A stretch of 64,000 bases of DNA, taken from the IMG/VR virus record IMGVR_UViG_3300035034_003571, positions 67,160 through 131,159 of that record; one strand, 5' to 3'. How positions within the stretch are numbered: position 1 is the stretch's first letter; each line of letters opens with the position of its first letter. The position numbers were made by a program, and so were the translations under genes. Positions 1-64,000 of the stretch are shown in pieces. The stretch is from a virus. The notes below the pieces were generated by a model that searched no databases, had not been told where the DNA came from, and was given only the letters and a program-made list of their open reading frames with translations.

Positions 1-3000
1 CCAATCTGCTGCTCTAAAACTTTGGGTATAACAAAAGTAAACTCGTCCGCTCCAAATGGAATTATGACTGGCCAATCCCCGTTTATATCTGGTAAAGATC
101 CTTTAATATAAATAGTGGATCCATCAACAAAATTATGGGGAGTTGTAGTTTTAATTTCAGCAAAAGAGTATTGAAAAAGACTTCCAACCCTATTAGAAAT
201 TATTGATGCTATTTCTAGATCGTCTTGAGCGAATGTAAATTCAGCTGATGGAGAAATCCCATCTATATTAGATTTAACTAAAACATTTTGTCCTTCATAT
301 GCAGAATTTCCATAGTTTATAAAATTTAATGCATCATATGATATGGTTTTTCTTGCTTCTTCGTATGTACTTCCTTCCCCTGGATATTCCCAAATCCCTG
401 AATAATCATTCCATGGACGAATCATTTGATCCCATGTATATTCCACGTTTTCATGATATCTGGTCCAAGCATCAATATCTATGGTTCTTGGAGAAACCTC
501 TACAGCCTCGTCTATAATCTTAGTACTTCTAAAATTATATGAATCATAAACATGGCAAGTTAATTTATAAATTCCGGTATATGGTAAAAAATGGGGAATT
601 TTATAAAAGTCCATTATAGGACCTCTAAATCTAAATTCGTAAGGAGTTCCTTCCTGATTAGTATCTTTTACTATTATCCATTCAATCTCTACATAATTGG
701 AGAAATTAATATTATCCCAAGTCAATAGACTTAAATTTTGCTTATCTGAAAATATAGAAGATTCGCCAAAAGTACTAGTTCCTAATCCAGTAGAAATTGT
801 ATATAAACCCGTTGTATAATCTATATCTATTATCTGCCCTACCTCATCTAAATAAATAAAACTTCCGGTAGAATCGTCGCCTTTAATAGTTACAGATTCC
901 CCTACCTCCATTACAGGAATCTGTAAGGAATCCCAGGTTACGTTTAATTCGTCCCAAGTAACCTCGTCTAGCTCTAAAGTAAATATAACAGGCATTCCAA
1001 TTGGAGCTGGGAATATTTCTCCCGTTTTAGGATCTATAAAAGAATTTGGATCGTATCTATAATCTCCAAGTTCTACGATTTCTCCATTTTGCTTTTTCCT
1101 ATAAAAACCCTCTATAGATTCAATAAGAGATCTAGCCTCTTTTCCAGAATACTTTTGATTATTAGATAGAGGATTAGAAATGTTACCAAAGTCAGAAATT
1201 GCTGGAGTAGTTGTAGTTATTGCCCCATTCATATTTGGATTTTCTATTCCAGAGTAGTAATAAAGATCTATATTTTCACCTGGGGTTAGATCTAAAATGA
1301 TTTCCTCCCCGTTTTTTGCTCCGTTGTTTATTACTCCGTCAGGAGGATCTAAACCTAAGCCAGAATCTCTGGTTATAAATAGCGGATAATCTTCGGAATC
1401 ATTTCTTATAATGAATCTTTTTCCCCTCTGGAATGATAGAGTTGGATTATTACCTAAATATCCACTAACTCTAAATGCATCTCCATAACCAGCAGAGGTA
1501 AAAGTTAAACTTATGACATCGTTATAGTTACTAGGTATCTGTATTGAATTTACATTTTTCCTAACTCCGAAAGCACTAAGATCTTCAATAAATCCAAAAT
1601 CCGGGTTTATTGAAAGTTCTGGATTGAATCCAGAATCAACATCTAACCTATCTACAGTATCACTCCAAGACCTAGTATTATAAATATTATAATAAACCCC
1701 CTCTCCCGTTATATCTATAATTCTCGCATTGAGAGGAAGATACGTTTCCTTTAACCTTTCCTTTAGTGCAAATAATTTAAGAATTACCTCCTCTTGTGAA
1801 AACATAAAAACGTCTTCCATTATAGGATACCCGTAAGGGTCTGTATCCCCAGTAGGTCTTTGTATATCATAATAAAGACCGAAAAAAGAAGTCTTCTTGT
1901 AGGTATTACTGGGAACTAATGTACTTCCGGACGAAACATCTAAAACATAATCTCCATCTTCATTGGGACCATATGTTTGGGTCAATTTATATTTCCCTGT
2001 ATTCTCGTTATCGAGTACATCTTTTATTAATACATTTTGTGTATATTTTCCATCTACTGATCTTATTTCTTCCAAAAATCCTGTGGTAGATTGGAGCGGG
2101 GTTATAACAGCCTCGTTATATTTAACATTAAGCCAATATTCCTTAACCCTTAAATCTTGATATCCAAAAAATCTAATTGCATTTATTAATCCTCGATAGC
2201 TTCCAATATAGGGGAATATTTCTTCCCCTGCAATCATTAATTCCTTTCTTTTCTCATTGATCTCTATATAGTCAGGAAGAGGCTCGCTTGGGTCATGATC
2301 TCTAAGTATTGTGGAATCTTTCGGTACAAATGCCCTTCCCAAATTTCTAGTTAAAACATCCAGTCTTTCGTCGTCACCGATAACTTCACCATAAAAATCT
2401 AATTCTAGAACTTTCACCGGACCATTATCAGTTAGCTCTTCAACTACCATTTTTCTCTCGTAAACTTCGGCTCCAATATTAATGGTATTCATAGCTACAT
2501 TTATAGCTAAATGGGAACTAATATTTTCAGTAGTTACAATATATCCATCTTCATAAAAATCACTAGCATCTTCCAGAATTTCATATGCAACATTTGGGTA
2601 ATTATAGATAGCAGGCTCGCCTGTTTCTGGGTCATTTTCCGAAACTTTATAATTAAATATTATATTAGTTACGTCTGTATTCCCATATTTATTATTAGTC
2701 CATCGGGTCCTCCATATATTTTTAGAATTAATATCAGGATCAGAATGAGGATATCCAAGTACTACTGGTCCATCTGAGACTTCTTTGAATTCTTGAATTA
2801 CATATACCTGAAAATTCTCAAAAAGCCCAGCTGAAACTTCTTCGAAATATGCAGCCCCTTTAAAGTATCCCCCTGGTCTATCAATATATGACGTTTCGAA
2901 ATATAATTTTTTACCATCTCCTATAAAAGTGTTCCCTGTGAAAGCTTTGAATGTAACCTCAACCTCAGTAGAGCTTAAAGTAATAGAATCAACTTTTCCT

Positions 3001-3302
3001 GATATTTTATTAGGACTAGCAAGTATAGAAATATCTATGGTTATTTCCGCTCCTTTTAAAAGATAATCAGAAACCTCAGAAGCCCACATTTCTATAGAAA
3101 ATCCATTTACGTCTTTTATATTAAGAGTGATTTTATTCTGTGAATCTAACAAAGAAACGTCTACGTTTCCTTTTATGGAAGAATCATCATCAGAGACATA
3201 CAAAAATTCCGCATCCGCTGAACTAGCTCCGGTAGGGCCAACATATTCAAAATTTAAAGGATCTCCTTTTTTATCAAAAAATAATAAATTTCTATTAGCC
3301 AT
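1..3302 (-). CDS. Large baseplate wedge/tail structural protein (gp7-like), partial; runs off the left edge
   Basis: ATG at 3302 (MANRNLLFFDKKGDPLNF...). It is absent from the ORF track, consistent with no stop before the window edge. I translated the N-terminal part and the window-edge end in the same frame. It contains FPYIGSYRGLINAIRFFGY (wedge-like) and TTTPHNFVDGSTIYIKGS, and lies downstream of the gp6-like gene. Confidence 0.6.
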   Translation of the reverse strand, partial: MANRNLLFFDKKGDPLNFEYVGPTGASSADAEFLYVSDDDSSIKGNVDVSLLDSQNKITLNIKDVNGFSIEMWASEVSDYLLKGAEITIDISILASPNKISGKVDSITLSSTEVEVTFKAFTGNTFIGDGKKLYFETSYIDRPGGYFKGAAYFEEVSAGLFENFQVYVIQEFKEVSDGPVVLGYPHSDPDINSKNIWRTRWTNNKYGNTDVTNIIFNYKVSENDPETGEPAIYNYPNVAYEILEDASDFYEDGYIVTTENISSHLAINVAMNTINIGAEVYERKMVVEELTDNGPVKVLELDFYGEVIGDDERLDVLTRNLGRAFVPKDSTILRDHDPSEPLPDYIEINEKRKELMIAGEEIFPYIGSYRGLINAIRFFGYQDLRVKEYWLNVKYNEAVITPLQSTTGFLEEIRSVDGKYTQNVLIKDVLDNENTGKYKLTQTYGPNEDGDYVLDVSSGSTLVPSNTYKKTSFFGLYYDIQRPTGDTDPYGYPIMEDVFMFSQEEVILKLFALKERLKETYLPLNARIIDITGEGVYYNIYNTRSWSDTVDRLDVDSGFNPELSINPDFGFIEDLSAFGVRKNVNSIQIPSNYNDVISLTFTSAGYGDAFRVSGYLGNNPTLSFQRGKRFIIRNDSEDYPLFITRDSGLGLDPPDGVINNGAKNGEEIILDLTPGENIDLYYYSGIENPNMNGAITTTTPAISDFGNISNPLSNNQKYSGKEARSLIESIEGFYRKKQNGEIVELGDYRYDPNSFIDPKTGEIFPAPIGMPVIFTLELDEVTWDELNVTWDSLQIPVMEVGESVTIKGDDSTGSFIYLDEVGQIIDIDYTTGLYTISTGLGTSTFGESSIFSDKQNLSLLTWDNINFSNYVEIEWIIVKDTNQEGTPYEFRFRGPIMDFYKIPHFLPYTGIYKLTCHVYDSYNFRSTKIIDEAVEVSPRTIDIDAWTRYHENVEYTWDQMIRPWNDYSGIWEYPGEGSTYEEARKTISYDALNFINYGNSAYEGQNVLVKSNIDGISPSAEFTFAQDDLEIASIISNRVGSLFQYSFAEIKTTTPHNFVDGSTIYIKGSLPDINGDWPVIIPFGADEFTFVIPKVLEQQI

Positions 3303-3833
3303 TTAAAAAACTCTTTTATTGTTTTTAGGTACAGTATAATTAAAAAAGTTTTTTATTTGTTTTACGCTTTCTATCAAAGCAAAAATAACTTTTTGTAATT
3401 CTTTTAATATGGATTCTTTTGTAGGATCTCTAAAAATAACATTCGACATTGTATTTTCCATAATACTCTCCTTATAATCATACCCTTCCCTAACGTTATC
3501 GTTAATAGAATCTCTCACATCTTTTAAATTATCAGTAGGATCAAAAGCGTAATATTTCCTTTTCATATTTGAAGGAACTATATGAGTTAATATTTCATTA
3601 TATTCATTAGGATCCGAACAAGGAGAATATTTATATTCACCCCTAGAATTTATAATTACTCTTCTATATCCAGAGCATCCCATATTATATGCTCTATCCT
3701 CGGCAAGTTCCACAGTATCATAAACATCTTTTTTAGAATATTTCGTACTGACACTGGACCTAAGTTTTAAGCCTACCGGAGAATAAGTAAATGCTTCATT
3801 CTCTTCAAAATATGGGGTATAGTCTCTTTTCAT
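3303..3833 (-). CDS. Hypothetical baseplate-associated protein
   Basis: 176 aa ORF translationally coupled in the baseplate operon; has a small AEDRAYNMGCSG...YSPC module. Confidence 0.5.
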   Translation of the reverse strand: MKRDYTPYFEENEAFTYSPVGLKLRSSVSTKYSKKDVYDTVELAEDRAYNMGCSGYRRVIINSRGEYKYSPCSDPNEYNEILTHIVPSNMKRKYYAFDPTDNLKDVRDSINDNVREGYDYKESIMENTMSNVIFRDPTKESILKELQKVIFALIESVKQIKNFFNYTVPKNNKRVF

Positions 3834-3837
3834 ATTA

Positions 3838-5562
3838 TTATTGGTTTTTGGCTATCAAAGCTTTTTTCTGTTGTGCAGACCTTTGGGCTCCATAACCCTT
3901 TGGAACTATTTCGGTAACGGTAATATTTAAACTTCCGGGTTTATTTTTAACTATTCCTTCATCAAAGAAAAGTCCATCTCTATCTTCGAACCCACCTCTT
4001 AGAAGTACTAATTCATCTTTGTCCATAATTATATCTCCATATTCGTTAAGACCCAATAATTTTGATTTTTCTCCCGTAGAAAGGTTGTTTAATTCTTTAG
4101 TAGTTAATTTATTAGCTTCGTTTTTCTGTCCTATAAAATAAAAGGAAACTGAATCTATTCCAGGAATACCTTCAATTATAGCTATAATATCTGATTTTGG
4201 AACTCTATCTCTTCTTTTTAGGTTTATAAAATATTCACCTAACTGGTCCCTGATATTATCCTTTATTATATCTATATCATATCCCTCAAAAACCGTTATT
4301 ACTGCATTTCCAACATATCTAGTTATACTAGGTTCAAGGATTTTAACAACAGTAGAAGCTATCATAGAACCTGAATCTTCTATAAGATTAAGAACTTGTA
4401 ACCTCTGCGATCTAGTTAACAAGAAATCTTGGATGTCTAAATCAAAATAATCCTCGTTGGATTCCAAGTTTAAGTTAACATTTGGAACCAAATAAATATA
4501 GATAACATTATCATCCTGTAGATTATTATCATCGAAGGTAGAAAATGCACTAACCTGAGAAAATACACCAAGTCTTTCTAGAAAAATTTCATAGTTTTCA
4601 GCATTAGCAAAAACAAAGGATCTACTAGTTTTAGGTGCAACTAACTTTATTAATTCAACAGATTCAGGATCGGCTCCAAATGAGGGATCAACTTCTGGCT
4701 TTATTTCTAAATAATTATTTAGATTTACTTCTCTACCAAATAAATCCTCTCCAGAATCACTGAATACGAAAGTTAAAGGATTATCCCTAGTTGATACCAT
4801 ATTCCCGGCAAATCCTAAAGATTCTAAATATCTAACTCTAATTAAAGATCCTCTTTGTGGAACTTTTCCAAAATTAGTATTTCCAAAATAAATATCTACC
4901 CCTGTTGAAATCCCACTTTTAGAAAGAAATCCCCTTCCGTCATATGGTATATCATAAAGGGAATCATATTTTTCCCATTTTTCTTCATTAACAAATACAT
5001 TAACATATTGTTGATCTACATAAGCTCCAGCAATACTATTAACATTAAAACTTTGTAAGTTTCTCTGAGTTCCGGTAAAAGTAGATTCTTTAAAAGTTCC
5101 TTGAACTATTTTAAATTTCTTTAAATTTCCAGAGGTCAATGTAAATTTGGTTTTATTTTCATTCATTACTAGGGTATAAAACAAACCATTCTGTTCACAT
5201 CTAATCCTAGTATTATTATTCAATATTATAGCACCCCCATCTATATCAGATTCCTTATTGTTCCATTTTAAATAAACTTCCCCTTGAGCAGTAGTTGCTC
5301 TTCCTGGATCATAACCTGCTATCCTAGCCAAACTTTTAACCGAATAGTCTCTAGTAGCTTGCATTATATTTAATTCAGTTATAGAGTCTTCTATAAAATA
5401 AAGAATTAACTGAGAAAGGTTCTGTAAAACAAACAGAATTTGTCCCCATGCAGAAGCAACGGTAAAAACATTTCTTGATTGATCATAAGCTCTCTGTAAA
5501 TAATCAAAAGAATCTGCTACCAATCCTTGTATTAAAATGTTGTTTTTCTTGAATATATTCAT
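3838..5562 (-). CDS. Baseplate wedge subunit (T4 gp6-like)
   Basis: ATRDYSVKSLARIAGYDP, IYFGNTNFGKVP and GADPESVELIK are typical gp6/baseplate J motifs; adjacent to the gp25-like gene. Confidence 0.85.
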   Translation of the reverse strand: MNIFKKNNILIQGLVADSFDYLQRAYDQSRNVFTVASAWGQILFVLQNLSQLILYFIEDSITELNIMQATRDYSVKSLARIAGYDPGRATTAQGEVYLKWNNKESDIDGGAIILNNNTRIRCEQNGLFYTLVMNENKTKFTLTSGNLKKFKIVQGTFKESTFTGTQRNLQSFNVNSIAGAYVDQQYVNVFVNEEKWEKYDSLYDIPYDGRGFLSKSGISTGVDIYFGNTNFGKVPQRGSLIRVRYLESLGFAGNMVSTRDNPLTFVFSDSGEDLFGREVNLNNYLEIKPEVDPSFGADPESVELIKLVAPKTSRSFVFANAENYEIFLERLGVFSQVSAFSTFDDNNLQDDNVIYIYLVPNVNLNLESNEDYFDLDIQDFLLTRSQRLQVLNLIEDSGSMIASTVVKILEPSITRYVGNAVITVFEGYDIDIIKDNIRDQLGEYFINLKRRDRVPKSDIIAIIEGIPGIDSVSFYFIGQKNEANKLTTKELNNLSTGEKSKLLGLNEYGDIIMDKDELVLLRGGFEDRDGLFFDEGIVKNKPGSLNITVTEIVPKGYGAQRSAQQKKALIAKNQ

Positions 5563-5567
5563 TTCTA

Positions 5568-5945
5568 TTAAAATACTTTTAAACTAACTACTGGGATGTT
5601 ACTATTGTCTCCTGCTACCGGAATATAGAAATCAAAAAGCCCTATATCTCTCTTAGTTCCTAATTGAAATTTTACATCAAAAGATCCACCAACATTAGAA
5701 AATTCGGGGGCGTAAGTAAATATATGCTTTCTAATTTGCTCTTTTATGGAATCTTCAGATAGATTCATTTCAAATAAAAGAGAATCTAGACCTAGACCAA
5801 AAAGCGGATCCCCCAGAACTTCACCTTTATTGGTTAACAGAAGCATCTTAATTTGACCTATGGCCATTTCTACTTTATCATTAACCTCTAATTGTCCTTC
5901 CTTATATCCTGGGTCTGACGGGTCTCTATTGTAAATTTCTTTCAT
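5568..5945 (-). CDS. Baseplate wedge protein (gp25-like)
   Basis: IKMLLLTNKGEVLGDPLFG matches the GPW/gp25 signature (LLTxxGERxxxPxFG). Confidence 0.85.
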   Translation of the reverse strand: MKEIYNRDPSDPGYKEGQLEVNDKVEMAIGQIKMLLLTNKGEVLGDPLFGLGLDSLLFEMNLSEDSIKEQIRKHIFTYAPEFSNVGGSFDVKFQLGTKRDIGLFDFYIPVAGDNSNIPVVSLKVF

Positions 5946-5966
5946 AGGAAATTCTTAGTTTCCTAT

Positions 5967-5974
5967 TATATATC
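5967..5974 (-). promoter_or_regulatory. Putative late promoter GATATATA (gp25-like operon)
   Basis: Recurrent octamer about 20-40 nt upstream of structural gene starts. Confidence 0.65.
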
Positions 5975-6034
5975 ACAAGATCCGTGATTGAGAAATTATT
6001 TTATTTATGATATATAGAGAAAATACGGCAAGAT

Positions 6035-7318
6035 ATGAATAATTTATATGATATATTGAGAGAGCTTAAATCTAGAAAAAATCCCCAAGTTGGTCCAGTT
6101 TTAAGGAAGATTAAAAGAGATGAGATAATTATTAAGCATATAAACAAAGAAACTAGATTTCTTGATAGTATATATAAAAATATTTCCATTCAGCAAAGAT
6201 TTTATCACGTATGGTTTAATATAACAAACCCTCCAAAATGTGAGTATTGTGAAGATGTAAAAAAATTCTCACAATACTCTAGATTTTCTATAGATCAAAA
6301 TAAAAAGGATTCAAATTATTATAAATATTGTGGAGGGATTAAATGTATAACCAAAGATTTTATAGAAAGAGGTTGTGGGAATCAAGGGTATGGTGCATTA
6401 ATAGCTAAAATAAAAAATGATCCGAAATTATACGAAGATCTTTGTTCAGAAACAAAATTCTTGGATGTTTTTTATGATGATATATCAAATTCCCAAAGAT
6501 TCTATCACATTTTTTTCGAATCTTACGAAATAGAAAAATGTGAATTTTGTGGAACCCCGAAAAAATTCACATTTAATGATAAATTTTCTACCAATAAAAA
6601 TAAAAGGGATTCAAATTATTGTAAATCATGTAATTCAAAAGAATGTATTTTATTGGCAACTATTAAAGAATCAAAAAAAGGGGTATTTAATAAATATGGG
6701 GTTACGAACATTTGGGAAATTCCAGGATATCGAGAAAAATTAACTAACACGAATTTAATCAAATACGGGAGCGAATATATTATGGGGAGCGAACACTTTA
6801 AAGATAAAGTAAAGGAAACTATAAATATTAAATGGGGAGGTGACCATCCAACTAAACACGAAAAGACTAAGAATAAAAAATACGAAACGAATCTAAAAAA
6901 ATATGGATTTTCCTGCGCATTACAAAATTCACAAATCCAAGAAAAACAACTTAAGTCCTGTTTTAAATCTAAAAAATATAAAATGACATCGGGTAAAATT
7001 GTTTATGTACAAGGATATGAACCATGGGCATTAGATATTTTACTAGCAAAATATCAAGAAAATGATATTATAGTTGATAAAACGGGGATTGAAAAATATA
7101 TAGGGAAGACGAAATATATTAATGAAAATAATAAAACATGCATATATTTCCCAGATATTTATATTAAATCTATTAATGAAATAATCGAAGTGAAATCAGA
7201 ATACACATACCTAATAAACGAAAACGAAAATATTCTCAAGAAAAATGCTATACTCAATAAAGGGATTAAATTTTCTTTTTGGATTTTCGACATTAATAAA
7301 AACCTAAGAATAATTTAA
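6035..7318 (+). mobile_element. Free-standing putative homing endonuclease: Zn-ribbon repeats, KYG repeats and a C-terminal PD-(D/E)XK domain
   Basis: Opposite strand to its neighbours; duplicated QRFYH...CExC unit; KYG repeats; FPDIYIKSINEIIEVKS nuclease motif. Confidence 0.65.
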
Positions 7319-7345
7319 CATAATCGATTGATTATCAACATATTA

Positions 7346-8140
7346 TCAATTCCATTGAAGGAAAAAATGCGGAGTATTTTCTCCGTCTATCATATCTTTA
7401 ACCTCCTGAAGTTCATTTTCTCCGTCGGTTCTTAAGTCTGAAGGGTTTACCTGGACCCCGCCAGGAAGATTATAGTTGAACGCACTTAGCATTCTCGCTA
7501 AGTTTATTTTAGCTCTAGCTATAGTATATCTTACGAATAATTCATCGTCATATAATTCATCATCATCCAAAGCAACAAAGCATCTTATAGCTACATCTAC
7601 TCCTCCTGGATCGAAAGCTCCTTTGTTACTTTGTGGACCAGATTCTCCTCCGACTCCACTTCTGTATGGATCCCTACCTAAAATAGTTAGTTTCTTAGAA
7701 TTTTTATTCCATTTATAGGCAAACGTTTCTAGCATATAAGCTCTAGCTAAATCAAAATATGAATACATTACTGTTCTATATACTAAGTTGTCTCCCACGA
7801 AAGGTGACATTAAAAGTTCAGATCCTAGAAGTTTGGAATCTCCGAAATCCTTGTCTGGGTTTCCACTTATTCCAGTTCCATTAACTTCTCTAACGTCATG
7901 AACCGTTATGATTTTAGCTGGAAGTACTATCTGTCTGGTTCTTCTAAATTCTTGATGGTTAAAAACCTCACTAGCAACTACCATTACTCTTTCTTCTACA
8001 GCGTACTGATAATTATCATACATCCATGCTCTAGCTCTTTTTATTATCCTTTTAATTTCAGGTTCTTTTAGATTATAAGGTAAAGAACAGCTATGTGAAA
8101 GATCATCCTGTATTTCTTTTATTAATTCGGCTTCGGTCAT
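7346..8140 (-). CDS. Neck protein (T4 gp13-like)
   Basis: FKWN-like YKWNKNSKKLTILG and C-terminal LPGGVQVN...GENELQE are typical of gp13. Confidence 0.75.
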   Translation of the reverse strand: MTEAELIKEIQDDLSHSCSLPYNLKEPEIKRIIKRARAWMYDNYQYAVEERVMVVASEVFNHQEFRRTRQIVLPAKIITVHDVREVNGTGISGNPDKDFGDSKLLGSELLMSPFVGDNLVYRTVMYSYFDLARAYMLETFAYKWNKNSKKLTILGRDPYRSGVGGESGPQSNKGAFDPGGVDVAIRCFVALDDDELYDDELFVRYTIARAKINLARMLSAFNYNLPGGVQVNPSDLRTDGENELQEVKDMIDGENTPHFFLQWN

Positions 8141-8144
8141 CTAA

Positions 8145-9545
8145 TCAATTATCATTTTTAAAAAAGAAGTCTTTGCTTTTATCGTTCTTATCTTTTAATC
8201 TAGAATCAGTAACAAACCTAGCATTTCTTTTTTCCGACCATCCTTTAACGGTCTCAGTAGTTTCGCTAATTTTAGCATTTTTAGCAGTATTTCCCGCTCT
8301 TAGTACTCCCCCCTCTATATCGCAGTCAATTTTTTTACCTTTAGAATCTATAAAGCAATCTATTAACTTATTAGAAAATTCAACGGAAGTATCTTTTATT
8401 TTACTGTTTTTGATATTGGATCCTCCAGCTACTTCAGAGTCTATAATTTCACTACCCCCAACTTTACAAGAATGAAAAACACAGTTTTTTATAACTGAAT
8501 TTTTAATATCACAATTTATTAGATCAAAACCAGAAATATTAAAAGCGTCTCTTATTTTAGCATCTTTTACTTGGAATCTACCTACACTGGTATCATAGTT
8601 CAAAAATCCTCTTTTTAAATTCCCATCCACTATAAGGTCAAATATTTTATCCCTTATTGTTGTATAGTAGGTTTTTATATTTTCGTCCCCTCCTTTAAGA
8701 TCAACTAATATATGAAAGTCAGGATAGTGAGTAAAAAACCTTTGGGGATTTGAAAAACTACTAACCACGTTTCTATACTCCTTCATCATAGTTTCCAACT
8801 TCGAAACATCATCTCTAGAATAACCAGAAATTCTGCCGCTTAGAATATCATAAATATAAAGACATACATAGTCCATTATTTCCCTGATATCTTTAGATTT
8901 TTTCTGGTAATCAAGCCCTCCTATGTAACGGATTTCAATATAGCCCTTAGAAAGTTTAGAAAAATTTACCCCATAATACTTATCTTCTGGGATTTTAAAT
9001 AACTTCGGATCGATATTTCTTATGTTTTCAACAGAAGAAAATCTATTCCTAGGTATTACTCTTTTTATAGATTTAGCATATACATTATTTGATCTATTTC
9101 CGAATTTTTTATAGATCATTCCTTCATTAAAACCTAAAATAAATTTGAGCCTATCTATATGTTCTATTCTATTTTTTAAATCAGTATCGAATTTATCGAA
9201 GCTTATAGAAAATTGGAAAGAACAAGAATCCGTAGTATACGCATTCTTGTCTATCCATCTTAGCATTTTATAAAATATTGGTATGGCTTCATTATAAGGT
9301 AAAGGTCCCGTTATCAACTCATACATTTTAGATCCTCCTGAATAATCAGGTTCTAATTTAAAGGTATTTCTATCAACCTTCATTTTAGAATGGTACTTAT
9401 CACAAAGCTCTACATTCTTACCAAGAACTTCGGAAATAGATTTCCTCATTTCTCCTTTAAGCATTCCAGAAAAGAATTCGAATTCGAATCCTATAACGGA
9501 AGAGGCTAATGCAGTTGCTTTATCAAAGTGGTTTCTTTTATTCAT
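8145..9545 (-). CDS. Putative amidoligase (COOH-NH2 ligase fold) with a C-terminal beta-helix-like repeat region
   Basis: IGFEFEF, EPDYS, YELITGPL, KYYGVNF and IEIRY motifs; repeated IKNS/IxDS strands at the C-terminus. Confidence 0.7.
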   Translation of the reverse strand: MNKRNHFDKATALASSVIGFEFEFFSGMLKGEMRKSISEVLGKNVELCDKYHSKMKVDRNTFKLEPDYSGGSKMYELITGPLPYNEAIPIFYKMLRWIDKNAYTTDSCSFQFSISFDKFDTDLKNRIEHIDRLKFILGFNEGMIYKKFGNRSNNVYAKSIKRVIPRNRFSSVENIRNIDPKLFKIPEDKYYGVNFSKLSKGYIEIRYIGGLDYQKKSKDIREIMDYVCLYIYDILSGRISGYSRDDVSKLETMMKEYRNVVSSFSNPQRFFTHYPDFHILVDLKGGDENIKTYYTTIRDKIFDLIVDGNLKRGFLNYDTSVGRFQVKDAKIRDAFNISGFDLINCDIKNSVIKNCVFHSCKVGGSEIIDSEVAGGSNIKNSKIKDTSVEFSNKLIDCFIDSKGKKIDCDIEGGVLRAGNTAKNAKISETTETVKGWSEKRNARFVTDSRLKDKNDKSKDFFFKNDN

Positions 9546-10704
9546 CCGATATCATCGCGAAAATTTTTCCTGCTATAGGATCTACCTCATAAATTACTAC
9601 AGTAGTTTCGTCTCCCGTACCCAAATCTGCTGCACTATGACTTAGATTATCATTAGGAACTAAAGCTAATGAACTAATTTCTGGAATTTCTACAAGAACC
9701 CCCGTCTTTTTTTTATGCTTAACTTTAGCGCTAAATTTAGGATTTTTTCCATTGTTTATTTCAGCCTCAAGTTCATACAACCTTAAAGTCTTTTCTAGTG
9801 GTTCAGAAAAGGTTAGAGTTAATCTATTATTATCTCTAACCTCTTTTACATAGAATTCTATTTCGTCACCTGGGCTAAAGCTACTTAGTTCACTAAATCC
9901 ACCCAATTCTGTTTTATGAAGTAATCCAGTATAAATATCTTCCCATTCAACAAAAACTCCAAAACTAGAAGTACCTGTTACTAATCCATGATATTTTTTA
10001 GTAAGATCCAATTCTTGAATTTTATGCTCCATTATTTTTTCAAGATATTTCTTATAAGAAATAATGAAAATATCCTTAGTTGGAATATAACTGTCGACCA
10101 TAACAGGAATCTCTTTTCCTATATAAGCTTCGAAATCGGTTATTTTATTAGCAGCAGCCAAAGATCCTGGAAGGAAACATTTTATTCCAGAAATATTAGC
10201 GATATATCCACCTTTGTTAATAGATTCAACTATAGCAGTATATGCAACTTTTTCCTCCTTTATCTGCATAAATAATTCAACTTTTAGACTATCTAAATAG
10301 TGATCTATGGCTGAACCGAAGTAATCGTCATTAACCTTTCTAACTACTAGAGTAATTCCAGTACCTACAGAAAAATCTAACCCAATTATATTTAATTTCT
10401 TGGCAGCTTTTAATTCTTTATTTAAGTCCACATATACGGTCTGTCCGCTTTTAGTGGAAGCAAAAACTTCTCCATCCAAAACACTATCTACCGTACATCC
10501 ATAGGCTTTCCCCTCGGTTAGATCTTTAGGTTCATATAGTATCCCACTATTGAAATAAGCATCATATATGGCCTTATCCTCTTGATTTAAATTTTTACTA
10601 TTTCTAGATTTTATCCTCTTTCGATAGGTTTTAGCATCTATCGCTGATTCCTCATAAGCTTCCCAATCAAATTCTTGGTCTTCTACTACTTTTTCTTTGT
10701 TCAT
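9538..10704 (-). CDS. Ribosomal protein S1 (bS1)-like multi-S1-domain protein
   Basis: NKGGYIANISGIKCFLPGS and GTSSFGVFVE...GLLHKTEL are S1 repeats; about 4 OB domains; N-terminal EFDWEAYE. Confidence 0.8.
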   Translation of the reverse strand: MNKEKVVEDQEFDWEAYEESAIDAKTYRKRIKSRNSKNLNQEDKAIYDAYFNSGILYEPKDLTEGKAYGCTVDSVLDGEVFASTKSGQTVYVDLNKELKAAKKLNIIGLDFSVGTGITLVVRKVNDDYFGSAIDHYLDSLKVELFMQIKEEKVAYTAIVESINKGGYIANISGIKCFLPGSLAAANKITDFEAYIGKEIPVMVDSYIPTKDIFIISYKKYLEKIMEHKIQELDLTKKYHGLVTGTSSFGVFVEWEDIYTGLLHKTELGGFSELSSFSPGDEIEFYVKEVRDNNRLTLTFSEPLEKTLRLYELEAEINNGKNPKFSAKVKHKKKTGVLVEIPEISSLALVPNDNLSHSAADLGTGDETTVVIYEVDPIAGKIFAMISDE

Positions 10705-10731
10705 TTTTTTAGTTTTAAAACGTGATTATCT

Positions 10732-10739
10732 TATATATC
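10732..10739 (-). promoter_or_regulatory. Putative late promoter GATATATA (S1-amidoligase-neck operon)
   Basis: Same octamer, 28 nt upstream of the ATG. Confidence 0.65.
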
Positions 10740-10769
10740 TCATATAAGATTAATTTAAATCTTTATTTA

Positions 10770-11357
10770 TTATAAAGGAATAGAATCTATCAAAGATGTA
10801 AGATTAGCAATCTGATCAAACAGAAGAAGTAGAGAAGATGGCAAAACGTAAAGAATCTCGTTTGCTGCTTTTAATAAACGGCCGAAAGCTGCGGTAATAG
10901 ATGATAATAATCCAGACAAAGTATTTTTAGAAGTTTTAGTTAAATTTAAAGCGTATACTGGATTGGGTGCAACTGGAGGTGTTCCGATAGCGGGAGGCAA
11001 AAGAATATTTGCTATAATGCTTGTAACGTCAGGTGGAATTCTTTCAACCCCTTCCTTTAATATTTTATATTCCTGTTTAACTATAGATATTTGTTCGGTA
11101 ACTGATTTCTTTAAATTAGCTCTTAAAGTTTCCTCCGCCTCTTCCCTTTTTTCGTTTGCTTCACTAATAGCTTGCTCCTCGTCCATTCCTCTATCTATAT
11201 TCTCTTGAATTTCTTCGCTAACTATAGTATTATAGGATCCGAGTCCAGCACTCTTAGCTACTAAATTATTAGTTACTTGATCTTCATTAAGTCCCGGTAA
11301 ATTTTCGCCCAAATCCCCCAATTTTTTAATCAAATTTTCTTGCTGTTCTATAGACAT
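10770..11357 (-). CDS. Hypothetical protein downstream of the spike gene
   Basis: 195 aa helical ORF coupled to the gp5-like gene. Confidence 0.5.
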   Translation of the reverse strand: MSIEQQENLIKKLGDLGENLPGLNEDQVTNNLVAKSAGLGSYNTIVSEEIQENIDRGMDEEQAISEANEKREEAEETLRANLKKSVTEQISIVKQEYKILKEGVERIPPDVTSIIANILLPPAIGTPPVAPNPVYALNLTKTSKNTLSGLLSSITAAFGRLLKAANEILYVLPSSLLLLFDQIANLTSLIDSIPL

Positions 11358-11358
11358 T

Positions 11359-12018
11359 CTATTTAGTTTTAGTATTTTTACTTAATACTCCAGAGGGTAA
11401 AGGAATAACTGGGGGAGCTCCGGAACTAGGATGAGTATGAGTATCATAGATTCTTTTAAAAGAATCCCCTTTAATAACAGATTCTATTGCTCCTTCTCCT
11501 AATTCTATATTTCTAGAATTCACAATAACTTTCCTTTCCTCCATTCTTATTTCATCGTCTCCCATTTTTACAACAACTCTAAGATCTCCCCCGTCTCTAG
11601 TATCCAATTGAATTTTTGCATTATCTAATTCTAAAAGTAAACCATCTCTTTTTGTATATAAGATTTTCAATGGTCCGGGTTCTGACTCTGTATCATATAA
11701 TAAAACATGAGATCCCTCATATGAATCCCTTATTTCGTCTAACATTACTTGGGAATATGAATGGATAAATTCATAATAGATATTATAGTAATTATCTCCA
11801 TCCATATCTATTCCCACTACCGCACCTACTCTAGGAATGGATATGGTTCCAGATGCATTTCCTCCGGCGAAAATAATACCACCAGCTTGATCCGCCCACG
11901 GAAGATCTTCGTCTTCTATATCATCAAAAAGACCGAAAACTCTTATTTTAGCTCTCGCCTGGTATAGAGGATCTTTGTTGTCCACTATAATTCCATATCT
12001 AGTCTTTCCTTCCGGCAT
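11359..12018 (-). CDS. Baseplate central spike (gp5/gpV OB-fold) with no lysozyme domain
   Basis: GIIVDNKDPLYQARAKIRVFG...DLPWA...IPRVG OB-fold; C-terminal HTH (HxH) apex motif. Confidence 0.85.
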   Translation of the reverse strand: MPEGKTRYGIIVDNKDPLYQARAKIRVFGLFDDIEDEDLPWADQAGGIIFAGGNASGTISIPRVGAVVGIDMDGDNYYNIYYEFIHSYSQVMLDEIRDSYEGSHVLLYDTESEPGPLKILYTKRDGLLLELDNAKIQLDTRDGGDLRVVVKMGDDEIRMEERKVIVNSRNIELGEGAIESVIKGDSFKRIYDTHTHPSSGAPPVIPLPSGVLSKNTKTK

Positions 12019-12020
12019 TA

Positions 12021-14990
12021 CTATTCGTTATATTTTTCGTCTTTAGGATGATTGTCTCCCAAACTAAGATCGTATTTAGTATGAGGTTTAGCATTAGGAA
12101 TATCTTTAACTTCTTTTTCTTTAGTATCGTTAAAATCTCCATTAGTTATAGGATATACATTACCTAAGGTTTCTTTTCCATTAGCCATTTTCTGTTCTCC
12201 GTAAACATTATCTGATGGACCTTCGTAAGATCTCCCATCTATTACGTTAGAATTTGGCCTTTTAACTCCTAAATCAGAACCCGGAGAATTAGGATAAACG
12301 TCTCCTTCTGGCCCTATATAATCCCTTCTAGGTACACCTAAATCAGCTCCAGGAGAATCAGGATAAACGTCTTCACTTAAAGTTTTATTTTCTGGAAGAG
12401 TCGGAGTATTATAAACATTTTCGGGGGAATTTAAATTATTATTACTTTCAACATCTCCATATATGTCCTCTTTAAATTTTGGATAAACTCTATCAGGTAC
12501 TCCTAAATCAGCTCCAGGTGAGGTAGGATAAACATCTCCGTTAGGTTTTGGATAAGCTCTATCAGGTACTCCTAAATCAGCTCCAGGTGAGGTAGGATAA
12601 ACATCTCTATCACCATCAGGTTTTAGGTAAGTTCTCTCCGTCCCTCCCAAATCAGCTCCAGGTGAGGTAGGATAAACATCTCTATCACCACCTGGTTTTA
12701 GGTAAGTCCTACCCGCACCTCCTAAATCAGCTCCAGGTGAATCTGGATAAACGTCTCCGTTAGGTTTTGGATAAGCTCTATCAGGTACTCCTAAATCAGC
12801 TCCTGGGGAATCTGGGTAAACGTCTCCGTTAGGTTTTGGATAAGCTCTATCAGGTACTCCTAAATCAGCTCCTGGGGAATCTGGGTAAACGTCTCCGTTA
12901 GGTTTTGGATAAGCTCTATCAGGTACTCCCAGATCAGGCCCGGGTGACGTAGGATATAAATCGTCGTTGACACCAGGATAAACTCTATCAGGTAAACCTA
13001 AATCAGGTCCTGGTGAAGTAGGATATAAATCGTCGTTGACACCAGGATAAACTCTATCAGGTACACCTAAATCTGGTCCTGGTGAATCTGGATATACATC
13101 ATCATTAACTCCAGGATAAACCCTATCAGGTACACCTAAATCTACTCCTGGTGAATCTGGATAAAAATCGCCTTCTGGTTGTGGATAAACTCTATCAGGA
13201 ACCCCCAAATCTACTCCCGGGGAATCTGGATAAACGTCGTCATCAACTCCAGGATAAACTCTATCAGGAACCCCCAAATCTACTCCCGGGGAATCTGGAT
13301 ATACATCATCATTAACTCCAGGATAAACTCTATCAGGAACCCCTAAATCTACTCCCGGGGAATCTGGATAGACATCTCCTTCTGGTTGTGGATAAACTCT
13401 ATCAGGAACTCCCAAATCAGATCCGGGTGAATCTGGGTATGAATCACCCTCTGGTTGAGTATAAATTCTATCTGGTGGACCTCCAAATCCGCTTTCTTGT
13501 GGATCAGATCCAGAGAAATAAGCATTATCACCCTCCAATACATCTTGGGATGTTGAGAAGTTGTATACATTTTCAAATATTTGTACTGGTTGTCCGGAAG
13601 CTTGAGAGGTTAAATTAGCTACCCCCTCTGTAATCATATCTCCTATAGCACCTGAAACAAAATTAGTAAGTAAATCCTGTCCAGCTCCAAGTAAATCCCC
13701 TACTATACCTTCACCAAGTTTTGGAAATTTTTGAACCGAGGATCTGTTGGATTCCCAGCCATCAGACAGAACTAAGGGTAATCCATCTAATCTAATATTT
13801 GGATATTGGTTTTTAACCTTTACTCTTCCGACATGAACTCTAAATGCTTGCGTAGCTTGCTCTGCGGAGGTAGTACCCACATCTAAACTACTTTCTATAG
13901 GATAACTATCATCAAAATCAAATTCACATTGGCTACACTCATACATCATAACTGGCTTGATCCCTGCTTGATCCGATTGAGCCGCTAATACGTCATATTC
14001 TGTTTGTATTCCTGACTGCTGGGTCAAATTACCAACAAAACTGTTAAACGACCCTCCTGGAGAAGAACCCCCTGGATATATTTTATTTATTCCGCCCTGA
14101 ATTTTATTTAAAGCATTAGTAGTTCCTGGGTTCATATTTGATCCAAGATATGCACTAAGGTCATCTACCGCTTTAACCGCTGCTGCACTCCCTAAAAGTC
14201 TGGCAGTTTTATTTAGGTTTCTTATTTCAGAAACGAAAATAAACATCTTAAAATATTTGAGGTTCTTAGGTAAAAGCTCTCTCATATACTCAGCATCAAA
14301 CGTAGAAATCCTATATAAATCAGCTAAAGCCGACATTCTAAGATTCATAGACTCCAGACAATTAAAAGTTAAAACTTTATTAGCCGTTCTTTGAGCATTA
14401 AACGTATCAGTGAATTCTGAATTATAATCAGATCTTGCTACTGAACTTAATTCATCTAATCCCTCTATCGACTGGAAAAACCAGGGTGAATTTTTATTTA
14501 TATTTTGAAGCAATGTTTTAAATTGCTTAAGCATATCAGATCTTTTACCCCCTCCTCTTCCAAAATTTAGAGTATCCGCAAGCCCACCTAATTTGTTTCT
14601 ATCAACATTAAAAAAATCTAAACCTCTATCTAATATTACACCTTCTCTAATACCCCCAATACCGTCACTTAATGTAGATGACTGATTAAAATCAAATTCT
14701 CTTTCCTCTAGGTAACCTTGTGCAGAATAATAAGCTATACTGGAGTCAGATGGAAAATGATCATATTCTAGTTGTCCGAAAGGATTTTGAGCAAAAAAAC
14801 TATTAGTATCTCCAGTGTAATTAGTATCCTTAAATAGAGGGCTTGGAGGTTGTCCGTATGAATCTACCGGAAGTCCTCCAAAATCAAAAACTATTTTAAA
14901 TCCTAAATAAGTTGGATCCTCATAATTTCCTTGTGTAGAAAGGTTAAACCCTTTCATAAATAAACTTCTATCTTTAGCTGTTGCTCCCAT
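12021..14990 (-). CDS. Large tail/baseplate-associated protein with a 23-aa tandem repeat domain
   Basis: 989 aa; globular N-terminus (EDPTYLGFKIVFDF, PWFFQSIEGL) followed by YPxSPGxDLGVPDRxYP repeats; located in the baseplate operon. Confidence 0.6.
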   Translation of the reverse strand: MGATAKDRSLFMKGFNLSTQGNYEDPTYLGFKIVFDFGGLPVDSYGQPPSPLFKDTNYTGDTNSFFAQNPFGQLEYDHFPSDSSIAYYSAQGYLEEREFDFNQSSTLSDGIGGIREGVILDRGLDFFNVDRNKLGGLADTLNFGRGGGKRSDMLKQFKTLLQNINKNSPWFFQSIEGLDELSSVARSDYNSEFTDTFNAQRTANKVLTFNCLESMNLRMSALADLYRISTFDAEYMRELLPKNLKYFKMFIFVSEIRNLNKTARLLGSAAAVKAVDDLSAYLGSNMNPGTTNALNKIQGGINKIYPGGSSPGGSFNSFVGNLTQQSGIQTEYDVLAAQSDQAGIKPVMMYECSQCEFDFDDSYPIESSLDVGTTSAEQATQAFRVHVGRVKVKNQYPNIRLDGLPLVLSDGWESNRSSVQKFPKLGEGIVGDLLGAGQDLLTNFVSGAIGDMITEGVANLTSQASGQPVQIFENVYNFSTSQDVLEGDNAYFSGSDPQESGFGGPPDRIYTQPEGDSYPDSPGSDLGVPDRVYPQPEGDVYPDSPGVDLGVPDRVYPGVNDDVYPDSPGVDLGVPDRVYPGVDDDVYPDSPGVDLGVPDRVYPQPEGDFYPDSPGVDLGVPDRVYPGVNDDVYPDSPGPDLGVPDRVYPGVNDDLYPTSPGPDLGLPDRVYPGVNDDLYPTSPGPDLGVPDRAYPKPNGDVYPDSPGADLGVPDRAYPKPNGDVYPDSPGADLGVPDRAYPKPNGDVYPDSPGADLGGAGRTYLKPGGDRDVYPTSPGADLGGTERTYLKPDGDRDVYPTSPGADLGVPDRAYPKPNGDVYPTSPGADLGVPDRVYPKFKEDIYGDVESNNNLNSPENVYNTPTLPENKTLSEDVYPDSPGADLGVPRRDYIGPEGDVYPNSPGSDLGVKRPNSNVIDGRSYEGPSDNVYGEQKMANGKETLGNVYPITNGDFNDTKEKEVKDIPNAKPHTKYDLSLGDNHPKDEKYNE
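12262..13475 (-). repeat. Coding tandem repeat, 69-bp (23-aa) unit, about 16 copies
   Basis: 14 contiguous SPG-containing units plus 2 after a gap; two units are 75 bp. End points are approximate. Confidence 0.9.
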
Positions 14991-15011
14991 TCTTATATTT
15001 ATCTTTTTCTA

Positions 15012-16520
15012 TTAAACATCGCCAATACCTGAATCGATTGGATAATATTTAGGAAAATTCCCCGAGGTGTTTAAGACCCATGTTTTTTTCCTTAGATTAA
15101 ATCTTTGCTTTATAGTTCTTTCCTGATCATCATAAAATGCTTCATATCCGCTAATAACATATAGTCCACTTAGGAATTTATCCAAGACTGGCTTTCCGTC
15201 ATTAGATTGTAAACCATCCCCAGAATTCCCCTTTCTTTTTCCTTGCTCTTTTACATAGATCTCTACAGGAATTACCTGTCCCCTGTAAGCGAAAGGTAAA
15301 TATCTAGAAAATTCTATAACCAATCTAAATTTCATAGAATCCAAAATATTTATTTCATTCTGAACCTCAGCATGATTATAATTTATATGGGTAGTTGCAG
15401 AATCCCCAGTTTTACTAGATCCCGCCCAAATTGTTCTTTTTTCTTCTTTATATAGATTTTCTGTAGATCTTCCTTTTTGTAAATATGTATTTTCACCTAT
15501 ATCGGAAGTAGTTATTGCTTCTATTTCATATTTACCATATCCTCCATTTTCCTCTCTTTCGCTATCATAATATTGGATCTCTGAAACATACCCACTTTTG
15601 TTAGCATTTTGGCCCGAATCTGAAAGTAGGGTATAGCCTTCTATAAATATAGATAATCCCCTATTTTCGTCTCTATTACTGAATATTAATGGGATCTCTA
15701 AAAATCCTAATTCCATCCCAGGAATTATAGAATCGTCGTCTAGATTTCCGCCTCTTCCAGTAGATAAAGCTTTTATATTTTCAGCTTCCATTTTTCTTAT
15801 TGAAAATTGGTTTCCTAGATTTACGAAGTTTAGGTTATAATATACATCCACCCACACATCATAATAAGAAAAATCGTCTTTGTATGAATGTTGAGAAACT
15901 TCCATTATGAAATCATAATAGGAAAAATTAGGACATATCCAAGTCATATTGTCGGTTAAACCCATATCATTAGTAGAAAACCCAAGACCTAAATCTTGTG
16001 AAACCTCCAGAAGAGTCTCGCAGGAGGTTTTAGCTCTAAAAGCTTTAGTCCTTTGTGTATATAATCCAGGGATTCTACATTCTCCTAGTACAGAAAAAGT
16101 TTGGTCTATACCATCTGAATTATCTTCTATAATATTTATAGGGCTTCCTCCAACACTCAAAATATTAAAATCCATTCTTATAGGCTTGTATACGTCACCT
16201 ACTGCTCTTATATAAATTGAAAATATGTCACCATCTTTAGGATATCCTGCGGAAAGAAAAATTCCGTCTGTCATTACAAAAGAAAAACTACAAACTGGCA
16301 GAAATCCATTAGTTTCTAATTCAAAAGAGATTAGCTTGGTATCAACTCTAACCCCATTAATACTAATATAAGGCTTTTTATAACCAACTTTTTTGGAATC
16401 GACATCAAATACTACGGTCTTGTCAAATTCCCCCTCCTTAGTTCTATCAAAGGTAGCTATAGGATCTAGTTTAATAGATGCTTTAGTAATAGATTTTATT
16501 TCGATTTCTGGATTAGCCAT
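15012..16520 (-). CDS. Putative baseplate hub protein (gp27/gpD-like)
   Basis: DNMTWICPN, WVDVYYNLNFVN and DKFLSGLYVI motifs; position between the LysM-like and spike genes. Confidence 0.55.
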   Translation of the reverse strand: MANPEIEIKSITKASIKLDPIATFDRTKEGEFDKTVVFDVDSKKVGYKKPYISINGVRVDTKLISFELETNGFLPVCSFSFVMTDGIFLSAGYPKDGDIFSIYIRAVGDVYKPIRMDFNILSVGGSPINIIEDNSDGIDQTFSVLGECRIPGLYTQRTKAFRAKTSCETLLEVSQDLGLGFSTNDMGLTDNMTWICPNFSYYDFIMEVSQHSYKDDFSYYDVWVDVYYNLNFVNLGNQFSIRKMEAENIKALSTGRGGNLDDDSIIPGMELGFLEIPLIFSNRDENRGLSIFIEGYTLLSDSGQNANKSGYVSEIQYYDSEREENGGYGKYEIEAITTSDIGENTYLQKGRSTENLYKEEKRTIWAGSSKTGDSATTHINYNHAEVQNEINILDSMKFRLVIEFSRYLPFAYRGQVIPVEIYVKEQGKRKGNSGDGLQSNDGKPVLDKFLSGLYVISGYEAFYDDQERTIKQRFNLRKKTWVLNTSGNFPKYYPIDSGIGDV

Positions 16521-17080
16521 TAACCATTAGGTGATGTTGTGTCCGGTCCTAAAAATATAAGACCACTTCTAGTAACTGTTCCTCTTTCACCAACATCTAA
16601 AACATTTGGCGGAAGAGTCCCAGTTGTTCGATTTCTAATATTTGATTTAGCAAGATTTAAATATTCTTCTCTTCCTTTAGAAACTGAAAATTTCTTACTC
16701 TGTTGGCTTTTTCTAAATCTTTGATTAGAATTGCTTTCTCCTGGAGTTGCGAACGAAATTTCTTTTCTTTTTTCAAAAGCCAATTCAATAGAAGATTCTT
16801 CAGGAATGAAGAGTACGTCTCCTTGATCTATAGCGAAAGGGTTTGATATTCCACTGACTTTCATTAAAGTTCCACATTTACCTTGAGCTCCGAACTTTCT
16901 ATGAGAAATTAGATCGGGCCTCATGACTTCATCAGATTTTATGGTATGTAAACCACTAAACCTAAACCCGGAATCTATTCTTATAGAAGATTCAGTTAAA
17001 TCCCATATACCGAATCTATTCCCTGATGGTTCTGGATTGAATATATTTTTATTCCTTTGATTTGTATCTATATTAAGCAT
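16520..17080 (-). CDS. Baseplate LysM-like protein (gp53/gpX-like)
   Basis: RPDLISHRKFG...GISNPFAIDQGDVLFIP. Confidence 0.7.
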   Translation of the reverse strand: MLNIDTNQRNKNIFNPEPSGNRFGIWDLTESSIRIDSGFRFSGLHTIKSDEVMRPDLISHRKFGAQGKCGTLMKVSGISNPFAIDQGDVLFIPEESSIELAFEKRKEISFATPGESNSNQRFRKSQQSKKFSVSKGREEYLNLAKSNIRNRTTGTLPPNVLDVGERGTVTRSGLIFLGPDTTSPNG

Positions 17081-17082
17081 AA

Positions 17083-18891
17083 TTACCTTCTTTGACTATT
17101 TTGGGTTTTTATAAAGTCATTAACTTGTTCCAAAGCTCCAGCTCCTTGTAACTGTCCGGTATCGGAATCAGCTTTAGCTTCAGATATAGCATTAGAAGAA
17201 ACCTCTAGAGTAGATTGATAAAGTCTTCCTCTACCCCTATTAAACATACTTTCTATTTCGCCCTTTTCTCTTCCTCTCCCGTGCTTTAAATTAAACGTTG
17301 CGGTAAATTCAGTTGGGAAATCATCTGGACCCAATTTTTCTCCAAATTTAATATCAACTCCATCACATATTAAATTTCCTATCATAGCTATAGGATTTAG
17401 TGGATTACCTACAACCAAATGCCATTCTCCTATTGGGGCTCCAGTAAAATATGAAAGATTGAATTGTATATTTCTCATTAGACTACCTGACAGAAGGTTT
17501 CTTAAAGCTCGATCTCCAGCAGCTACTGCTTCTTCGTCAGTCATATCAGTATTTGATATAGTGTCATAAAAGGATGAAGAAAATTGAACAAACTCTGCGG
17601 AGCTTCCAACAATTTCGGAGTCCCCTTGAACTGTATTAGAAAGATTAGCTATTATACCTTCAGAATCTTTACCAACACTAGACATATATGTTTTTAAAAA
17701 TGTTACAGGGGCAGCATAAAATTGACGTAACCCGTCATCACCTCCAAGAAATCCTATAGCGGGAAATGAGTTATCATATCTTATATCAGGTCTTAAAAAA
17801 GTACCGTAATTTGTCCCGATAGAAAGGATATTAGCAAACAGATCTAGAAATGAAGCTTTAGTATTAACTTGTCCCAATGAGGTTAATTCATAATGAAAAT
17901 CCAAAGATATGTCTGAATTCTCAAAAGTAAGTCCAGCTCCTCTATAATAAGTTTTGTCTATAACATCTACGGAGGTAAAAATATAATCTGATAATGGACC
18001 GTCAGCGTCAGTTCCCCTTTCTCTAGCCCAATATTGTAACTTAGCATCAGTCATAGTTCTTTCCCCTTCCTCAGTAGAGGCAGAGGCTAAAGCAGTTAAT
18101 GAAATCAAAGCATTTTTTATTCCATCTTCTCCGGTTACTACTTCCTCTCCTTTAGCTAAAAGTAATCCTAAAATACTTTTAGAAAATCCTTGATCCGATG
18201 CTTTTTGGTTTAATATGGAAGAAGCAGACTTTTCATCCCATACCATTCCAGTACTAAAAGAGATTATATCATTTATAGAATTTCCGGTATTCCCTCCAAA
18301 CCATGTTATAGCTTGAGCTACTGGTTTACCAGCACCTTTTAGTTTATGTAAATCTGTTTCTTTTACTACATTCGGAAGTGAAAGGTTATCTAACATCGGG
18401 GTTGGATATCTCCTCAATGTTACCATATAATTATTTGGAATTTTTCCGTAAAATTTACAGTATAAAAAATCTGACCAATTATATGGAGCACTACTTCCGC
18501 CTAATATAGCAGAATTTAATGAATCCTCATTCTCTCCTGGGCTAATTGAAAGGTTAACTAAATTTTGGGCTGTAGGATTTTTGGATTTAGTAGAGGAAAT
18601 ATTTCTGTTAAATGCTCTATTTTCAGAAAGATAATATTCAGCATTTAATTCTTCATTCTGACCCTGTCCTGATCCAATCCCATAAAATAGGAATTTTCCA
18701 TATTTTCCATGCTTTCCTCCGTTTTTAGCACCCTGATAAAATAAGGTAGCAGCAGTATTTCCCATTGGATTTGATATTCCTCCAATATTACTCATCCGAC
18801 CTATTACCGAATCGGAAGTTTCCTCCCTTATCGCTTCCGTAATGTTAGGGTTTCCTCTATTTGCGGGGTCATAATAACCATCCATTGCCAT
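17083..18891 (-). CDS. Putative baseplate/tail-tube initiator protein
   Basis: IPNNYMVTLRRYP, GEWHLVVGNPLNPIAMIGNLIC and DDFPTE motifs; first gene of the baseplate hub cluster. Confidence 0.5.
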   Translation of the reverse strand: MAMDGYYDPANRGNPNITEAIREETSDSVIGRMSNIGGISNPMGNTAATLFYQGAKNGGKHGKYGKFLFYGIGSGQGQNEELNAEYYLSENRAFNRNISSTKSKNPTAQNLVNLSISPGENEDSLNSAILGGSSAPYNWSDFLYCKFYGKIPNNYMVTLRRYPTPMLDNLSLPNVVKETDLHKLKGAGKPVAQAITWFGGNTGNSINDIISFSTGMVWDEKSASSILNQKASDQGFSKSILGLLLAKGEEVVTGEDGIKNALISLTALASASTEEGERTMTDAKLQYWARERGTDADGPLSDYIFTSVDVIDKTYYRGAGLTFENSDISLDFHYELTSLGQVNTKASFLDLFANILSIGTNYGTFLRPDIRYDNSFPAIGFLGGDDGLRQFYAAPVTFLKTYMSSVGKDSEGIIANLSNTVQGDSEIVGSSAEFVQFSSSFYDTISNTDMTDEEAVAAGDRALRNLLSGSLMRNIQFNLSYFTGAPIGEWHLVVGNPLNPIAMIGNLICDGVDIKFGEKLGPDDFPTEFTATFNLKHGRGREKGEIESMFNRGRGRLYQSTLEVSSNAISEAKADSDTGQLQGAGALEQVNDFIKTQNSQRR

Positions 18892-18897
18892 ATCACT

Positions 18898-19248
18898 CTA
18901 TTCTAATATTTCAGCCCATTCTATATTAAAAGTATATTCTTCTTTGTTAAATTCTTTTAAGATGTTTTTTAAGCTATCTATAAAAGGATCTCCCAATTCT
19001 TTATACGTTACTAATATATCATTGGACCTTGTACTATATATTCCTTGAGTGATTTTCTTCTGAATTGAATAATTTATTACAAACTCTGATTCTGGAGCTA
19101 AGTCTTTTAGATCATAACCCAGCTCTTTTATGATTTTAAAAATGTCGACAACATAGAAACTATTCCCATTAGAAAATCTTCTTTTAGCTTCCTTTATGGA
19201 GCATCTTGCAAGATAGAAATTTATTTCCGTTCGTTCGTTATCTGACAT
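18898..19248 (-). CDS. Hypothetical protein
   Basis: 116 aa ORF in a co-oriented operon. Confidence 0.5.
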   Translation of the reverse strand: MSDNERTEINFYLARCSIKEAKRRFSNGNSFYVVDIFKIIKELGYDLKDLAPESEFVINYSIQKKITQGIYSTRSNDILVTYKELGDPFIDSLKNILKEFNKEEYTFNIEWAEILE

Positions 19249-19262
19249 AAATATATTATACT

Positions 19263-19574
19263 TTATTTAGATTCTACTTCATCAGTAGTATCGCTAGATA
19301 AAAACCCAAATGGGTCACTATCTAATGAAAACTCCAGGCCATCCATAGAAGGACTATTTAACGAAATACCTTCTTGACTTTCAGTGGATTCTTTTTTAGC
19401 TTCCTTTTTTAAATCAAAATTCATAGACCTTTCCAAATTCTGTCTATGTACTTCCTTACCAGCTCTTATTTTTCTAGCTCTTAGTTCTAATGCTTCTTTA
19501 GAAAGGGGGTTACTAGGTTTTTTAAATCCTAGTTGCTTTTCCATAGCTCTTCTTCTTCTTCTTGCTTCGCTCAT
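19263..19574 (-). CDS. Hypothetical protein (basic N-terminus, acidic C-terminus)
   Basis: 103 aa ORF in a co-oriented operon. Confidence 0.5.
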   Translation of the reverse strand: MSEARRRRRAMEKQLGFKKPSNPLSKEALELRARKIRAGKEVHRQNLERSMNFDLKKEAKKESTESQEGISLNSPSMDGLEFSLDSDPFGFLSSDTTDEVESK

Positions 19575-19576
19575 TT

Positions 19577-20143
19577 TTAAAGACTTAAATTATGTCTACT
19601 ATTATCTTTTTCAATAGGACTTTTTTGTGAAGGGTTACTTATATTCATTCCCATGACGAATTTAAAAAGTTTAAGGAATAACCCAGGAATGAAAATATCT
19701 CTAGTTTTTATAACATCATTCGCTGGAATGAATTTAAAATTTCCCTCTTTGTCTATTTCGTTTTCTAAATCAGTAACATCTACAGCAAAACAAGGATATT
19801 CACTATCCACGAATTTAGAAGCTGTTGAAGTTCCTAAGTAATACCATTTATCTGGATCATCTACAGAAATTCCAGATTTTTCCGAAAGTGCTTTTTTAGC
19901 AGAAGAAAGGAGGTCTGGGTCACCAGAATCTGCAATTCCACTTAAGGCGGAAACATCTAATCCCCCGTTCCTAAATGGATTTTTTTCGTTAATAACTCCT
20001 ATTAATAAAGGTAATTTATCACTATCGCAGGTAAATGGCATTACTACAACTTCCATTGACATTGATCTTACCCCAATAATACCTTCTCTTTCGACCAATT
20101 GATAATCGTCAGTCGAATGTAAGATCTTATCTGATTTATTCAT
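19577..20143 (-). CDS. Degenerate NUDIX-fold protein
   Basis: SGIADSGDPDLLSSAKKALSEKSG aligns with the Nudix box but lacks the RE..EE residues; followed by WYYLG and CFAVDVT. Confidence 0.5.
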   Translation of the reverse strand: MNKSDKILHSTDDYQLVEREGIIGVRSMSMEVVVMPFTCDSDKLPLLIGVINEKNPFRNGGLDVSALSGIADSGDPDLLSSAKKALSEKSGISVDDPDKWYYLGTSTASKFVDSEYPCFAVDVTDLENEIDKEGNFKFIPANDVIKTRDIFIPGLFLKLFKFVMGMNISNPSQKSPIEKDNSRHNLSL

Positions 20144-20768
20144 TTTCGCTTGTATTTTTAATATCCTCGTAGTATGTATTCAATATAGAATCCGAAAGAG
20201 ATTTCTTTATATCATCTATATTTAAACTAGAAATGACATAATCTACTATTTCCTCTCTTGCTCCATCAAAAGAGTTCGTTAATACAGAATATAGTTCCTT
20301 AGGTGGAAGATTTATTTTTATCGAAATATCAACATCAACCATATTAGGTTTTTGCTTACTTAATAGCCCATAAATGGGTGAGGCCTTATTTACTTTAACC
20401 CCTAGGGGAGAATTCTTAGTATAATTGATCGAATTAACCTCAGACTTAGAATTTATTTTTGGAATGTCGGAAGGAGTTTCCCCCAAATTAACTGGGGATA
20501 TGGGGAAAGTTTCTACAAATTCATTTAATAGCTTTTTATTTAATCTTAGCCCACTTTTAAAAACAAGAAATTCTATACTCCCCTCTTCGACCATGTGCGA
20601 AAAATATTCCACCCCTCCTGCATTTTCTCCTTTGATCCACTGGAATTCGAGTAATTTAAAATCTTCTAATAGGTCCTCTGTATTTTTACTAGTGTCCAGT
20701 TCCATTTTATAATCTTTATTTTCCGTAGTTTTTTTCTTTCTATTCCAAAAATCCCACTTGAAAGTCAT
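20136..20768 (-). CDS. Hypothetical protein
   Basis: 210 aa ORF preceded by a GGAAC-type promoter motif. Confidence 0.55.
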   Translation of the reverse strand: MTFKWDFWNRKKKTTENKDYKMELDTSKNTEDLLEDFKLLEFQWIKGENAGGVEYFSHMVEEGSIEFLVFKSGLRLNKKLLNEFVETFPISPVNLGETPSDIPKINSKSEVNSINYTKNSPLGVKVNKASPIYGLLSKQKPNMVDVDISIKINLPPKELYSVLTNSFDGAREEIVDYVISSLNIDDIKKSLSDSILNTYYEDIKNTSENE

Positions 20769-20849
20769 AATTTACCGTTAATTCGGTTTACTTAATCTTA
20801 TATCTAAAATTTAGTAAATAGTTCCAATTAAAATTAGCTATTATAGATG

Positions 20850-21776
20850 TTATGTATTATCTCTTATAAAGGATTCTATTTCCTTTATATCTAGATGTGA
20901 TTTTAGCACTTCTTTGAGAAAATCTATATTTCCCCCAGTTGTTCTATCCTCCTGAGATTTTCTTTTTAATTCTAATTCGGATTTTAATAAATCCTTTAAT
21001 GAATTTTCGGATTCTGGAGAATCTTTTATGGTAGGGGAGGATATTAGAGAACTGAATATGAAATTTTTCTTTATTTCAGAAAATGAATCTCCAGAAATCT
21101 CATAATTTTCATTTTCAATTTTAATTCTACAAGAGTTTACCTTACCTAAGTATAAGGAAACCTGAGGATCTTTACTCCCCCTTTTTTCATAAATTTCTAT
21201 AGATGCTATGGGACCTTTATCCTTTCTTTTGAATTTATAATACCTCTCATCGTTTCCGGTAAAAGAATGGAGGTCGCTTTCAAATTTATCTAATTCTGAG
21301 ATTACTTCCATATTACCAAACTCCTCCATAAGTATTTGGGTTTCTTCTATACAAATAGATTTCGGGTCTTTATTATGATTTAGTTTTTCTTTGTAATATT
21401 CATTTAAATATCCTTCAAGAAATTCATAAAGAGAATCCATATTTTTTTCGTCTCTAGCCCACTTAGAATCATTTAATATATTTACCTCCTCTGGATTTTC
21501 CATACTTCCTGGAAAATTTATAGAGTTTTGTGGAATTTCTATATTTTTAATTGAATCCCCCTTTCCATACGAAATGCTACATATTTTATCTTCCACTACT
21601 ATAGTCATCCCCGGAAAATTATCCTCCTCCGAATCCTCGTTAAATTTTTTGGAAACAAATCCTATTTTATTTCCCTTTAGTTTTTTATAGGATCCTATAA
21701 TGATCTCAGAAGTAGTATCATTAGATTCTTTTAGAAAATCCTCGTATTTGATAACTTTATTATCTATCATTTCCAA
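20850..21776 (-). CDS. Hypothetical protein, candidate internal head protein
   Basis: N-terminal VIKYEDFLKES resembles a capsid-targeting sequence. Confidence 0.5.
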   Translation of the reverse strand: MEMIDNKVIKYEDFLKESNDTTSEIIIGSYKKLKGNKIGFVSKKFNEDSEEDNFPGMTIVVEDKICSISYGKGDSIKNIEIPQNSINFPGSMENPEEVNILNDSKWARDEKNMDSLYEFLEGYLNEYYKEKLNHNKDPKSICIEETQILMEEFGNMEVISELDKFESDLHSFTGNDERYYKFKRKDKGPIASIEIYEKRGSKDPQVSLYLGKVNSCRIKIENENYEISGDSFSEIKKNFIFSSLISSPTIKDSPESENSLKDLLKSELELKRKSQEDRTTGGNIDFLKEVLKSHLDIKEIESFIRDNT

Positions 21777-22206
21777 ATATAACTTTAATTCTAAAATCTT
21801 TAGGGTTCATAGATTTATTCATATCTATTTCCACCTTAGTGGGTTCTGATGGAATCAAAATATCAGCTTTTACCGGGATTATATTTTCGGCTTCAGTATT
21901 TTTTCCTGGTAGTATATCTATTTCATATTCTTTTTCCTCTCCTGAATTTTCCGTTTTAACCTCTAGTTCTATGGAGGATACTAAAAAATCTATGGTACTT
22001 ATTCCGGAATTCCCTGATAATACTCTAGCTGAATAGTCAATTTCACATTCCACAGAAATTATATTTTCTAATTCTTTCGGCTTATTAAATATATCTAGAT
22101 CCATAGAAGCAACGTCTACACTAAAATTCATATCGGTATTAAAGCTCTTGTCCTTCTTCTTTCTAGAAGCAAAGGTACCATAATCATAAACTCTTCTTTT
22201 TTCCAT
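21760..22206 (-). CDS. Hypothetical late protein
   Basis: 148 aa; GATATATA motif upstream. Confidence 0.5.
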   Translation of the reverse strand: MEKRRVYDYGTFASRKKKDKSFNTDMNFSVDVASMDLDIFNKPKELENIISVECEIDYSARVLSGNSGISTIDFLVSSIELEVKTENSGEEKEYEIDILPGKNTEAENIIPVKADILIPSEPTKVEIDMNKSMNPKDFRIKVIFGNDR

Positions 22207-22341
22207 TTACTAGGGTATTTTTGCAGACCACCGTCTTCCATATTATATATCCAAAATACTAAACGGATTATTTTATATCGGCATATGTTGGGAGGTTTAA
22301 ATATATAAGTAGCTATCAAAAGCTAAAACAAAATACTAGAG

Positions 22342-23088
22342 ATGGAAAAATTAAACCCAATATGGTTTCTAAAACATCCTTTAGATCCTGAGCATAAATC
22401 TTACATTCTTTTGGATAAATTAAAAGAATATCAGCAGGAGCTTAAGAAAGATCAAATAAGTAGCACAATAGGTAAAGTACTTACTATTATTAAAGATTTA
22501 AACAGATTCAAAAAAGAAGGAATGATTACCAAGGAGTCATACGAAAGTTTGGATGAAGGGGATAAAAAAGTTCTTACTTTCTATAAGAACCTAACCAAAG
22601 GTGATGTAGAATTTAACGAGCTTCATGAGGTAATTAATAAATGTTTAGAGATACTTTATAGATATGCAAATATAGGGGTTGACTTATTAAACGAAAGAAA
22701 TAGCAAAATAAAAACATTCGAAATTATTCCACCATCAGAAACTAAAGGGGATAATAACTTTGGATATTTATTTATAAGAAATATGGTAACCGATGAAATC
22801 TTTACCTATTTTTGGTCAGAATCTGAAATGAGAAATGAAAGCGGAATTAATCAGGTTGGTATAGGAATGAGAAGAATTAATACAGTAGATCCAACTTATT
22901 TTTCATTATCATATATTCATATAGCCCATGAAATTCTAGATAAAAGCATGAGCATTAAACCTAAAAAAACTCCAAGAATTTTAGTTTGTGAAATCTCTGA
23001 AAATTTCCAAGAAAATTCGGAGATTATAAAAGCAGCTAAAGACAAATTTTTAGAAAAATTATCTAACGAGAAAGGTAAATTGATTTAA
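22342..23088 (+). CDS. Hypothetical protein
   Basis: 248 aa plus-strand ORF filling the gap; N-terminus WFLKHPLDPEHKSYILL. Confidence 0.6.
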   Translation: MEKLNPIWFLKHPLDPEHKSYILLDKLKEYQQELKKDQISSTIGKVLTIIKDLNRFKKEGMITKESYESLDEGDKKVLTFYKNLTKGDVEFNELHEVINKCLEILYRYANIGVDLLNERNSKIKTFEIIPPSETKGDNNFGYLFIRNMVTDEIFTYFWSESEMRNESGINQVGIGMRRINTVDPTYFSLSYIHIAHEILDKSMSIKPKKTPRILVCEISENFQENSEIIKAAKDKFLEKLSNEKGKLI

Positions 23089-23795
23089 ATTGAACAGGAA
23101 GGGTTTATGAATTTGGAAGTTGTACCCGCACCTTGATCTGAGTTATATCTTTTCTTCCACCAACTAGCTTGTTTTTCTTTAGTTTTTGGTATAGGGACCA
23201 ACCTTTCTTTGGTTATATTAGTTTCTGAATCGAAACTATAACTTCTAGCTCTTACCCCTATAAACATACGGGCTGCTAAAGCATTATAAAGGGGTTTAGA
23301 AAGACTTTCGAAAGGAACTTTGTCCCAATCTAATCCAAGTTTATTTTTTATTTCCCTTTTACATTCCATTAAATATTTTTTTATTTTATGGTTTCCTGTA
23401 GAAGGATCTCCCTTGTACCCCACGGTATTTAAAGATGTTTTTTTATCTAATTGAAATATTCCCTTAGTAATATTAGATCTTTTATAAGTTTTTGAGTTAG
23501 TCCCATAACAGCTTTCAACCGCAGCTACGTTTAGCATAAATTCAGAAACCTCTCCAGGATCTTCAAAAATCCCATCGGAAACCAGATTAACTATTTTTGT
23601 AACAAAATCTTTAGCACCTGTTGTTTTGTAATAATCTTCAATATCATCTTCAATTCCTTCTTCAGGAATAGCTCTCATAGCTTTCCACTCAAGATCACTT
23701 ATAGAATACTTGTCCTTTAATTTATCTATAACAATTGGACTGGAGGATTCTAATAAGTTCTGGGAAAACTGGGAAAAGTTATAAAGGGATTTCAT
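23085..23795 (-). CDS. Lysozyme-like (transglycosylase-fold) protein
   Basis: AAVES (catalytic Glu), KGIFQL, PLYNALAAR and WWKKRYN motifs. Confidence 0.6.
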   Translation of the reverse strand: MKSLYNFSQFSQNLLESSSPIVIDKLKDKYSISDLEWKAMRAIPEEGIEDDIEDYYKTTGAKDFVTKIVNLVSDGIFEDPGEVSEFMLNVAAVESCYGTNSKTYKRSNITKGIFQLDKKTSLNTVGYKGDPSTGNHKIKKYLMECKREIKNKLGLDWDKVPFESLSKPLYNALAARMFIGVRARSYSFDSETNITKERLVPIPKTKEKQASWWKKRYNSDQGAGTTSKFINPSCSI

Positions 23796-23803
23796 AAATA
23801 AAT

Positions 23804-24256
23804 TTAATTATCGAAATCCGAAAGTTTTACTATGCTACTTTTTTTAGGTTCCGAATTTTCGTCTTCAATTGAATTGGAAGACTCTTCTATAGATTCTGAT
23901 TCGATATCAAATTCTCCTATCTTTAATATAGTAGGAATCCCCTCAAAATCTTTACCTTCAGTAACAGCTGTACTTGGCTGAGCAACTATAGAAGGTGCTG
24001 CATTATCTATTGTATATTCTCTGTTTCCTTTTTCATTATACCCAGGTACTTCTATTCCAGAGGATTTTCCAAAAACTGCATCTGCATATCCAGCAAAATC
24101 ATAAGCTGGTTCTCTTTTAATTTTATTCAATCCTGTTTTATCACTAGAATCTACTTGATTTTTCGGATCTAAAGGTTTAAAAACTTCGTCGTGTACTTTA
24201 CCTCTAAATGCTTTGAAATCTAATACTTCTCTCTTTGAAACGTCTTTAATATTCAT
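23804..24256 (-). CDS. Hypothetical late protein
   Basis: 150 aa ORF in a late operon. Confidence 0.5.
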   Translation of the reverse strand: MNIKDVSKREVLDFKAFRGKVHDEVFKPLDPKNQVDSSDKTGLNKIKREPAYDFAGYADAVFGKSSGIEVPGYNEKGNREYTIDNAAPSIVAQPSTAVTEGKDFEGIPTILKIGEFDIESESIEESSNSIEDENSEPKKSSIVKLSDFDN

Positions 24257-24263
24257 AATGTTT

Positions 24264-24965
24264 TTACTTTTTAGCTAATGCTTTTGCGAAAGATTCACCC
24301 CCGTCTTTTAAAAGATCTTTTATATAGCCACTTACAGCGGAAGCCTCTTTCTTTTCACCTCCACCAGGTTTTACTTTTTCGGCTCCTGTTTTAACCGCTA
24401 CCTTGTCTAAGCCTTTAATAGTTTCTCTTCTTTCTGAGCTTCCCATGGTATCTATGATATCATCCACTTTAAAAGTTTCCGCTGGAGATTTATCCTTAAA
24501 TATATTACGTAAGAAATCCTGTATATCAGAATCTAAATCCTTTCTTTTAGCTAGTCTATCACTAAGGGATTCTCTTAAGGTTTTATATAAAAATCCATCA
24601 GCTTCTATTCCCACGGATTCTGCGATTTCATCAAATCCACTAACTTGTAAAAATTCTACAAGACCTTCAGAAATTTTAGGTATGAAAAAATCCCAGTTAT
24701 TATGTTTCCCTGAAACTATCCCGTAATATTCGTCAATGTCTATTGCTTCAAAAATCTCTTGAATCAATTTGGATAATGGACTTAATTCTCTAATTCCGAA
24801 TCTTTCTAATATCCAAGATGCTACTTTTTGTTTAATAGCATTTCCGAATCCATTACCCAGCATTTTTAATCCAGTCAATAGGCTATCAGCAAATCCTTCA
24901 TCGATTTTACTAACTTCGGAGGGAGACTCAAAAGAATTAAATGGTGTAATGTATTCGTTATTCAT
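24264..24965 (-). CDS. Hypothetical late protein, candidate internal head protein
   Basis: YITPFNSFES...IDEG N-terminus; GATATATA motif upstream. Confidence 0.5.
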   Translation of the reverse strand: MNNEYITPFNSFESPSEVSKIDEGFADSLLTGLKMLGNGFGNAIKQKVASWILERFGIRELSPLSKLIQEIFEAIDIDEYYGIVSGKHNNWDFFIPKISEGLVEFLQVSGFDEIAESVGIEADGFLYKTLRESLSDRLAKRKDLDSDIQDFLRNIFKDKSPAETFKVDDIIDTMGSSERRETIKGLDKVAVKTGAEKVKPGGGEKKEASAVSGYIKDLLKDGGESFAKALAKK

Positions 24966-25013
24966 CCGGATTCGGTTTTATTTAACCTATATATCCGAAT
25001 TACTTATAGAAAC

Positions 25014-26411
25014 TTATCGAGAAAGGAATAAGTCTGTAGCCCTTTGTCTATAGGCTAATTTGTCTTTCACAATCTGTGGATTTTTGAGAGGGACCTTTTT
25101 TCTATCTATAATGGAATCCGGTAACAATGGTCTAAAAGTATCCTTTAGAATCTTCTTATTAGTTCTCCATTCCAAAGGAAGATTCAAAGCAAATCTAACT
25201 ATATCTATATTTAAAAAAGGACTTCGAAGTTCTAGTGTATGTGCCATTGACATTTTATCTAACCTAGGCAAATGATAATAGGTAAGCTCTTCAAATACAT
25301 CAGATTTTTGGGAATCATATTCATGGATTCTTGAATATCCTCCAAAAAGCTCGTCTGCTCCATCTCCGGAAATTACTATCCTATTATCAGAATCTTTTTT
25401 TATTGATTCAAATAAGTGGTATTGTGGAATAACAGAACCTAGATCTACAGGGGTTTCGTTCCATTTTTTGTATATCTCTTCATTATTTCTATCATCCATT
25501 GAATAGTCAAGGAAATTTACAGGAATGTCCAGGTGCATACTTAGCTCGTTAACGAATTCGGTTTCCCCATTTTCTATACTATACCACCTTACCTCAGCCT
25601 CTAAATCCTTCAGAATAGATGCTATTATGGATGAATCCAGTCCGCCCGAGACCAATACAGAAATTGGATACCCTTTAGATATAAGCCTATTACTAACCGC
25701 CTCGTGCATTTTATCCCATAGCCAATTCATATGCTCTTCATATGACTTACCTCTAAGCTCATCTATAGGTCTATTCCATCCAGTATAATAGTTTCTATAT
25801 TCAGTAATGAATTCGGGAGAATCTATATTATAACCAACTATAGTATTTGCTGGGATTTTTTTAATATCCAGATAAGGTGTTCTGTCATCTGAATTATATC
25901 CCCATTTTCTAACCGTACTTATGTAAGACTCATCTCTTTTTGATTCTTCTTTTATAAGTCCCTTTATTTCAGAGCAAATTTCTCCTCCCTGATTTACATA
26001 AAGAATCTTTTTTCCCAACGGATCAGTAAATGCGGTAACGTTTCCAGTATTTGAATTATAAATGACTATCGCCCAAAATCCATCCCAGGATATTATATGA
26101 GAAAGATAGAATCCCGCAAATGCTTGTATATTATTTCCATTATAACTGGAAAATAAATTAACCAGATATTCAGTATCAGAAGAATAAGAACTTTGATCGT
26201 AATTAAAGATTTCTCCATTAAACATTAAATAAACTCCAGGTGAAATTTCAATCGGTTGGTTCCAGTTATCTCCATCTCTCGTTTGTATAGGAAGTCTGTG
26301 ATGGCATAAGGTTACTCCCATAGCATCTACGGAATCCCATTCAGTTCCTCTATGAGAAATCTTATTTAAATCTTCTTGATTTTTGGATTTAGTTAGTATA
26401 ATCCCGCACAT
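25014..26411 (-). CDS. asnB: Asparagine synthetase B-like glutamine amidotransferase
   Basis: MCGI (Ntn Cys), HRLPI, FNGEIFNY, SGGLDSS, SGDGADELFGGY, RLDKMSMAHTLELRSPFL. Confidence 0.9.
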   Translation of the reverse strand: MCGIILTKSKNQEDLNKISHRGTEWDSVDAMGVTLCHHRLPIQTRDGDNWNQPIEISPGVYLMFNGEIFNYDQSSYSSDTEYLVNLFSSYNGNNIQAFAGFYLSHIISWDGFWAIVIYNSNTGNVTAFTDPLGKKILYVNQGGEICSEIKGLIKEESKRDESYISTVRKWGYNSDDRTPYLDIKKIPANTIVGYNIDSPEFITEYRNYYTGWNRPIDELRGKSYEEHMNWLWDKMHEAVSNRLISKGYPISVLVSGGLDSSIIASILKDLEAEVRWYSIENGETEFVNELSMHLDIPVNFLDYSMDDRNNEEIYKKWNETPVDLGSVIPQYHLFESIKKDSDNRIVISGDGADELFGGYSRIHEYDSQKSDVFEELTYYHLPRLDKMSMAHTLELRSPFLNIDIVRFALNLPLEWRTNKKILKDTFRPLLPDSIIDRKKVPLKNPQIVKDKLAYRQRATDLFLSR

Positions 26412-26962
26412 TAATTAATGATGTTTTTTAAGATATCTATAGTATTTTTATTGAAAGAATTCTCTATTTTTACTATAGATATATTTCGATCTTTAGATTT
26501 TGAATATTCTATGAAATAATTCATTAGATCAGATTCTTCTTTCCTAGAAGATTCGTTCTTATCCCAATGGTCCTTGTTAGCTCTATCTCCTTTCGGGTTA
26601 TCCCCATACAGATATATAAACTTAACATTAGACATTAATCCCTTTTTTATAAAAAGGTCCATTTCTCTTCTACCCTCCTCTTTAGATATACGGCCTTCTA
26701 AGACTCCCCAAGTCAATACACTAAATATTCCTCTATCTATAATACATTTATCTTTTATTAGCCCATCCTTTATCATTTGAAGTAACATAGATTCTTTACC
26801 TATAGCAAATTGATGGGTACCTATTGAATTGTCTGACATGCTCATTTCGCTAAACCAATAGGCAAATTCATACTGAAATCTACGAATTCCCGTAACTTTT
26901 GAAATTCTTTCGGAAATGTACGACTTTCCGCTATTTCTTGAACCTTCTATAAAATAAACCAT
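26411..26962 (-). CDS. Thymidylate/dNMP kinase-like P-loop kinase
   Basis: IEGSRNSGKS Walker A and IIDRG motif. Confidence 0.7.
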   Translation of the reverse strand: MVYFIEGSRNSGKSYISERISKVTGIRRFQYEFAYWFSEMSMSDNSIGTHQFAIGKESMLLQMIKDGLIKDKCIIDRGIFSVLTWGVLEGRISKEEGRREMDLFIKKGLMSNVKFIYLYGDNPKGDRANKDHWDKNESSRKEESDLMNYFIEYSKSKDRNISIVKIENSFNKNTIDILKNIIN

Positions 26963-26975
26963 TGAATTTTAATAA

Positions 26976-27002
26976 TTATAGAAATACAAAAAATAATGTT
27001 TC
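26976..27002 (-). promoter_or_regulatory. Putative ECF-type middle promoter GAAAC-N16-CTATAA
   Basis: Bipartite motif upstream of the kinase-asnB pair; recurs at other replication/metabolic genes. Confidence 0.6.
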
Positions 27003-27358
27003 TATTTATATGGAGAAAAATAATCTTCCGGAATATTATTAGGGTCTATTCCCATAGATTTACATATTCTAATAAATCCTTCATCTTTTAATAATACAGC
27101 CTTAACGTCATCTGGTTGATTATCTATCATGTCTTGATAAATATCCTGATATTGAAGAGAATATTCAAATAAACAGATCTCTAATTTCTGATCGAAGCTT
27201 AAACTTTTTCGTTTCATTTGAATGTCAGCTTTTATAGAATCAAGCTGTGCATTAGTACCGCTCATTGTACTTTTTTTCATGCTAGAATAATCTGGGAGTT
27301 CGCTATAACAGGAAGTTAATAATATAGCGGAAAGTAGGAATAAAGATAAATTTTTCAT
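27002..27358 (-). CDS. Putative lipoprotein
   Basis: MKNLSLFLLSAILLTSC signal peptide with lipobox; likely start is the ATG at 27358. Confidence 0.65.
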   Translation of the reverse strand: MKNLSLFLLSAILLTSCYSELPDYSSMKKSTMSGTNAQLDSIKADIQMKRKSLSFDQKLEICLFEYSLQYQDIYQDMIDNQPDDVKAVLLKDEGFIRICKSMGIDPNNIPEDYFSPYK

Positions 27359-27390
27359 TTTTTCGTTTTTTGTTACATTCAAATATAAAC

Positions 27391-27420
27391 AAAAAACCCC
27401 AGACCATTACGATCCGGGGC
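27391..27420 (-). terminator. Rho-independent terminator
   Basis: CCCCGGATC-GTAAT-GGTCTGGGG followed by TTTTTT on the minus strand. Confidence 0.75.
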
Positions 27421-27438
27421 TATTTATTTTGGGGCTAT

Positions 27439-29919
27439 TTATTTCTTTAAATCTTCATCTGTAACCTCTATACATGCATTAGAAGGAGGCTGGGGTACAT
27501 CATCAAATTCTTTAGAATTCATTCTTTTTAAATGGGTCTCTAAAACACCTAAGTTATTAAAGGTTCTTTTTAAATTAGATCCCAAAGATTTAAATTTACC
27601 ATTTTCTGGAATTTTTCCCAGAACCTCTTTTAACGCGGAGCCAAAATAAGCTCTAACGCTTCTCCCTGAACCTGCAGCTAAACCAGTAACCCTCATAGTA
27701 ATTCCATTTTCTCCTAGGAATAAAATAGGACCTTCTGAGGATTCTCTAAATTCGTTATAATATCCGTCATTATTAAGTCTTTCTATAACATCATTAGTTA
27801 ACACGTTTTCTCTTATCCAAGAAGCAGAAGTGATCATTTTACTACCGTCGTGGGTAAACATACCAGATAGCATAATTAATAAATTATTTATCCCAACAAA
27901 ATCTTCTATTCCAAGATCAGCGTCACCCCTATCAGCTTCATCCTCTTGTATCAAATTAACAAAGGCTTTTTTAATAGGGCCTTTAAGATCCTCCATACTT
28001 ATATAAGAAGTTTCAGATTCTAGTATAGATTTAACTTTTTTATAAACCCCTTGGATTTTAATATCATCGTTTTTTAATACTCTGTCAAAAAATTCACTAA
28101 TCTTTGAAGCAGATTCGGATCTTTTTAGCATTCCGATTTTATTATAGATTCCTGTGTAATTTTTTATAAAGTTTGGATAATCTTCTGAGTCTTCTCCATT
28201 AACTTCTTCCCATTTAACTATATTTAGAGGAGTATAAAGACTAGATTTTTTAGAATTAGTAGAATATAGACCTCCTTCTAAAAAGAAGAAGTCTTGAGAA
28301 TCCTCAGAATTTTCTATTGCATATTCCCAAGATTCCAAAAATTTCTTGCTATATTTCTTTTTAAGAGCTCCGTCGTCTCTAATAAAATTTTCAGCTTCCA
28401 AAGTAACTCCGCCTTTTCTTAAAGATTTAGCTACTTTTTCACTTAGTGCTTTAGCATCAAAATCCTCTCCTTCTCCAGCTGATTTATTTAAAACTTTGGA
28501 ACCTTTGGATTTAACCCTAAATTCTTCATAGTACGTATTTATATCATCACTCAAAGCCGATTTATCCAGTCTTATTTTATCCGATTCATTTATTGAAAAG
28601 AAATCAGAGGTGCTCAATACTTTTTTAGCCTTAAATTTTTCTAATGAATTAACTACGGATTCGTTAGTGACAGTTTCTTTCATAACGTCCAAAGACTTTA
28701 TTATCTTTTCTCTGTCTGAAGATTCAATAAAATCAGAAGCTAAAAGTATATCTAAAAGCTCTCTATCAACTTCACCAGTAACGTTCTTATTTCCACTTTG
28801 TTTTTGTAAAGCAGCAATAACAGCAGATGTTGCATTTCCATATTTTCCGTCTGCTCCTCCTTTATCTTTCAAGAAAGAATTTATTGTACTTACTCCGTTC
28901 ATAAGACCTTTTTGTAAATTATAAATAAACTCAGATTCATCGAACTTGTCGTCACTATCTTGGTCACCAACTTTTATCGGAAAAGCTTCCTCGTTAAACT
29001 TACTTTCTCTATCCTCTATCTTATCTTGAATTATCTGCTCTGCCGTTACTTGAGCGGACGTAGCCGTTGCGAAGTGATCAAGAGCTTTTGTTACTAAAGT
29101 AACTATATCTCCATACACATCTTTTAATTCTTCATCATTCTCAAGATTTTTTAATTCCTTTTCAGTTGCAGATAAAATAGACTTATTAAAGTCAGCTTGG
29201 GTTTTAGCTACCATTTTTTCTAGATCTTTCAGAATGTCTTTATCTTTAGAACCCGTACCATCTCTAGTAGTATCCAATGCAGTTAACCTTTGAGATAACT
29301 GAGAAAATTCTCTTTTCCAATCTTTACTATACCCGTTTCGGCTGTTTTTATTTTCCGCGGAACTCATTAGGTTAGTTAATTGATCTCTAAGTCTTTTTAC
29401 CCTTCCCCTATATCCTGAAAGAAGCTCTTCATTCAAAACTTCATCTTCTGAAAATTCTAACGATTCGTTCTTTTTAGAAAGTTCGTCAGCTATTTCGTTT
29501 AAAGATCCCTGTAGTTTCTCTGCATTTTCTTTTGAATATTTTACAAAGTTTCTTCCTTTTTCTTTAGATAAAGCTTCAGTCTTTTTTATGGCTTCTATAA
29601 AAACATCTATAGATTTCATATAAAGATCTTTAGCGTCGGAAAAATTTCCGTCCGCTACTTCACTATCATCTGAATATTCTTTAATTTTAGCTAGTAGTTC
29701 AACCCCAGTTTTTGAGCTGAATATATCACTAAGCTTAGTTTTTATAACAGATATTTTTCTATCTTTTTTTGGGGCTAAGTCAAAGTTTATTCTTTTAAAA
29801 GTTTCTAATGACGTATCAGCAACCTTTTTCATTAATTCGTCGACCTTTTCATTTTCAAAGATCTTATCGTAATTAGAAAATTGTCTAGCTACTGGATTTA
29901 TTTTAAAATATTCCTTCAT
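27439..29919 (-). CDS. Large coiled-coil virion-associated protein with a peptidoglycan-binding-like domain
   Basis: DGKYGNATSAVIAALQKQSG...TGEVD (PG_binding_1-like); several xNE putative cleavage sites. Confidence 0.55.
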   Translation of the reverse strand: MKEYFKINPVARQFSNYDKIFENEKVDELMKKVADTSLETFKRINFDLAPKKDRKISVIKTKLSDIFSSKTGVELLAKIKEYSDDSEVADGNFSDAKDLYMKSIDVFIEAIKKTEALSKEKGRNFVKYSKENAEKLQGSLNEIADELSKKNESLEFSEDEVLNEELLSGYRGRVKRLRDQLTNLMSSAENKNSRNGYSKDWKREFSQLSQRLTALDTTRDGTGSKDKDILKDLEKMVAKTQADFNKSILSATEKELKNLENDEELKDVYGDIVTLVTKALDHFATATSAQVTAEQIIQDKIEDRESKFNEEAFPIKVGDQDSDDKFDESEFIYNLQKGLMNGVSTINSFLKDKGGADGKYGNATSAVIAALQKQSGNKNVTGEVDRELLDILLASDFIESSDREKIIKSLDVMKETVTNESVVNSLEKFKAKKVLSTSDFFSINESDKIRLDKSALSDDINTYYEEFRVKSKGSKVLNKSAGEGEDFDAKALSEKVAKSLRKGGVTLEAENFIRDDGALKKKYSKKFLESWEYAIENSEDSQDFFFLEGGLYSTNSKKSSLYTPLNIVKWEEVNGEDSEDYPNFIKNYTGIYNKIGMLKRSESASKISEFFDRVLKNDDIKIQGVYKKVKSILESETSYISMEDLKGPIKKAFVNLIQEDEADRGDADLGIEDFVGINNLLIMLSGMFTHDGSKMITSASWIRENVLTNDVIERLNNDGYYNEFRESSEGPILFLGENGITMRVTGLAAGSGRSVRAYFGSALKEVLGKIPENGKFKSLGSNLKRTFNNLGVLETHLKRMNSKEFDDVPQPPSNACIEVTDEDLKK

Positions 29920-29939
29920 TTTGGATTTTATTTTTTCTA

Positions 29940-30212
29940 TTAGTATATATGAGATGAGTCTCCACTGTTTGCCTTTTTCATCATTGAAGACGAAAGATCT
30001 CTAAGTAACCCAGGCATTTTTTGATATAGGTTAGCCTGTACGTTTATAGATCTAGCTTTATCCTCAATAGTTTCCGCGTCTTTTTGTTTTTGTAATTCCT
30101 CTGAAATATCTTCTCTAAGCTTACTTATCTTAAGCTTAATTTCAGTTATACTAGTATTTACGTTTTCGTTTATTTTCTTTTGAAAATCCGAAAATAATTC
30201 TAAATCACACAT
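29940..30212 (-). CDS. Hypothetical protein, candidate internal head protein
   Basis: N-terminal LELFSDFQKKINEN. Confidence 0.5.
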   Translation of the reverse strand: MCDLELFSDFQKKINENVNTSITEIKLKISKLREDISEELQKQKDAETIEDKARSINVQANLYQKMPGLLRDLSSSMMKKANSGDSSHIY

Positions 30213-31086
30213 ATCTATTAGCTATTGTTATTTTTGTTCTAAGGTCTCTGATTTTTTCCATACTATCCATAGAAATTTCTTTAAGCTCTTTACTAACCTC
30301 TTCCTTTGATTCAGGGGACGCTTTTATTTTGTCCATTAAAGATTCCTTTTCTTTATCTAAAACGGCATATTTTTCGTTTCTTTCTTTCCTGATATATTTA
30401 ACCAGCTTTTTCAATTGGATAGAATCCATAGACTTTACTCTATTTTCAAAAGATTCGTGAGTCATATCTAGAAGTTTTTCCATAGAAGCTTCAGAATCTC
30501 CCTTAGAATATTTGAAAGATATTAAAGATCCATATTTACTTCTAAATGCAGAATCTTTCTTTTTAGCCCTTTCCATTGAACTTCTGTACTTTCTATATAG
30601 TTCATCAGCCGTTGTATCACTGGAGAGTGACTTGGCTTTCTTATACATATCTTCTGCAAGATCACTTTCTAAATTGGAAAGTTCAAGGTCCCAGTATGCT
30701 TTCAGCCTATCCGTTTTTTGAACCATTTCTTGTCCCCTTGTTTTTAACTTCTTTAGATCGCTAGAATGCTTTTTGGTTAAAGCATCTAAAACTTTTTCTT
30801 TTCTAGAAAGTATTCTATCGATCTTTTTTCTTTCTGCGGGGTCGCTTTTAGTTTGTTCTTTTTCAACTTCTAATGAATCTATATCAGAAATTATATCTTC
30901 CCATTCATCAACATACTCATTTTCCACCTTTTTGATATCATCTAAAATATCATCTAGCTTTGAAACTTTACCCCCGAATTTTTTACTAAGCCAGTTTATA
31001 GCTTTATCATATCCTGCTCCTTCCTCGACAAGATCTGGATTCTTTGTAGATCTCCAATCGTTGAATGCTAAAACTTTTCTATTCAT
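30205..31086 (-). CDS. Coiled-coil protein, paralogue of 31089..32207
   Basis: WLSKKFGGKVSKLDDIL aligns with NISKNFLGSLSYIKMIDDL. Confidence 0.55.
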   Translation of the reverse strand: MNRKVLAFNDWRSTKNPDLVEEGAGYDKAINWLSKKFGGKVSKLDDILDDIKKVENEYVDEWEDIISDIDSLEVEKEQTKSDPAERKKIDRILSRKEKVLDALTKKHSSDLKKLKTRGQEMVQKTDRLKAYWDLELSNLESDLAEDMYKKAKSLSSDTTADELYRKYRSSMERAKKKDSAFRSKYGSLISFKYSKGDSEASMEKLLDMTHESFENRVKSMDSIQLKKLVKYIRKERNEKYAVLDKEKESLMDKIKASPESKEEVSKELKEISMDSMEKIRDLRTKITIANRYV

Positions 31087-31088
31087 TA

Positions 31089-32207
31089 TTAAGATATTTT
31101 TTTAATTATTTCCTTTACAAAACTTTCGGATGAATTTTTTCCGAGTTTATTAAAAAGATCTATTATATATTTTGTTGTACCAGATCCGGCATCCTTTCCG
31201 TCTGATACCGTTGAATTTATTTTATTTATGATAGAAGTAAAATCTGATTCCTTTTTCATTTTGTTTTCTACCCCTTTTGCATTTTTACCTAAACTTCTAT
31301 AAAGATCTAATAAATTTTTAGAAGAATCTATAGCATTACTTAATTCAATAAGCTTCTTTTCTTTCTTTTTAAAAAATCCATTTGTGCTACTTTCAGGTTT
31401 TGATTTTATAGAATCTACTATTAAATCTAATTCGGATTTTAATACATCCTTCATTTTTAATATTTCTTCTTCCAATTTAGATTTCCTCTCGATTACTTTT
31501 TCTCCCTCCTTACTTTCTAAATATTTTCGTTCTTTTTTAGGATCAATTTCATTTACCTCTATTTCAGAAGTCTCCTCAGGTTTAGCTGAGAAAGAATTTA
31601 CTAGTTTTTCTACTTTTTCCCTAGCTTTTTCATATTTAGTTTTTAGTTCGCTAACCTCTTTAGGATCTGAAGCTTTTTTCTTAGCATAGTTATAAGTAAA
31701 TTCTGCTATTTCATAATCTTTATCTGAAAGTTTTAATTTAGCATATTCTTTTCTCCTAGCTTTACGAGCAACTGCTTTTTCTATAAGGTTAACACCATTT
31801 TTCATTTTGGCTCTTTGATTATTCATGAAAGACTTAAGCTCTTCGCTTTTTCTAATTCTTTGTCTTTGTAAAGTTTTTACTAATGGTGAATTACCTTTCC
31901 TGGAAGCTTCGTCGATTTTAATTTCTATTTCATCTATAGAATCCTCATAATCATAAGATTTCTTAATGGTCTCTTTTTCTATATCAGATAACTTTTTAAT
32001 TAGATCGTCTATCATTTTTATATAGGAAAGGGAGCCTAAAAAATTCTTTGATATATTATTCTTGATATTATCCAAAAGATTTAGTTTTTCATTAAGTGAA
32101 GAACCCATCATATAAGATATCACATCAGAAATTAGTTCCTGATCCTCGACCAACGAATATAATTGACTTTCGTTTAAAAAGGATTTAAATGAGGATAACT
32201 TATACAT
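31089..32207 (-). CDS. Coiled-coil protein, candidate internal head protein
   Basis: N-terminal MYKLSSFKSFLNES; late promoter motif upstream. Confidence 0.55.
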   Translation of the reverse strand: MYKLSSFKSFLNESQLYSLVEDQELISDVISYMMGSSLNEKLNLLDNIKNNISKNFLGSLSYIKMIDDLIKKLSDIEKETIKKSYDYEDSIDEIEIKIDEASRKGNSPLVKTLQRQRIRKSEELKSFMNNQRAKMKNGVNLIEKAVARKARRKEYAKLKLSDKDYEIAEFTYNYAKKKASDPKEVSELKTKYEKAREKVEKLVNSFSAKPEETSEIEVNEIDPKKERKYLESKEGEKVIERKSKLEEEILKMKDVLKSELDLIVDSIKSKPESSTNGFFKKKEKKLIELSNAIDSSKNLLDLYRSLGKNAKGVENKMKKESDFTSIINKINSTVSDGKDAGSGTTKYIIDLFNKLGKNSSESFVKEIIKKIS

Positions 32208-32230
32208 AATTATATAATATACATTTTATC

Positions 32231-32238
32231 TATATATC
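32231..32238 (-). promoter_or_regulatory. Putative late promoter GATATATA
   Basis: Same octamer, just after the capsid terminator. Confidence 0.65.
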
Positions 32239-32248
32239 GTTACCCAAT

Positions 32249-32282
32249 AAAAAAACCCCAAGCTAATTAGCTTGGGGTTTTT
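32249..32282 (-). terminator. Rho-independent terminator after the major capsid gene
   Basis: Palindrome AAAAACCCCAAGCTAATTAGCTTGGGGTTTTT. Confidence 0.85.
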
Positions 32283-32305
32283 ATTATTAAACTGTGCTTT
32301 ATTTA

Positions 32306-33979
32306 TTAAGATAAACCTCCAGAAGGTACCTTCACACTGAATGTGATGTACATTGTTTCAGGTAAATGACCAGCTTCAACTAGAGAGTATCTAGATTTAA
32401 CTGCTACCTTAGGTGACATAGTACCTTCAGAGATTGTCTGAATGCTTTCTGCCATCATGTAAGGCATGAACTTAATACCTGGCTCATCGTCTCCACCTTT
32501 TCTTCCAACTAAAACTCTGTTGTCTGAGAACGCCATGTTCTGATCAACATATACAGTCATACCTGCAAGCGAACCTACTGGGTAAAGTGTACCGTTGTTT
32601 TGAGTTAAAGTATTAGAGAATGGTGCAAATGTGAACTGAGAGATGTCTTGAAGTGCACTTGCTACATTAGCGTTAGTAACGATAAAGTTAGCAGGACCTC
32701 TTCTTCCTCTGTTAGCTACAACGTTTGCAGATGCTAAGATTCTAGAAAACAATCTTCTCTGAAGAGTAGACAAGTTTTCATATCCTCCAGCAACTGGACC
32801 ATCTGGAATAGCCATTACTGTACCCACGTCTTCTTTTCCAACATAAGCAGGAGTGTTACCAGCACCTGTATCACCTATTTCTAGGTTAAGGTTAAGGTTA
32901 GTTCCTTCTGTTGTTAGGAATTGCAAGTGGTTTGACCATCCTAAAGAGAATGCTCTTGCCAAAATGTGCTTGTTGATTGCTTGAGATACCTCATTAACCA
33001 ATGCGTTTTCGATCATAGAAACTACGTCGATACCGAATTGCTTGTTAAGATCTTGGATTTGCTCCGTTGTTACTGATGCAGCTACTTGGAAAGTGTCTGC
33101 TTCAACAAACTTAGTGAAAGTCGAAAGACCTAAAGATTTGTAGTAGTTAGATTCACCTACACCTCTTAACATTGGGTTGTAAGTTTTCGTTCCATCTACA
33201 TAAGGACCTTGAAAGTCATCAGTGTTGTTAAAACCAGCACCAGAGAATCCTTGAATGTGATCTTCTAGAGTTTTAACCAATACTGCGTTACCAGCAACTG
33301 TACCACCTGTATCGATAGCCGCTCCTGATAAAACTGTACCAGCAACTGTACCACCGTTAGTAAGAGCTGTGATTCTCAAAATTGGGAATCCATCAATTCT
33401 TGATAGACCTACAAAAGAACCAGTTAATAAGGATGCAGGTGAAGCTGGAGGATTAATTACAACTGCTGTCCCTACTGCCATAGTATCAAAAACTGCCGCT
33501 GCAGTAGGATCTACTGGAAATTTAATAACATCCGGTGCGTTACCATTTTGTGCTGTACCGTCAGATACACCACCTAGTTCACCACCAGCGTATACGTAAT
33601 CCAAGTAGGATAATACTCCCGTTGGTCCAGACATTGGAATAACTGGGACGATATCAAACCCAACAGTTTTCGCTGCTACCTGAATTGCTAAAGGTAATAG
33701 TGATGGGAATTTATCTCCAGATCCTGAATTGTCTGAATTGTAGAACCCTTGGTTAGGTGTTCCTGTGAAGTTACCATTTCCTGGGTAAGCAGGAGGAGCA
33801 ACAGCACCCATACCGTTAACAGTACCAAGTGTTTGGTATGCTCCGGCTGATTCATTTAATGAATGATAATGACAGTATTTAGTCAACCATTCTTTTTTGC
33901 CTTCGTCTGTAATACCAGCTTTCGACTCGATTAGAGGTGCCCAGGTATCATAGATTTCTGCTTCGTTAATTAATTTCAT
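32306..33979 (-). CDS. Major capsid protein (T4 gp23-like)
   Basis: GFDIVPVIPMSGPTG, EQIQDL, RGRRGPANFIV, FMPY and KSRY motifs; predicted maturation site LNE/S. Confidence 0.95.
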   Translation of the reverse strand: MKLINEAEIYDTWAPLIESKAGITDEGKKEWLTKYCHYHSLNESAGAYQTLGTVNGMGAVAPPAYPGNGNFTGTPNQGFYNSDNSGSGDKFPSLLPLAIQVAAKTVGFDIVPVIPMSGPTGVLSYLDYVYAGGELGGVSDGTAQNGNAPDVIKFPVDPTAAAVFDTMAVGTAVVINPPASPASLLTGSFVGLSRIDGFPILRITALTNGGTVAGTVLSGAAIDTGGTVAGNAVLVKTLEDHIQGFSGAGFNNTDDFQGPYVDGTKTYNPMLRGVGESNYYKSLGLSTFTKFVEADTFQVAASVTTEQIQDLNKQFGIDVVSMIENALVNEVSQAINKHILARAFSLGWSNHLQFLTTEGTNLNLNLEIGDTGAGNTPAYVGKEDVGTVMAIPDGPVAGGYENLSTLQRRLFSRILASANVVANRGRRGPANFIVTNANVASALQDISQFTFAPFSNTLTQNNGTLYPVGSLAGMTVYVDQNMAFSDNRVLVGRKGGDDEPGIKFMPYMMAESIQTISEGTMSPKVAVKSRYSLVEAGHLPETMYITFSVKVPSGGLS

Positions 33980-34015
33980 AATTTAAGCTTTTTTTTATTT
34001 TTTACGATTTCCGTT

Positions 34016-35971
34016 TTATCTTCGTCCAAATCTTCCTTCTAAAGCCTTAGCAACATTAGCAACATAATTATTAGAATATCCTGTGCTTGTTGTAGGTCCA
34101 GATTCTTTTTCGGATTCTGATTTTTGATTCTCGTTTAACTTCTGAAGTCCAATTGGATTAGATCCAAGGTTTCTAGTTGACCAGAAATCTTTTATTTGGT
34201 AAGTAGTTTCTAAATTCCTTAGAGCTGCCTGAGCCATTATAGAATTTTGGTGACCTTCTGAAAGGGTTTTCCAAGATTCTTTATATTCCTCTGGCATTTC
34301 ATTGATGAATTTATATTCTGACTCTCCTTTTGGTTTTTCAGATTCGTTAAGAACCGTTTTTTGTGCCTTTTGTACTTTGGCACCCTCTGGAGTCTCTGTC
34401 TTTTGTGTTTGGACAGACTCAATAAGTTTATCTATACTTTCTGAAAGATTTGTATAATCTCCAGCAAAGCCTGATTCGTTTAAGTTAGCAGTAGATGCAA
34501 GGTCAGCCTTTTTTCTAGCTATTTCGCCCTCATTTAATGGCTGTGCTTCATTTACTGCATTTATATTTTCTGAAAGGTATTCGGAATAAGAAATAGATTT
34601 TGTAAGTTTCTCTGACAAATAATCAGAAAAGTCTAATCCTTTATTAAGATTTTCAGAAAGATACTCAGAATAAGAAATATTATTATTTACATTTTCTGCA
34701 ATATGCTCACTGTAACTTATACCTTGATCCATTTTTTCTGCGATGTATTCAGAATAAGCTAATCCCTTTTCAAGTCCTTCAGCTAAATATTCAGAATAAG
34801 CAATGTTATTGTCTACGTTTTCAGAAACGTATTCTGTATAATTAATTCCTTCCTCTACCTTTTCTGCTAGATATTTAGAATAGCTAACATTTTTATCTAC
34901 ATTTTCTGCTACGTATTCAGAGTAAGCAATTGACTTGTCAAGATTTTCAGCTAAATATTTTCCGTAGCTAATTGACTTATCAAGATTCTCTGATAGGTAT
35001 TTACTATATGTAATGGAATTATCTAAATTTTCCGCTAGATAAGAACCATACTTCATGGCATTATCTAGGTTTTCAGCAAGATACTCGCTATACTTTTCTA
35101 GTTTAGAAACTCTCTCTTCTAAATTTGAGGTATCCGTTGGAGACTCCGTACTTTCTGATTCTTTTATTGTACCAATAGCTGAATTAATTTTTTCTAATTC
35201 CGCTTTGATAAGAACCGAATAGTCGTTCATGTCCTTTACGGTAACAAACTCTTTACTGTTTTCTTCCATTCTGGTAGACTTATTTTTATCCTGATTATTC
35301 AAAATTTTTGTGAATTCGTTCACGTCTTTGATTTTATATATCTCCATGCTAGATTCTTTTTCTAACCCTAAAGACTGGTTTATACATTCTAGACCGTTCG
35401 TAACACTTTTGTTATGAAAATCACTAAATGTTACCCCGTTACTCTCATACACCCTTTCTAATTGAGCATCCTGAAATCCAGGGTCTGCAACCAGATCGTA
35501 TGTAAATATTTTTTTAATAGCTACTTTTTTATTTTCCCCAACGGTACCAGCTGCTCTAGATGAAATTGATATTGGGATTCCCGCATCAACTAAGCCTTTA
35601 GCTATTTTTCCAGCTGGGGTATCTAATAGTTTTACTTTAATTCTTAAAACTCTAGCTTCTTTATCGTAAATAAGATCCTCCACTACGTGTGAAATGTTTT
35701 TTAGAGAAACATCAAATTTCTCTGGGTGATCTAATTCACCAACTAATCTTCTAGAAGTTATTTTTTCTTTTAGATATTCTAAATGAGGCATATATTCAGC
35801 CTCATCATAAATTCGGTTATTGTTATTTTCCTTTCCAAAAACCGCTGCTACTCCTTCCAAATAATAATCTCCTGAGGAATCCACAGTTTCATTTAGTTTA
35901 GTATACTTTAGGCTTTCGTCTTGCCTATGAAGCATAAAAACCAAATCATTATATTTTTCGTTTATATTCAT
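34016..35971 (-). CDS. Prohead protease (gp21-like) fused to a repetitive scaffold/core domain
   Basis: ENNNNRIY, GELDHP, ISH, LLDTPAGK, SISSRAAG and TYDLVADPGF, then 14-aa repeats. Confidence 0.9.
   Translation of the reverse strand: MNINEKYNDLVFMLHRQDESLKYTKLNETVDSSGDYYLEGVAAVFGKENNNNRIYDEAEYMPHLEYLKEKITSRRLVGELDHPEKFDVSLKNISHVVEDLIYDKEARVLRIKVKLLDTPAGKIAKGLVDAGIPISISSRAAGTVGENKKVAIKKIFTYDLVADPGFQDAQLERVYESNGVTFSDFHNKSVTNGLECINQSLGLEKESSMEIYKIKDVNEFTKILNNQDKNKSTRMEENSKEFVTVKDMNDYSVLIKAELEKINSAIGTIKESESTESPTDTSNLEERVSKLEKYSEYLAENLDNAMKYGSYLAENLDNSITYSKYLSENLDKSISYGKYLAENLDKSIAYSEYVAENVDKNVSYSKYLAEKVEEGINYTEYVSENVDNNIAYSEYLAEGLEKGLAYSEYIAEKMDQGISYSEHIAENVNNNISYSEYLSENLNKGLDFSDYLSEKLTKSISYSEYLSENINAVNEAQPLNEGEIARKKADLASTANLNESGFAGDYTNLSESIDKLIESVQTQKTETPEGAKVQKAQKTVLNESEKPKGESEYKFINEMPEEYKESWKTLSEGHQNSIMAQAALRNLETTYQIKDFWSTRNLGSNPIGLQKLNENQKSESEKESGPTTSTGYSNNYVANVAKALEGRFGRR
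34547..35092 (-). repeat. Coding 42-bp (14-aa) tandem repeat, 13 copies
   Basis: YSEYLAENLDxxIx consensus counted in the translation. Confidence 0.85.
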
Positions 35972-35993
35972 TAGGAATAGTTATTTCTTTATG

Positions 35994-36001
35994 TATATAT
36001 C
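35994..36001 (-). promoter_or_regulatory. Putative late promoter GATATATA (protease-capsid operon)
   Basis: Same octamer, 23 nt upstream of the ATG. Confidence 0.7.
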
Positions 36002-36037
36002 AATCCTTTTTAATGAAATTTATTCGGTAAAAATGGA

Positions 36038-38521
36038 TTAAGCATATTTTATGTCATTCTTTACAGAGTCGACTAATTTTTTAGCTATTTTAAATGACTC
36101 GCCATCAACTTTTTTATACTCTCTTTTTCTATCTCTAGCTCCGGCTTTAGCATTTTTAAAGGAGATTTTATAAATAACCCCTGCTCTTTTCATAGCTTTG
36201 ATTTTGGTTATATTTTTCCAGCTGTCTATTTGAAGTGTTTTTATTTCTTCTTTAGTTAGAAATTCATCCATTATATTAACACCCTCTCTCTTAACTCGAT
36301 CTTTAATAAGTATAGAATTTTGTCTCTCCTTATATTTTACATCATCAGGGGTAGTTACTAAACCTTTATCTGAATTTGATTCGTCGTCTTTAGATTTCAT
36401 ATCTTTTTCAGAATCGATAGGTTCGTTATCTTCTTCGTCCTCTTTTTCACTCTCGGTATCTTCTATAGAAATTTCTTGAACTCCTTTAGTTGCATTTGTA
36501 AATTCAATATCTGCAGAAGAAAATACAAGTACAGGCTCTCCATTTTCTACAAATAGACTTTCATTTTCTACTAAAAATAATCCCAGGTTAGGAATTTTTT
36601 TCTGGTCCCCTATTGAAGGATCCGCATACGAAGCAGTATCAAAATCATAAATAGCAACACCTACTGGATTAGCTAATTGACTAGGAGTTAATTTAACAGT
36701 GCTTGATTCGGAATCTTCTTCAGCTTCTTTTAGAAAATCTACTAGGGTTCTTTTGATATTTAAATTTAAGCCCCCTTCAAATCCCTCAGATTCGTCTATA
36801 TCGTTTCCTTCACCAAACCCAAAAACTTCTTCTATTTTAGAATTACTTAGACTGTTAATTGTTTTAGTATCTAATACATTCCCGGAAAGGTTTATAATGT
36901 CCCCGTCCTTATCTTCGAAATTGAATACAAATTCGTCTGGTGCATTTTTTAGCTTGCCTATTAAATAGTTGGGTGCTTTCTCATACACATTTTTAAATGC
37001 ATCCCATTCTGAATGTCCTTGGTATAAGTAGGGGAGTAAGATTCCTTTATCGCTTTCGATCTGGATCATTTCATGATCTAAATCATCATTATCAAAAAAT
37101 CCTCTTTCTATCTTTTCTGAATTATCAAAAGCTAGCATAACCAGAGCATTTTCACTTAATGCTTTTTGGAGTCCTTCCGAATTCGCTTGAGTCATTATAA
37201 ACAAAGATCTTTCCTCATATTCACCTACCTTTATTAATTCCATAGTAGTTCTAGTTTCGTCGGTAGCTACCCACTCCATCCAAGATCCCGAAGGTTGGGA
37301 CCAACAAATCGTTATTGGGATTCCCGCTTGAATTTCTCCTGGGTTAAAGTTACCTTTAGCAAAGTCTTCCACCTCACTATATTTAGGTGCTTGTGAAGAT
37401 CTATTCCAAGACCAAAGTGAATATGCTGCGTCGGCAAGCATAAGAACTTCACCCACAAAAGGTATAGCTTTACTAAATGCTTTAGAACCTACCTTAGCTG
37501 CTGTTTTCCCCATAAATTTCGGAAAAAGCTTACTAGTTCCAGATCCCCTCATAAAAGCCCTCAATAAACCAACCGGCCTAATTCTTTTAATTCGGGAAGC
37601 TCTTAATGTAGAGGATATTCCTCCTCTAGTATTTTTTAATGAAGCTAAACCTCCTATAGTTCCGAATCCGGTTTTAATATATTTTGTAGCCTTAGCCAAT
37701 CTCTGAGCTTTTTTAATTTTTGCAGCGGCCTTTGCAGCGGCCTTTGCAGCGGCCTTTGAAGGTCCGGTAACTCTTTGAGCTACCCCGAGAAAGCTTCTAA
37801 CTCCTTTACTAAAAATCCACCTTCCGATGATTACCTTACCAGCAGCTATTCCTCCATAGACTATTAATCCGGTTACTGCCAAAGCCCCGCCAACAATTAT
37901 TGATTTTTCGAGTACATCCTCTATAATTTCATTAAAATTATCTTCATTGGAAATTTTTCCAGTATACGGAATCGCATAATCAATATTTATTAAATTAAAA
38001 GTATCAGATCCAGTTTTCATTACTTTGGCTCTATATGCCTGTAGACTTTCGACCATCCCATCAGAATCGTCTTCTTCACCAACGAAGTTAAGAAATAGGG
38101 CTACGGTTTCGTCATCCATTTCAGAGGGTGTAAAAGTTTCTTTTAAATCACCCGATTCTATTAATCTATTATATGCAAACCCAAATTTTATCGCTTTTTG
38201 AGTTAATTCTTTAGTAGATTCTTCCCCTTTATCTTCGGCTTCGTTTATAGATTCATTATTTTTATTAATAAAAGAGTAAAAGTCATTTAAGGTAGAAACT
38301 ATTTTATTTTCATTTAGTACCTTAGATTCTTCATTATATAAAGATTCAGCTTGCCAATCTCTAGGATTTGCCTTTAGCCATTCATGAAAATCTTTAGATT
38401 TTGCCCACCACTGAAAATCTTCTAATGAGGATTCTTCTCCTCTAGCATCTGTCGGAATAGCTAGAAGAGGTGTAGTTTCTCCTTTTTTATATGAGCCCTT
38501 TCCGGGCGATAATAATATCAT
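36038..38521 (-). CDS. Large putative virion protein with hydrophobic Gly/Ala-rich segments
   Basis: TM-like IIVGGALAVTGLIVYGGIAAG and KAIPFVGEVLMLADAA; LNE/INE sites; immediately upstream of the protease gene. Confidence 0.5.
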   Translation of the reverse strand: MILLSPGKGSYKKGETTPLLAIPTDARGEESSLEDFQWWAKSKDFHEWLKANPRDWQAESLYNEESKVLNENKIVSTLNDFYSFINKNNESINEAEDKGEESTKELTQKAIKFGFAYNRLIESGDLKETFTPSEMDDETVALFLNFVGEEDDSDGMVESLQAYRAKVMKTGSDTFNLINIDYAIPYTGKISNEDNFNEIIEDVLEKSIIVGGALAVTGLIVYGGIAAGKVIIGRWIFSKGVRSFLGVAQRVTGPSKAAAKAAAKAAAKIKKAQRLAKATKYIKTGFGTIGGLASLKNTRGGISSTLRASRIKRIRPVGLLRAFMRGSGTSKLFPKFMGKTAAKVGSKAFSKAIPFVGEVLMLADAAYSLWSWNRSSQAPKYSEVEDFAKGNFNPGEIQAGIPITICWSQPSGSWMEWVATDETRTTMELIKVGEYEERSLFIMTQANSEGLQKALSENALVMLAFDNSEKIERGFFDNDDLDHEMIQIESDKGILLPYLYQGHSEWDAFKNVYEKAPNYLIGKLKNAPDEFVFNFEDKDGDIINLSGNVLDTKTINSLSNSKIEEVFGFGEGNDIDESEGFEGGLNLNIKRTLVDFLKEAEEDSESSTVKLTPSQLANPVGVAIYDFDTASYADPSIGDQKKIPNLGLFLVENESLFVENGEPVLVFSSADIEFTNATKGVQEISIEDTESEKEDEEDNEPIDSEKDMKSKDDESNSDKGLVTTPDDVKYKERQNSILIKDRVKREGVNIMDEFLTKEEIKTLQIDSWKNITKIKAMKRAGVIYKISFKNAKAGARDRKREYKKVDGESFKIAKKLVDSVKNDIKYA

Positions 38522-38535
38522 AATCTATATTTTAT

Positions 38536-39315
38536 TTACTCTTCTGAATATATCCTATCATAGGATTTTGATATAAGGTCTATAAGTCTCCCTATATATC
38601 CACTATTTCTAAGCTTTTTAAAAGCTAGATTGCCTATAGAAAACTCTCCTCCTTTAGATAATGCCTCTTTTCTCATCTTCATTATCTTATCTTTTCTCTT
38701 AGTAGCTAAGTCATATAGTTCTTTAGCATTCGAAGGAATTTTTTCGCTAGATATTAATTTACTTTCTAGGCTATCTATTTCTGAGGAAATGGAAAGGTAC
38801 TTTTTTTCTATATCTTCGTCTCTTATATCAGGCTCTTTGTGATTTGGTTTTTTAATCCATTCATTATTTAATAAGGAATATAAACCAGTGGACTTATGCG
38901 GTTCTTTTATATCTTGGACATAAACTTCGACTTCGTGACCTCTTATTCTAATATCATGTCTAACGTTCCATACAAACCTTATCCCATCAAAAGCTGCCTT
39001 TGTAAGTTTCTTTGGAGCATCTATTTTGTCGAAATCGACAAGGACATGAACATCAAGATCAGAAAAATCAGTATAATTGTAATTAGCTATAGACCCAGTT
39101 AATTGAATATCTTCTATTGGAACATTCTTAGCTATATTTTTATACTTAGAATAGAATTCCTCAGCTATACTAACAAGCTTCTTTCTAACGCTAGGGTCCA
39201 AATCAGCAGAGTCCTCATCCTCGTCCCAAAAAAGAGGATTTAAAGAATCATGATAATATTGGGTAGATTCTTTTAGTAATTTCCAACTGGAAAGTGTTTT
39301 TTCTAAATAACTCAC
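38536..39315 (-). CDS. Pol-beta superfamily nucleotidyltransferase
   Basis: TGSIANYNYTDFSDLDVH (GS...DxD) plus EVEVYVQD; GTG start. Confidence 0.8.
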   Translation of the reverse strand: MSYLEKTLSSWKLLKESTQYYHDSLNPLFWDEDEDSADLDPSVRKKLVSIAEEFYSKYKNIAKNVPIEDIQLTGSIANYNYTDFSDLDVHVLVDFDKIDAPKKLTKAAFDGIRFVWNVRHDIRIRGHEVEVYVQDIKEPHKSTGLYSLLNNEWIKKPNHKEPDIRDEDIEKKYLSISSEIDSLESKLISSEKIPSNAKELYDLATKRKDKIMKMRKEALSKGGEFSIGNLAFKKLRNSGYIGRLIDLISKSYDRIYSEE

Positions 39316-39351
39316 AAAAAAAGCCGTTTAGATTATATATCCAAACGGCTT
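39316..39351 (-). terminator. Terminator hairpin containing a late promoter motif
   Basis: AAGCCGTTTGGAT-ATATA-ATCTAAACGGCTT followed by TTTTT on the minus strand. Confidence 0.7.
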
Positions 39352-39370
39352 CTAGTGGTTTATGTATTAT

Positions 39371-40078
39371 TTAAAATAGAAGGGATTTCATTACTTTCAT
39401 TACTGCTATAACATCATCCTCACAATATTTTACAATATCTTTTATATTTCCTGAATAATAGAAAGGGGAAACTAAAGATCCGTCCATTTTTCCCTTAGGG
39501 GAAGGAATTCCCATAGAGCATGTGAGTAGATCCAAACTTAGGGTCTTTTGCATCTGCCAACTTCCAAAAGAAAAAATATCTGCAGTATCTAAAAAATTAA
39601 TCTCCCATGGTTTTTTTCCATAAACTCTAAGGTTTGAAGAAGGTTCTATTCGATTATAAAGCATTCTTTTTCCTATACAAGGGATATCAAAGGCTTTTAA
39701 GTTATGTCCACAAAGCTGCCAATTTTTTGCTAGAGCGTTATTTAATATTTTATTTACCTTATTCAACAAATCAGTTTCTTCCTCATCATAAACGGAAAAA
39801 AGTTTCATTCCGTCAGGGGAATTTTTATCAAAGGTTCCGAAAGATACGCAAACTATTCTAGAAAATTCTGGTTCCAAACCTGCTCTATCTCTAAATATAG
39901 CGGAAGGTGATGCAAACTCATAACTTTTTTTAGAAGCTATATAATATTCAGCTCTTTTTTCCCAAAGTTTTGCAAGTCTAGGATTTTTTTCTTGGAGAGT
40001 TTCGAAATCTTTTTCTATACCAACGGTTTCTACATCAAGATATAGACAATTTTCTACTACTTCCTTAGCTATAAACAT
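39371..40078 (-). CDS. DEDD 3'-5' exonuclease (PolB-exo2-like)
   Basis: LDVET (Exo I), GHNLKAFDIP (Exo II), YCEDDV (Exo III). Confidence 0.85.
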   Translation of the reverse strand: MFIAKEVVENCLYLDVETVGIEKDFETLQEKNPRLAKLWEKRAEYYIASKKSYEFASPSAIFRDRAGLEPEFSRIVCVSFGTFDKNSPDGMKLFSVYDEEETDLLNKVNKILNNALAKNWQLCGHNLKAFDIPCIGKRMLYNRIEPSSNLRVYGKKPWEINFLDTADIFSFGSWQMQKTLSLDLLTCSMGIPSPKGKMDGSLVSPFYYSGNIKDIVKYCEDDVIAVMKVMKSLLF

Positions 40079-40097
40079 AATTTAAAATATTTAGTTG

Positions 40098-41003
40098 TTA
40101 AGACTTTACCCTATCTATAATTACGGGTTTTAGAGATTTGTATTCATTAATGTACCTATAGCAAGAAAGTTCCTTATAGTTACTTTCTATAGCTACACAT
40201 ATATTTTTATTGAAAGTTGGGATCCTTTTATTTAAATGATTTGAAATGGTCCGAGACTCCGGAATTCCATTTTGATTGAAATTAATAGGTTCCGCATGTA
40301 TTACTAGGGGTAATCTTTTTTTGCTCCATGTTGAAATACTTAAAGCTAGAGCATCTCCGTGAGTTAGAGAACCTGGATTGAAATAATGTCCAATAGTTCT
40401 GAATACTATCGGAATCTTATAAGTTAAGCTTAATTCTGTTAATAAATCCTTAACCGAAAATAAGCTAGGTCTATCGTCATTAACAACCATAATTTTATTT
40501 CTCACTCTTTCATTCAACAAACTTTTAAAATTACTAGCAAACCTAATCATTGTTTCTTTTCTATTCCCGTAAGCACTTCCTACCCTAACTATAATTCCTC
40601 CTTCTGGGTATATCCAATCCATTATGATATCTAGATTGTCTAATCCACAGCAGGTACTAGTAACAATTTTTTCTTGCATGCTTCCAAGAAAATAATCTTT
40701 AGGAACATAAAAAAATACCCTATGATTATTAACCTTTATTTTTTCCTTAAGCGGAATTAATAAAGCTCTACATTTTATTATATCGTCTCCTACAATATGA
40801 TTATTAAAAATTTCTGATATGAATTCAAATTCAGAAATGTCCACTACTGTAGTGGAAAATCCTTTTTCTATATTAAATGATATAATATCAAGTATCCATA
40901 TAGAAAAATCCAGTTGTGGATTGTCTTTAGTTACTTCCCGCATTTCTTCCGAAACCGGTTCTCCTAAATAAGTAAGTTCGTATTCTGGGATTCCTATTTT
41001 CAC
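40098..41003 (-). CDS. Divergent UV-damage endonuclease (UvsE-like)
   Basis: VGSAYGNRKETMIRF, NDD...FSVKDL, IPIVF and STW motifs; metal ligands appear eroded. Confidence 0.6.
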   Translation of the reverse strand: MKIGIPEYELTYLGEPVSEEMREVTKDNPQLDFSIWILDIISFNIEKGFSTTVVDISEFEFISEIFNNHIVGDDIIKCRALLIPLKEKIKVNNHRVFFYVPKDYFLGSMQEKIVTSTCCGLDNLDIIMDWIYPEGGIIVRVGSAYGNRKETMIRFASNFKSLLNERVRNKIMVVNDDRPSLFSVKDLLTELSLTYKIPIVFRTIGHYFNPGSLTHGDALALSISTWSKKRLPLVIHAEPINFNQNGIPESRTISNHLNKRIPTFNKNICVAIESNYKELSCYRYINEYKSLKPVIIDRVKS

Positions 41004-41018
41004 TTTACTATTTTATTA

Positions 41019-41045
41019 TTATAGCAAATAATAGGTTATTGTTTC
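41019..41045 (-). promoter_or_regulatory. Putative ECF-type middle promoter GAAAC-N16-CTATAA
   Basis: Upstream of the UvsE-like/exonuclease pair. Confidence 0.6.
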
Positions 41046-41528
41046 TTAACCACCTACGGTTTCTATTCCTAGGTCAGAAGATGTATAAACTCCGTCTGGG
41101 TTTTCACCTTTAGGGAAATCGATTTTAAAATCACTTATAACTTGTCTGTGCCCTTTATCACCGAAATCTACATGCTCTATGGTATCTGGTTTAAGTTCCA
41201 TTACCTTTTCGCCATTTTTGAGCTTTTTGGAAGATACCTGGACATGGATTACGAATCCTTTATTATCCTCGGTTCTTTTGGCTTTAACGATCATACCAGC
41301 TACTTTTTTGTCTTTCTCGTCAACAGGAACACCTATAACTAAATCCCCCATTCCAAACTCAGATCCTGATACTTCTCTTTTAACATTGGGATCTGGACCG
41401 ACTTCTATTCCTAGATCTTTGAAAGGTCTGTAAGTAATTTTAAATATACCATTTCCTCCCCCGTCCCCGTACGAGTCACCGAATGCGCTACTGTCAAAAA
41501 ATTCGTTTATACTTTTAATATTCTTCAA
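41046..41528 (-). CDS. Hypothetical protein with an SH3/KOW-like domain
   Basis: N-terminal MKNIKSINEFF; FGMGDLVIG; GATAAATA upstream at 41551-41558. Confidence 0.5.
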   Translation of the reverse strand: MKNIKSINEFFDSSAFGDSYGDGGGNGIFKITYRPFKDLGIEVGPDPNVKREVSGSEFGMGDLVIGVPVDEKDKKVAGMIVKAKRTEDNKGFVIHVQVSSKKLKNGEKVMELKPDTIEHVDFGDKGHRQVISDFKIDFPKGENPDGVYTSSDLGIETVGG

Positions 41529-41549
41529 GTGATGTAAGTATTTTTCCTT

Positions 41550-42098
41550 CTATTTATCTAACTTTTTTAAATATTCTATACTTTTCTTGATTTCGTTTGC
41601 AGTTTCATAGTCTTCTAAACTAACTGCTTTTTTTAAATCCATTCTAAGTTTATCCAAATCATTATAAGCTTCAACAGTTTCTTCTGGTAAAGAAGGATCC
41701 ATTAACATTATCCTTTGTGGACAATATAAAACTTCCAGCCTAGATTTAGTTTCAAATTCTAATGAGTCGTTTATAGTTCTTTCGTCTTCCTCGTCTTCAT
41801 AGTCATCCTCGTCAGAATATATACTAAGATCCCATTCATCATTAGTCCAATAAATATTCCAGTGGGAATATTGCATAGAAGGGATCTCATTTCCTATCAT
41901 ATATTTTATAACACTCCGTAATTCGTGCTTTAAATCTTTAACGGTAATTTCCTCAGACGGTTCTTTTCTTTTAAGACCGGGGATTGCAAAATTAGTGAGA
42001 CCTATTCCATAATTAAAAGAATGATGTACTTTTAATAGCGCCTCCCAATCTATAGCTTTTATTACCGAATTTAATAATTTTCTATGGTTTTCTTTCAT
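41550..42098 (-). CDS. Hypothetical protein with a C-terminal UVR (UvrB/C) motif
   Basis: LKKAVSLEDYETANEIKKSI. Confidence 0.6.
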   Translation of the reverse strand: MKENHRKLLNSVIKAIDWEALLKVHHSFNYGIGLTNFAIPGLKRKEPSEEITVKDLKHELRSVIKYMIGNEIPSMQYSHWNIYWTNDEWDLSIYSDEDDYEDEEDERTINDSLEFETKSRLEVLYCPQRIMLMDPSLPEETVEAYNDLDKLRMDLKKAVSLEDYETANEIKKSIEYLKKLDK

Positions 42099-42107
42099 TT
42101 AAGTCCA

Positions 42108-42536
42108 TTATTTTCCTGATGTTTTTAATTGCGCTTTTAAAGAAGTAAGCCAATCTCTATATTTATCCGGAAAGAACTCTTTTAATTCTGACAATTCTCT
42201 GGAACTTACAGAAAATTTTTCTTTTATGAAATCCTCGACCTCACTAAAATCATCAAAAGATGGCTTAGAGGAGCTTTTAGTTTTTTTAGGTTTATTAGTT
42301 TTTGTATAAATCCATGTGGGTTGTCTGGAGTAATTTTTAGATAAAGTTCTATGCCACCAATCAACTACTGGATATGGGTTTATTTTTAATCTATTAAACT
42401 GGTCTGCTTGAATTGGAAATTGTATAGCCATTATCCTATTGATCATAAAATAATTTCTTTTCTTATCAGAATTACTTACTTTATCCCATTCAGAATCTTT
42501 TTTAAAAATAGTTTTTACTAAGTCGAATAGTTCCAT
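42108..42536 (-). CDS. Possible clamp loader small subunit (gp62-like)
   Basis: YFMINRIM motif, size and replication context. Confidence 0.4.
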   Translation of the reverse strand: MELFDLVKTIFKKDSEWDKVSNSDKKRNYFMINRIMAIQFPIQADQFNRLKINPYPVVDWWHRTLSKNYSRQPTWIYTKTNKPKKTKSSSKPSFDDFSEVEDFIKEKFSVSSRELSELKEFFPDKYRDWLTSLKAQLKTSGK

Positions 42537-42538
42537 AT

Positions 42539-43693
42539 TTAAAATAATTTAAAAGGGTCATATTGGCTAGGAGTGCTGCTAATTTCACTATTTCCCGAAG
42601 TAACCCATGAAGTTCCTTCTAATATATCGGTCCTGTCTAGTATTACATTTACTTTTGGGTTCTTCATTGCTCTTTCTATTTCATCACTAATTCCGGAAAG
42701 AACGTAGGGAGGATATGAGGATTCAGAAAGCCACATAAGATCAAAATTTCTTATTAGATTTTCCTTAGCAATTTCCCTATTGACTCCGCTATCAACCCCC
42801 TTAATTATTTTTATTGATTGTCCAGCTACCCATTCCATAAAATCCTCATTCTCCAGAAGTTCATTAAAACTTAAATCAGCCCATTTGGAATCTAAAAAAA
42901 GGTCCCATATTTTCGCTGCTTTATTTTCAGTAACTCTAGTTAATCTACTTTCGGGGGTTAATCTGAATGACCATATAGCCGGAACATCATCACCTTTATC
43001 TCCGGATAGGATTTTAGTAAAGATAAACTTTCTCCTATCTACTATATTAACTTCCGCTTTATTCAATAGATCCTTAAGCTTCTCTTTATCTTTGTCCATC
43101 GCAGAACCCATGTCAAATATAGTAATCTCTTTCTTCTTATTTAGATATTTTTCTCTCCAAAAGGGATCTATAGTGATGAGATTGTTTTTGGATTTGGAAT
43201 TCCATGCTATCGTCCATGTATCATTGTCTCTAGTCTCCGCTAGCTGATGTAAGTCACCATCACCAGACACTATTATGGTATTCTCTCCTAAGTCTTTAAA
43301 ATGTTCGACCCATCCCCAAATTAGATCGTCACCCTCGGCACCTTTAGATTTAGAAAAAATAAATCCCATTTTTTCTAAATGTTCACCGAAAGAGTGCATA
43401 AGATTGAAAAACGAACTCCAGTCAGGGCTATCCTTACCTTTCTCTTTTCTACTACTTTTATAACCTTCATAATAATCTTTCCTCCAGCTTCTATCATCAG
43501 CAGTAAATATTAGCCTTCCACCAGTAGGTAAGCTTTTTAAAGTATAACATAGATCAGTAGAAACCTTCCTAATAAACATAGCCTGATCTTCCGCGGAGGC
43601 TAATTTTTCCGCTGGGTCTATATCTCCGTAACCTGCAAAAACCCCGAAAGTTTTATGGAAAATATAGTTTCCGTCACACAGTATATTTATCAT
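42539..43693 (-). CDS. 5'-3' exonuclease / T4 RNase H (FEN family)
   Basis: DGNY, SWRKDYYEGYK, EGDDLI, SGDGDLHQL and GDKGDDVP. Confidence 0.9.
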   Translation of the reverse strand: MINILCDGNYIFHKTFGVFAGYGDIDPAEKLASAEDQAMFIRKVSTDLCYTLKSLPTGGRLIFTADDRSWRKDYYEGYKSSRKEKGKDSPDWSSFFNLMHSFGEHLEKMGFIFSKSKGAEGDDLIWGWVEHFKDLGENTIIVSGDGDLHQLAETRDNDTWTIAWNSKSKNNLITIDPFWREKYLNKKKEITIFDMGSAMDKDKEKLKDLLNKAEVNIVDRRKFIFTKILSGDKGDDVPAIWSFRLTPESRLTRVTENKAAKIWDLFLDSKWADLSFNELLENEDFMEWVAGQSIKIIKGVDSGVNREIAKENLIRNFDLMWLSESSYPPYVLSGISDEIERAMKNPKVNVILDRTDILEGTSWVTSGNSEISSTPSQYDPFKLF

Positions 43694-43740
43694 GGTAATT
43701 ATTTATTTCATTATAGATATATATACTCAAAAGGTTTCTT

Positions 43741-44583
43741 ATGAAAGATTATTACGTATATGTTTATTTAGATCCAAACGATCCTGGGGATTTTGAATAT
43801 GGTGATTTAAGATTTACTTTTAAACCTTTCTATATAGGGAAGGGGACTAAAGATAGATGCTATAGTGGGATAAGAGATAAGGGAAGATTCTATAAGGTTA
43901 GTAAAATAAAATCTATATTAAAAACCAATAAATTTCCTATTATAACTAAAATTTATGAAAATATTAGTAACCAAGAGGCTATGGAAATTGAGAAATCTTC
44001 GATAAAGTTAATAGGTAGGAATGATTTGGGCCTTGGGCCTCTCACTAATATGACAGATGGTGGAGATGGTGGACCTGGATATTTACACAAAGAAGCATGG
44101 AAAAAAATTCTTTCCAAACCAGTTATCCAATATGACAAGAAAATGAACCCGCTAAATGAATTCAATTCCATAAAAGAAGCAGCAGAAACACTTGGTATAT
44201 TTAGCCAAAATATTTCTTCAGCTTTAAATAAAAAACAAAAAACCGCTGGGGGATTTATCTGGGCGTATAAAAATCCAGAGGATTTTTTACAGGGCCATCT
44301 AAAAACAAAATCCAAAATGCCCAGCCACTCAGAGGAAACAAAAGATAAGATGAAGAAATCTGCTAAGAGAGGGGAAGATCATCCCATGAGCAATAAAACA
44401 GGGAAAGATCATCCAAGGGCTAGATCCATAAGACAAGAAACACTTACTGGAGATTTAATTAAAACCTGGGGATCTTTTCAAGACATTAAAAGGGCTCTTG
44501 GTTTTTCTCCATCTAATATATGTAGATGTTGTAAAGGAGAAGTTAAAAGAATTGGGGGTTTTAATTGGGAATATGTAAATTAA
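43741..44583 (+). mobile_element. GIY-YIG homing endonuclease with NUMOD1/NUMOD3-like DNA-binding modules
   Basis: YYVYVY...PFYIGKG..R; NMTDGGDG; HSEETKDKM; two FxSxxEAA/AGGFxW repeats; opposite strand. Confidence 0.85.
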
Positions 44584-44584
44584 A

Positions 44585-45130
44585 TCACTTTTTAAAGTGC
44601 TTTAAATAATATTGGAAAGAAGATTTTTGAAGTATCTCCATTATTTCAGGATCTCCGAAATTAGGATTCGTTATAGACATATCAAAATCTGTATATTCCA
44701 AAAAATCAGATCTGTCTGTACTTAGTCTCCTTTCAGCACTGTCCGAATCTTTTCTATTTTTCAATCTTTCTCTCCTAGTTTTTTCGTCAATATCAATATA
44801 AACTATAAAAGAATCCTTTCTGTCTTCAGGTTTTAATTTTTCTACCCCGCTAGGAGTCATAATTAATAAATCGGATTTTTGAAATTCAGAAACAGAGGTT
44901 CCGTAAAACCATCCGTTGAATTCAACATATTCATAAAAAGAATCAGGGGCTTCCAAAAAATATTGGCGGTCTACAAAATAATAGTCTATTCCGTTTTCTT
45001 CTTCTTCTCTAATAGGTCTAGAAGTATGAGAAGTACAATAAGTCAAATTCCATTTATTTTCTAGAAGCTCTCTCAGGTAATCTTTTCCCGATCCTCCTTT
45101 ACCTACTAATATTATTCTATTCTTCATCAA
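44585..45130 (-). CDS. gmk: Guanylate kinase
   Basis: GKGGSGKD, SHTSRPIREEEENGIDYYFV and FNGWFYGT. Confidence 0.85.
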   Translation of the reverse strand: MMKNRIILVGKGGSGKDYLRELLENKWNLTYCTSHTSRPIREEEENGIDYYFVDRQYFLEAPDSFYEYVEFNGWFYGTSVSEFQKSDLLIMTPSGVEKLKPEDRKDSFIVYIDIDEKTRRERLKNRKDSDSAERRLSTDRSDFLEYTDFDMSITNPNFGDPEIMEILQKSSFQYYLKHFKK

Positions 45131-45404
45131 TTTCTAAATTATTAAACCTATTCATAGCATCTTCTAATTCGATACATGTCCACGCCCACTTACCAAAATC
45201 TTCATTACCTGGGAATTTTTCCCTTTCAGGTAATGATATACCAAAAACAATTTTGGGTTTATCTATTTTTATTTTAAAAACCTCATAAGCAAAGGGGGTT
45301 TCTTCTTCTGGATTACTCTGAGAATAAATCATGGCTTTATCCCCCCTTTTATAAACCTTATACAAAAATCCGTTTTTTTGAATTTCTTCTTTTAGTAGTT
45401 CCAT
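45117..45404 (-). CDS. Hypothetical protein
   Basis: 95 aa; AYEVF...EKFPGNEDFGKWAW. Confidence 0.55.
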   Translation of the reverse strand: MELLKEEIQKNGFLYKVYKRGDKAMIYSQSNPEEETPFAYEVFKIKIDKPKIVFGISLPEREKFPGNEDFGKWAWTCIELEDAMNRFNNLEIDEE

Positions 45405-46354
45405 TATTGTTTCATTATTTTTTGAACCTGATAAAATAGGGAAAGTAAGCTAACCATAGGATCTATTACCTGTCCTCTTTGAGCTTGGTGCTCTGCAACC
45501 TTAACTATAATCCCCGGAATCTTATCAATATGTTCTGTTTTATTTCTAAGTATCCAATCTATAAATTCTCCACCCAAAGCTGTCATGACATCTTCCACTT
45601 TAGATGAATATTGGCCTACTAGAACCTGATAATTAGATACTGGATCTGGTTTATTTACCAAAAGAAGATAAAGATCCTCAAATGACCAACCGGAATTTTT
45701 AATCTTAGCTATATCAATAACTTTAGTACCGTCAATAATCCAAGATTGTATTCGGTTTAAAGCACTTCTTAAATCAGGAAAATTTATTCTAGTAAATTCA
45801 TTTAGAGATTCCTCATCTATAGCCATACCTATTTTTGAAAGTATAAGGCTGATTCTTTTCTGCCATTCCTCTTTCATATACTCTTCCTCTTTGGCATTAA
45901 CTGGGTCAAAGTTAATAATCTCAAATCGACTTTGTACAGGATCGGGTACATTATTAATCCAATTACAGGTAGCTATAAATCTAGTATTGCCCTGGAATTT
46001 TTCTATCGTACCTCTTATAGCCTTATAAAATTGGGCAGAAGCGCCATCAAACTCGTCAAGTATAACCACCTTCATGGGAGAAATCCCATCCATGATACTA
46101 ATAGATCTACAAAAGTCATTTATTTTACCCCTGATTACATCTACAGAACTTTCATCTGAAACGTTTATAAATTTACTAGGATATCCTTTAGCTAATATTT
46201 TAGCCAAAGTTGTTTTCCCGCATCCGGGAGAGCCTGCTAAGAGTATGTGTTGATTTAACTCGGTACTTTGGAAAGAACTTCTAATTCTTTCCGGGAGTAT
46301 CATTTGTTCTACTTTATTGGGTCTTAATTTTTCAGTTAGAAGTTCTTGCAGCAT
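45404..46354 (-). CDS. Clamp loader large subunit (T4 gp44/RFC-like AAA+)
   Basis: EKLRP, GSPGCGKTT, ILDEFD, FIATCN, SRF and PDLR. Confidence 0.9.
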   Translation of the reverse strand: MLQELLTEKLRPNKVEQMILPERIRSSFQSTELNQHILLAGSPGCGKTTLAKILAKGYPSKFINVSDESSVDVIRGKINDFCRSISIMDGISPMKVVILDEFDGASAQFYKAIRGTIEKFQGNTRFIATCNWINNVPDPVQSRFEIINFDPVNAKEEEYMKEEWQKRISLILSKIGMAIDEESLNEFTRINFPDLRSALNRIQSWIIDGTKVIDIAKIKNSGWSFEDLYLLLVNKPDPVSNYQVLVGQYSSKVEDVMTALGGEFIDWILRNKTEHIDKIPGIIVKVAEHQAQRGQVIDPMVSLLSLFYQVQKIMKQ

Positions 46355-46437
46355 CCTTATTTATATTTGGATACTATATGGAGAAATATACTATAAGTTT
46401 CTTTTTTCCTTACAATAAAGCTAAATTTGGAAGGTTA

Positions 46438-46956
46438 TTATAAAAAATTTAACAAAACCCTGTTCGAGGTTGAACAAAATGAGTAGCTGTCTTGAGATTT
46501 AGCTATATAATTTAAATTCTTTTTCTTTTTAACCTTAAAACCTATAGCAACCTCTTCACTAGAACAAATTTTTATATTGCTAGTTTTTGAAGGTAAAAAT
46601 CTAAATAAAGTTAATAGGGAATGCCTTCTAATTTTGTATTCTAAAATTCCGCAAATACTTCCTAATGTAGAGTTTTCATCAAAATCTGTCACTGTACATA
46701 TATCATCAGAAAAAATAGTATCGAAAACCCATCCCCCTTTAATATTAGAGTTTATTAAAGCATATTTTAGAGGGAAAGAAAATTTTGCATATTTCAAAGA
46801 ATCTAATTCAGATAACTCAGAATTAAAATATTTTAGACCTTTACCATTCCAGGTAATTATAATTCTTTCTCCTATGGGATGTTCCTCTATATAGAAAAGC
46901 TTCCAATTTTTTAATATATCTACGTTTTTATTATATCCTGGGAGATTTTTAATCAT
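46438..46956 (-). CDS. Hypothetical protein resembling a degenerate ligase adenylation domain
   Basis: FYIEEHPIGERIII resembles ExKxDGxR without the Lys; WVFD, VTD and RRHSL spaced like ligase motifs. Confidence 0.4.
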   Translation of the reverse strand: MIKNLPGYNKNVDILKNWKLFYIEEHPIGERIIITWNGKGLKYFNSELSELDSLKYAKFSFPLKYALINSNIKGGWVFDTIFSDDICTVTDFDENSTLGSICGILEYKIRRHSLLTLFRFLPSKTSNIKICSSEEVAIGFKVKKKKNLNYIAKSQDSYSFCSTSNRVLLNFL

Positions 46957-47040
46957 AGCTAATTTTGAGTTAACAAATATAGATTAAAAAATTAAAAGAG
47001 GGCAGAGGTATTTAAGACTTTTAATTAAAAATTATATATT

Positions 47041-48042
47041 CTACTTACTATCGGAGTTATACTTAAGCATCTTACATGCCTCCACCAACTCACCTAGCTC
47101 AACTGGGGTTGCTCCCATGTACCTACAAGATATATGCCCACTTATATTAGAAATTTCTAATGTATTATCTATATCTATTTTAGAAGCCATACACAAAGAT
47201 AAAGTAGCTACTAAGCTATCTCCTGCACCACTAGCATCAAAGACGTAAACCTTATACCCTTCTACTAATTTCGTTTTATCTTCTTTAACGTATAATAATC
47301 CACCACTTCCTAATGTTACTATTAGCGAATCTATTCCTGTTTTTCTTATGAAATCAAAACAAAGCCCTTCTAACTCCTCTTTCGTTAAATCAACTTCCAG
47401 AGGAAGTCTATTAATAGTTTTCATATAATTTAAATTCGTCCTCAGTATATTCACTGAAGCTAGAGAATTTAATTTATAATTGGAGTTGTGATAATTAGGG
47501 ACATCCAGGATAATCGGTACGTTAGCAGATAAAGCTTTAGAAATAACAAGATCCAAAATCTTTTCGTCTATAAACATTCTACCACTATCCTGAATTATTA
47601 CAGCTGAGTATTCCTTGATATTAGAAATTTTATCTTCTATAAAATTATAAATCTTATCCCTAGATTTTATAGGTGATGTTGGGGTATCTATTCTAGCTAC
47701 ATGTTTACCTGAACTAAAAACTCGAGTACTTAAAGAATTTTGATAATCATCCAAGGTTAATATAAGATCCTCTGGTAATGCAACTTCCTTGAATTTATTT
47801 TTTATTAGCTTTTCTAGAGCATCCTTTCCGACAATACTTAAAATATCGCAGGATCCCTCTAGACTAATTATATTATTTGCTATGTTTCCTATACCTCCTA
47901 ATTGGTATTCAGTGAACTCCCTTTTAACTATTGGAATTGGGGATTCATAAGAAATATTGGACGAAGTCCCCATGATATACTCGTCAAAAACTAAATCACC
48001 AACGAGTAATATTTTACCCGCTTTAAATTCTATTCCTTCCAT
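47041..48042 (-). CDS. PfkB sugar kinase, HldE/RfaE (heptose-7-phosphate kinase) domain-like
   Basis: ILLVGDLVFDEY, ISYESPIPIV, LGGIGNIANNI, VTLGSGG and VFDASGAGDS. Confidence 0.8.
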   Translation of the reverse strand: MEGIEFKAGKILLVGDLVFDEYIMGTSSNISYESPIPIVKREFTEYQLGGIGNIANNIISLEGSCDILSIVGKDALEKLIKNKFKEVALPEDLILTLDDYQNSLSTRVFSSGKHVARIDTPTSPIKSRDKIYNFIEDKISNIKEYSAVIIQDSGRMFIDEKILDLVISKALSANVPIILDVPNYHNSNYKLNSLASVNILRTNLNYMKTINRLPLEVDLTKEELEGLCFDFIRKTGIDSLIVTLGSGGLLYVKEDKTKLVEGYKVYVFDASGAGDSLVATLSLCMASKIDIDNTLEISNISGHISCRYMGATPVELGELVEACKMLKYNSDSK

Positions 48043-48050
48043 TTTTATTT

Positions 48051-49664
48051 TTATAAAGTAAAGTTACTTTCTCCTCCTGATTCTTCTGCTCCCTCTTCTC
48101 CTGATCCTTCAGCTTCTTTTTTCTTTTCGAAGATCTTTTTTATTTTTTCCTTATACCTAGAATTGGCTTCTATTTCGTCTGGAGTTAATCCAAGGAATCT
48201 TTGTACTAAAAAATTTGGATCGAAATAAGCCTCTTCCTCTTCCCCAACTTTTTCAGAAAGAGTAGATAGAGTAGATATGAAAGAAGCTCTTTTAGCAAGA
48301 TGTCCGAGTTTAATTTTTAAATCAAACTCGCTCTCTTTTACGAAATTTATACCTAGATTAGATTTAAAAGATTGATCCGATGCCAAATCTGGGTAATCTA
48401 AACACATCTGAATGTATAGAGGTTTTATTAAAATCTCTTGGAAATTAGATCTCAATCTATTCAGGAATTTATCAAACCTCATTTCATCCCTTTCCATCTG
48501 ATCTATATTTATTTGATGGTTAGATGGGGTTCCTCCTTTAGCAGCAAATCTAGCATAAGGAATTTTAGAATCTTGTTTTAGTTTATTGAAAAAATACGTA
48601 ACAGTTTCCATGACATTAAAATCAGGGCCGTTTGGATTCAGAGATTCTATCTGTGGACTTTCCCCATTTTTTTCAGGAAACATATAATTTTTATAAAACT
48701 GTACTTTTGGTCTTCCGTTAATTGTTAATTCTCCACTGCTATCATCTAGGTCTATTTCTTCCTTGTAATTGGACATTAATTGGCCCAGTGTTTGAAGCGC
48801 TTTTTGTTGAGATTGAGTACCAACAGGAATAATAAATTTAAGTCTATATGAAGCGTTCATTACGTTCCATATAACCCTAGTATTTTCCATTATTCTTAAT
48901 ATATTATAGGATCTAACTAATCTTTCGATATAGCTAACCCTAGATATAGCATTACCTTTTGCATAAGAAAGATATATTACCTGCTCGTCTTTAAGCTTTC
49001 TAGTTAAATTTGCATTCCCTGGGTATTGTATCCAAAACTGTTCAAATTTATCAGGTCCAACTTTTTCTACTGTAGGTTGCAAAGAAATTGCATCAAGTTC
49101 TTTAAATCCGACTATATTTTTCCCAGTGTTATCGTAAACTATTTCTAAAGCCAAAAAACCGTCTATAAGAAATTGCTTCATGTATTGCCAACCTAAATTT
49201 GAATTAGTAAAGCCAAAAAGTGAATATATTTTTCGAAAGTTTTCGAAAACCTTATCTCTAACCTTATCTTTTAAATCCAGATTTACCATTTCTGGGTAAG
49301 CAAAAAAGTTTTTGGAATCTTGGACTATAGCTTCGTCCGACATAGTATCTAATATGAATTCAATCTCACCATTTAAAGAAAATTTTCTAAGAAAATCCCT
49401 TTTTCCTCCATAATCTTTATCAAAATATGCTATATATTTTCTTACTCTAGTATCTTGTAAAGCTGAAGTCCATCTGAAAGCATCAGAAACTGTAGCTCCG
49501 ACCCCTTCTGAGTTAACAAAACCAGATTCGGTCTTCCCTATAGACTGGGAATTCCTTATTATCATATCTTGATACTTCATACCGAACCTTGAAACCTTAC
49601 TAAGGTTTCTAAATAGGGTAGTCAAAGATTGTCCGCTTCTAATATTATCTAAAAATCCTGCCAT
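48051..49664 (-). CDS. Portal protein (T4 gp20-like), copy 2
   Basis: FLIDG, SYIERLVRSYNILRIME, SKIPYARF and RDEMRFDKFLNRLR. Confidence 0.9.
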   Translation of the reverse strand: MAGFLDNIRSGQSLTTLFRNLSKVSRFGMKYQDMIIRNSQSIGKTESGFVNSEGVGATVSDAFRWTSALQDTRVRKYIAYFDKDYGGKRDFLRKFSLNGEIEFILDTMSDEAIVQDSKNFFAYPEMVNLDLKDKVRDKVFENFRKIYSLFGFTNSNLGWQYMKQFLIDGFLALEIVYDNTGKNIVGFKELDAISLQPTVEKVGPDKFEQFWIQYPGNANLTRKLKDEQVIYLSYAKGNAISRVSYIERLVRSYNILRIMENTRVIWNVMNASYRLKFIIPVGTQSQQKALQTLGQLMSNYKEEIDLDDSSGELTINGRPKVQFYKNYMFPEKNGESPQIESLNPNGPDFNVMETVTYFFNKLKQDSKIPYARFAAKGGTPSNHQINIDQMERDEMRFDKFLNRLRSNFQEILIKPLYIQMCLDYPDLASDQSFKSNLGINFVKESEFDLKIKLGHLAKRASFISTLSTLSEKVGEEEEAYFDPNFLVQRFLGLTPDEIEANSRYKEKIKKIFEKKKEAEGSGEEGAEESGGESNFTL

Positions 49665-51253
49665 TATTTATCTTCTTTATTATCACCTTCTTCATCACCC
49701 CTTTCGTCTTCTTCATCCTTCTTTTTCTTTTCATCAGCAGCTCTTTTCTTAGCTTCTTCATTGGACTTTATATCTTCATTATTTAAGCCCAGATATTTTT
49801 CTATTAAATATCCAGTAGAAAAGAAGGGTTCATTTTCAGAAATGTTTATTTCCATTAATCCATTAATTGATTCCAATTTATTATTCATGGTTTCAATTTC
49901 CTGATTTACCCTAAATGGATTATCAGAAAAATATTGTAAACCCAATTGACTTTTAAATTGATAGTCAGTTGCAAGAGCTGGGATTTCTTTACACATCTGA
50001 ATCCATATGGGCTTTATCAAAATGCTTTGGAAATTAGATCTCAATCTATTTATAAATTTATCAAATCTAATTTCTTCTCTATCCATCCCATCAGCACCAT
50101 CAGAATAATTCCCCTGTGTTCCACCTTCAGGTCCTTGGAATCTGGAAGAAGGAACTTTAGATTCCTGAATTAGTTTATCATAAAAATATGCTAAAGGTTG
50201 CATATCATTAAGGTCTGGCCCCGCAGTATCCAAAGGTTCTATACTAGGAGTACCATTTACTCCCGAAGGAATCAGATAATTCTTATAGAATTGTATTTTA
50301 GGTCTCCCGTCCATCGTTAGCTCCCCGCTTTCGTCATTGAATTTAATATCTTCCTTATAGATACTCATTAATTCTCCCAAAGTTTGCATAGATTTTTGAG
50401 GAGACTTAGTACCTATAGGAACAGTCATTTTCATTCTAAATGAAGAATTCATAACAGACCATATGATCCTAGTATATTCAATAATTCTTAGTACGTTATA
50501 TGGTCTTATTAGTCTCTCTGCATAACTTACTCTGGAAATAGAATTTCCCTTCGCATAAGAAATATAGATTATTTGAGAATCATAAAGGGTTCTTCTTTTT
50601 CTTTCGTCGTCGGGATACTGTATCCAGATAGGAATGAACGAGCCATCTTTCTGTTCTTCCACACTTGGTAAAATACTACTAGAATTAAGTTCTTTAAAAC
50701 CTATAATTTTTTTCCCGTCGTCATCATAAATAATTTCGAATGCAAGTACTCCCTCTATTATTAATTGGCGGAAAAAATGCCAAGCAGTACCATCCTCATT
50801 AAATCCCCACAGAGAATAAATACTCTTGAATACTTTATCTAATTTATCTTTAACCTTTTCATTAGCATTTGAAAGATTCAAAAAGTTAGGAGTAGCAAAA
50901 AAATTGGAGGGGTCAGTATTGATTGCTTCGTCGCAAACTAAATCTAATATAAATTCAATCTCAGGATTTAACGAAAATTTCCTAAGGTAGTCTTTCTTTC
51001 CCTCATATCCCTTATCAAAATAGGTAACATATTCTCTAGTGGTTGTATCCTGTCTACCTAAAGAATATAATAAAGCTTCATCGCTTATAGGACCATTTTG
51101 TAGAAAAACAGCTTCAGTGGCACCTACTGCCTGAGAATTCTTAATGACTAAGTCATTATATCTCATACCAAAAGTACTTAATCCCTTAACAGAATCTTTT
51201 ATTCTATTAAATAGATTATTACTACTAGGTTCATTATCTAAAAATCCCGCCAT
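49664..51253 (-). CDS. Portal protein (T4 gp20-like), copy 1
   Basis: SYAERLIRPYNVLRIIE, SKVPSSRF and REEIRFDKFINRLR. Confidence 0.9.
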   Translation of the reverse strand: MAGFLDNEPSSNNLFNRIKDSVKGLSTFGMRYNDLVIKNSQAVGATEAVFLQNGPISDEALLYSLGRQDTTTREYVTYFDKGYEGKKDYLRKFSLNPEIEFILDLVCDEAINTDPSNFFATPNFLNLSNANEKVKDKLDKVFKSIYSLWGFNEDGTAWHFFRQLIIEGVLAFEIIYDDDGKKIIGFKELNSSSILPSVEEQKDGSFIPIWIQYPDDERKRRTLYDSQIIYISYAKGNSISRVSYAERLIRPYNVLRIIEYTRIIWSVMNSSFRMKMTVPIGTKSPQKSMQTLGELMSIYKEDIKFNDESGELTMDGRPKIQFYKNYLIPSGVNGTPSIEPLDTAGPDLNDMQPLAYFYDKLIQESKVPSSRFQGPEGGTQGNYSDGADGMDREEIRFDKFINRLRSNFQSILIKPIWIQMCKEIPALATDYQFKSQLGLQYFSDNPFRVNQEIETMNNKLESINGLMEINISENEPFFSTGYLIEKYLGLNNEDIKSNEEAKKRAADEKKKKDEEDERGDEEGDNKEDK

Positions 51254-51269
51254 TAATTGTTATTTTATA

Positions 51270-51896
51270 TTATACCCGAGGATCAGCTTTTAATTTCATT
51301 TGATATTTCTTATATATCTCAGAAATTCTTAAACCAATAACAGAGTCGAGATTTATATATGGAATAGCTTCCCAATCTGAGTAATCTATTACTTCAATAT
51401 TTCTAAAGAATTTTCTTTTAAATCCTGTATATGAAACCGAATATCCCGTTCCCCCTAATAGTTTTTTAATAGTTTTAGGTCTAAGATCCAAAGGTATTTG
51501 ATTTGATGTTATTTGGTTTGAGTTTTTATCTATAACCTCTTGGTAGTATTCAAAAACTTTTTTTAGAATTTCCGCCCTATATAAATGCGGAGTTACTATA
51601 AAATCTATAAAAAATTCTATCTTAGTCCCATCTTTTAATTTTTTCCCAGCTCCACAGTACAAGCCCAAAGGCATATGGTTAATATATTCTATTTTGTTAC
51701 TTAATTTTGAGTCAGTAAAATAGTCGAAAATATATACTTTACCAGGAATTAGATTACCATTAAATGTTTCTTTAGGAGCTTCTGATTTACCTCTAGAATA
51801 TTTTTTTCTAAAAAGGTTCTCAGTATTTTTCATAACTTTTTCTACAGATCTTCCATTTTCTAGTTTATATTCCAGAATTCTATCATCAAAATTCAT
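51270..51896 (-). CDS. Putative DNA end protector (T4 gp2-like)
   Basis: IPGKVYIFDY...YINHMPL; adjacent to gp4 as in T4-like phages. Confidence 0.55.
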   Translation of the reverse strand: MNFDDRILEYKLENGRSVEKVMKNTENLFRKKYSRGKSEAPKETFNGNLIPGKVYIFDYFTDSKLSNKIEYINHMPLGLYCGAGKKLKDGTKIEFFIDFIVTPHLYRAEILKKVFEYYQEVIDKNSNQITSNQIPLDLRPKTIKKLLGGTGYSVSYTGFKRKFFRNIEVIDYSDWEAIPYINLDSVIGLRISEIYKKYQMKLKADPRV

Positions 51897-52375
51897 TTTC
51901 CTCTAAATAAGAAATTTTCATCCACTACCTTAAATTTAAATCCTCTCTTACCTGCCCACTCTATCGCAGCTTTGAATTTAGCTTGGTTTGTGATGTATAC
52001 CTGCATTCTATGATTATAAGCCTTCAGCTTTTTTTCCGTTTTTGCTCCCTCAAAAACTGGTTTTTCTACTTGCCTCTCGGGTTTTACTTCTAAAATCCAT
52101 TCTTCGGTATCCCCGTCTCCCTTATCAGACTTAACATAAAAGTCAACATAATATTTATGAATTTTTTTATCCAGTGGATTATAATAATCTATAGGCATTG
52201 GTTCCGAAGCCCATTTTAATATAGATTCGTTTAAATCACAATAAGAACAAAATCTATATTCCCAAGAAGATCTACAAATTATATTGTGAATATCGCCTAT
52301 GTATTTTTCAGGATTTGTAGGTTCGTATTTACCAGATCTGAAATTCCCATTGGGCTTTATTTTTTTAATAGACAT
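51893..52375 (-). CDS. Head completion nuclease (T4 gp4-like)
   Basis: NPEKYIGD, RSSWE, WASE, YYVDF, EVKP and NQAK. Confidence 0.9.
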   Translation of the reverse strand: MSIKKIKPNGNFRSGKYEPTNPEKYIGDIHNIICRSSWEYRFCSYCDLNESILKWASEPMPIDYYNPLDKKIHKYYVDFYVKSDKGDGDTEEWILEVKPERQVEKPVFEGAKTEKKLKAYNHRMQVYITNQAKFKAAIEWAGKRGFKFKVVDENFLFRGK

Positions 52376-52378
52376 TAC

Positions 52379-52735
52379 CTATATATTATAATTTCCAGAA
52401 TCTCCTGTTATATGGCTAAATGGAATAGTGTTAGGGCTTTTTGGTGGATGTATTTTTTTCCATCCTTTAGCAAATCCGTTTTTACCTATTTGAGTAAAAT
52501 AAGCGAATGGGTTATTAGATTTTTCCGGATTGAATCTATTCCAATATTTTATAAGGTCCTCCATAGCTGAAGCCATGCAATCGTTTCTATCGTCTGGATT
52601 TTTATAAGCCATTCTTTTTGCTATACCCTCTATCATTAAGGTAAACATATCAATCATTTCTCGAGTAAGTTCTCCAGCTTCTTTAGATTCTTTAAATGCT
52701 CTCATTAAATCTACATTTCTAACATAATTAGCCAT
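52379..52735 (-). CDS. Late-transcription sigma factor (T4 gp55-like)
   Basis: NYVRN..L and FNPEKSNNPFAYFTQI. Confidence 0.85.
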   Translation of the reverse strand: MANYVRNVDLMRAFKESKEAGELTREMIDMFTLMIEGIAKRMAYKNPDDRNDCMASAMEDLIKYWNRFNPEKSNNPFAYFTQIGKNGFAKGWKKIHPPKSPNTIPFSHITGDSGNYNI

Positions 52736-52795
52736 ATTTAAATTTATTTTACTTTATATATTTTAGTCCAGGATTCGCTAATAGTTCCCAAACAA

Positions 52796-52825
52796 AAAAG
52801 GTCTACTTTATTAGGTAGACCTTTT
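52796..52825 (-). terminator. Rho-independent terminator
   Basis: AAAAGGTCTAC-loop-GTAGACCTTTT inverted repeat flanked by T-tracts. Confidence 0.8.
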
Positions 52826-52841
52826 ATTGATATATTTATAT

Positions 52842-54956
52842 TTATACTTTTTCTTCTTCGGAATCTAATTCACCTTCAGTCTCTTCCGAAGGAGTTTCTT
52901 CGCTACCTTCAGCTTCTTCTCCTGAAGTTTCTTCGCTACCTTCAGTTTCTTCACCTGGAGTCTTACTTAAAGCTTCTTCCAAATCAACAATTTCGTCTAT
53001 TTTATATTCTCCAGTTTGCCCGTTATCATGAAGAACTGTATAACTACCAGATGAACCATCTATAGATATAACTTTACCAGTATCTCCAGATTCTTTAATT
53101 TTAACAAGACTTCCTATATTAAATTTTTCATCTTCGGTAATACTCTCTATAGAAGAATAATCAATAGAATCGAATTTTTCTATTTCAGAATTAATAGTAG
53201 CCCATTTTTCTTTTAACTTAGAAATATTATTTTCCAACATTTCTTTAGCTTTTTTTATTTCTTCTGAATCAGATAGTTTAGAATTTATTCCAATAGCATT
53301 ATTTATTTTAGCTAATTCATTCTCTACAACTTTAAGGTTTTCTAATACTTTAGTTCTGTCATTTACCATAACAGATTTAATCTTATCTTCACCTTCTAAA
53401 TATTCAGTAAGACCTTCAGAAATGTCATAATTCAGATATTCTTTAACAAATTTAACAGCTTGCCTTCCATTAGAGGGATATAAGGAATTTTCATTCATAG
53501 AAGGGTTTACTTTATTTACATAAATTTTTCCTTCCCATTTAATTAGATTTACTTCCGCTCCTTCATATAATTTAGATCTTACACTTTTTATAAAATCTAA
53601 TTCAACAATACTGTCAAAATTTTCATAAAGCCTTATTATATCATATACTGATTTAGATCCATTAGATCCAAGAACTCCAGAAAATTTAGATTCTAATAAC
53701 TTAGCTAACATATTCTTATTATCAAAGCTTAATTTAGAGGTGTTTACATAAACAAAGTTAGAATCATTTTCGTTTACTATAGAGATCTTATCTTTTCCTA
53801 CGTAATAGATTATACCTTTTTCGTTAATCCTTAGGTTTTTACTAGAAAATGCTTCGTTTAAAGACTTGAAATTGTTATCTATACTTTCTTCATTAATAGT
53901 AACCACCCCTTCAGTATTTGCTCTGAAGTATTTTCCACCTATAGAAAAATATGTATTATTCTCAGAAAGGAATATGGGAGAGTAAACTTTAGCTACAAAT
54001 GATTCTCCTTGCTGTGAAGGTATATTTAAAGATCCCGTTTCTTTAGATTCCATTTCATTTAATTTATTTATTAAGTTTCCGATTATCGGATTGAATGACC
54101 AGGTTCTAAGGTTTTTAGATAAAAGTTTATTTGAGTTAGATCCTTCCTGTAACCATTCGTTCATAATATTAGCAGCTTCAGCATAGAATTTCCATCCTGC
54201 ACTTCTCTTAATGGAAAAAATTGCTTTCTCCACTTCCACTTCTGCTAGGCTTTCTTTTAAAACCTTAGATAGTGACTCTTTTTCTTTCTTAACTACATCA
54301 TCCCATTCAAAATTGCCTAATTCATTTACAAAATTTTCTACAATTATAGATTCTGGTAAATTATGAGATTTCATAAGGTTACTGTATTTACCAATTAAAA
54401 CCTTAAAAGATGAATGCTCAAAGATAGAAGAATTAGATAGTTTGGATATAGCTTTAGTAACTCCTAATGGTTTATAAGATGCTCTAGCTTTTTCCGTCTC
54501 GTCTACGCTTTCCATCTCTTTTTTTGAATTCTTTTCTATTGCGATTTCAATTAGATCTTCATCCGAATATTTAGCCAAAGCTTCTTCCCCAGCTTCTTCT
54601 TCTTCGTCGAAAATAAAACCTAATAGATCTTCTCTGGACATTTCATAGAATTTATCATCTCCTGATGCTTCTACAACTTCTTCAGACTTATCAGAATAAG
54701 ATCCGCTATTTTTACTTGAAAATCTTCCAGAATCCCAGCTTTCCATTAATTTAGAAGCTGCTTCTTTAGAAGATTCCATTTCTTTTTTACGGAACTGTTC
54801 CGGTAAATTTTTTGAAGATTTTAAGCTTTCCGTAAGTTCTTCCTCTGTAATTTCTTTTCCTGACTTTACCTCAGATAGGTAATGCTCAAGTATTTTTTTG
54901 TCACTCCCCGATTGTGTCGAGGTTAACATTTCTTCTATCTTATTAGCTAAGTCCAT
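52842..54956 (-). CDS. Large late protein with a C-terminal KOW/SH3-like domain and acidic tail
   Basis: FNIGSLVKIKESGDTGKVI; EETEGSEET repeats; several xxES sites; late promoter motif upstream. Confidence 0.55.
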   Translation of the reverse strand: MDLANKIEEMLTSTQSGSDKKILEHYLSEVKSGKEITEEELTESLKSSKNLPEQFRKKEMESSKEAASKLMESWDSGRFSSKNSGSYSDKSEEVVEASGDDKFYEMSREDLLGFIFDEEEEAGEEALAKYSDEDLIEIAIEKNSKKEMESVDETEKARASYKPLGVTKAISKLSNSSIFEHSSFKVLIGKYSNLMKSHNLPESIIVENFVNELGNFEWDDVVKKEKESLSKVLKESLAEVEVEKAIFSIKRSAGWKFYAEAANIMNEWLQEGSNSNKLLSKNLRTWSFNPIIGNLINKLNEMESKETGSLNIPSQQGESFVAKVYSPIFLSENNTYFSIGGKYFRANTEGVVTINEESIDNNFKSLNEAFSSKNLRINEKGIIYYVGKDKISIVNENDSNFVYVNTSKLSFDNKNMLAKLLESKFSGVLGSNGSKSVYDIIRLYENFDSIVELDFIKSVRSKLYEGAEVNLIKWEGKIYVNKVNPSMNENSLYPSNGRQAVKFVKEYLNYDISEGLTEYLEGEDKIKSVMVNDRTKVLENLKVVENELAKINNAIGINSKLSDSEEIKKAKEMLENNISKLKEKWATINSEIEKFDSIDYSSIESITEDEKFNIGSLVKIKESGDTGKVISIDGSSGSYTVLHDNGQTGEYKIDEIVDLEEALSKTPGEETEGSEETSGEEAEGSEETPSEETEGELDSEEEKV

Positions 54957-55037
54957 TAATTTTAAGTTTTTTTATCTTAAGTATATATCCCATGGGTTTG
55001 GGAAACCTTTCTGTTCTATATATTCAACATTATTTTA

Positions 55038-55493
55038 TTATCTTGCGATTAATATTTCTATTTCAACTATTAATTCGCTATGCGGGTTTTCTATAACTAT
55101 ACCACTATCATAAGAAAGATCCCATCCCACCGTTGGGTTGGAGTCAGAATCTATTCTATCTCCGCTAAGTATCATTAATTCACCAATAGGGTTAGTATTT
55201 CCTTCATATGTCCAATTAAGGTATTTTTCTACGGTAGTGGTACCTTCTGGATATTTTACAGTAAATGCAATAAATCTTACATACCCGTCTGCATCTCCAA
55301 CGTCGCTCTGAGCTAAAAGTAAAGATTTTCCTGGACCTAATTTATACTTAGTTTTAGCATAACTAGAGATTTCCATATTAAATAAACTCAGATCGAAAAT
55401 CTGTGAGGTTGGAGACTCTTTAATAAGGTCAGTTCCATCAAATATAAATCCGTCTCCATCATCAGGTGGACAAAAAATAGGTTCGGTAGCCAT
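55038..55493 (-). CDS. Hypothetical beta-rich protein, paralogue of 55493..56086
   Basis: Shares LxWxY, G(E/D)xxxLSG and NP...IxA motifs with its neighbour. Confidence 0.55.
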   Translation of the reverse strand: MATEPIFCPPDDGDGFIFDGTDLIKESPTSQIFDLSLFNMEISSYAKTKYKLGPGKSLLLAQSDVGDADGYVRFIAFTVKYPEGTTTVEKYLNWTYEGNTNPIGELMILSGDRIDSDSNPTVGWDLSYDSGIVIENPHSELIVEIEILIAR

Positions 55494-56086
55494 TAGTTTG
55501 CAGTTATTATTTTTAGTCTTACTACATTCTCATTTGGATTTGTAAAATAAAAACCTTTAGAATTCCATGCATTTCCAGTAGCTCCTTCCTTTATAGCCCC
55601 ACTGAGGCAAAGGAAATCCCCCATAACATAATTTTGAAAATCGTTATCGTCTGCTCCAGAAGGTCCATAACTCCAATATAAAGACCTTTGGTTATCAGGA
55701 GCTTCTGGTAAATATTCAGCATAGCCAAATAAAAATCCTATTCTATCGTTAGTTTCTTCGAAGTATCCAGGATCGAAATAAAAACAGGATTCGGGTTTGA
55801 TAGCAAAGGTTTGGTTTTGGAATCCCGAAAAAGATTGTATGGGATGAAAAAAATCACCCAGATTTATACTTTCCTCTACGTATTTTTTCCAAACAACATT
55901 GAAAGAATCATGAAAAAATCTAATTCTTCTAGGTTCATTATAATCACAAAAAGTTAGCTGTACTCTAGGTATGTCCTTTTTGCTTTTTGCTATTATGGTA
56001 TATTCGGTTTCGAATAAATCTCCACTAGCCCCAGGAGGAATCGGTCCTGTAGCATATCCTCCTGATATATTTGGTAAACCCGCCAT
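55493..56086 (-). CDS. Hypothetical beta-rich protein, paralogue of 55038..55493
   Basis: LYWSYG...MGDFLCLSG...TNPN. Confidence 0.55.
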   Translation of the reverse strand: MAGLPNISGGYATGPIPPGASGDLFETEYTIIAKSKKDIPRVQLTFCDYNEPRRIRFFHDSFNVVWKKYVEESINLGDFFHPIQSFSGFQNQTFAIKPESCFYFDPGYFEETNDRIGFLFGYAEYLPEAPDNQRSLYWSYGPSGADDNDFQNYVMGDFLCLSGAIKEGATGNAWNSKGFYFTNPNENVVRLKIITAN

Positions 56087-56090
56087 TAAT

Positions 56091-56858
56091 TTATTCTAAA
56101 TTTTCTGGATATCTTTTAATAATATCCTTTTTTTCTTCGATCTTATTGGAGTTAACGTTTGGGATCCCTGAATAATGTTCAGAGCTTAACATTCTCCCCT
56201 TTGTTTCTATACTTTCTTGAGTAGAACTATTACCTCCATCTACTTCTAATATCGGGGTTTCCTGTTCTTTTTTCACTCCGATAGTCTCTTCAAGATCAAA
56301 TTCTTTCTCGTCTTCTGATTCAATAAGATCCTCATATTTATCTTCGTCTTCCTCTATTTCAGAGACAATATTTTCATTCTCTTTTATTTCTAAAATTTTC
56401 TCGTCTTCTTCATCTATATCATGACCCTCAGGTTTTATATAATCTACTAAGCTTTTAATAAATCCTAAAGCTACTAAAGGAAGTATAGCTCCACTAATTA
56501 TGGATAAAACCCTTTTTTGGTATATGACCTCTTCATCAACTAGATCAAATAATTCTACCCACCCCGAAAAATTTTCTAAATTTGTAAAGGCGTAATAAGT
56601 ATTACCCATAGCTTGCATTAATGTTAATACTATAAATAACATCCAGACTAGTCCTTGATTCATCTTTTTTAAAGCTATAATAGATGCCAATGATGCTGCT
56701 GCTCCAACCTCAAATGCTATAGCTAAAGATATTGCCAACCATTCGGGATTAGATAATCTAAAAAATTCAATTACGTGAATGGTCGATATGAGGGATACCA
56801 TAAGATATAGCGTTACAAAAGTACTTACTATAAACCCAGAAACTATTTTATTTTTCAT
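56091..56858 (-). CDS. Four-TM membrane protein with an acidic tail
   Basis: Four hydrophobic segments in the first ~140 aa. Confidence 0.6.
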   Translation of the reverse strand: MKNKIVSGFIVSTFVTLYLMVSLISTIHVIEFFRLSNPEWLAISLAIAFEVGAAASLASIIALKKMNQGLVWMLFIVLTLMQAMGNTYYAFTNLENFSGWVELFDLVDEEVIYQKRVLSIISGAILPLVALGFIKSLVDYIKPEGHDIDEEDEKILEIKENENIVSEIEEDEDKYEDLIESEDEKEFDLEETIGVKKEQETPILEVDGGNSSTQESIETKGRMLSSEHYSGIPNVNSNKIEEKKDIIKRYPENLE

Positions 56859-57156
56859 TTTTGTCTATTTTAGTTCTAATATCAGACAAAGAAATCTTAC
56901 CCTTATCCAAATCGTCTTCAAATATTAAATATTGAAACATTACCTGCTCCATCTCCTTCTCTACTTCCTCCCTGGTAATTATATCTATATTCTTTATTTC
57001 CTTGTGTGTACTGTCGGTATATGCTGAGATTTTTTTAGTATCTTTTTGGATTTTATCCATATCTCTGCTCATTCCGCACTGTTTTAAAAAAAGTAGAGCT
57101 AATAATGAAATAATTACTATCCAACTGTACTCCTTTATTTTTTCTAATGTTTTCAT
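56848..57156 (-). CDS. Membrane-anchored protein
   Basis: N-terminal TM WIVIISLLALLFLKQCG; late promoter motif upstream. Confidence 0.55.
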   Translation of the reverse strand: MKTLEKIKEYSWIVIISLLALLFLKQCGMSRDMDKIQKDTKKISAYTDSTHKEIKNIDIITREEVEKEMEQVMFQYLIFEDDLDKGKISLSDIRTKIDKNEK

Positions 57157-57205
57157 AATTTTTATCTATAATTATATTAAGTATATATCTAAATTAAATT
57201 TACAC

Positions 57206-57232
57206 AAAAAAACACCCCAATGGGGTGTTTTT
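57206..57232 (-). terminator. Rho-independent terminator
   Basis: AAAAACACCCCA-A-TGGGGTGTTTTT inverted repeat. Confidence 0.8.
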
Positions 57233-57246
57233 ATAGAATTTAATAT

Positions 57247-57456
57247 TTACTTCCCTATCTTTTCTTCTAATTCCTCACAGTTTTCTGAAAGTTCCGATTG
57301 AAGCTCATATAGAGAACTAATGTCATCTTCCAAAATCATAACTGTTCTACTTAAAGATCTTATTTTTTTGAATAACCAAAAGCCAGACCATATTATACTA
57401 ATAAAGAAAAAAATAAGAAATACTACATTCAAGGTTAATGAAAAACTATAAATCAT
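57247..57456 (-). CDS. Small membrane protein with a coiled-coil tail
   Basis: One TM segment followed by a heptad-like tail. Confidence 0.5.
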   Translation of the reverse strand: MIYSFSLTLNVVFLIFFFISIIWSGFWLFKKIRSLSRTVMILEDDISSLYELQSELSENCEELEEKIGK

Positions 57457-57457
57457 A

Positions 57458-57961
57458 TTATTCAGTTTTTAATCCCTGTTGTAATCCAGCAAGTTCATTT
57501 TCCAAAGCTTTTAGTTGTCTAACATCTTCGGTAGATCTTTCTAATGCCTCATCTAAAACTTTTAAAAGCTCAACATGCTCCTTAGCCTCTTCCAATCCAT
57601 TCCCTGTAGTTTTTGAAACGAAATAGTGGGTAGCTTGCAACGGTAAAGATTCCATATAAACAAATCCGTCCTTAATTCCAGATTTCCTAGTTTCCTCAAG
57701 TGTTTTATTTACCTCAATAACTCCCAATGCTTCCTTATTTGCCCACGCAACCTTATTGTTTATGAAATCCTCTAGCCTTTCTAAAAGAGGTCCAGTCATT
57801 CTTACTGAATACACCTTACCTTTCATTTCCTCTGTCTTATCAAGGATTCTTTCCTCTGTGATCTTAATAGCTTCTTGATCTAATTCTGGTAGATTATCTC
57901 CGACAGAATTAATATCTATAGCTTCTACGTCTTTCTCTTTTGTTTTGTTTGCCTTTGCCAT
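57458..57961 (-). CDS. Hypothetical protein
   Basis: 167 aa; GAAAC-N16-CTATAA upstream. Confidence 0.55.
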   Translation of the reverse strand: MAKANKTKEKDVEAIDINSVGDNLPELDQEAIKITEERILDKTEEMKGKVYSVRMTGPLLERLEDFINNKVAWANKEALGVIEVNKTLEETRKSGIKDGFVYMESLPLQATHYFVSKTTGNGLEEAKEHVELLKVLDEALERSTEDVRQLKALENELAGLQQGLKTE

Positions 57962-57982
57962 TTAATTTCTTTGTTATTTTAA

Positions 57983-58009
57983 TTATAGCAAGTATATATT
58001 GAAAGTTTC
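57983..58009 (-). promoter_or_regulatory. Putative ECF-type middle promoter GAAAC-N16-CTATAA
   Basis: Upstream of 57458..57961. Confidence 0.6.
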
Positions 58010-58019
58010 ATTTAAAAAT

Positions 58020-58826
58020 TTACCTGTTATGATCCAAATATATCTTGAGTGGTTCTCTCAGATCTTTAACAGGATATAATTTGGCAGGACCTTCTGGACC
58101 TATATGGCATAGAAACCCGCTATGGGTTTCTATGCCAATTTCTTCCAGGATAAGCCGATATAAACTTATTTGAATAGAATATTCATTATGGCTATTAGCA
58201 TAAAGATTAGAGAAAGGTCTAAATAATTTTTGATACCTTCCCTTAGGGTGATTATCATCTTTAAATTCCTTATTGGTCTTCCAGTCACCAATAACTAATA
58301 ATACCTTTTGTAGTTTTTCGTCCCAAAATAATAGAGGTTGATCCACAGTACCTGCCAATCTCCATTTTTTAGAAAAAAGTTTAAGCTCTGGTTTTAGTGG
58401 AACAAATCTATTTAATTTCTGAGAATATACTTCCAGAAATTTCATACATCTTTTTTTAACCTCGTCATTAGGGGATGAATAATGATCCGGGATATTTCCT
58501 GTTCCCCAAGAAAGCCAAAAATTTTCTATCCACTCATGAACAGCAGTACCGAGTACATTTGCAACATCGCCTTTAAGTTTCCATTCCGCTAAAATTTCAC
58601 TTTCTGAAATCCCTCTTTCTTTAGCTTTTCTTTTAGCCCAGTATTCTGATTCAAACTCTTTTTTAAAAACTTTTATAAAAGTAGTAACTGAATCAAACTT
58701 AATTTCCTCGTAAGTATAGACATGTTCCTCCTCTTCGAAGGTAAAAAGAGGATCATCAAAGTATTTTAATTTTTCCTCAATTTCCAACTTTTTCTTAATC
58801 AATATATCGGGAAATGACTCTATCAA
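58020..58826 (-). CDS. PD-(D/E)XK exonuclease (RecB/Cas4-like fold)
   Basis: SVTT, GTAVH, PE, AGTVD, IGDWKT and YSIQISLY. Confidence 0.8.
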   Translation of the reverse strand: MIESFPDILIKKKLEIEEKLKYFDDPLFTFEEEEHVYTYEEIKFDSVTTFIKVFKKEFESEYWAKRKAKERGISESEILAEWKLKGDVANVLGTAVHEWIENFWLSWGTGNIPDHYSSPNDEVKKRCMKFLEVYSQKLNRFVPLKPELKLFSKKWRLAGTVDQPLLFWDEKLQKVLLVIGDWKTNKEFKDDNHPKGRYQKLFRPFSNLYANSHNEYSIQISLYRLILEEIGIETHSGFLCHIGPEGPAKLYPVKDLREPLKIYLDHNR

Positions 58827-59296
58827 AGGAGTGGGGTAATTTTTTCTACCAAAATATGGTAATATTCAACTATGAAAGAATATATTTTTTCCCATTTAAA
58901 GATCCCATATGTTAACAAAGAAATTATAACCAACAACCTAAATAGATATAATAGGGTTAGTTCCCTGAATAAAAAGAACCAATATACCAAATATGAATCT
59001 GTTCCCTTAATAGGTTCCATCCCCACTGTGGTAACTTCACTAAGATTAAGATCTATTCCTAAATAGTCGTTAATTGGAGAAATCTCCTCCATTACATAAG
59101 CTGGTCTTCCCTCTACAGGGAAATCAGAAGATTTCGTTATCTCTGGTGGTAAGTTAATAACCGTATAAATCCTATTAATCCAATCAACCCTCAACCTAAA
59201 TTTTGACCACTTAGGAGAATCTGTAGATTCTTTTTTAACTATTTTCTTGTAAGTTATATAGTTTCTAATCTCTTTAATCAACCTTATAATTCTCAT
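58823..59296 (-). CDS. Hypothetical membrane protein
   Basis: LRVDWINRIYTVINLP; C-terminal TM segment. Confidence 0.55.
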   Translation of the reverse strand: MRIIRLIKEIRNYITYKKIVKKESTDSPKWSKFRLRVDWINRIYTVINLPPEITKSSDFPVEGRPAYVMEEISPINDYLGIDLNLSEVTTVGMEPIKGTDSYLVYWFFLFRELTLLYLFRLLVIISLLTYGIFKWEKIYSFIVEYYHILVEKITPLL

Positions 59297-59309
59297 TATA
59301 TTTTATTTA

Positions 59310-59906
59310 TTATATGGACTTAGGGGATTCCATTTTTTTCCTAATCTTATTTCTAGCTCTTCTAATTCTGGTAGCTATGGAACGTTTCTTAATGTCATAT
59401 TTCTCCGCAATGTCCTTATATTTCATTTTATTTATCTCTCGGTCTACCATAATGTCTTTATATAAAGGTGGAAGGTTTTTGATTTCTTCTATTATTTCAT
59501 CATAGATTTCATCTATCGAATCCTCGTCATCAGCAAAAGACCATAATGGATCTTTTTCTGCTGGAAGATTCTTCATACTAGCAGCAGCGATAAATTCAAC
59601 ATCACTCTCCGTTTTACTCTTATATTTTTTTCTTTCCTTTATTATTAGTAATGACTCGTTTTTAGCTATATTATAGCACCAAGTAGAAAAGTTACCCCGA
59701 TCTATATTATATTGGTCCACTTTTTGCCAAATTTTAGTCATACAATTAAGAAACGCATCTTCAGCTAATCCTTTATCTTTTAGTATACCATAACAATGAT
59801 TTAGTATTCCCGGTCTTAATCTTTCATATAAGGTTTTAAAGTTTTTATCTGTTTTTTCTTCTATAAAATTGGTCGCAATTATTTGAATGTCTTTTTCCTT
59901 AATCAT
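59310..59906 (-). CDS. ECF-type sigma-70 factor
   Basis: Region 2 (LAEDAF...FSTWCYNIAKN) and region 4 HTH (MKYKDIAEKY...SIATRIRRAR). Confidence 0.9.
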   Translation of the reverse strand: MIKEKDIQIIATNFIEEKTDKNFKTLYERLRPGILNHCYGILKDKGLAEDAFLNCMTKIWQKVDQYNIDRGNFSTWCYNIAKNESLLIIKERKKYKSKTESDVEFIAAASMKNLPAEKDPLWSFADDEDSIDEIYDEIIEEIKNLPPLYKDIMVDREINKMKYKDIAEKYDIKKRSIATRIRRARNKIRKKMESPKSI

Positions 59907-59919
59907 TTATTTTTCGTCC

Positions 59920-60465
59920 TTATTTTATTCTAACCAATTCGACCCCGCCATCTACTAGAAGGCTTAGCGATTCAGTTTTCCTGTACAAGTCCTGGAATAC
60001 TACCCTGATTATTCCTGCTTGAATTATTAGCTTGGCACATTCGTAACATGGAGAAAGGGTAACGTATAGAGTTGAACCTTCTGAGGTTTGCGTTCCTTTA
60101 GCCAATTTTGTAATAGCATTAGCCTCTGCGTGTAGTACGGAAGAATAGGTATCGTCGTTACAATCCTCACAAGGATTACTAAAACCGGAAGGGGTTCCGT
60201 TATAGCCATCCGATATTATGGATTGATTATTTACTATTAAGCATCCTACCTTTCTTCGGTTACAATGAGAGTTTTTAGCCCATACTTGTGCCATCTCTAG
60301 ATATATGAGATCTTTCCTAATTTGTTTCGTCCCCACATTAATTTTCATTTCCTCTAAATCTTTAAAAACTAAAGGATTTCCTTTTTTTGGAAAAACCCAA
60401 TATGGATTCACTAGTTGTCCCTTCTCCCCAAAAAAGGGAGAAAGGGTTGCAGGATTTTGACTCAT
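59920..60465 (-). CDS. dCMP deaminase
   Basis: VGC, GYNGTP, HAEANAI and TLSPCYECAK. Confidence 0.95.
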   Translation of the reverse strand: MSQNPATLSPFFGEKGQLVNPYWVFPKKGNPLVFKDLEEMKINVGTKQIRKDLIYLEMAQVWAKNSHCNRRKVGCLIVNNQSIISDGYNGTPSGFSNPCEDCNDDTYSSVLHAEANAITKLAKGTQTSEGSTLYVTLSPCYECAKLIIQAGIIRVVFQDLYRKTESLSLLVDGGVELVRIK

Positions 60466-60539
60466 CTTTATTATATCTAAAAGGGTGTAGTTTGGTAAAT
60501 TTAATTAAAATTTTACATAAAACTATGAACTTCTGAAAA

Positions 60540-62261
60540 TTAACTAAACCTACTATTGGGTCTATGTGGCTTATTATCCGAAATTCTAAGAGGCCCTGAA
60601 AGAGACTTAGCTATCTGATTTAATAGTCTTATGGTTTCAGGACCATAAGAGTCCGAAGGAGATTTAGATTCTTCAGAACTAGTCTTCTTTTTAGCCGGCT
60701 CCCTATTTTTCTTTTTATTACTTTCAAGAATTTTTGGCTTATCCACCTCCTGAGTATTCATACTGGATTCAGATATAGCTTTAATAAGCTCGTCTAACTT
60801 CAAGGCTATTTTTTCATTTCCCTCTATTATATCTGAACTTATATTATCCTTAGGGGTTTCTTTAATAAGGGTCTGGATTTCTTTGGATATTAGATCCTCA
60901 GATTCTGGTTCTATTAACTCTGTATCGGTTTCCTTTATTATTTTATCCTCTTCGTCTTCAGATTCTATATTCGTTTCCTCAAATACCTCAGTGAGATTAT
61001 TTATAGTGTCATTAATATTAACCATATCGAAATCATCATCAACACTTTCATTTTTTGGAATTTCCTCCGCAGTAAGAATAGGGGGTTCGTTTATTTCTTT
61101 CCTTTCGTTCCTTTCTAACTCCTCCTCTATTTTTTCTAATTTTTTCTCTGTCTCCTTTTTTTCTATATAATCTTCAAAAGTATCCTTGAATTCCTCCTCT
61201 TTAGGATTTTCCTCGGTAATAGTATCTTTAACGTTAGATTCAACGATTATAGTATCTTCCTCCTCTGATTTTGAATCATCTACTGGATTGAATTTTTCCT
61301 GGGGTTCGAATGGATTCTTTATATCTATATTTGGGGTATCTATATTAATTTCGTCTATTTCTACAGAAGTTTCCTTTATCAGTTCTGGGAGTTTATCTTC
61401 TATTGATTCCCCCTCTTCGTCATCTGCAATAGCATCAGGCTCTTTTTTAGTAAATTCTTCTACAACTTCTGGATCCTCTATATTATCAGGTGTAGATTCT
61501 TGGATTAGTTCTACTGGATTGTCTTTAATAACTTCAATAAAAGAATCTATAGAATCTGGAATTTCTTTAATCCCTTTTTCTACCGAATCCATATAATCTT
61601 TAACCTCAGTAAAAGATTCCTTTTTATTCTCCGGTTCTGGTTCAACGGGGGGTTCTGGATTTTCCAAAGGGACTTTAAGGGCCTCGCCAATCTCATTAAC
61701 TAGTTTATTTATATCTAGTTCTTTCTTTTTATTTTCCTCAAAATTTATTTCTTCTTTCTCTTCGAGATTTAATATTTCAGATCCAGGAGCCTCTATTACT
61801 ATATTATCTCCGGGTGTGGAATAATCTTCCATTTCTCTTTTCTCTAACTCTTTATCAAAAGAAGATAGCTTTTTAGAATAATTAAAAAGGATTTTATCTA
61901 GCTCTTCCGTATCAAACTCAAAAACTTTAGTTTCTGGAACCTCTAAATTTATAGATAATTCTCCCCTGTCTAACTTACCGTCTATGGATTCCTTAAATTT
62001 AGTATCTAATGTTTTTTTAAAATTTTCAGTTATTTCATCAACTGGGAAGTCTTTTATATCAAGTCCATTTTTTTCGATACTTGAAATAATATCAGACTTG
62101 AGTTTTTCTATATCAATATTTGGGATATCCTTTTTACTCGGAAGAGCTTCTAGTCTTTCTTCCATAGAATCCATACTAGACTCAACATCGTTGATCTTTG
62201 ATTTTATGGACTTTATATTCCTATTAAGTTCATTTATATATTTTTCAGATAATCCCGCCAT
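60540..62261 (-). CDS. Highly acidic, low-complexity late protein
   Basis: 573 aa, E/D/K-rich; follows the tail chaperone pair; own GATATATA motif. Confidence 0.55.
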   Translation of the reverse strand: MAGLSEKYINELNRNIKSIKSKINDVESSMDSMEERLEALPSKKDIPNIDIEKLKSDIISSIEKNGLDIKDFPVDEITENFKKTLDTKFKESIDGKLDRGELSINLEVPETKVFEFDTEELDKILFNYSKKLSSFDKELEKREMEDYSTPGDNIVIEAPGSEILNLEEKEEINFEENKKKELDINKLVNEIGEALKVPLENPEPPVEPEPENKKESFTEVKDYMDSVEKGIKEIPDSIDSFIEVIKDNPVELIQESTPDNIEDPEVVEEFTKKEPDAIADDEEGESIEDKLPELIKETSVEIDEINIDTPNIDIKNPFEPQEKFNPVDDSKSEEEDTIIVESNVKDTITEENPKEEEFKDTFEDYIEKKETEKKLEKIEEELERNERKEINEPPILTAEEIPKNESVDDDFDMVNINDTINNLTEVFEETNIESEDEEDKIIKETDTELIEPESEDLISKEIQTLIKETPKDNISSDIIEGNEKIALKLDELIKAISESSMNTQEVDKPKILESNKKKNREPAKKKTSSEESKSPSDSYGPETIRLLNQIAKSLSGPLRISDNKPHRPNSRFS

Positions 62262-62295
62262 GTTAATAAATGTTTCCTTTTATATATCTCAAAAT

Positions 62296-62484
62296 CTACC
62301 TACCAAAGCTAAATGCTTCTTTTTTCCCGCTTTTTTCGGTATTTTTTTTATTCTTATCCTCTGTTGATTCGTTTATTTTTTCTATCCATAATTGATATTC
62401 ATAGAAGGGTAGTTTTTCTACCCATTCTGGATCTACATTATGCTTATTCCAAAGGTCAAATTTAATATCAAAGAAGTTGTCCAA
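62296..62484 (-). CDS. Small tail/baseplate chaperone-associated ORF (possible frameshift extension)
   Basis: EKLPFYEYQLWIE motif; overlaps the upstream gene end in the +1 frame; only a TTG start. Confidence 0.6.
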   Translation of the reverse strand: MDNFFDIKFDLWNKHNVDPEWVEKLPFYEYQLWIEKINESTEDKNKKNTEKSGKKEAFSFGR

Positions 62485-63559
62485 GGATATCTGAAATAAC
62501 GAAAATAGATTTGATTCCGTCTTTGAAAAGGATCCTAGCTTTTATTTCTTGATTACAATTAGGACATATTAAGGAAGCTTCCAATTTAGTCCCGATTTTT
62601 AATTCCTTCGCTAACATAAAATATAAAGAAAATTCTTCCTTAGTCCAATAATCAGATTCTCTATATTTTTGGTATATTACATCTGAATTTAGATTTTTTC
62701 TATCTGGTAATATAAAGGGAAGGATATCTTTAAAAGAAGGATCTATTTCGATTTTTCTAGAATCCATTTTTTTAAAGAATTGATCTATTATTTCTTTAGT
62801 CCCTATAGTAGGCATATTCATAACAATCAAATCATCTGGGTTTTCGCGTAATCTAAATTCAAATCTTCTATTTGCAGGAGAATAATATTTCATGATTCTC
62901 TCACTAATTTTAAAAAAGTCTAAGCATCCGGTTCTTAATTCGAATCCATTTACGAAAGGGCACTCTGACTCACTCTTACATTTTTTACTAGGTCTTAGTA
63001 ATATTTTATTTTCTCCTTTTAAAAAGGTAAGATCTCTAATAGCCACTATTATATAGAATCTATCTTCCTGAATTAAGTCTAAGTAATCAACTACTCCTTC
63101 TCTAGGAAATTGCATTCTCATACATCGATCTAAAATATAGTTCAATTGAGAAGTCATAGAAATTTTATCGTCCTCATCTATCGTAGAAAAATGCCGGATC
63201 TCTACAACATCAGCGGGTCTTATAGCTATCTGGGCTCCTTCGGGATAATACCTTCCTGAAGAAGGAAGCATATCTAAAGGTAAATTCTTCCAACCAGTTT
63301 CTAGGTTGTCCCCAGTCCTTCTTATTCTGTTATCTACTTTGCCCAAAGGAGTTTTATTCAAATGAGGCTCTATGGTTTGTGAGGTCTGGTTTACGTTACC
63401 TAGGCTTTTATGATTTTCTATTCTTTCTATTAGAGGATTTACTTCCTCTATAGGTTTATCATAATCCAGTCCACCTTCCATTTCTTTAGATCTTAATAGT
63501 TCTTCTGGTGATAAATTATTTTTCATATTAGTATATTTTAAGTATATAACTGTACTCAC
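62468..63559 (-). CDS. Baseplate hub assembly / tail chaperone (T4 gp26-like)
   Basis: LPSSGRYYP, DRFYIIVAIRDLTF, MPTIG and C-terminal CPNC; true start is probably near MKNNLS. Confidence 0.7.
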   Translation of the reverse strand: MSTVIYLKYTNMKNNLSPEELLRSKEMEGGLDYDKPIEEVNPLIERIENHKSLGNVNQTSQTIEPHLNKTPLGKVDNRIRRTGDNLETGWKNLPLDMLPSSGRYYPEGAQIAIRPADVVEIRHFSTIDEDDKISMTSQLNYILDRCMRMQFPREGVVDYLDLIQEDRFYIIVAIRDLTFLKGENKILLRPSKKCKSESECPFVNGFELRTGCLDFFKISERIMKYYSPANRRFEFRLRENPDDLIVMNMPTIGTKEIIDQFFKKMDSRKIEIDPSFKDILPFILPDRKNLNSDVIYQKYRESDYWTKEEFSLYFMLAKELKIGTKLEASLICPNCNQEIKARILFKDGIKSIFVISDILGQLL

Positions 63560-63560
63560 A

Positions 63561-63597
63561 AAAAAGCGGAAAATTCTAAATAATAGAAAATTCCGCC
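63561..63597 (-). terminator. Rho-independent terminator after the tail tube gene
   Basis: GCGGAATTTTCTA...TAGAATTTTCCGC followed by TTTTTT on the minus strand. Confidence 0.7.
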
Positions 63598-63616
63598 AAA
63601 TATTGATTTTTACTGA

Positions 63617-64000
63617 TTAAAGGAATAAATCTTCCCAATAGTCTGCTTTAAAACTAGCTTCTAATATATAGATATCACCACTTTCATAAGTTAGTTCCAT
63701 TACAGACAAATCTTCGGAGAGGAAAGCATTCGGAATGCTAATTCTTCTAAATACTTCTCCAGCCTTATTAAAAACCGAAACTACCATAGATCCAGTATAA
63801 TCCGCTTTAACTCCCATAGCCCCAGTTAATGGGTTATATATTAAATCCGCCCATTGTCTTAAAGCCTTATATACAGCCATAGAATTTACATCATCTAGGT
63901 TTACCTCAAACTCTATTCTTAAATCTAAGTCAGTGGTACTTGGCTCTCCACCCGCGTATCTCCGAGTAGCAAATTTATAATGCTGCTCTACTGGAGCTTG
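63617..64000 (-). CDS. Tail tube protein (T4 gp19-like), 5'-partial
   Basis: The frame stays open to the right edge: EQHYKFATRRYAGG...FEVNLD...LRQWADLIYNPLTG...FKADYW. Confidence 0.85.
   Translation of the reverse strand, partial: QAPVEQHYKFATRRYAGGEPSTTDLDLRIEFEVNLDDVNSMAVYKALRQWADLIYNPLTGAMGVKADYTGSMVVSVFNKAGEVFRRISIPNAFLSEDLSVMELTYESGDIYILEASFKADYWEDLFL

Follow-up and report, generated by a model that had tools for sequence, protein, structure and literature searches.

In Escherichia coli, ribosomal protein S1 is anchored to uS2 by its N-terminal helix. Bacteroidota initiate translation without Shine-Dalgarno (SD) pairing, and the part that bS1 plays in this process is still under study. 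Host S1 also serves as a cofactor for T4 RegB and Q-beta replicase, and RimK adds amino acids to bS6. The N-terminal segment of E. coli S1 has been reported to be required for ribosome binding (PMC4288201), and F. johnsoniae bS1 raised initiation on an SD-less mRNA approximately 2-fold (PMC9976891).

S1 copies in phages, and their link to SD-less genomes, have already been published. The idea that a huge-phage rpS1 redirects translation is found in the work of Al-Shayeb et al., who left open whether this protein has its role "on or off the ribosome" (PMC7162821). Against this background, the conserved arrangement described here, in which an S1 gene is followed by genes for a ligase-like protein and a neck protein, is a modest new detail.

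We analyzed a stretch of 64,000 nucleotides (hereafter the window), i.e., positions 67,160 to 131,159 of the IMG/VR record IMGVR_UViG_3300035034_003571. The record is a 131-kb fragment of the genome of a lake-water, T4-like jumbo phage; its completeness is about 47%, and the full genome is estimated at approximately 280 kb. The host is probably a member of Bacteroidota; named-phage homologues of the S1 and neck proteins occur in Prevotella and Chryseobacterium phages. Neither tRNA genes nor bS21 were found in the 131-kb record, an absence that means little because the record is a fragment. The genes of interest and their flanking elements are as follows.

10732..10739, minus strand: promoter-like motif GATATATA, whose first base lies 35 nt upstream of the S1 ATG
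9538..10704, minus strand: S1 homologue, 388 aa, N-terminal segment and four OB (S1) domains (Pfam S1, 57.1 bits)
9538..9545, minus strand: S1/ligase overlap ATGAATAA, with the ligase start within the S1 stop region
8145..9545, minus strand: ligase-like protein, 466 aa (Pfam Amidoligase_2; AlphaFold2 pLDDT 84.3)
7346..8140, minus strand: neck protein/head-tail adaptor (Ad2, gp13-like), 264 aa (PHROG 211, "head-tail adaptor Ad2")
5967..5974, minus strand: next GATATATA, upstream of the gp25-like gene, at the start of the following unit

The S1, ligase and gp13-like genes, the overlap of the first two and the 4-nt gap before the third are all present as given in an earlier reading of this DNA, made from the letters only (the sequence-only reading). 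The three genes form one transcription unit within a baseplate/neck module, as judged from the 8-nt overlap of the ligase ORF (8145-9545) with the S1 ORF (9538-10704), the gap of 4 nt between the ligase stop and the neck start, the upstream motif, and the fact that no terminator-like site occurs downstream of the S1 start before the final 40 nt of the neck ORF. Baseplate hub genes (gp5-like OB, 11359-12018) lie on one side of the S1 and ligase genes, and the neck, gp25-like and gp6-like genes lie on the other. The neck protein matches the adaptor family of PHROG 211 (E 4e-9, residues 3-252), and Chryseobacterium phage MA9V-2 has a remote homologue of it (approximately 20% identity) that is annotated "neck protein"; it had no Pfam match and no PDB sequence match.

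The S1 homologue could be divided into five parts.

10525..10704, minus strand: N-terminal segment, aa 1-60, with an FDW motif (F12, W14) and a predicted helix at 41-51
10312..10506, minus strand: OB domain 1, aa 67-131, equivalent to bS1 D1 (AlphaFold2 model and bS1 alignment)
10057..10242, minus strand: OB domain 2, aa 155-216, with the bS1 D2 hallmark GIKCFLPGS (AlphaFold2 model)
9811..9996, minus strand: OB domain 3, aa 237-298, a canonical S1 RNA-binding domain (Pfam PF00575, residues 238-295)
9550..9738, minus strand: OB domain 4, aa 323-385, a degenerate S1 domain (weak Pfam matches; aligns to bS1 D4)

Four OB domains are present in the AlphaFold2 model, in agreement with the earlier description of an S1 homologue with about four domains, and the top Foldseek matches of this model are ribosome-bound bS1. 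The S1 family profile is colinear, end to end, with residues 17-344 of E. coli bS1 (E 1e-38), and the hhalign comparison with bS1 of Bacteroidota, which covered 341 columns and ran from the FDW motif to the end of the D4 match, gave a probability of 99.9% (E 3e-32). The HMM comparison with bS1 D1-D6, which had been suggested as a check, thus revealed colinearity with D1-D4 and no D5-D6: the phage protein stops after D4. It has the tandem S1/OB order D1-D2-D3-D4, with non-canonical D1 and D2, that identifies bS1 homologues. It is not an orthodox bS1, since its TIGR00717 (NCBIfam rpsA) score of 71.8 bits is far below the cut-off of 577; it was likewise far under the cut-offs of the remaining rpsA models (e.g., PRK06299). 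In our reading of the alignment, D4 in the close family is devoid of the usual aromatic and His RNA-binding residues. Judged by these sequence comparisons, the protein is a true but divergent, shortened bS1 homologue. No PHROGs family matched it. tblastn located homologues in LR756500-LR756504, LR745206 and Lak phages, consistent with the statement in the sequence-only reading that S1 homologues had been reported in huge phages (PMC7162821). Three PDB entries named "Ribosomal protein S1 homologue" (28jw, 28lu and 9tvu) were considered as phage S1 structures and rejected, as they come from the Chlamydomonas chlororibosome.

In the alignments, the N-terminal segment is matched with the FDW motif of Bacteroidota bS1 and with the helix that precedes D1 there. 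Of 33 members of the phage S1 family, at least 90% keep F12, W14 and the pre-D1 residues. The hhalign alignment, as we read it, places I46 and Y50 opposite E. coli F5 and F9. In the AlphaFold2 model, pLDDT is below 50 for residues 1-42. Just before the helix, the S1 of the window lacks Y-A, two residues that are otherwise nearly invariant. Among 75 cellular bS1 loci, a biased sample from a contig scan seeded by two peptide patterns, the F-x-W motif was present in 47, 45 of which are labelled Bacteroidota; it occurred in none of the 8 loci labelled Ignavibacteria, Zixibacteria, Marinimicrobia or Acidobacteria and was absent from two other cellular loci not labelled Bacteroidota (L123 and L127). 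A Bacteroidota origin of the phage S1 is not demonstrated by these data, because all 16 phage S1 rows of the (unrooted) tree fall outside the 26 cellular rows, across a very long branch. Placement of the phage S1 in any phylum by means of this tree failed, owing to its long branches and the lack of a root.

Translation starts in the window are A-rich and poor in SD sequences. An SD-like 4-mer was present at -20..-5 in 6 of the 63 genes, and the 20 nt upstream of genes contain 51% A and 9.5% G, compared to 37% and 19%, respectively, on the coding strand overall; the earlier characterization of the starts as A/U-rich and lacking SD therefore held. In the light of the sequence similarities described above, the phage S1 most likely docks on the host 30S subunit and recruits A-rich, SD-less phage mRNAs. 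It would take the bS1 site on host 30S subunits, D3 and perhaps D4 would capture the A-rich leaders of the phage, and initiation would be sustained or biased during the bulk synthesis of structural proteins.

Late transcription in T4 depends on the gp55 sigma factor and the promoter TATAAATA. In the window, GATATATA occurs 16 times, as against 8.43 +/- 2.50 times in 100 shuffles, none of which reached 16. Thirteen of the 16 copies precede an ORF on the correct strand, at a distance of 25-65 nt from its start; such copies were found at 13 of the 65 ORF starts examined, including those of the gp25-like, prohead protease and portal genes. We further scanned relatives for [GT]ATATA[TA]A within 90 nt upstream of the S1 gene, and found it in 27 of 28 distinct regions (from 29 of 43 related loci), including loci with only 29-33% S1 identity. 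The sole miss was L014, in which the start was called inside the gene. The match at -16 in another locus, L044, may be unrelated. The element that had been proposed to precede S1 at 10732-10739 is, accordingly, recurrent, above chance and conserved in relatives. The phage also encodes a gp55-like late sigma factor (phrog_234, E 4e-14), which, together with a recurrent A/T-rich, -10-like element before late genes, makes up the hallmarks of T4-type late promoters. GATATATA would presumably be read with this sigma factor, and we infer that the S1-ligase-neck unit is expressed late.

The second gene of the unit encodes a protein with two parts.

8646..9533, minus strand: glutamine-synthetase-fold amidoligase domain, approximately aa 5-300 (VIA-align, Foldseek and BFVD)
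8286..8609, minus strand: pentapeptide-repeat-like beta-helix, aa 313-420 (model strands, Foldseek and profile matches)

The match to Pfam Amidoligase_2 (PF12224) is borderline: against a gathering cut-off of 22 bits, the ORF scored 21.8 and the open frame 22.9. The model also matched 13 of 27 ligase family members at E <= 0.01 (best, 5.9e-7). The structural model has the fold of the glutamine synthetase catalytic domain: VIA-align with glutamine synthetase 4bax_A gave Z 11.2 and rmsd 3.5 A for 187 residues (model residues 6-240), Foldseek matched glutamine synthetase with a probability of 1.00 (E 1.8e-5), and many phage "Amidoligase enzyme" models are structural neighbours in BFVD. In the S1-linked clade, the putative catalytic residues E21/E23, H52, E65/D67, E76, E141, R151 and E204-x-R206, candidates for metal and ATP binding, are conserved. 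The C-terminal part is modelled as short strands approximately every 5 residues over 340-384 and has Foldseek matches to MfpA and Qnr (MfpA probability 0.82); its profile matched pentapeptide proteins of the PDB weakly (E 0.002-0.03), and Pentapeptide_4 matched 6 of the 27 family members. The protein is, by its model, a glutamine-synthetase-fold amidoligase fused to a pentapeptide-like beta-helix. No PHROGs family matched it. Matches of the beta-helix to a type III effector model and to "secreted effector protein" chains were weak, and we judged them to be driven by the repeats. The main-text literature searched gave no account of a ligase-pentapeptide fusion in phages or of an S1-ligase pairing.

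Translationally coupled to S1, the ligase would be an ATP-dependent carboxylate-amine ligase whose substrate is more likely to be part of the virion or of its assembly, or a small molecule required at that stage, than S1. S1 is the less likely substrate because the ligase gene stays with baseplate, neck or tail-fibre genes in distant relatives without S1 nearby; a point against this is LR756501, in which the ligase has no recognisable structural neighbour within 8 kb. We give this explanation (a late unit, an S1 that acts on the host 30S subunit and a ligase that acts in virion assembly or on a small molecule) somewhat better than an even chance.

It is doubtful that S1 and the ligase instead form a dedicated pair, in which the phage S1, host bS1 or another ribosomal component receives amino acids from the ligase and ribosomes are thereby switched to late messages. 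Such a pair would also fit the tightness of the linkage. The ligase gene comes next after S1 in 42 of 43 related S1 loci (a set that includes near-identical loci, which are not independent), the neck gene then follows in 41 of these 42, and the S1 and ligase genes overlap by 8 to 53 nt in 40 of the 42 loci with both. This order is kept down to 29-33% S1 identity and in the huge phage LR756500, and the putative catalytic residues are kept precisely in the S1-linked clade, whereas E21, E204 and R206 are replaced in L050 and L051, which have no S1 in their 8-kb flanks. However, four other distant lineages keep the ligase by structural genes with S1 not nearby. The ligase of L050 and L051 adjoins a gp6-like gene, terminase and tail-fibre genes. 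In LR756502, LR745206 and LR756504, it lies near baseplate or neck genes with no S1 in 8-kb flanks, the S1 gene being more than 200 kb away in the first two and approximately 40 kb away in the third. Conversely, the S1 gene of L044 has no ligase. The ligase family is also the larger one (at least 1235 matches versus at least 446 for S1), no longer or S1-fused form of the ligase was found (weak evidence), and the C-terminus of S1 is not conserved across the phage family and offers no obvious tag-like acceptor or donor, for which reason we rejected it as a Pup-like or RimK-type substrate. The linkage is conserved within the clade. In more distant phages, the ligase remains with structural genes while S1 is elsewhere or not detected nearby; a dedicated S1-ligase partnership is therefore not supported, and the earlier proposal that S1 or the ribosome might be modified by the ligase is weakened.

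A role of the S1 homologue off the ribosome, as an RNA chaperone, a protector of late mRNA or a cofactor of a phage enzyme, is unlikely. D3 is a canonical RNA-binding domain, Q-beta replicase binds D1-D2 of host S1 (PDB 4q7j and 4r71 are among the matches), and, as noted, Al-Shayeb et al. allowed for such a role (PMC7162821). Against it, strong conservation extends over the FDW motif, the helix and D1-D2, which do not bind RNA, a pattern for which docking at the bS1 site is the simplest explanation, and no RegB-like or replicase-like partner was seen beside the gene. Quite unlikely is a two-part remodelling of the ribosome, in which truncated S1 replaces host bS1 on 30S subunits late in infection and the beta-helix directs the ligase to the phage S1 or a neighbouring ribosomal protein, where amino acids are added, locking ribosomes on phage structural messages. 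Finally, it is improbable that S1 and the ligase serve in the virion or its assembly, built into or packaged with the baseplate or neck and with S1 perhaps delivered with the DNA: the location of the genes between baseplate hub genes and the neck, gp25-like and gp6-like genes, their conserved order and the beta-helix, a fold common among tail proteins, would fit, but S1 is colinear with bS1 over four domains and the N-terminal segment, which is more than an OB fold, and the S1 gene of L044 sits among dehydrogenase and ribonucleotide reductase genes.

Overall, the sequence-only reading is partly supported. Its observation is real and mostly ordinary, with a conserved coupling of the genes. Current views are unchanged by the S1-ligase-neck findings. 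The phage S1 family (at least 446 sequence clusters), trimmed to D1-D4 with the host-type N-terminal segment kept, provides natural variants with which the parts of bS1 responsible for mRNA selection could be tested, and the conserved promoter motif and gene order supply concrete constructs for tests. The ligase-beta-helix proteins (at least 1235 clusters) make up a widespread family of putative enzymes whose genes are linked with the tail/neck module in jumbo phages.

Compared with known systems, the neck protein resembles T4 gp13/Ad2 in its PHROG 211 profile match and in adjoining baseplate genes, and differs in that it matches no solved structure by sequence. The ligase shares its fold with Amidoligase_2 proteins, glutamine synthetase, gamma-GCS and YbdK, and its S1-linked clade conserves an ExE and an ExR motif, a His and other acidic positions. 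It is distinguished from them by the C-terminal beta-helix and by its fixed place in the baseplate/neck module, and a distant subgroup of its family lacks the ExR motif. The predicted quadrilateral beta-helix (residues 313-420) would be similar to MfpA, Qnr and McbG, with weak sequence and fold matches; unlike these proteins, it is attached to a ligase domain rather than being a stand-alone DNA mimic, and its repeats are degenerate. As in T4 late promoters, late and structural genes are preceded at a short distance by a single A/T-rich 8-mer in a phage with a gp55-like gene; the consensus differs, GATATATA being a candidate element known from sequence.

The phage S1 has the same order as bacterial bS1 (N-terminal segment, D1, D2, D3 and D4) and retains the FDW motif, the helix before D1 and, within D2, the hallmark G-I-K/E-C-F-L-P-G-S. 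It is shorter, however (388 aa versus approximately 590-690 in bS1), with D5, D6 and the C-terminal tail missing, and it has approximately 25 extra residues between FDW and D2 and an identity of approximately 24%. The closest described system is the huge-phage rpS1 of Al-Shayeb et al. 2020 (PMC7162821), in the main text of which the word "amidoligase" does not occur. Both belong to the same family and share the tie to absent SD sequences; in the phage analyzed here, with an estimated genome of approximately 280 kb, the S1 gene is part of a structural module, carries a conserved promoter motif and is coupled to a ligase gene.

The DNA makes up the latter half of an IMG/VR virus record of 131,159 bases (completeness about 47%, CheckV) and has a GC content of about 32%. 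Its source, judged by gene content, is a T4-like jumbo phage; the T4-like genes encode gp23-like major capsid, prohead protease, portal, head-closure, clamp-loader, gp25-like, gp6-like and gp5-like OB proteins. Three minus-strand genes are considered here:

9538-10704, minus strand, ORF for the S1 homologue, 388 aa
8145-9545, minus strand, ORF for the ligase-like protein, 466 aa
7346-8140, minus strand, ORF for the neck protein, 264 aa

The S1 and ligase ORFs share 8 nt (ATGAATAA), and 4 nt separate the ligase ORF from the neck ORF, the same arrangement that a sequence-only reading had described. Upstream of the S1 gene are a 195-aa gene without assigned function, the gp5-like OB gene and a repeat-rich 989-aa gene; downstream of the neck gene are a plus-strand DUF7487 homing endonuclease gene and then the gp25-like and gp6-like baseplate genes. 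The gene for the 989-aa protein (12021-14990, minus strand), which adjoins the gp5-like gene, carries a tandem array at 12477-13436 with 13.7 copies of a 69-nt (23-aa) unit and local GC up to 0.41; judging by multiple tblastn segments, the copy number varies between relatives. Elsewhere, two portal-protein paralogues stand in tandem (48051-49664 and 49664-51253, minus strand; both phrog_213, E = 3e-55 and 1e-58), with 48% identity over 510 residues; it is unusual for a phage to carry two portal genes.

The phage S1 homologue appears to be a bacterial ribosomal protein S1 (bS1) trimmed to its N-terminal segment and domains D1-D4, a reading based on profile colinearity, four OB domains and an aligned N-terminal segment. 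It is not an orthodox bS1: Pfam finds a single significant S1 domain (residues 238-295), and all NCBIfam rpsA models match it far under their cut-offs (TIGR00717, 71.8 versus 577 bits). A profile of 33 family members aligned along its whole length with residues 17-344 of E. coli bS1 (D1 to D4, E = 1e-38). Its AlphaFold2 model (pLDDT 77.6) has OB domains at 67-131, 155-216, 237-298 and 323-385, in agreement with the proposed homologue of about four domains, and the top Foldseek matches of the model are ribosome-bound bS1 (9gut_B, E = 1e-20). Residues 1-60 have low model confidence, with a helix at 41-51.

In bacterial bS1 sequences from genome contigs, [DE]-F-[DN]-W-[DE] stands roughly 135 residues ahead of the D2 hallmark GIECFLPGS. 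This motif was present in 47 of 75 cellular bS1 loci, all except two of them under a Bacteroidota title; the scan behind the count is biased, since it started from two peptide patterns. The motif was found in none of the eight loci titled Ignavibacteria, Zixibacteria, Marinimicrobia or Acidobacteria, and was absent from two further loci whose titles do not name Bacteroidota (L123 and L127). The phage family has the FDW motif too (F12 and W14, each kept in at least 90% of members), 161 residues ahead of GIKCFLPGS, and the profile-profile alignment with Bacteroidota bS1 covers the stretch from this motif to the D4 end, pre-D1 helix included (probability 99.9%, E = 3e-32, 341 columns). The N-terminal segment of E. 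coli S1, in which Phe5 and Phe9 stack on ribosomal protein uS2, is reported as necessary for ribosome binding (PMC4288201); read by eye in this low-confidence segment, these positions correspond to I46/Y50 in the window's S1 and to L/Y in Bacteroidota.

In a quick, unrooted maximum-likelihood tree, all 16 phage S1 rows fell outside the 26 cellular rows (branch length 4.56), a topology that marks the phage proteins as a single family of old standing and points to no donor. At E ≤ 1e-5 the family comprises at least 446 clusters. Lengths run from 348 to 398 aa in the 120 that were listed, and several clusters already carry the source label "ribosomal protein S1", with contigs up to 434 kb. The phage collection that was searched yielded no cultured relative. 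Phage-type S1 genes (352-393 aa) also occur on four genome contigs of 8 to 360 kb (L053, L054, L055 and L056), three with an H-E-P-Y-A motif and L056 with H-E-S-Y-A instead. These are binned in MAGs titled Saprospirales, Wujia, Alphaproteobacteria and Bacilli, titles that are not host evidence, and are probably jumbo-phage contigs inside bins.

Upstream of the S1 gene, the motif GATATATA sits at 10739->10732 of the minus strand, as the sequence-only reading had noticed. The window holds 16 copies, a number reached by none of 100 shuffles (8.43 +/- 2.50), and 13 of them stand 25-65 nt before an ORF start of the same orientation, accounting for 13 of the 65 starts examined; the genes behind them include gp25-like, prohead protease and portal. 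The S1 upstream regions of 29 of 43 related loci, 28 of them distinct, were compared, the other 14 being near-identical copies or cut by contig ends. [GT]ATATA[TA]A precedes the S1 ATG in 27 of the 28, at 34-56 nt except in L044, whose match at -16 may be unrelated. The motif is kept even in two loci (L043 and L045) with S1 only 29-33% identical to the window's; the one miss (L014) has its S1 start codon called inside the gene.

The T4 late promoter sequence is TATAAATA. Since a gp55-like late sigma factor gene is present (52379-52735, minus strand; phrog_234, E = 4e-14), GATATATA resembles a T4-type late promoter, with timing and start site predicted. Because no terminator-like hairpin was found between the S1 start and the final 40 nt of the neck ORF, S1, ligase and neck are best read as one transcription unit with its own promoter, to which read-through from upstream may add. 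The window also contains a second sigma-factor-like gene (59310-59906, minus strand; phrog_1740, E = 1.5e-23). The DUF7487 endonuclease gene (6035-7318, plus strand), between the neck and gp25-like genes and on the opposite strand to them, is flanked by divergent GATATATA motifs (5967-5974, minus; 6009-6016, plus); among loci with readable output, L034 and L041 alone showed a homologue at this site. Another HNH/homing endonuclease gene on the plus strand (43741-44583) has its own GATATATA motif at 43716-43723.

The ligase gene directly follows S1 in 42 of the 43 IMG/VR loci with an S1 relative, so the linkage is conserved within the clade, in loci that are not independent events because many are closely related to one another. 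S1 stop and ligase start overlap in 40 of the 42, the shared stretch measuring 8 to 53 nt (the 53-nt overlap, in four loci, may stem from start calls), and the two most distant loci have a gap of about 100 nt instead. In 41 of the 42 the neck gene comes next, at a spacing of -14 to +17 nt; the remaining contig stops before it. In the deposited huge-phage genome LR756500, the order gp5-like, S1, ligase, neck is kept, with insertions. The two genes might therefore be taken for a dedicated modification pair, but this is doubtful, as they also occur apart. In L044, S1 lies amid genes for dehydrogenase and ribonucleotide reductase, and the 6 kb around it hold no ligase; the distant loci L050 and L051 have the ligase by the gp6-like, terminase and tail-fibre genes, with no S1 within 8-kb flanks. 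In the huge phages LR756502, LR745206 and LR756504 the ligase is near baseplate or neck genes, and its distance from S1 is more than 200 kb in LR756502 and LR745206 and about 40 kb in LR756504; the LR756501 ligase has no recognisable structural neighbour within 8 kb. S1 and ligase are thus separable, and the steadier association is that of the ligase with the structural module, which the S1 gene joined in one clade. In L050, a collagen-like tail-fibre gene (8494-13266, plus strand; >1591 aa) lies one gene after the ligase.

The Pfam model Amidoligase_2 matches ligase residues 18-167 at 21.8 bits (cut-off 22; open frame, 22.9 bits) and 13 of 27 family members at E ≤ 0.01. The AlphaFold2 model (pLDDT 84.3, pTM 0.78) has two parts. 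Its N-terminal domain matches glutamine synthetase catalytic domains (VIA-align Z 11.2, rmsd 3.5 Å over 187 residues; Foldseek E = 1.8e-5) and many phage proteins named "Amidoligase enzyme", and the C-terminal beta-helix (residues 313-420 of the model) is pentapeptide-repeat-protein-like. Ligases linked to S1 conserve ExE (E21, E23), H52, E65/D67, E76, E141, R151 and E204-x-R206; L050 and L051 have lost E21, E204 and R206. The family runs to at least 1235 clusters, none of them named, and neither the S1 homologue nor the ligase matches a PHROGs family. The neck protein matches PHROG 211 "head-tail adaptor Ad2" (E = 4e-9) and has homologues in six huge phages, Lak phages and two Chryseobacterium jumbo phages, one annotated "neck protein"; no solved structure was matched by sequence.

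An SD-like 4-mer occurs at -20..-5 in only 6 of 63 genes, and the 20 nt before starts contain 51% A and 9.5% G (37% and 19% in the coding strand overall), so the A/U-rich starts without SD noted earlier are confirmed. These SD-poor, A-rich leaders are the Bacteroidia pattern. Bacteroidia ribosomes are reported not to use SD pairing, and F. johnsoniae bS1 to raise initiation on SD-less mRNA about 2-fold (PMC9976891).

We propose that a late promoter most likely drives S1, ligase and neck together; that the S1 homologue would dock at the bS1/uS2 site through its kept N-terminal segment and D1-D2; that D3, perhaps with D4, would then hold A-rich phage leaders; and that the ligase may work on a virion or assembly-related substrate. 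This scheme draws on gene structure, homologies, folds, conservation of order and motif, and SD scarcity, all observed here. The earlier suggestion that a shortened, late S1 redirects host ribosomes to structural mRNAs is supported in part: the S1 is truly shortened, the motif conserved, SD scarce and the linkage kept, and ribosome binding, late timing and mRNA preference are predicted. That the S1 homologue instead has an RNA role off the ribosome is unlikely, and that both proteins are structural or packaged in the virion is quite improbable.

Al-Shayeb et al. (2020) reported S1 among huge-phage ribosomal proteins, proteins carrying as many as six S1 domains, and rarity of SD sequences in genomes with a possible rpS1 (PMC7162821); homologues of the window's S1 are present in the genomes they deposited. 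Mizuno et al. (2019) put S1-domain proteins aside as ambiguous (PMC6375957), and a 2026 paper describes bS1 in cyanophage PhiMa05 (PMC13157829). In the main article texts covered by our searches, we found no description of D1-D4 trimming with a Bacteroidota-type N-terminal segment, a conserved promoter ahead of phage S1, a fixed place of S1 in the baseplate/neck module, or coupling of S1 to a fusion of a glutamine-synthetase-fold ligase with a beta-helix. Phage-encoded bS1 homologues are thus already known, and here one is accompanied by a conserved but unexplained neighbour gene.

Follow-up and report, generated by a model that had tools for sequence, protein, structure and literature searches.

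A fixed two-gene portal pair in a clade of large uncultured lake phages suggests a portal ring of two subunit kinds

No machine part of tailed phages and herpesviruses is more conserved than the portal, and the solved portals among our structure matches are all homomeric, with twelve copies of a single gene product. In bacteriophage T4 it derives from one gene, gene 20, and is a homo-dodecamer, as given in the annotation and in PMC4493910. That paper assigns distinct tasks to the parts of the subunit: the N-terminus and wing anchor the ring in the capsid and initiate assembly of the head, the sole beta-sheet shared between subunits is that of the clip, tunnel loops of adjacent subunits are in contact, and deletion of the tunnel loop alters the number of subunits in the ring. 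Additionally, contacts with the terminase, DNA and gp13, a neck protein that docks on the clip, fall to the clip and to the channel and tunnel loops (PMC4493910 and PMC12929629), and portal assembly requires helper factors that include the portal assembly chaperone gp40 (PMC7824862). The initial annotation of the DNA described here took as its premise that tailed phages normally have one portal gene each, which agrees with the phage records surveyed: 1112 of them match portals and only two have a second place of match, the one that was checked (LR756501) being a 101-aa fragment.

The window, by which we mean the whole 64,000-nt stretch of a viral metagenome contig that was analysed, has two genes of this family side by side, at 49 % identity, where T4 has one (Table 1). 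Adjacent ORFs of 537 and 529 aa with a TAATG overlap, MAGFLDN starts and shared motifs had been described previously, and all of these were found again in the ORFs and the sequence. The motifs present in both are LRKFSLN(P/G)EIEFILD, GRPK(I/V)QFYKNY and R(E/D)E(I/M)RFDKF(I/L)NRLRSNFQ, and the junction reads ...GATAAATAATGGCA..., where the stop codon of A (TAA) and the start codon of B (ATG) overlap by base 49664. Both genes are on the minus strand with the 529-aa gene first, an orientation and order that the initial annotation had not given. Using the profile PF07230 (Portal_T4), for which the curated cut-off is 22.9 bits, we obtained 204.2 bits for A (profile positions 8-430 of 433) and 201.2 bits for B (positions 9-428 of 433), so that the contig has two full-length genes of this family; both proteins also matched PHROG 213 (portal protein). 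A PDB sequence search with A matched the T4 gp20 entries 9LU6, 3JA7 and 6UZC at E about 1e-11, and A and B are identical at 246 of 504 positions (E 2e-177, BLASTP), which is far above chance. A and B are full-length T4-type portal proteins.

Table 1. Features of the window bearing on the portal pair and its surroundings
Feature	Coordinates	Strand	Basis
Gp13-like head-tail adaptor, one copy seen	7346..8140	-	PHROG 211 (head-tail adaptor Ad2), E 4e-9
Major capsid protein gene, one copy in contig	32306..33979	-	PHROG 28442, E 1.5e-75; PHROG 138 (major head protein), E 4e-33
Prohead maturation protease gene, 651 aa	34016..35971	-	PHROG 207, E 4.8e-35
pfkB-family sugar kinase gene, 8 nt downstream of B	47041..48042	-	PF00294, E 5.9e-16; ORF
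Portal paralogue B, 537 aa, downstream gene of pair	48051..49664	-	ORF; PF07230; AF2 model and Foldseek
TAATG stop/start overlap of A and B, one base in common	49662..49666	-	Sequence reading
Portal paralogue A, 529 aa, upstream gene of pair	49664..51253	-	ORF; PF07230, PHROG 213 and PDB matches
208-aa gene of unknown family, 16 nt upstream of A	51270..51896	-	ORF
T4 gp4-like head-closure gene, same gene run as portals	51893..52375	-	PHROG 218, E 4e-46
Gp55-like late sigma factor gene, first after terminator-like hairpin	52379..52735	-	PHROG 234, E 4.3e-14
Tail-tube gene, cut off by contig end; relatives are a tandem pair in two-portal genomes	63617..64000	-	Open-ended ORF

An AF2 model of B (pLDDT 79.2, pTM 0.75) was compared with solved structures using Foldseek, and T4 gp20 chains (9MKB, 9LU7, 6UZC and 3JA7) held the top 13 places, with E-values of 1.8e-20 to 8.9e-16, probability 1.00, TM up to 0.73 and ~18 % identity. 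As modelled, B has the portal fold of T4 gp20, including the stem helices, with a low-confidence loop between them at residues 367-386; the 49 % identity of A to B extends over the whole protein. For A, a shallow alignment (31 rows, close orthologues) gave a poor AF2 monomer (pLDDT 49.3).

Across the window and 70 loci with a complete pair (71 pairs in all), the spacer from the stop of A to the ATG of B ranges from -1 to 20 nt, and neither a promoter-like excess nor a terminator-like site lies between the two genes. The sole minus-strand terminator-like site within 46900-53000 is at 52796-52825. A scan for sigma-70-type promoters returned 17 sites, fewer than the 26.8 found in shuffled sequence, and TATAAATA, the T4 late-promoter consensus, had 23 matches against 18.6 expected, none informatively placed. 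From this gene layout, we infer that A and B are co-transcribed. The 208-aa gene upstream of A showed no match to PHROG or Pfam families.

Portal relatives are encoded by 291 viral contigs and, at E ≤ 1e-20, amount to 2372 protein clusters in one search and 1647 in another; a metagenome scan with B returned six loci, three of them on contigs already in the set, and megablast of the phage collection gave no match. Relatives are common in lake metagenomes, and a single MAG label hints that the host may belong to Bacteroidota. B comes next after A, in the same orientation, at 78 of 80 loci, and the remaining two end at a contig edge ≤ 33 nt past A, such that B follows A on all 78 of the related viral contigs that extend past it. 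Exactly two portal matches, in tandem, were found in each of two complete genomes (G002, 430 kb; G003, 349 kb) and in one that is 85 % complete (G004), which like the window's contig have two portal genes rather than one; the pair is also present in complete genomes with terminal repeats. In the phylogeny, the A clade (support 100/99) and the B clade (92/94) group together (89/92) with single-copy relatives outside, and a 92-row tree agrees (supports 99, 96 and 94). The sister group of the A+B clade, G001 and its kin, has a single portal. As all two-portal genomes form one clade, this retention represents one evolutionary event observed many times.

Synonymous sites were saturated in all comparisons with the window, making omega measurable among close relatives only, and selection was therefore measured on closer genome pairs of the clade. 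The material includes about 56 distinct A/B pairs. Of 1540 genome pairs, the 39 that were binned gave NG86 omega medians of 0.010-0.027 for A and 0.015-0.034 for B. The dN of A and that of B are strongly correlated (r = 0.96, mean ratio 1.00), and columns are on average 74 % identical in A and 75 % in B. Purifying selection is strong and acts equally on the two copies, with omega of about 0.01-0.03. Gene conversion between the two was also considered and rejected, as A-B identity is 0.500 within a genome against 0.496 between genomes, leaving no sign of it.

The proposal in the initial annotation of an old, maintained duplication is thus borne out by the single duplication in the trees, the co-occurrence on 78 of 78 contigs, the two portals of complete relatives and the equally strong constraint on both copies, neither of which shows relaxed selection. 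Relatives with a single copy, which had been named as counter-evidence, occur on the outside branches and on none of the 78 contigs inside the clade. It is almost certain that a T4-type portal gene was duplicated in tandem once, long ago, in the ancestor of a large clade of uncultured jumbo and huge lake phages, and that both copies have since stayed intact and indispensable, probably in one transcription unit with stop/start coupling.

To locate where the copies have diverged, we counted fixed differences in columns that are ≥ 90 % conserved in both the A and the B clade, of which 169 are identical and 30 differ between the clades. Twenty-two of the 30 lie within the 85 conserved columns at T4 residues 255-398 (the stem, the clip and the channel and tunnel loops), the domain borders being transferred from T4 through an alignment of ~18 % identity and agreeing with the secondary structure of the B model; the other eight lie in the remaining 114 conserved columns (Fisher P = 4.8e-4). 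The N-terminus has 24 columns the same and one different, and the first wing segment 55 and two. Aligned to T4 residues 250-405, A and B are both continuous through the tunnel loop, channel loop and clip, with no deletion. The derived state is in B at six of the 30 positions and in A at five, with 19 undecided, and the net charge of the tunnel loop is 0 in A and in the outgroup and +2 in every B. As the N-terminus and wing are near-unchanged in both, and are the parts that seat the T4 ring, A and B look built for the same seat.

The concentration of fixed differences in the stem, clip and loops, the alike N-terminus and wing, the balance of derived states, the charge of the tunnel loop and the contacts that the T4 clip and tunnel loop make between subunits lead us to lean towards a shared ring. 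The initial annotation had put forward three consequences (a hetero-oligomeric ring, a second specialised vertex, or packaging and neck attachment divided between the copies), and the sequence pattern favours the first without deciding among them. Our preferred reading, held tentatively and drawn from sequence, is that A and B may co-assemble into one mixed portal ring; the fixed two-gene pair of the clade suggests a ring of two subunit kinds. The two proteins would join in one ring at a single portal vertex, most simply in alternation as A6B6. The capsid-seating N-terminus and wing would stay alike in both, and the lateral clip sheet, the lining of the DNA channel and the faces presented to terminase and neck would exist in two fixed, complementary versions. 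Consistent with joint use, A and B are found together at every one of the 78 informative loci, with the short spacers noted above and, in the window, the stop/start overlap. A complex prediction for A (residues 60-505) and B (residues 62-508) with 117-row alignments gave a score of 0.01 and a mark of 0.32, which speaks neither for binding nor against it.

The tail tube offers a parallel. G003 has two tube paralogues, which adjoin the sheath gene and have PHROG tail-tube matches (families 45 and 3629); the tube ORF of the window shares 65 % identity with one and 59 % with the other. The Pfam tail-tube probe gp19 (PF06841) was insensitive in this clade, yielding one sub-threshold match, and was replaced by a protein query taken from that match; the tail-tube gene proved to be doubled in three of three two-portal genomes and single in five of five single-portal genomes. 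The doubling of both portal and tail tube suggests that the whole DNA conduit has been remodelled in this lineage. In its most specific form, which we consider possible but rather doubtful, the mixed ring would be an obligate alternating A6B6 assembly with six-fold instead of twelve-fold symmetry, in which clip and tunnel loop each come in two versions, the loop being neutral in A and +2 in B, and the doubled tube gene of the same lineage would build a two-subunit tube.

The strongest competitor, which we regard as unlikely but serious, is that A and B form separate homo-dodecamers with different jobs; for example, one might nucleate the prohead and dock the terminase whilst the other is stacked inside the capsid, occupies a second special vertex or acts in the neck or as a gate. 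The uniformly homomeric portals among our structure matches favour such an arrangement. Moreover, as the regions in which A and B differ are those that bind terminase, gp13 and DNA in T4 (PMC4493910 and PMC12929629), different partners could drive their divergence, and the pattern of differences also fits two rings of this kind. However, the N-terminus and wing are almost unchanged in both copies: fixed differences would be expected to scatter, and only three of the 30 are there. Derived changes are in addition balanced between the copies, with no single neo-functionalised one. The gp13-like adaptor and the capsid protein each have a single gene on the contig, an all-against-all BLAST revealing no paralogue of either, but the contig is only 47 % complete.

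Alternatively, each protein could build a working ring of its own, with host, conditions or portal-sensing defences determining which is used and one serving as a spare or decoy. Portal proteins are recognised by some bacterial defence sensors, and A and B are both complete and look individually competent. Nevertheless, we judge this improbable: stop/start coupling and a gene order fixed on every contig point to joint expression, and no promoter-like excess or terminator-like site splits the two genes. Redundant copies should furthermore be lost in some lineages, yet none of the 78 contigs is without B and the rates are equal, and a decoy would not need every portal domain to be held at omega ~0.02.

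We assign a similarly low probability to one copy being the true portal and the other a non-virion, portal-shaped chaperone or template that is later left out or removed. T4 does use helpers such as gp40 in portal assembly (PMC7824862), and we noticed no gene resembling gp40 among those annotated in the window, where most ORFs have no family. Against this, the tunnel loop and channel loop are constrained in both copies, which a helper that passes no DNA would not need, and the equal rates and balanced derived changes oppose an asymmetric role. Finally, although the source is a metagenome contig and one of the 78 related contigs (L093) has a frameshifted B, an assembly artefact, two-strain chimera or decaying pseudogene can practically be dismissed, since a 1,539-nt contig of a second run (X2) spans 48209-49747, including the A/B junction, with zero differences, the A-then-B order recurs on every informative contig (78 of 78) and also in complete genomes that have terminal repeats, A and B at only 49 % identity are not strain variants, and both frames are open under strong purifying selection; the artefact that the initial annotation had raised as a way for its reading to fail is hence ruled out. 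Two further runs, X3 and X4, contributed short pieces only and were left out.

If A and B do share a ring, a hetero-oligomeric portal would be on record for the first time among tailed phages and herpes-like viruses, and our literature search found no report of a two-gene portal pair or a two-subunit portal ring. Such a portal would also provide a natural experiment on portal symmetry in packaging, gating and neck attachment, in a field where much of the packaging debate hinges on a twelve-fold portal set against a five-fold capsid and motor and a six-fold tail. Such a ring would be a clean case of a homomeric assembly turning heteromeric, with the 30 fixed differences marking the residues of interest. 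Two diverged portal genes kept under equal constraint across a large, widespread clade imply that each virion has either a two-subunit ring or a pair of portal-like rings, and in both cases the biology would be new.

Compared with described systems, the pair is closest in family and fold to T4 gp20 (PF07230; PDB 3JA7, 6UZC, 9MKB, 9LU6/9LU7), which belongs to the same family by sequence and has the fold modelled for B, although it is only ~18 % identical to B in the Foldseek alignment. N-terminus, wing, stem, clip, tunnel loop and crown follow one another as in gp20, neither A nor B lacking a domain, and T4-like partners are also present in the window, namely the gp4-like head-closure, gp55-like sigma factor, gp13-like adaptor, prohead protease and capsid genes. 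The gene order differs, as the T4 portal gene lies between the tail-tube and scaffold genes and the portal genes of the window do not. The nearest relatives of A and B, at 28-52 % identity, are the portals of single-portal huge phages (the complete 482-kb G001/L017, LR756500, LR756501, the Lak phages and Tenacibaculum phage PTm1). These likewise have large genomes and the same portal family, but carry one full-length portal gene and one tail-tube gene each, whereas the clade of the window has two portal genes and, where whole genomes exist, two tube genes. A further parallel comes from T4 gp23 and gp24, annotated as the major capsid protein and the vertex protein, which are paralogues. There too a structural gene of the virion was duplicated and both copies are kept in one shell-like assembly, setting a precedent for a paralogue at fixed positions in a symmetric structure. 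The T4 pair, however, occupies clearly different positions (hexamers versus pentameric vertices) in very unequal copy numbers, whereas A and B are coupled for co-expression and have diverged symmetrically.

The initial annotation had described two adjacent ORFs of the window as tandem portal (gp20) paralogues, and this description was confirmed. The stop codon of the upstream gene (A) and the start codon of the downstream gene (B) overlap by one base (...GATAAATAATGGCA...), and the encoded proteins, which are 49 % identical across 504 residues (E 2e-177), both contain the motifs originally quoted. Each gave a near-full-length match to PF07230 (Portal_T4; 204.2 bits for A and 201.2 bits for B, at a cut-off of 22.9 bits) and matched PHROG 213 (portal protein). 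Among PDB sequences, A matched the T4 gp20 structures 9LU6, 3JA7 and 6UZC (E ~1e-11). An AF2 model of B from a 117-row alignment (pLDDT 79.2, pTM 0.75) returned T4 gp20 chains (9MKB, 9LU7, 6UZC and 3JA7) as its top Foldseek matches in the PDB (E 1.8e-20 to 8.9e-16; TM ≤ 0.73); the model of A, made from a shallow alignment, was poor (pLDDT 49.3) and was set aside. Both proteins clearly belong to the T4 portal family, a kind already known.

Portal genes and other mapped features of the window
Feature	Position	Strand	Remarks
Terminator-like hairpin	52796-52825	minus	head of portal gene run
gp55-like late sigma factor	52379-52735	minus	portal gene run
gp4-like head-closure gene	51893-52375	minus	portal gene run
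208-aa gene, family not assigned	51270-51896	minus	directly before A
Portal A	49664-51253	minus	ORF, 529 aa
Portal B	48051-49664	minus	ORF, 537 aa
pfkB-family kinase (sugar kinase)	47041-48042	minus	after B
Clamp loader	45404-46354	minus	one gene without assigned function between kinase and clamp loader
Prohead protease	34016-35971	minus	
Capsid gene	32306-33979	minus	single in window
gp13-like adaptor	7346-8140	minus	

The source contig, a linear viral sequence of 131,159 bp with a CheckV completeness of 47 %, of which the window represents bases 67160-131159, contains exactly two PF07230 matches. The stretch was present in two lake-water metagenome runs, the first of which may have supplied the window, and a 1,539-nt contig from the second run spans the A/B junction (48209-49747) with zero differences. 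Between 46900 and 53000, no minus-strand terminator-like site was found besides the hairpin at the head of the run; the sugar kinase, an odd neighbour for a head gene, begins 8 nt past B with no such site separating them. Baseplate genes are also encoded in the window, and a homing-endonuclease-like gene (6035-7318, plus strand, in an otherwise minus-strand genome) has baseplate wedge genes on one side and the gene for the gp13-like adaptor on the other.

In an all-against-all BLAST of contig ORFs the portals were the only strong paralogue pair within the window. Directly downstream of the capsid gene lie two adjacent weak paralogues (30205-31086 and 31089-32207, minus strand; 27 % identity over 161 aa, E 3e-6), neither of which matches PHROG or Pfam, and on the same contig but outside the window (G000:C1:42501-47490) a tandem row of three ORFs on the minus strand encodes proteins of 537-561 aa with 28-31 % mutual identity. 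An 826-aa protein with a peptidoglycan-binding domain (27439-29919, minus strand; PG_binding_1, E 7e-7), without a PHROG match, may be a tail protein or a lysin carried by the virion. Two 2-kb bins, 12001-14000 and 32001-34000, the latter spanning the capsid gene, have G+C contents of 0.407 and 0.382, compared with the 0.30-0.34 usual in the window.

A megablast search of the window against 50,697 phage records gave zero matches. With tblastn, a T4-type portal was found in 1112 of these records, every one below 60 % identity; the best matches were to uncultured huge-phage records (LR756500 at 41 %, LR756502 and others), followed by Lak phages (35 %) and then by PAU and Tenacibaculum phages (28-29 %). 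Only two of the 1112 had a second matching place (LR756501 and LR756503), which in LR756501 is a 101-aa fragment scoring 22.4 bits; LR756503 shows the same length and coordinates. A profile scan of viral contigs yielded 291 stretches encoding a portal relative, and in 78 of the best 80 a B-type gene follows directly after an A-type gene on the same strand; in the remaining two (L051 and L103) the contig ends ≤ 33 nt past the A match. Complete pairs number 71 including the window, or 56 distinct once near-duplicate contigs are collapsed, and in all 71 the spacer from the A stop to the B ATG is −1 to 20 nt. In one locus (L093, 5650-7238), the only such case among the 78 pairs, the B-type portal is split across two frames, by a frameshift or through an error in sequencing. 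Exactly two tandem PF07230 matches were likewise found in the complete genomes G002 (430,120 bp, with terminal repeats) and G003 (348,582 bp), and in G004 (85 % complete). A and B are strictly retained together and tightly coupled. A single full-length portal is encoded by the sister genome G001 (482,156 bp, 100 % complete) and by LR756500, LR756501, Lak-A1 and PTm1. The Lak-A1 portal frame (L030; MK250016, 221324-222619) has six in-frame TAG codons, which would fit recoding of this stop codon by the phage; there are none in A or B of the window.

Searches of protein clusters returned 2372 (query A) and 1647 (query B) at E ≤ 1e-20. The best 120 for each query fall into two cleanly separated groups: A-type clusters share 67 % identity with A and 49.5 % with B, B-type clusters 67.7 % with B and 48.9 % with A. 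No informative name was attached to any of them. In a careful tree of 21 portals the A-type proteins form one clade (100/99) and the B-type another (92/94), the two are joined (89/92), and the single-copy contigs L016-L019 are a neighbouring group (90/88). A quick tree built on 92 rows agrees (SH-aLRT 99, 96 and 94); its sequences include representatives of 50 %-identity clusters drawn from 1.84 billion proteins, T4 gp20 serves as outgroup, and the internal branching orders of the two clades are rough mirror images. The pair therefore stems from one ancient duplication, which must be deep as A-type orthologues are themselves as little as 53 % identical (L009). There has been no gene conversion, since the median A-B identity within genomes (0.500, n=58) equals that between genomes (0.496, n=3306).

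Nei-Gojobori dN and dS were calculated for both genes across the 56 distinct genomes (1540 genome pairs). Synonymous sites were saturated in at least one gene in 1475 pairs, including every window comparison, and the omega medians rest on 39 pairs within three dS bins: 0.027 for A and 0.034 for B at dS 0.01-0.3 (12 pairs), 0.010 and 0.022 at 0.3-1.0 (five pairs), and 0.021 and 0.015 at 1.0-2.5 (22 pairs), with a maximum single value of 0.139. Over the full set of pairs, the correlation between dN(A) and dN(B) is r=0.96 and their ratio averages 1.00; as shared descent predicts such a correlation, the equal rate is the informative figure. Mean column identity is 74 % in 31 A-type and 75 % in 31 B-type proteins. 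Constraint on A and B is equal and strong, and neither copy is under relaxed selection. Together with the trees and the strict joint retention, this upholds the proposal, made in the initial annotation, of an old, maintained duplication.

The tail-tube gene is also doubled in three two-portal relatives. In G003 (L122, 6003-7150), a tandem pair of ORFs (191 and 184 aa, with 55 % identity), which match PHROG tail-tube families 45 and 3629, sits directly after a 1116-aa sheath gene (PHROG 34521, E 7.6e-119). A tube query found two tandem matches each in G002, G003 and G004, one each in G001, LR756500, LR756501, Lak-A1 and PTm1, and none in the fragment G005; the gene is doubled in 3/3 two-portal genomes and single in 5/5 single-portal records. 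The two-portal genomes all belong to one clade, so the co-occurrence counts once and is no replicated correlation. The window's own tube gene is the open-ended ORF 63617-64000 (minus strand; 65 % and 59 % identity to the G003 pair); truncated by the contig end, it leaves any partner out of view.

In order to locate the divergence, we aligned 58 A, 58 B and 17 outgroup portals with T4 gp20, using the domain limits published with the T4 structure (PMC4493910). Among columns conserved at ≥ 90 % in both clades, 169 hold the same residue and 30 a fixed A/B difference (six derived in B, five derived in A and 19 undecided). The segment corresponding to T4 255-398 (stem helices, clip, channel loop and tunnel loop) holds 85 of the conserved columns and 22 of the differences, against eight differences in the remaining 114 columns (odds ratio 4.6, Fisher P=4.8e-4). 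This mapping onto T4 is based on ~18 % identity, but the helices and strands modelled for B match it. The N-terminus (24 same, one different) and first wing segment (55 same, two different) barely differ; crown sequences vary within A and B alike (8/84 columns conserved in both). Tunnel-loop net charge is 0 in A (range −1 to 1) and in the outgroup, and +2 in B (range 2 to 3). Divergence is centred on the channel and clip half, the capsid-seating half being unchanged.

From retention, coupling, constraint and this divergence pattern we infer a joint requirement for the two proteins. They may well share one ring, our tentative preference since both copies keep the capsid-seating parts; the simplest form would be alternation. 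As described in the T4 structure paper, the clip forms the sole main-chain inter-subunit sheet, adjacent tunnel loops are in contact, and tunnel-loop deletion gives 11-mers and 13-mers (PMC4493910). The clip also binds terminase and the neck protein gp13, and the loops contact DNA (PMC4493910). Clip and loop divergence fits equally well with two separate homo-dodecamers having different partners, the main rival, which we consider rather unlikely. Interchangeable or decoy portals are improbable, fitting poorly with symmetric constraint and coupling, and the same misfit leaves only a slim chance that one copy is a non-virion helper. An assembly artefact or pseudogene is excluded by the junction contig of the second run, the order of B after A in 78/80 loci, the tandem pairs in relatives and the strong constraint.

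Full-text searches of openly available papers brought up no description of two portal paralogues in one phage or of a hetero-oligomeric portal, and the accessible text of PMC7824862 does not mention portal duplication. We conclude that a genuine two-gene portal of ancient origin is strictly maintained in a widespread clade of uncultured jumbo/huge phages from lakes; this conserved state seems not to have been published. The T4 symmetry change from twelve- to six-fold lies below the portal, from gp13 (12 copies) to gp14 (six copies) (PMC12929629). Mention of two portal genes is confined to relic Wolbachia prophage islands in the accessible text of PMC11376236.
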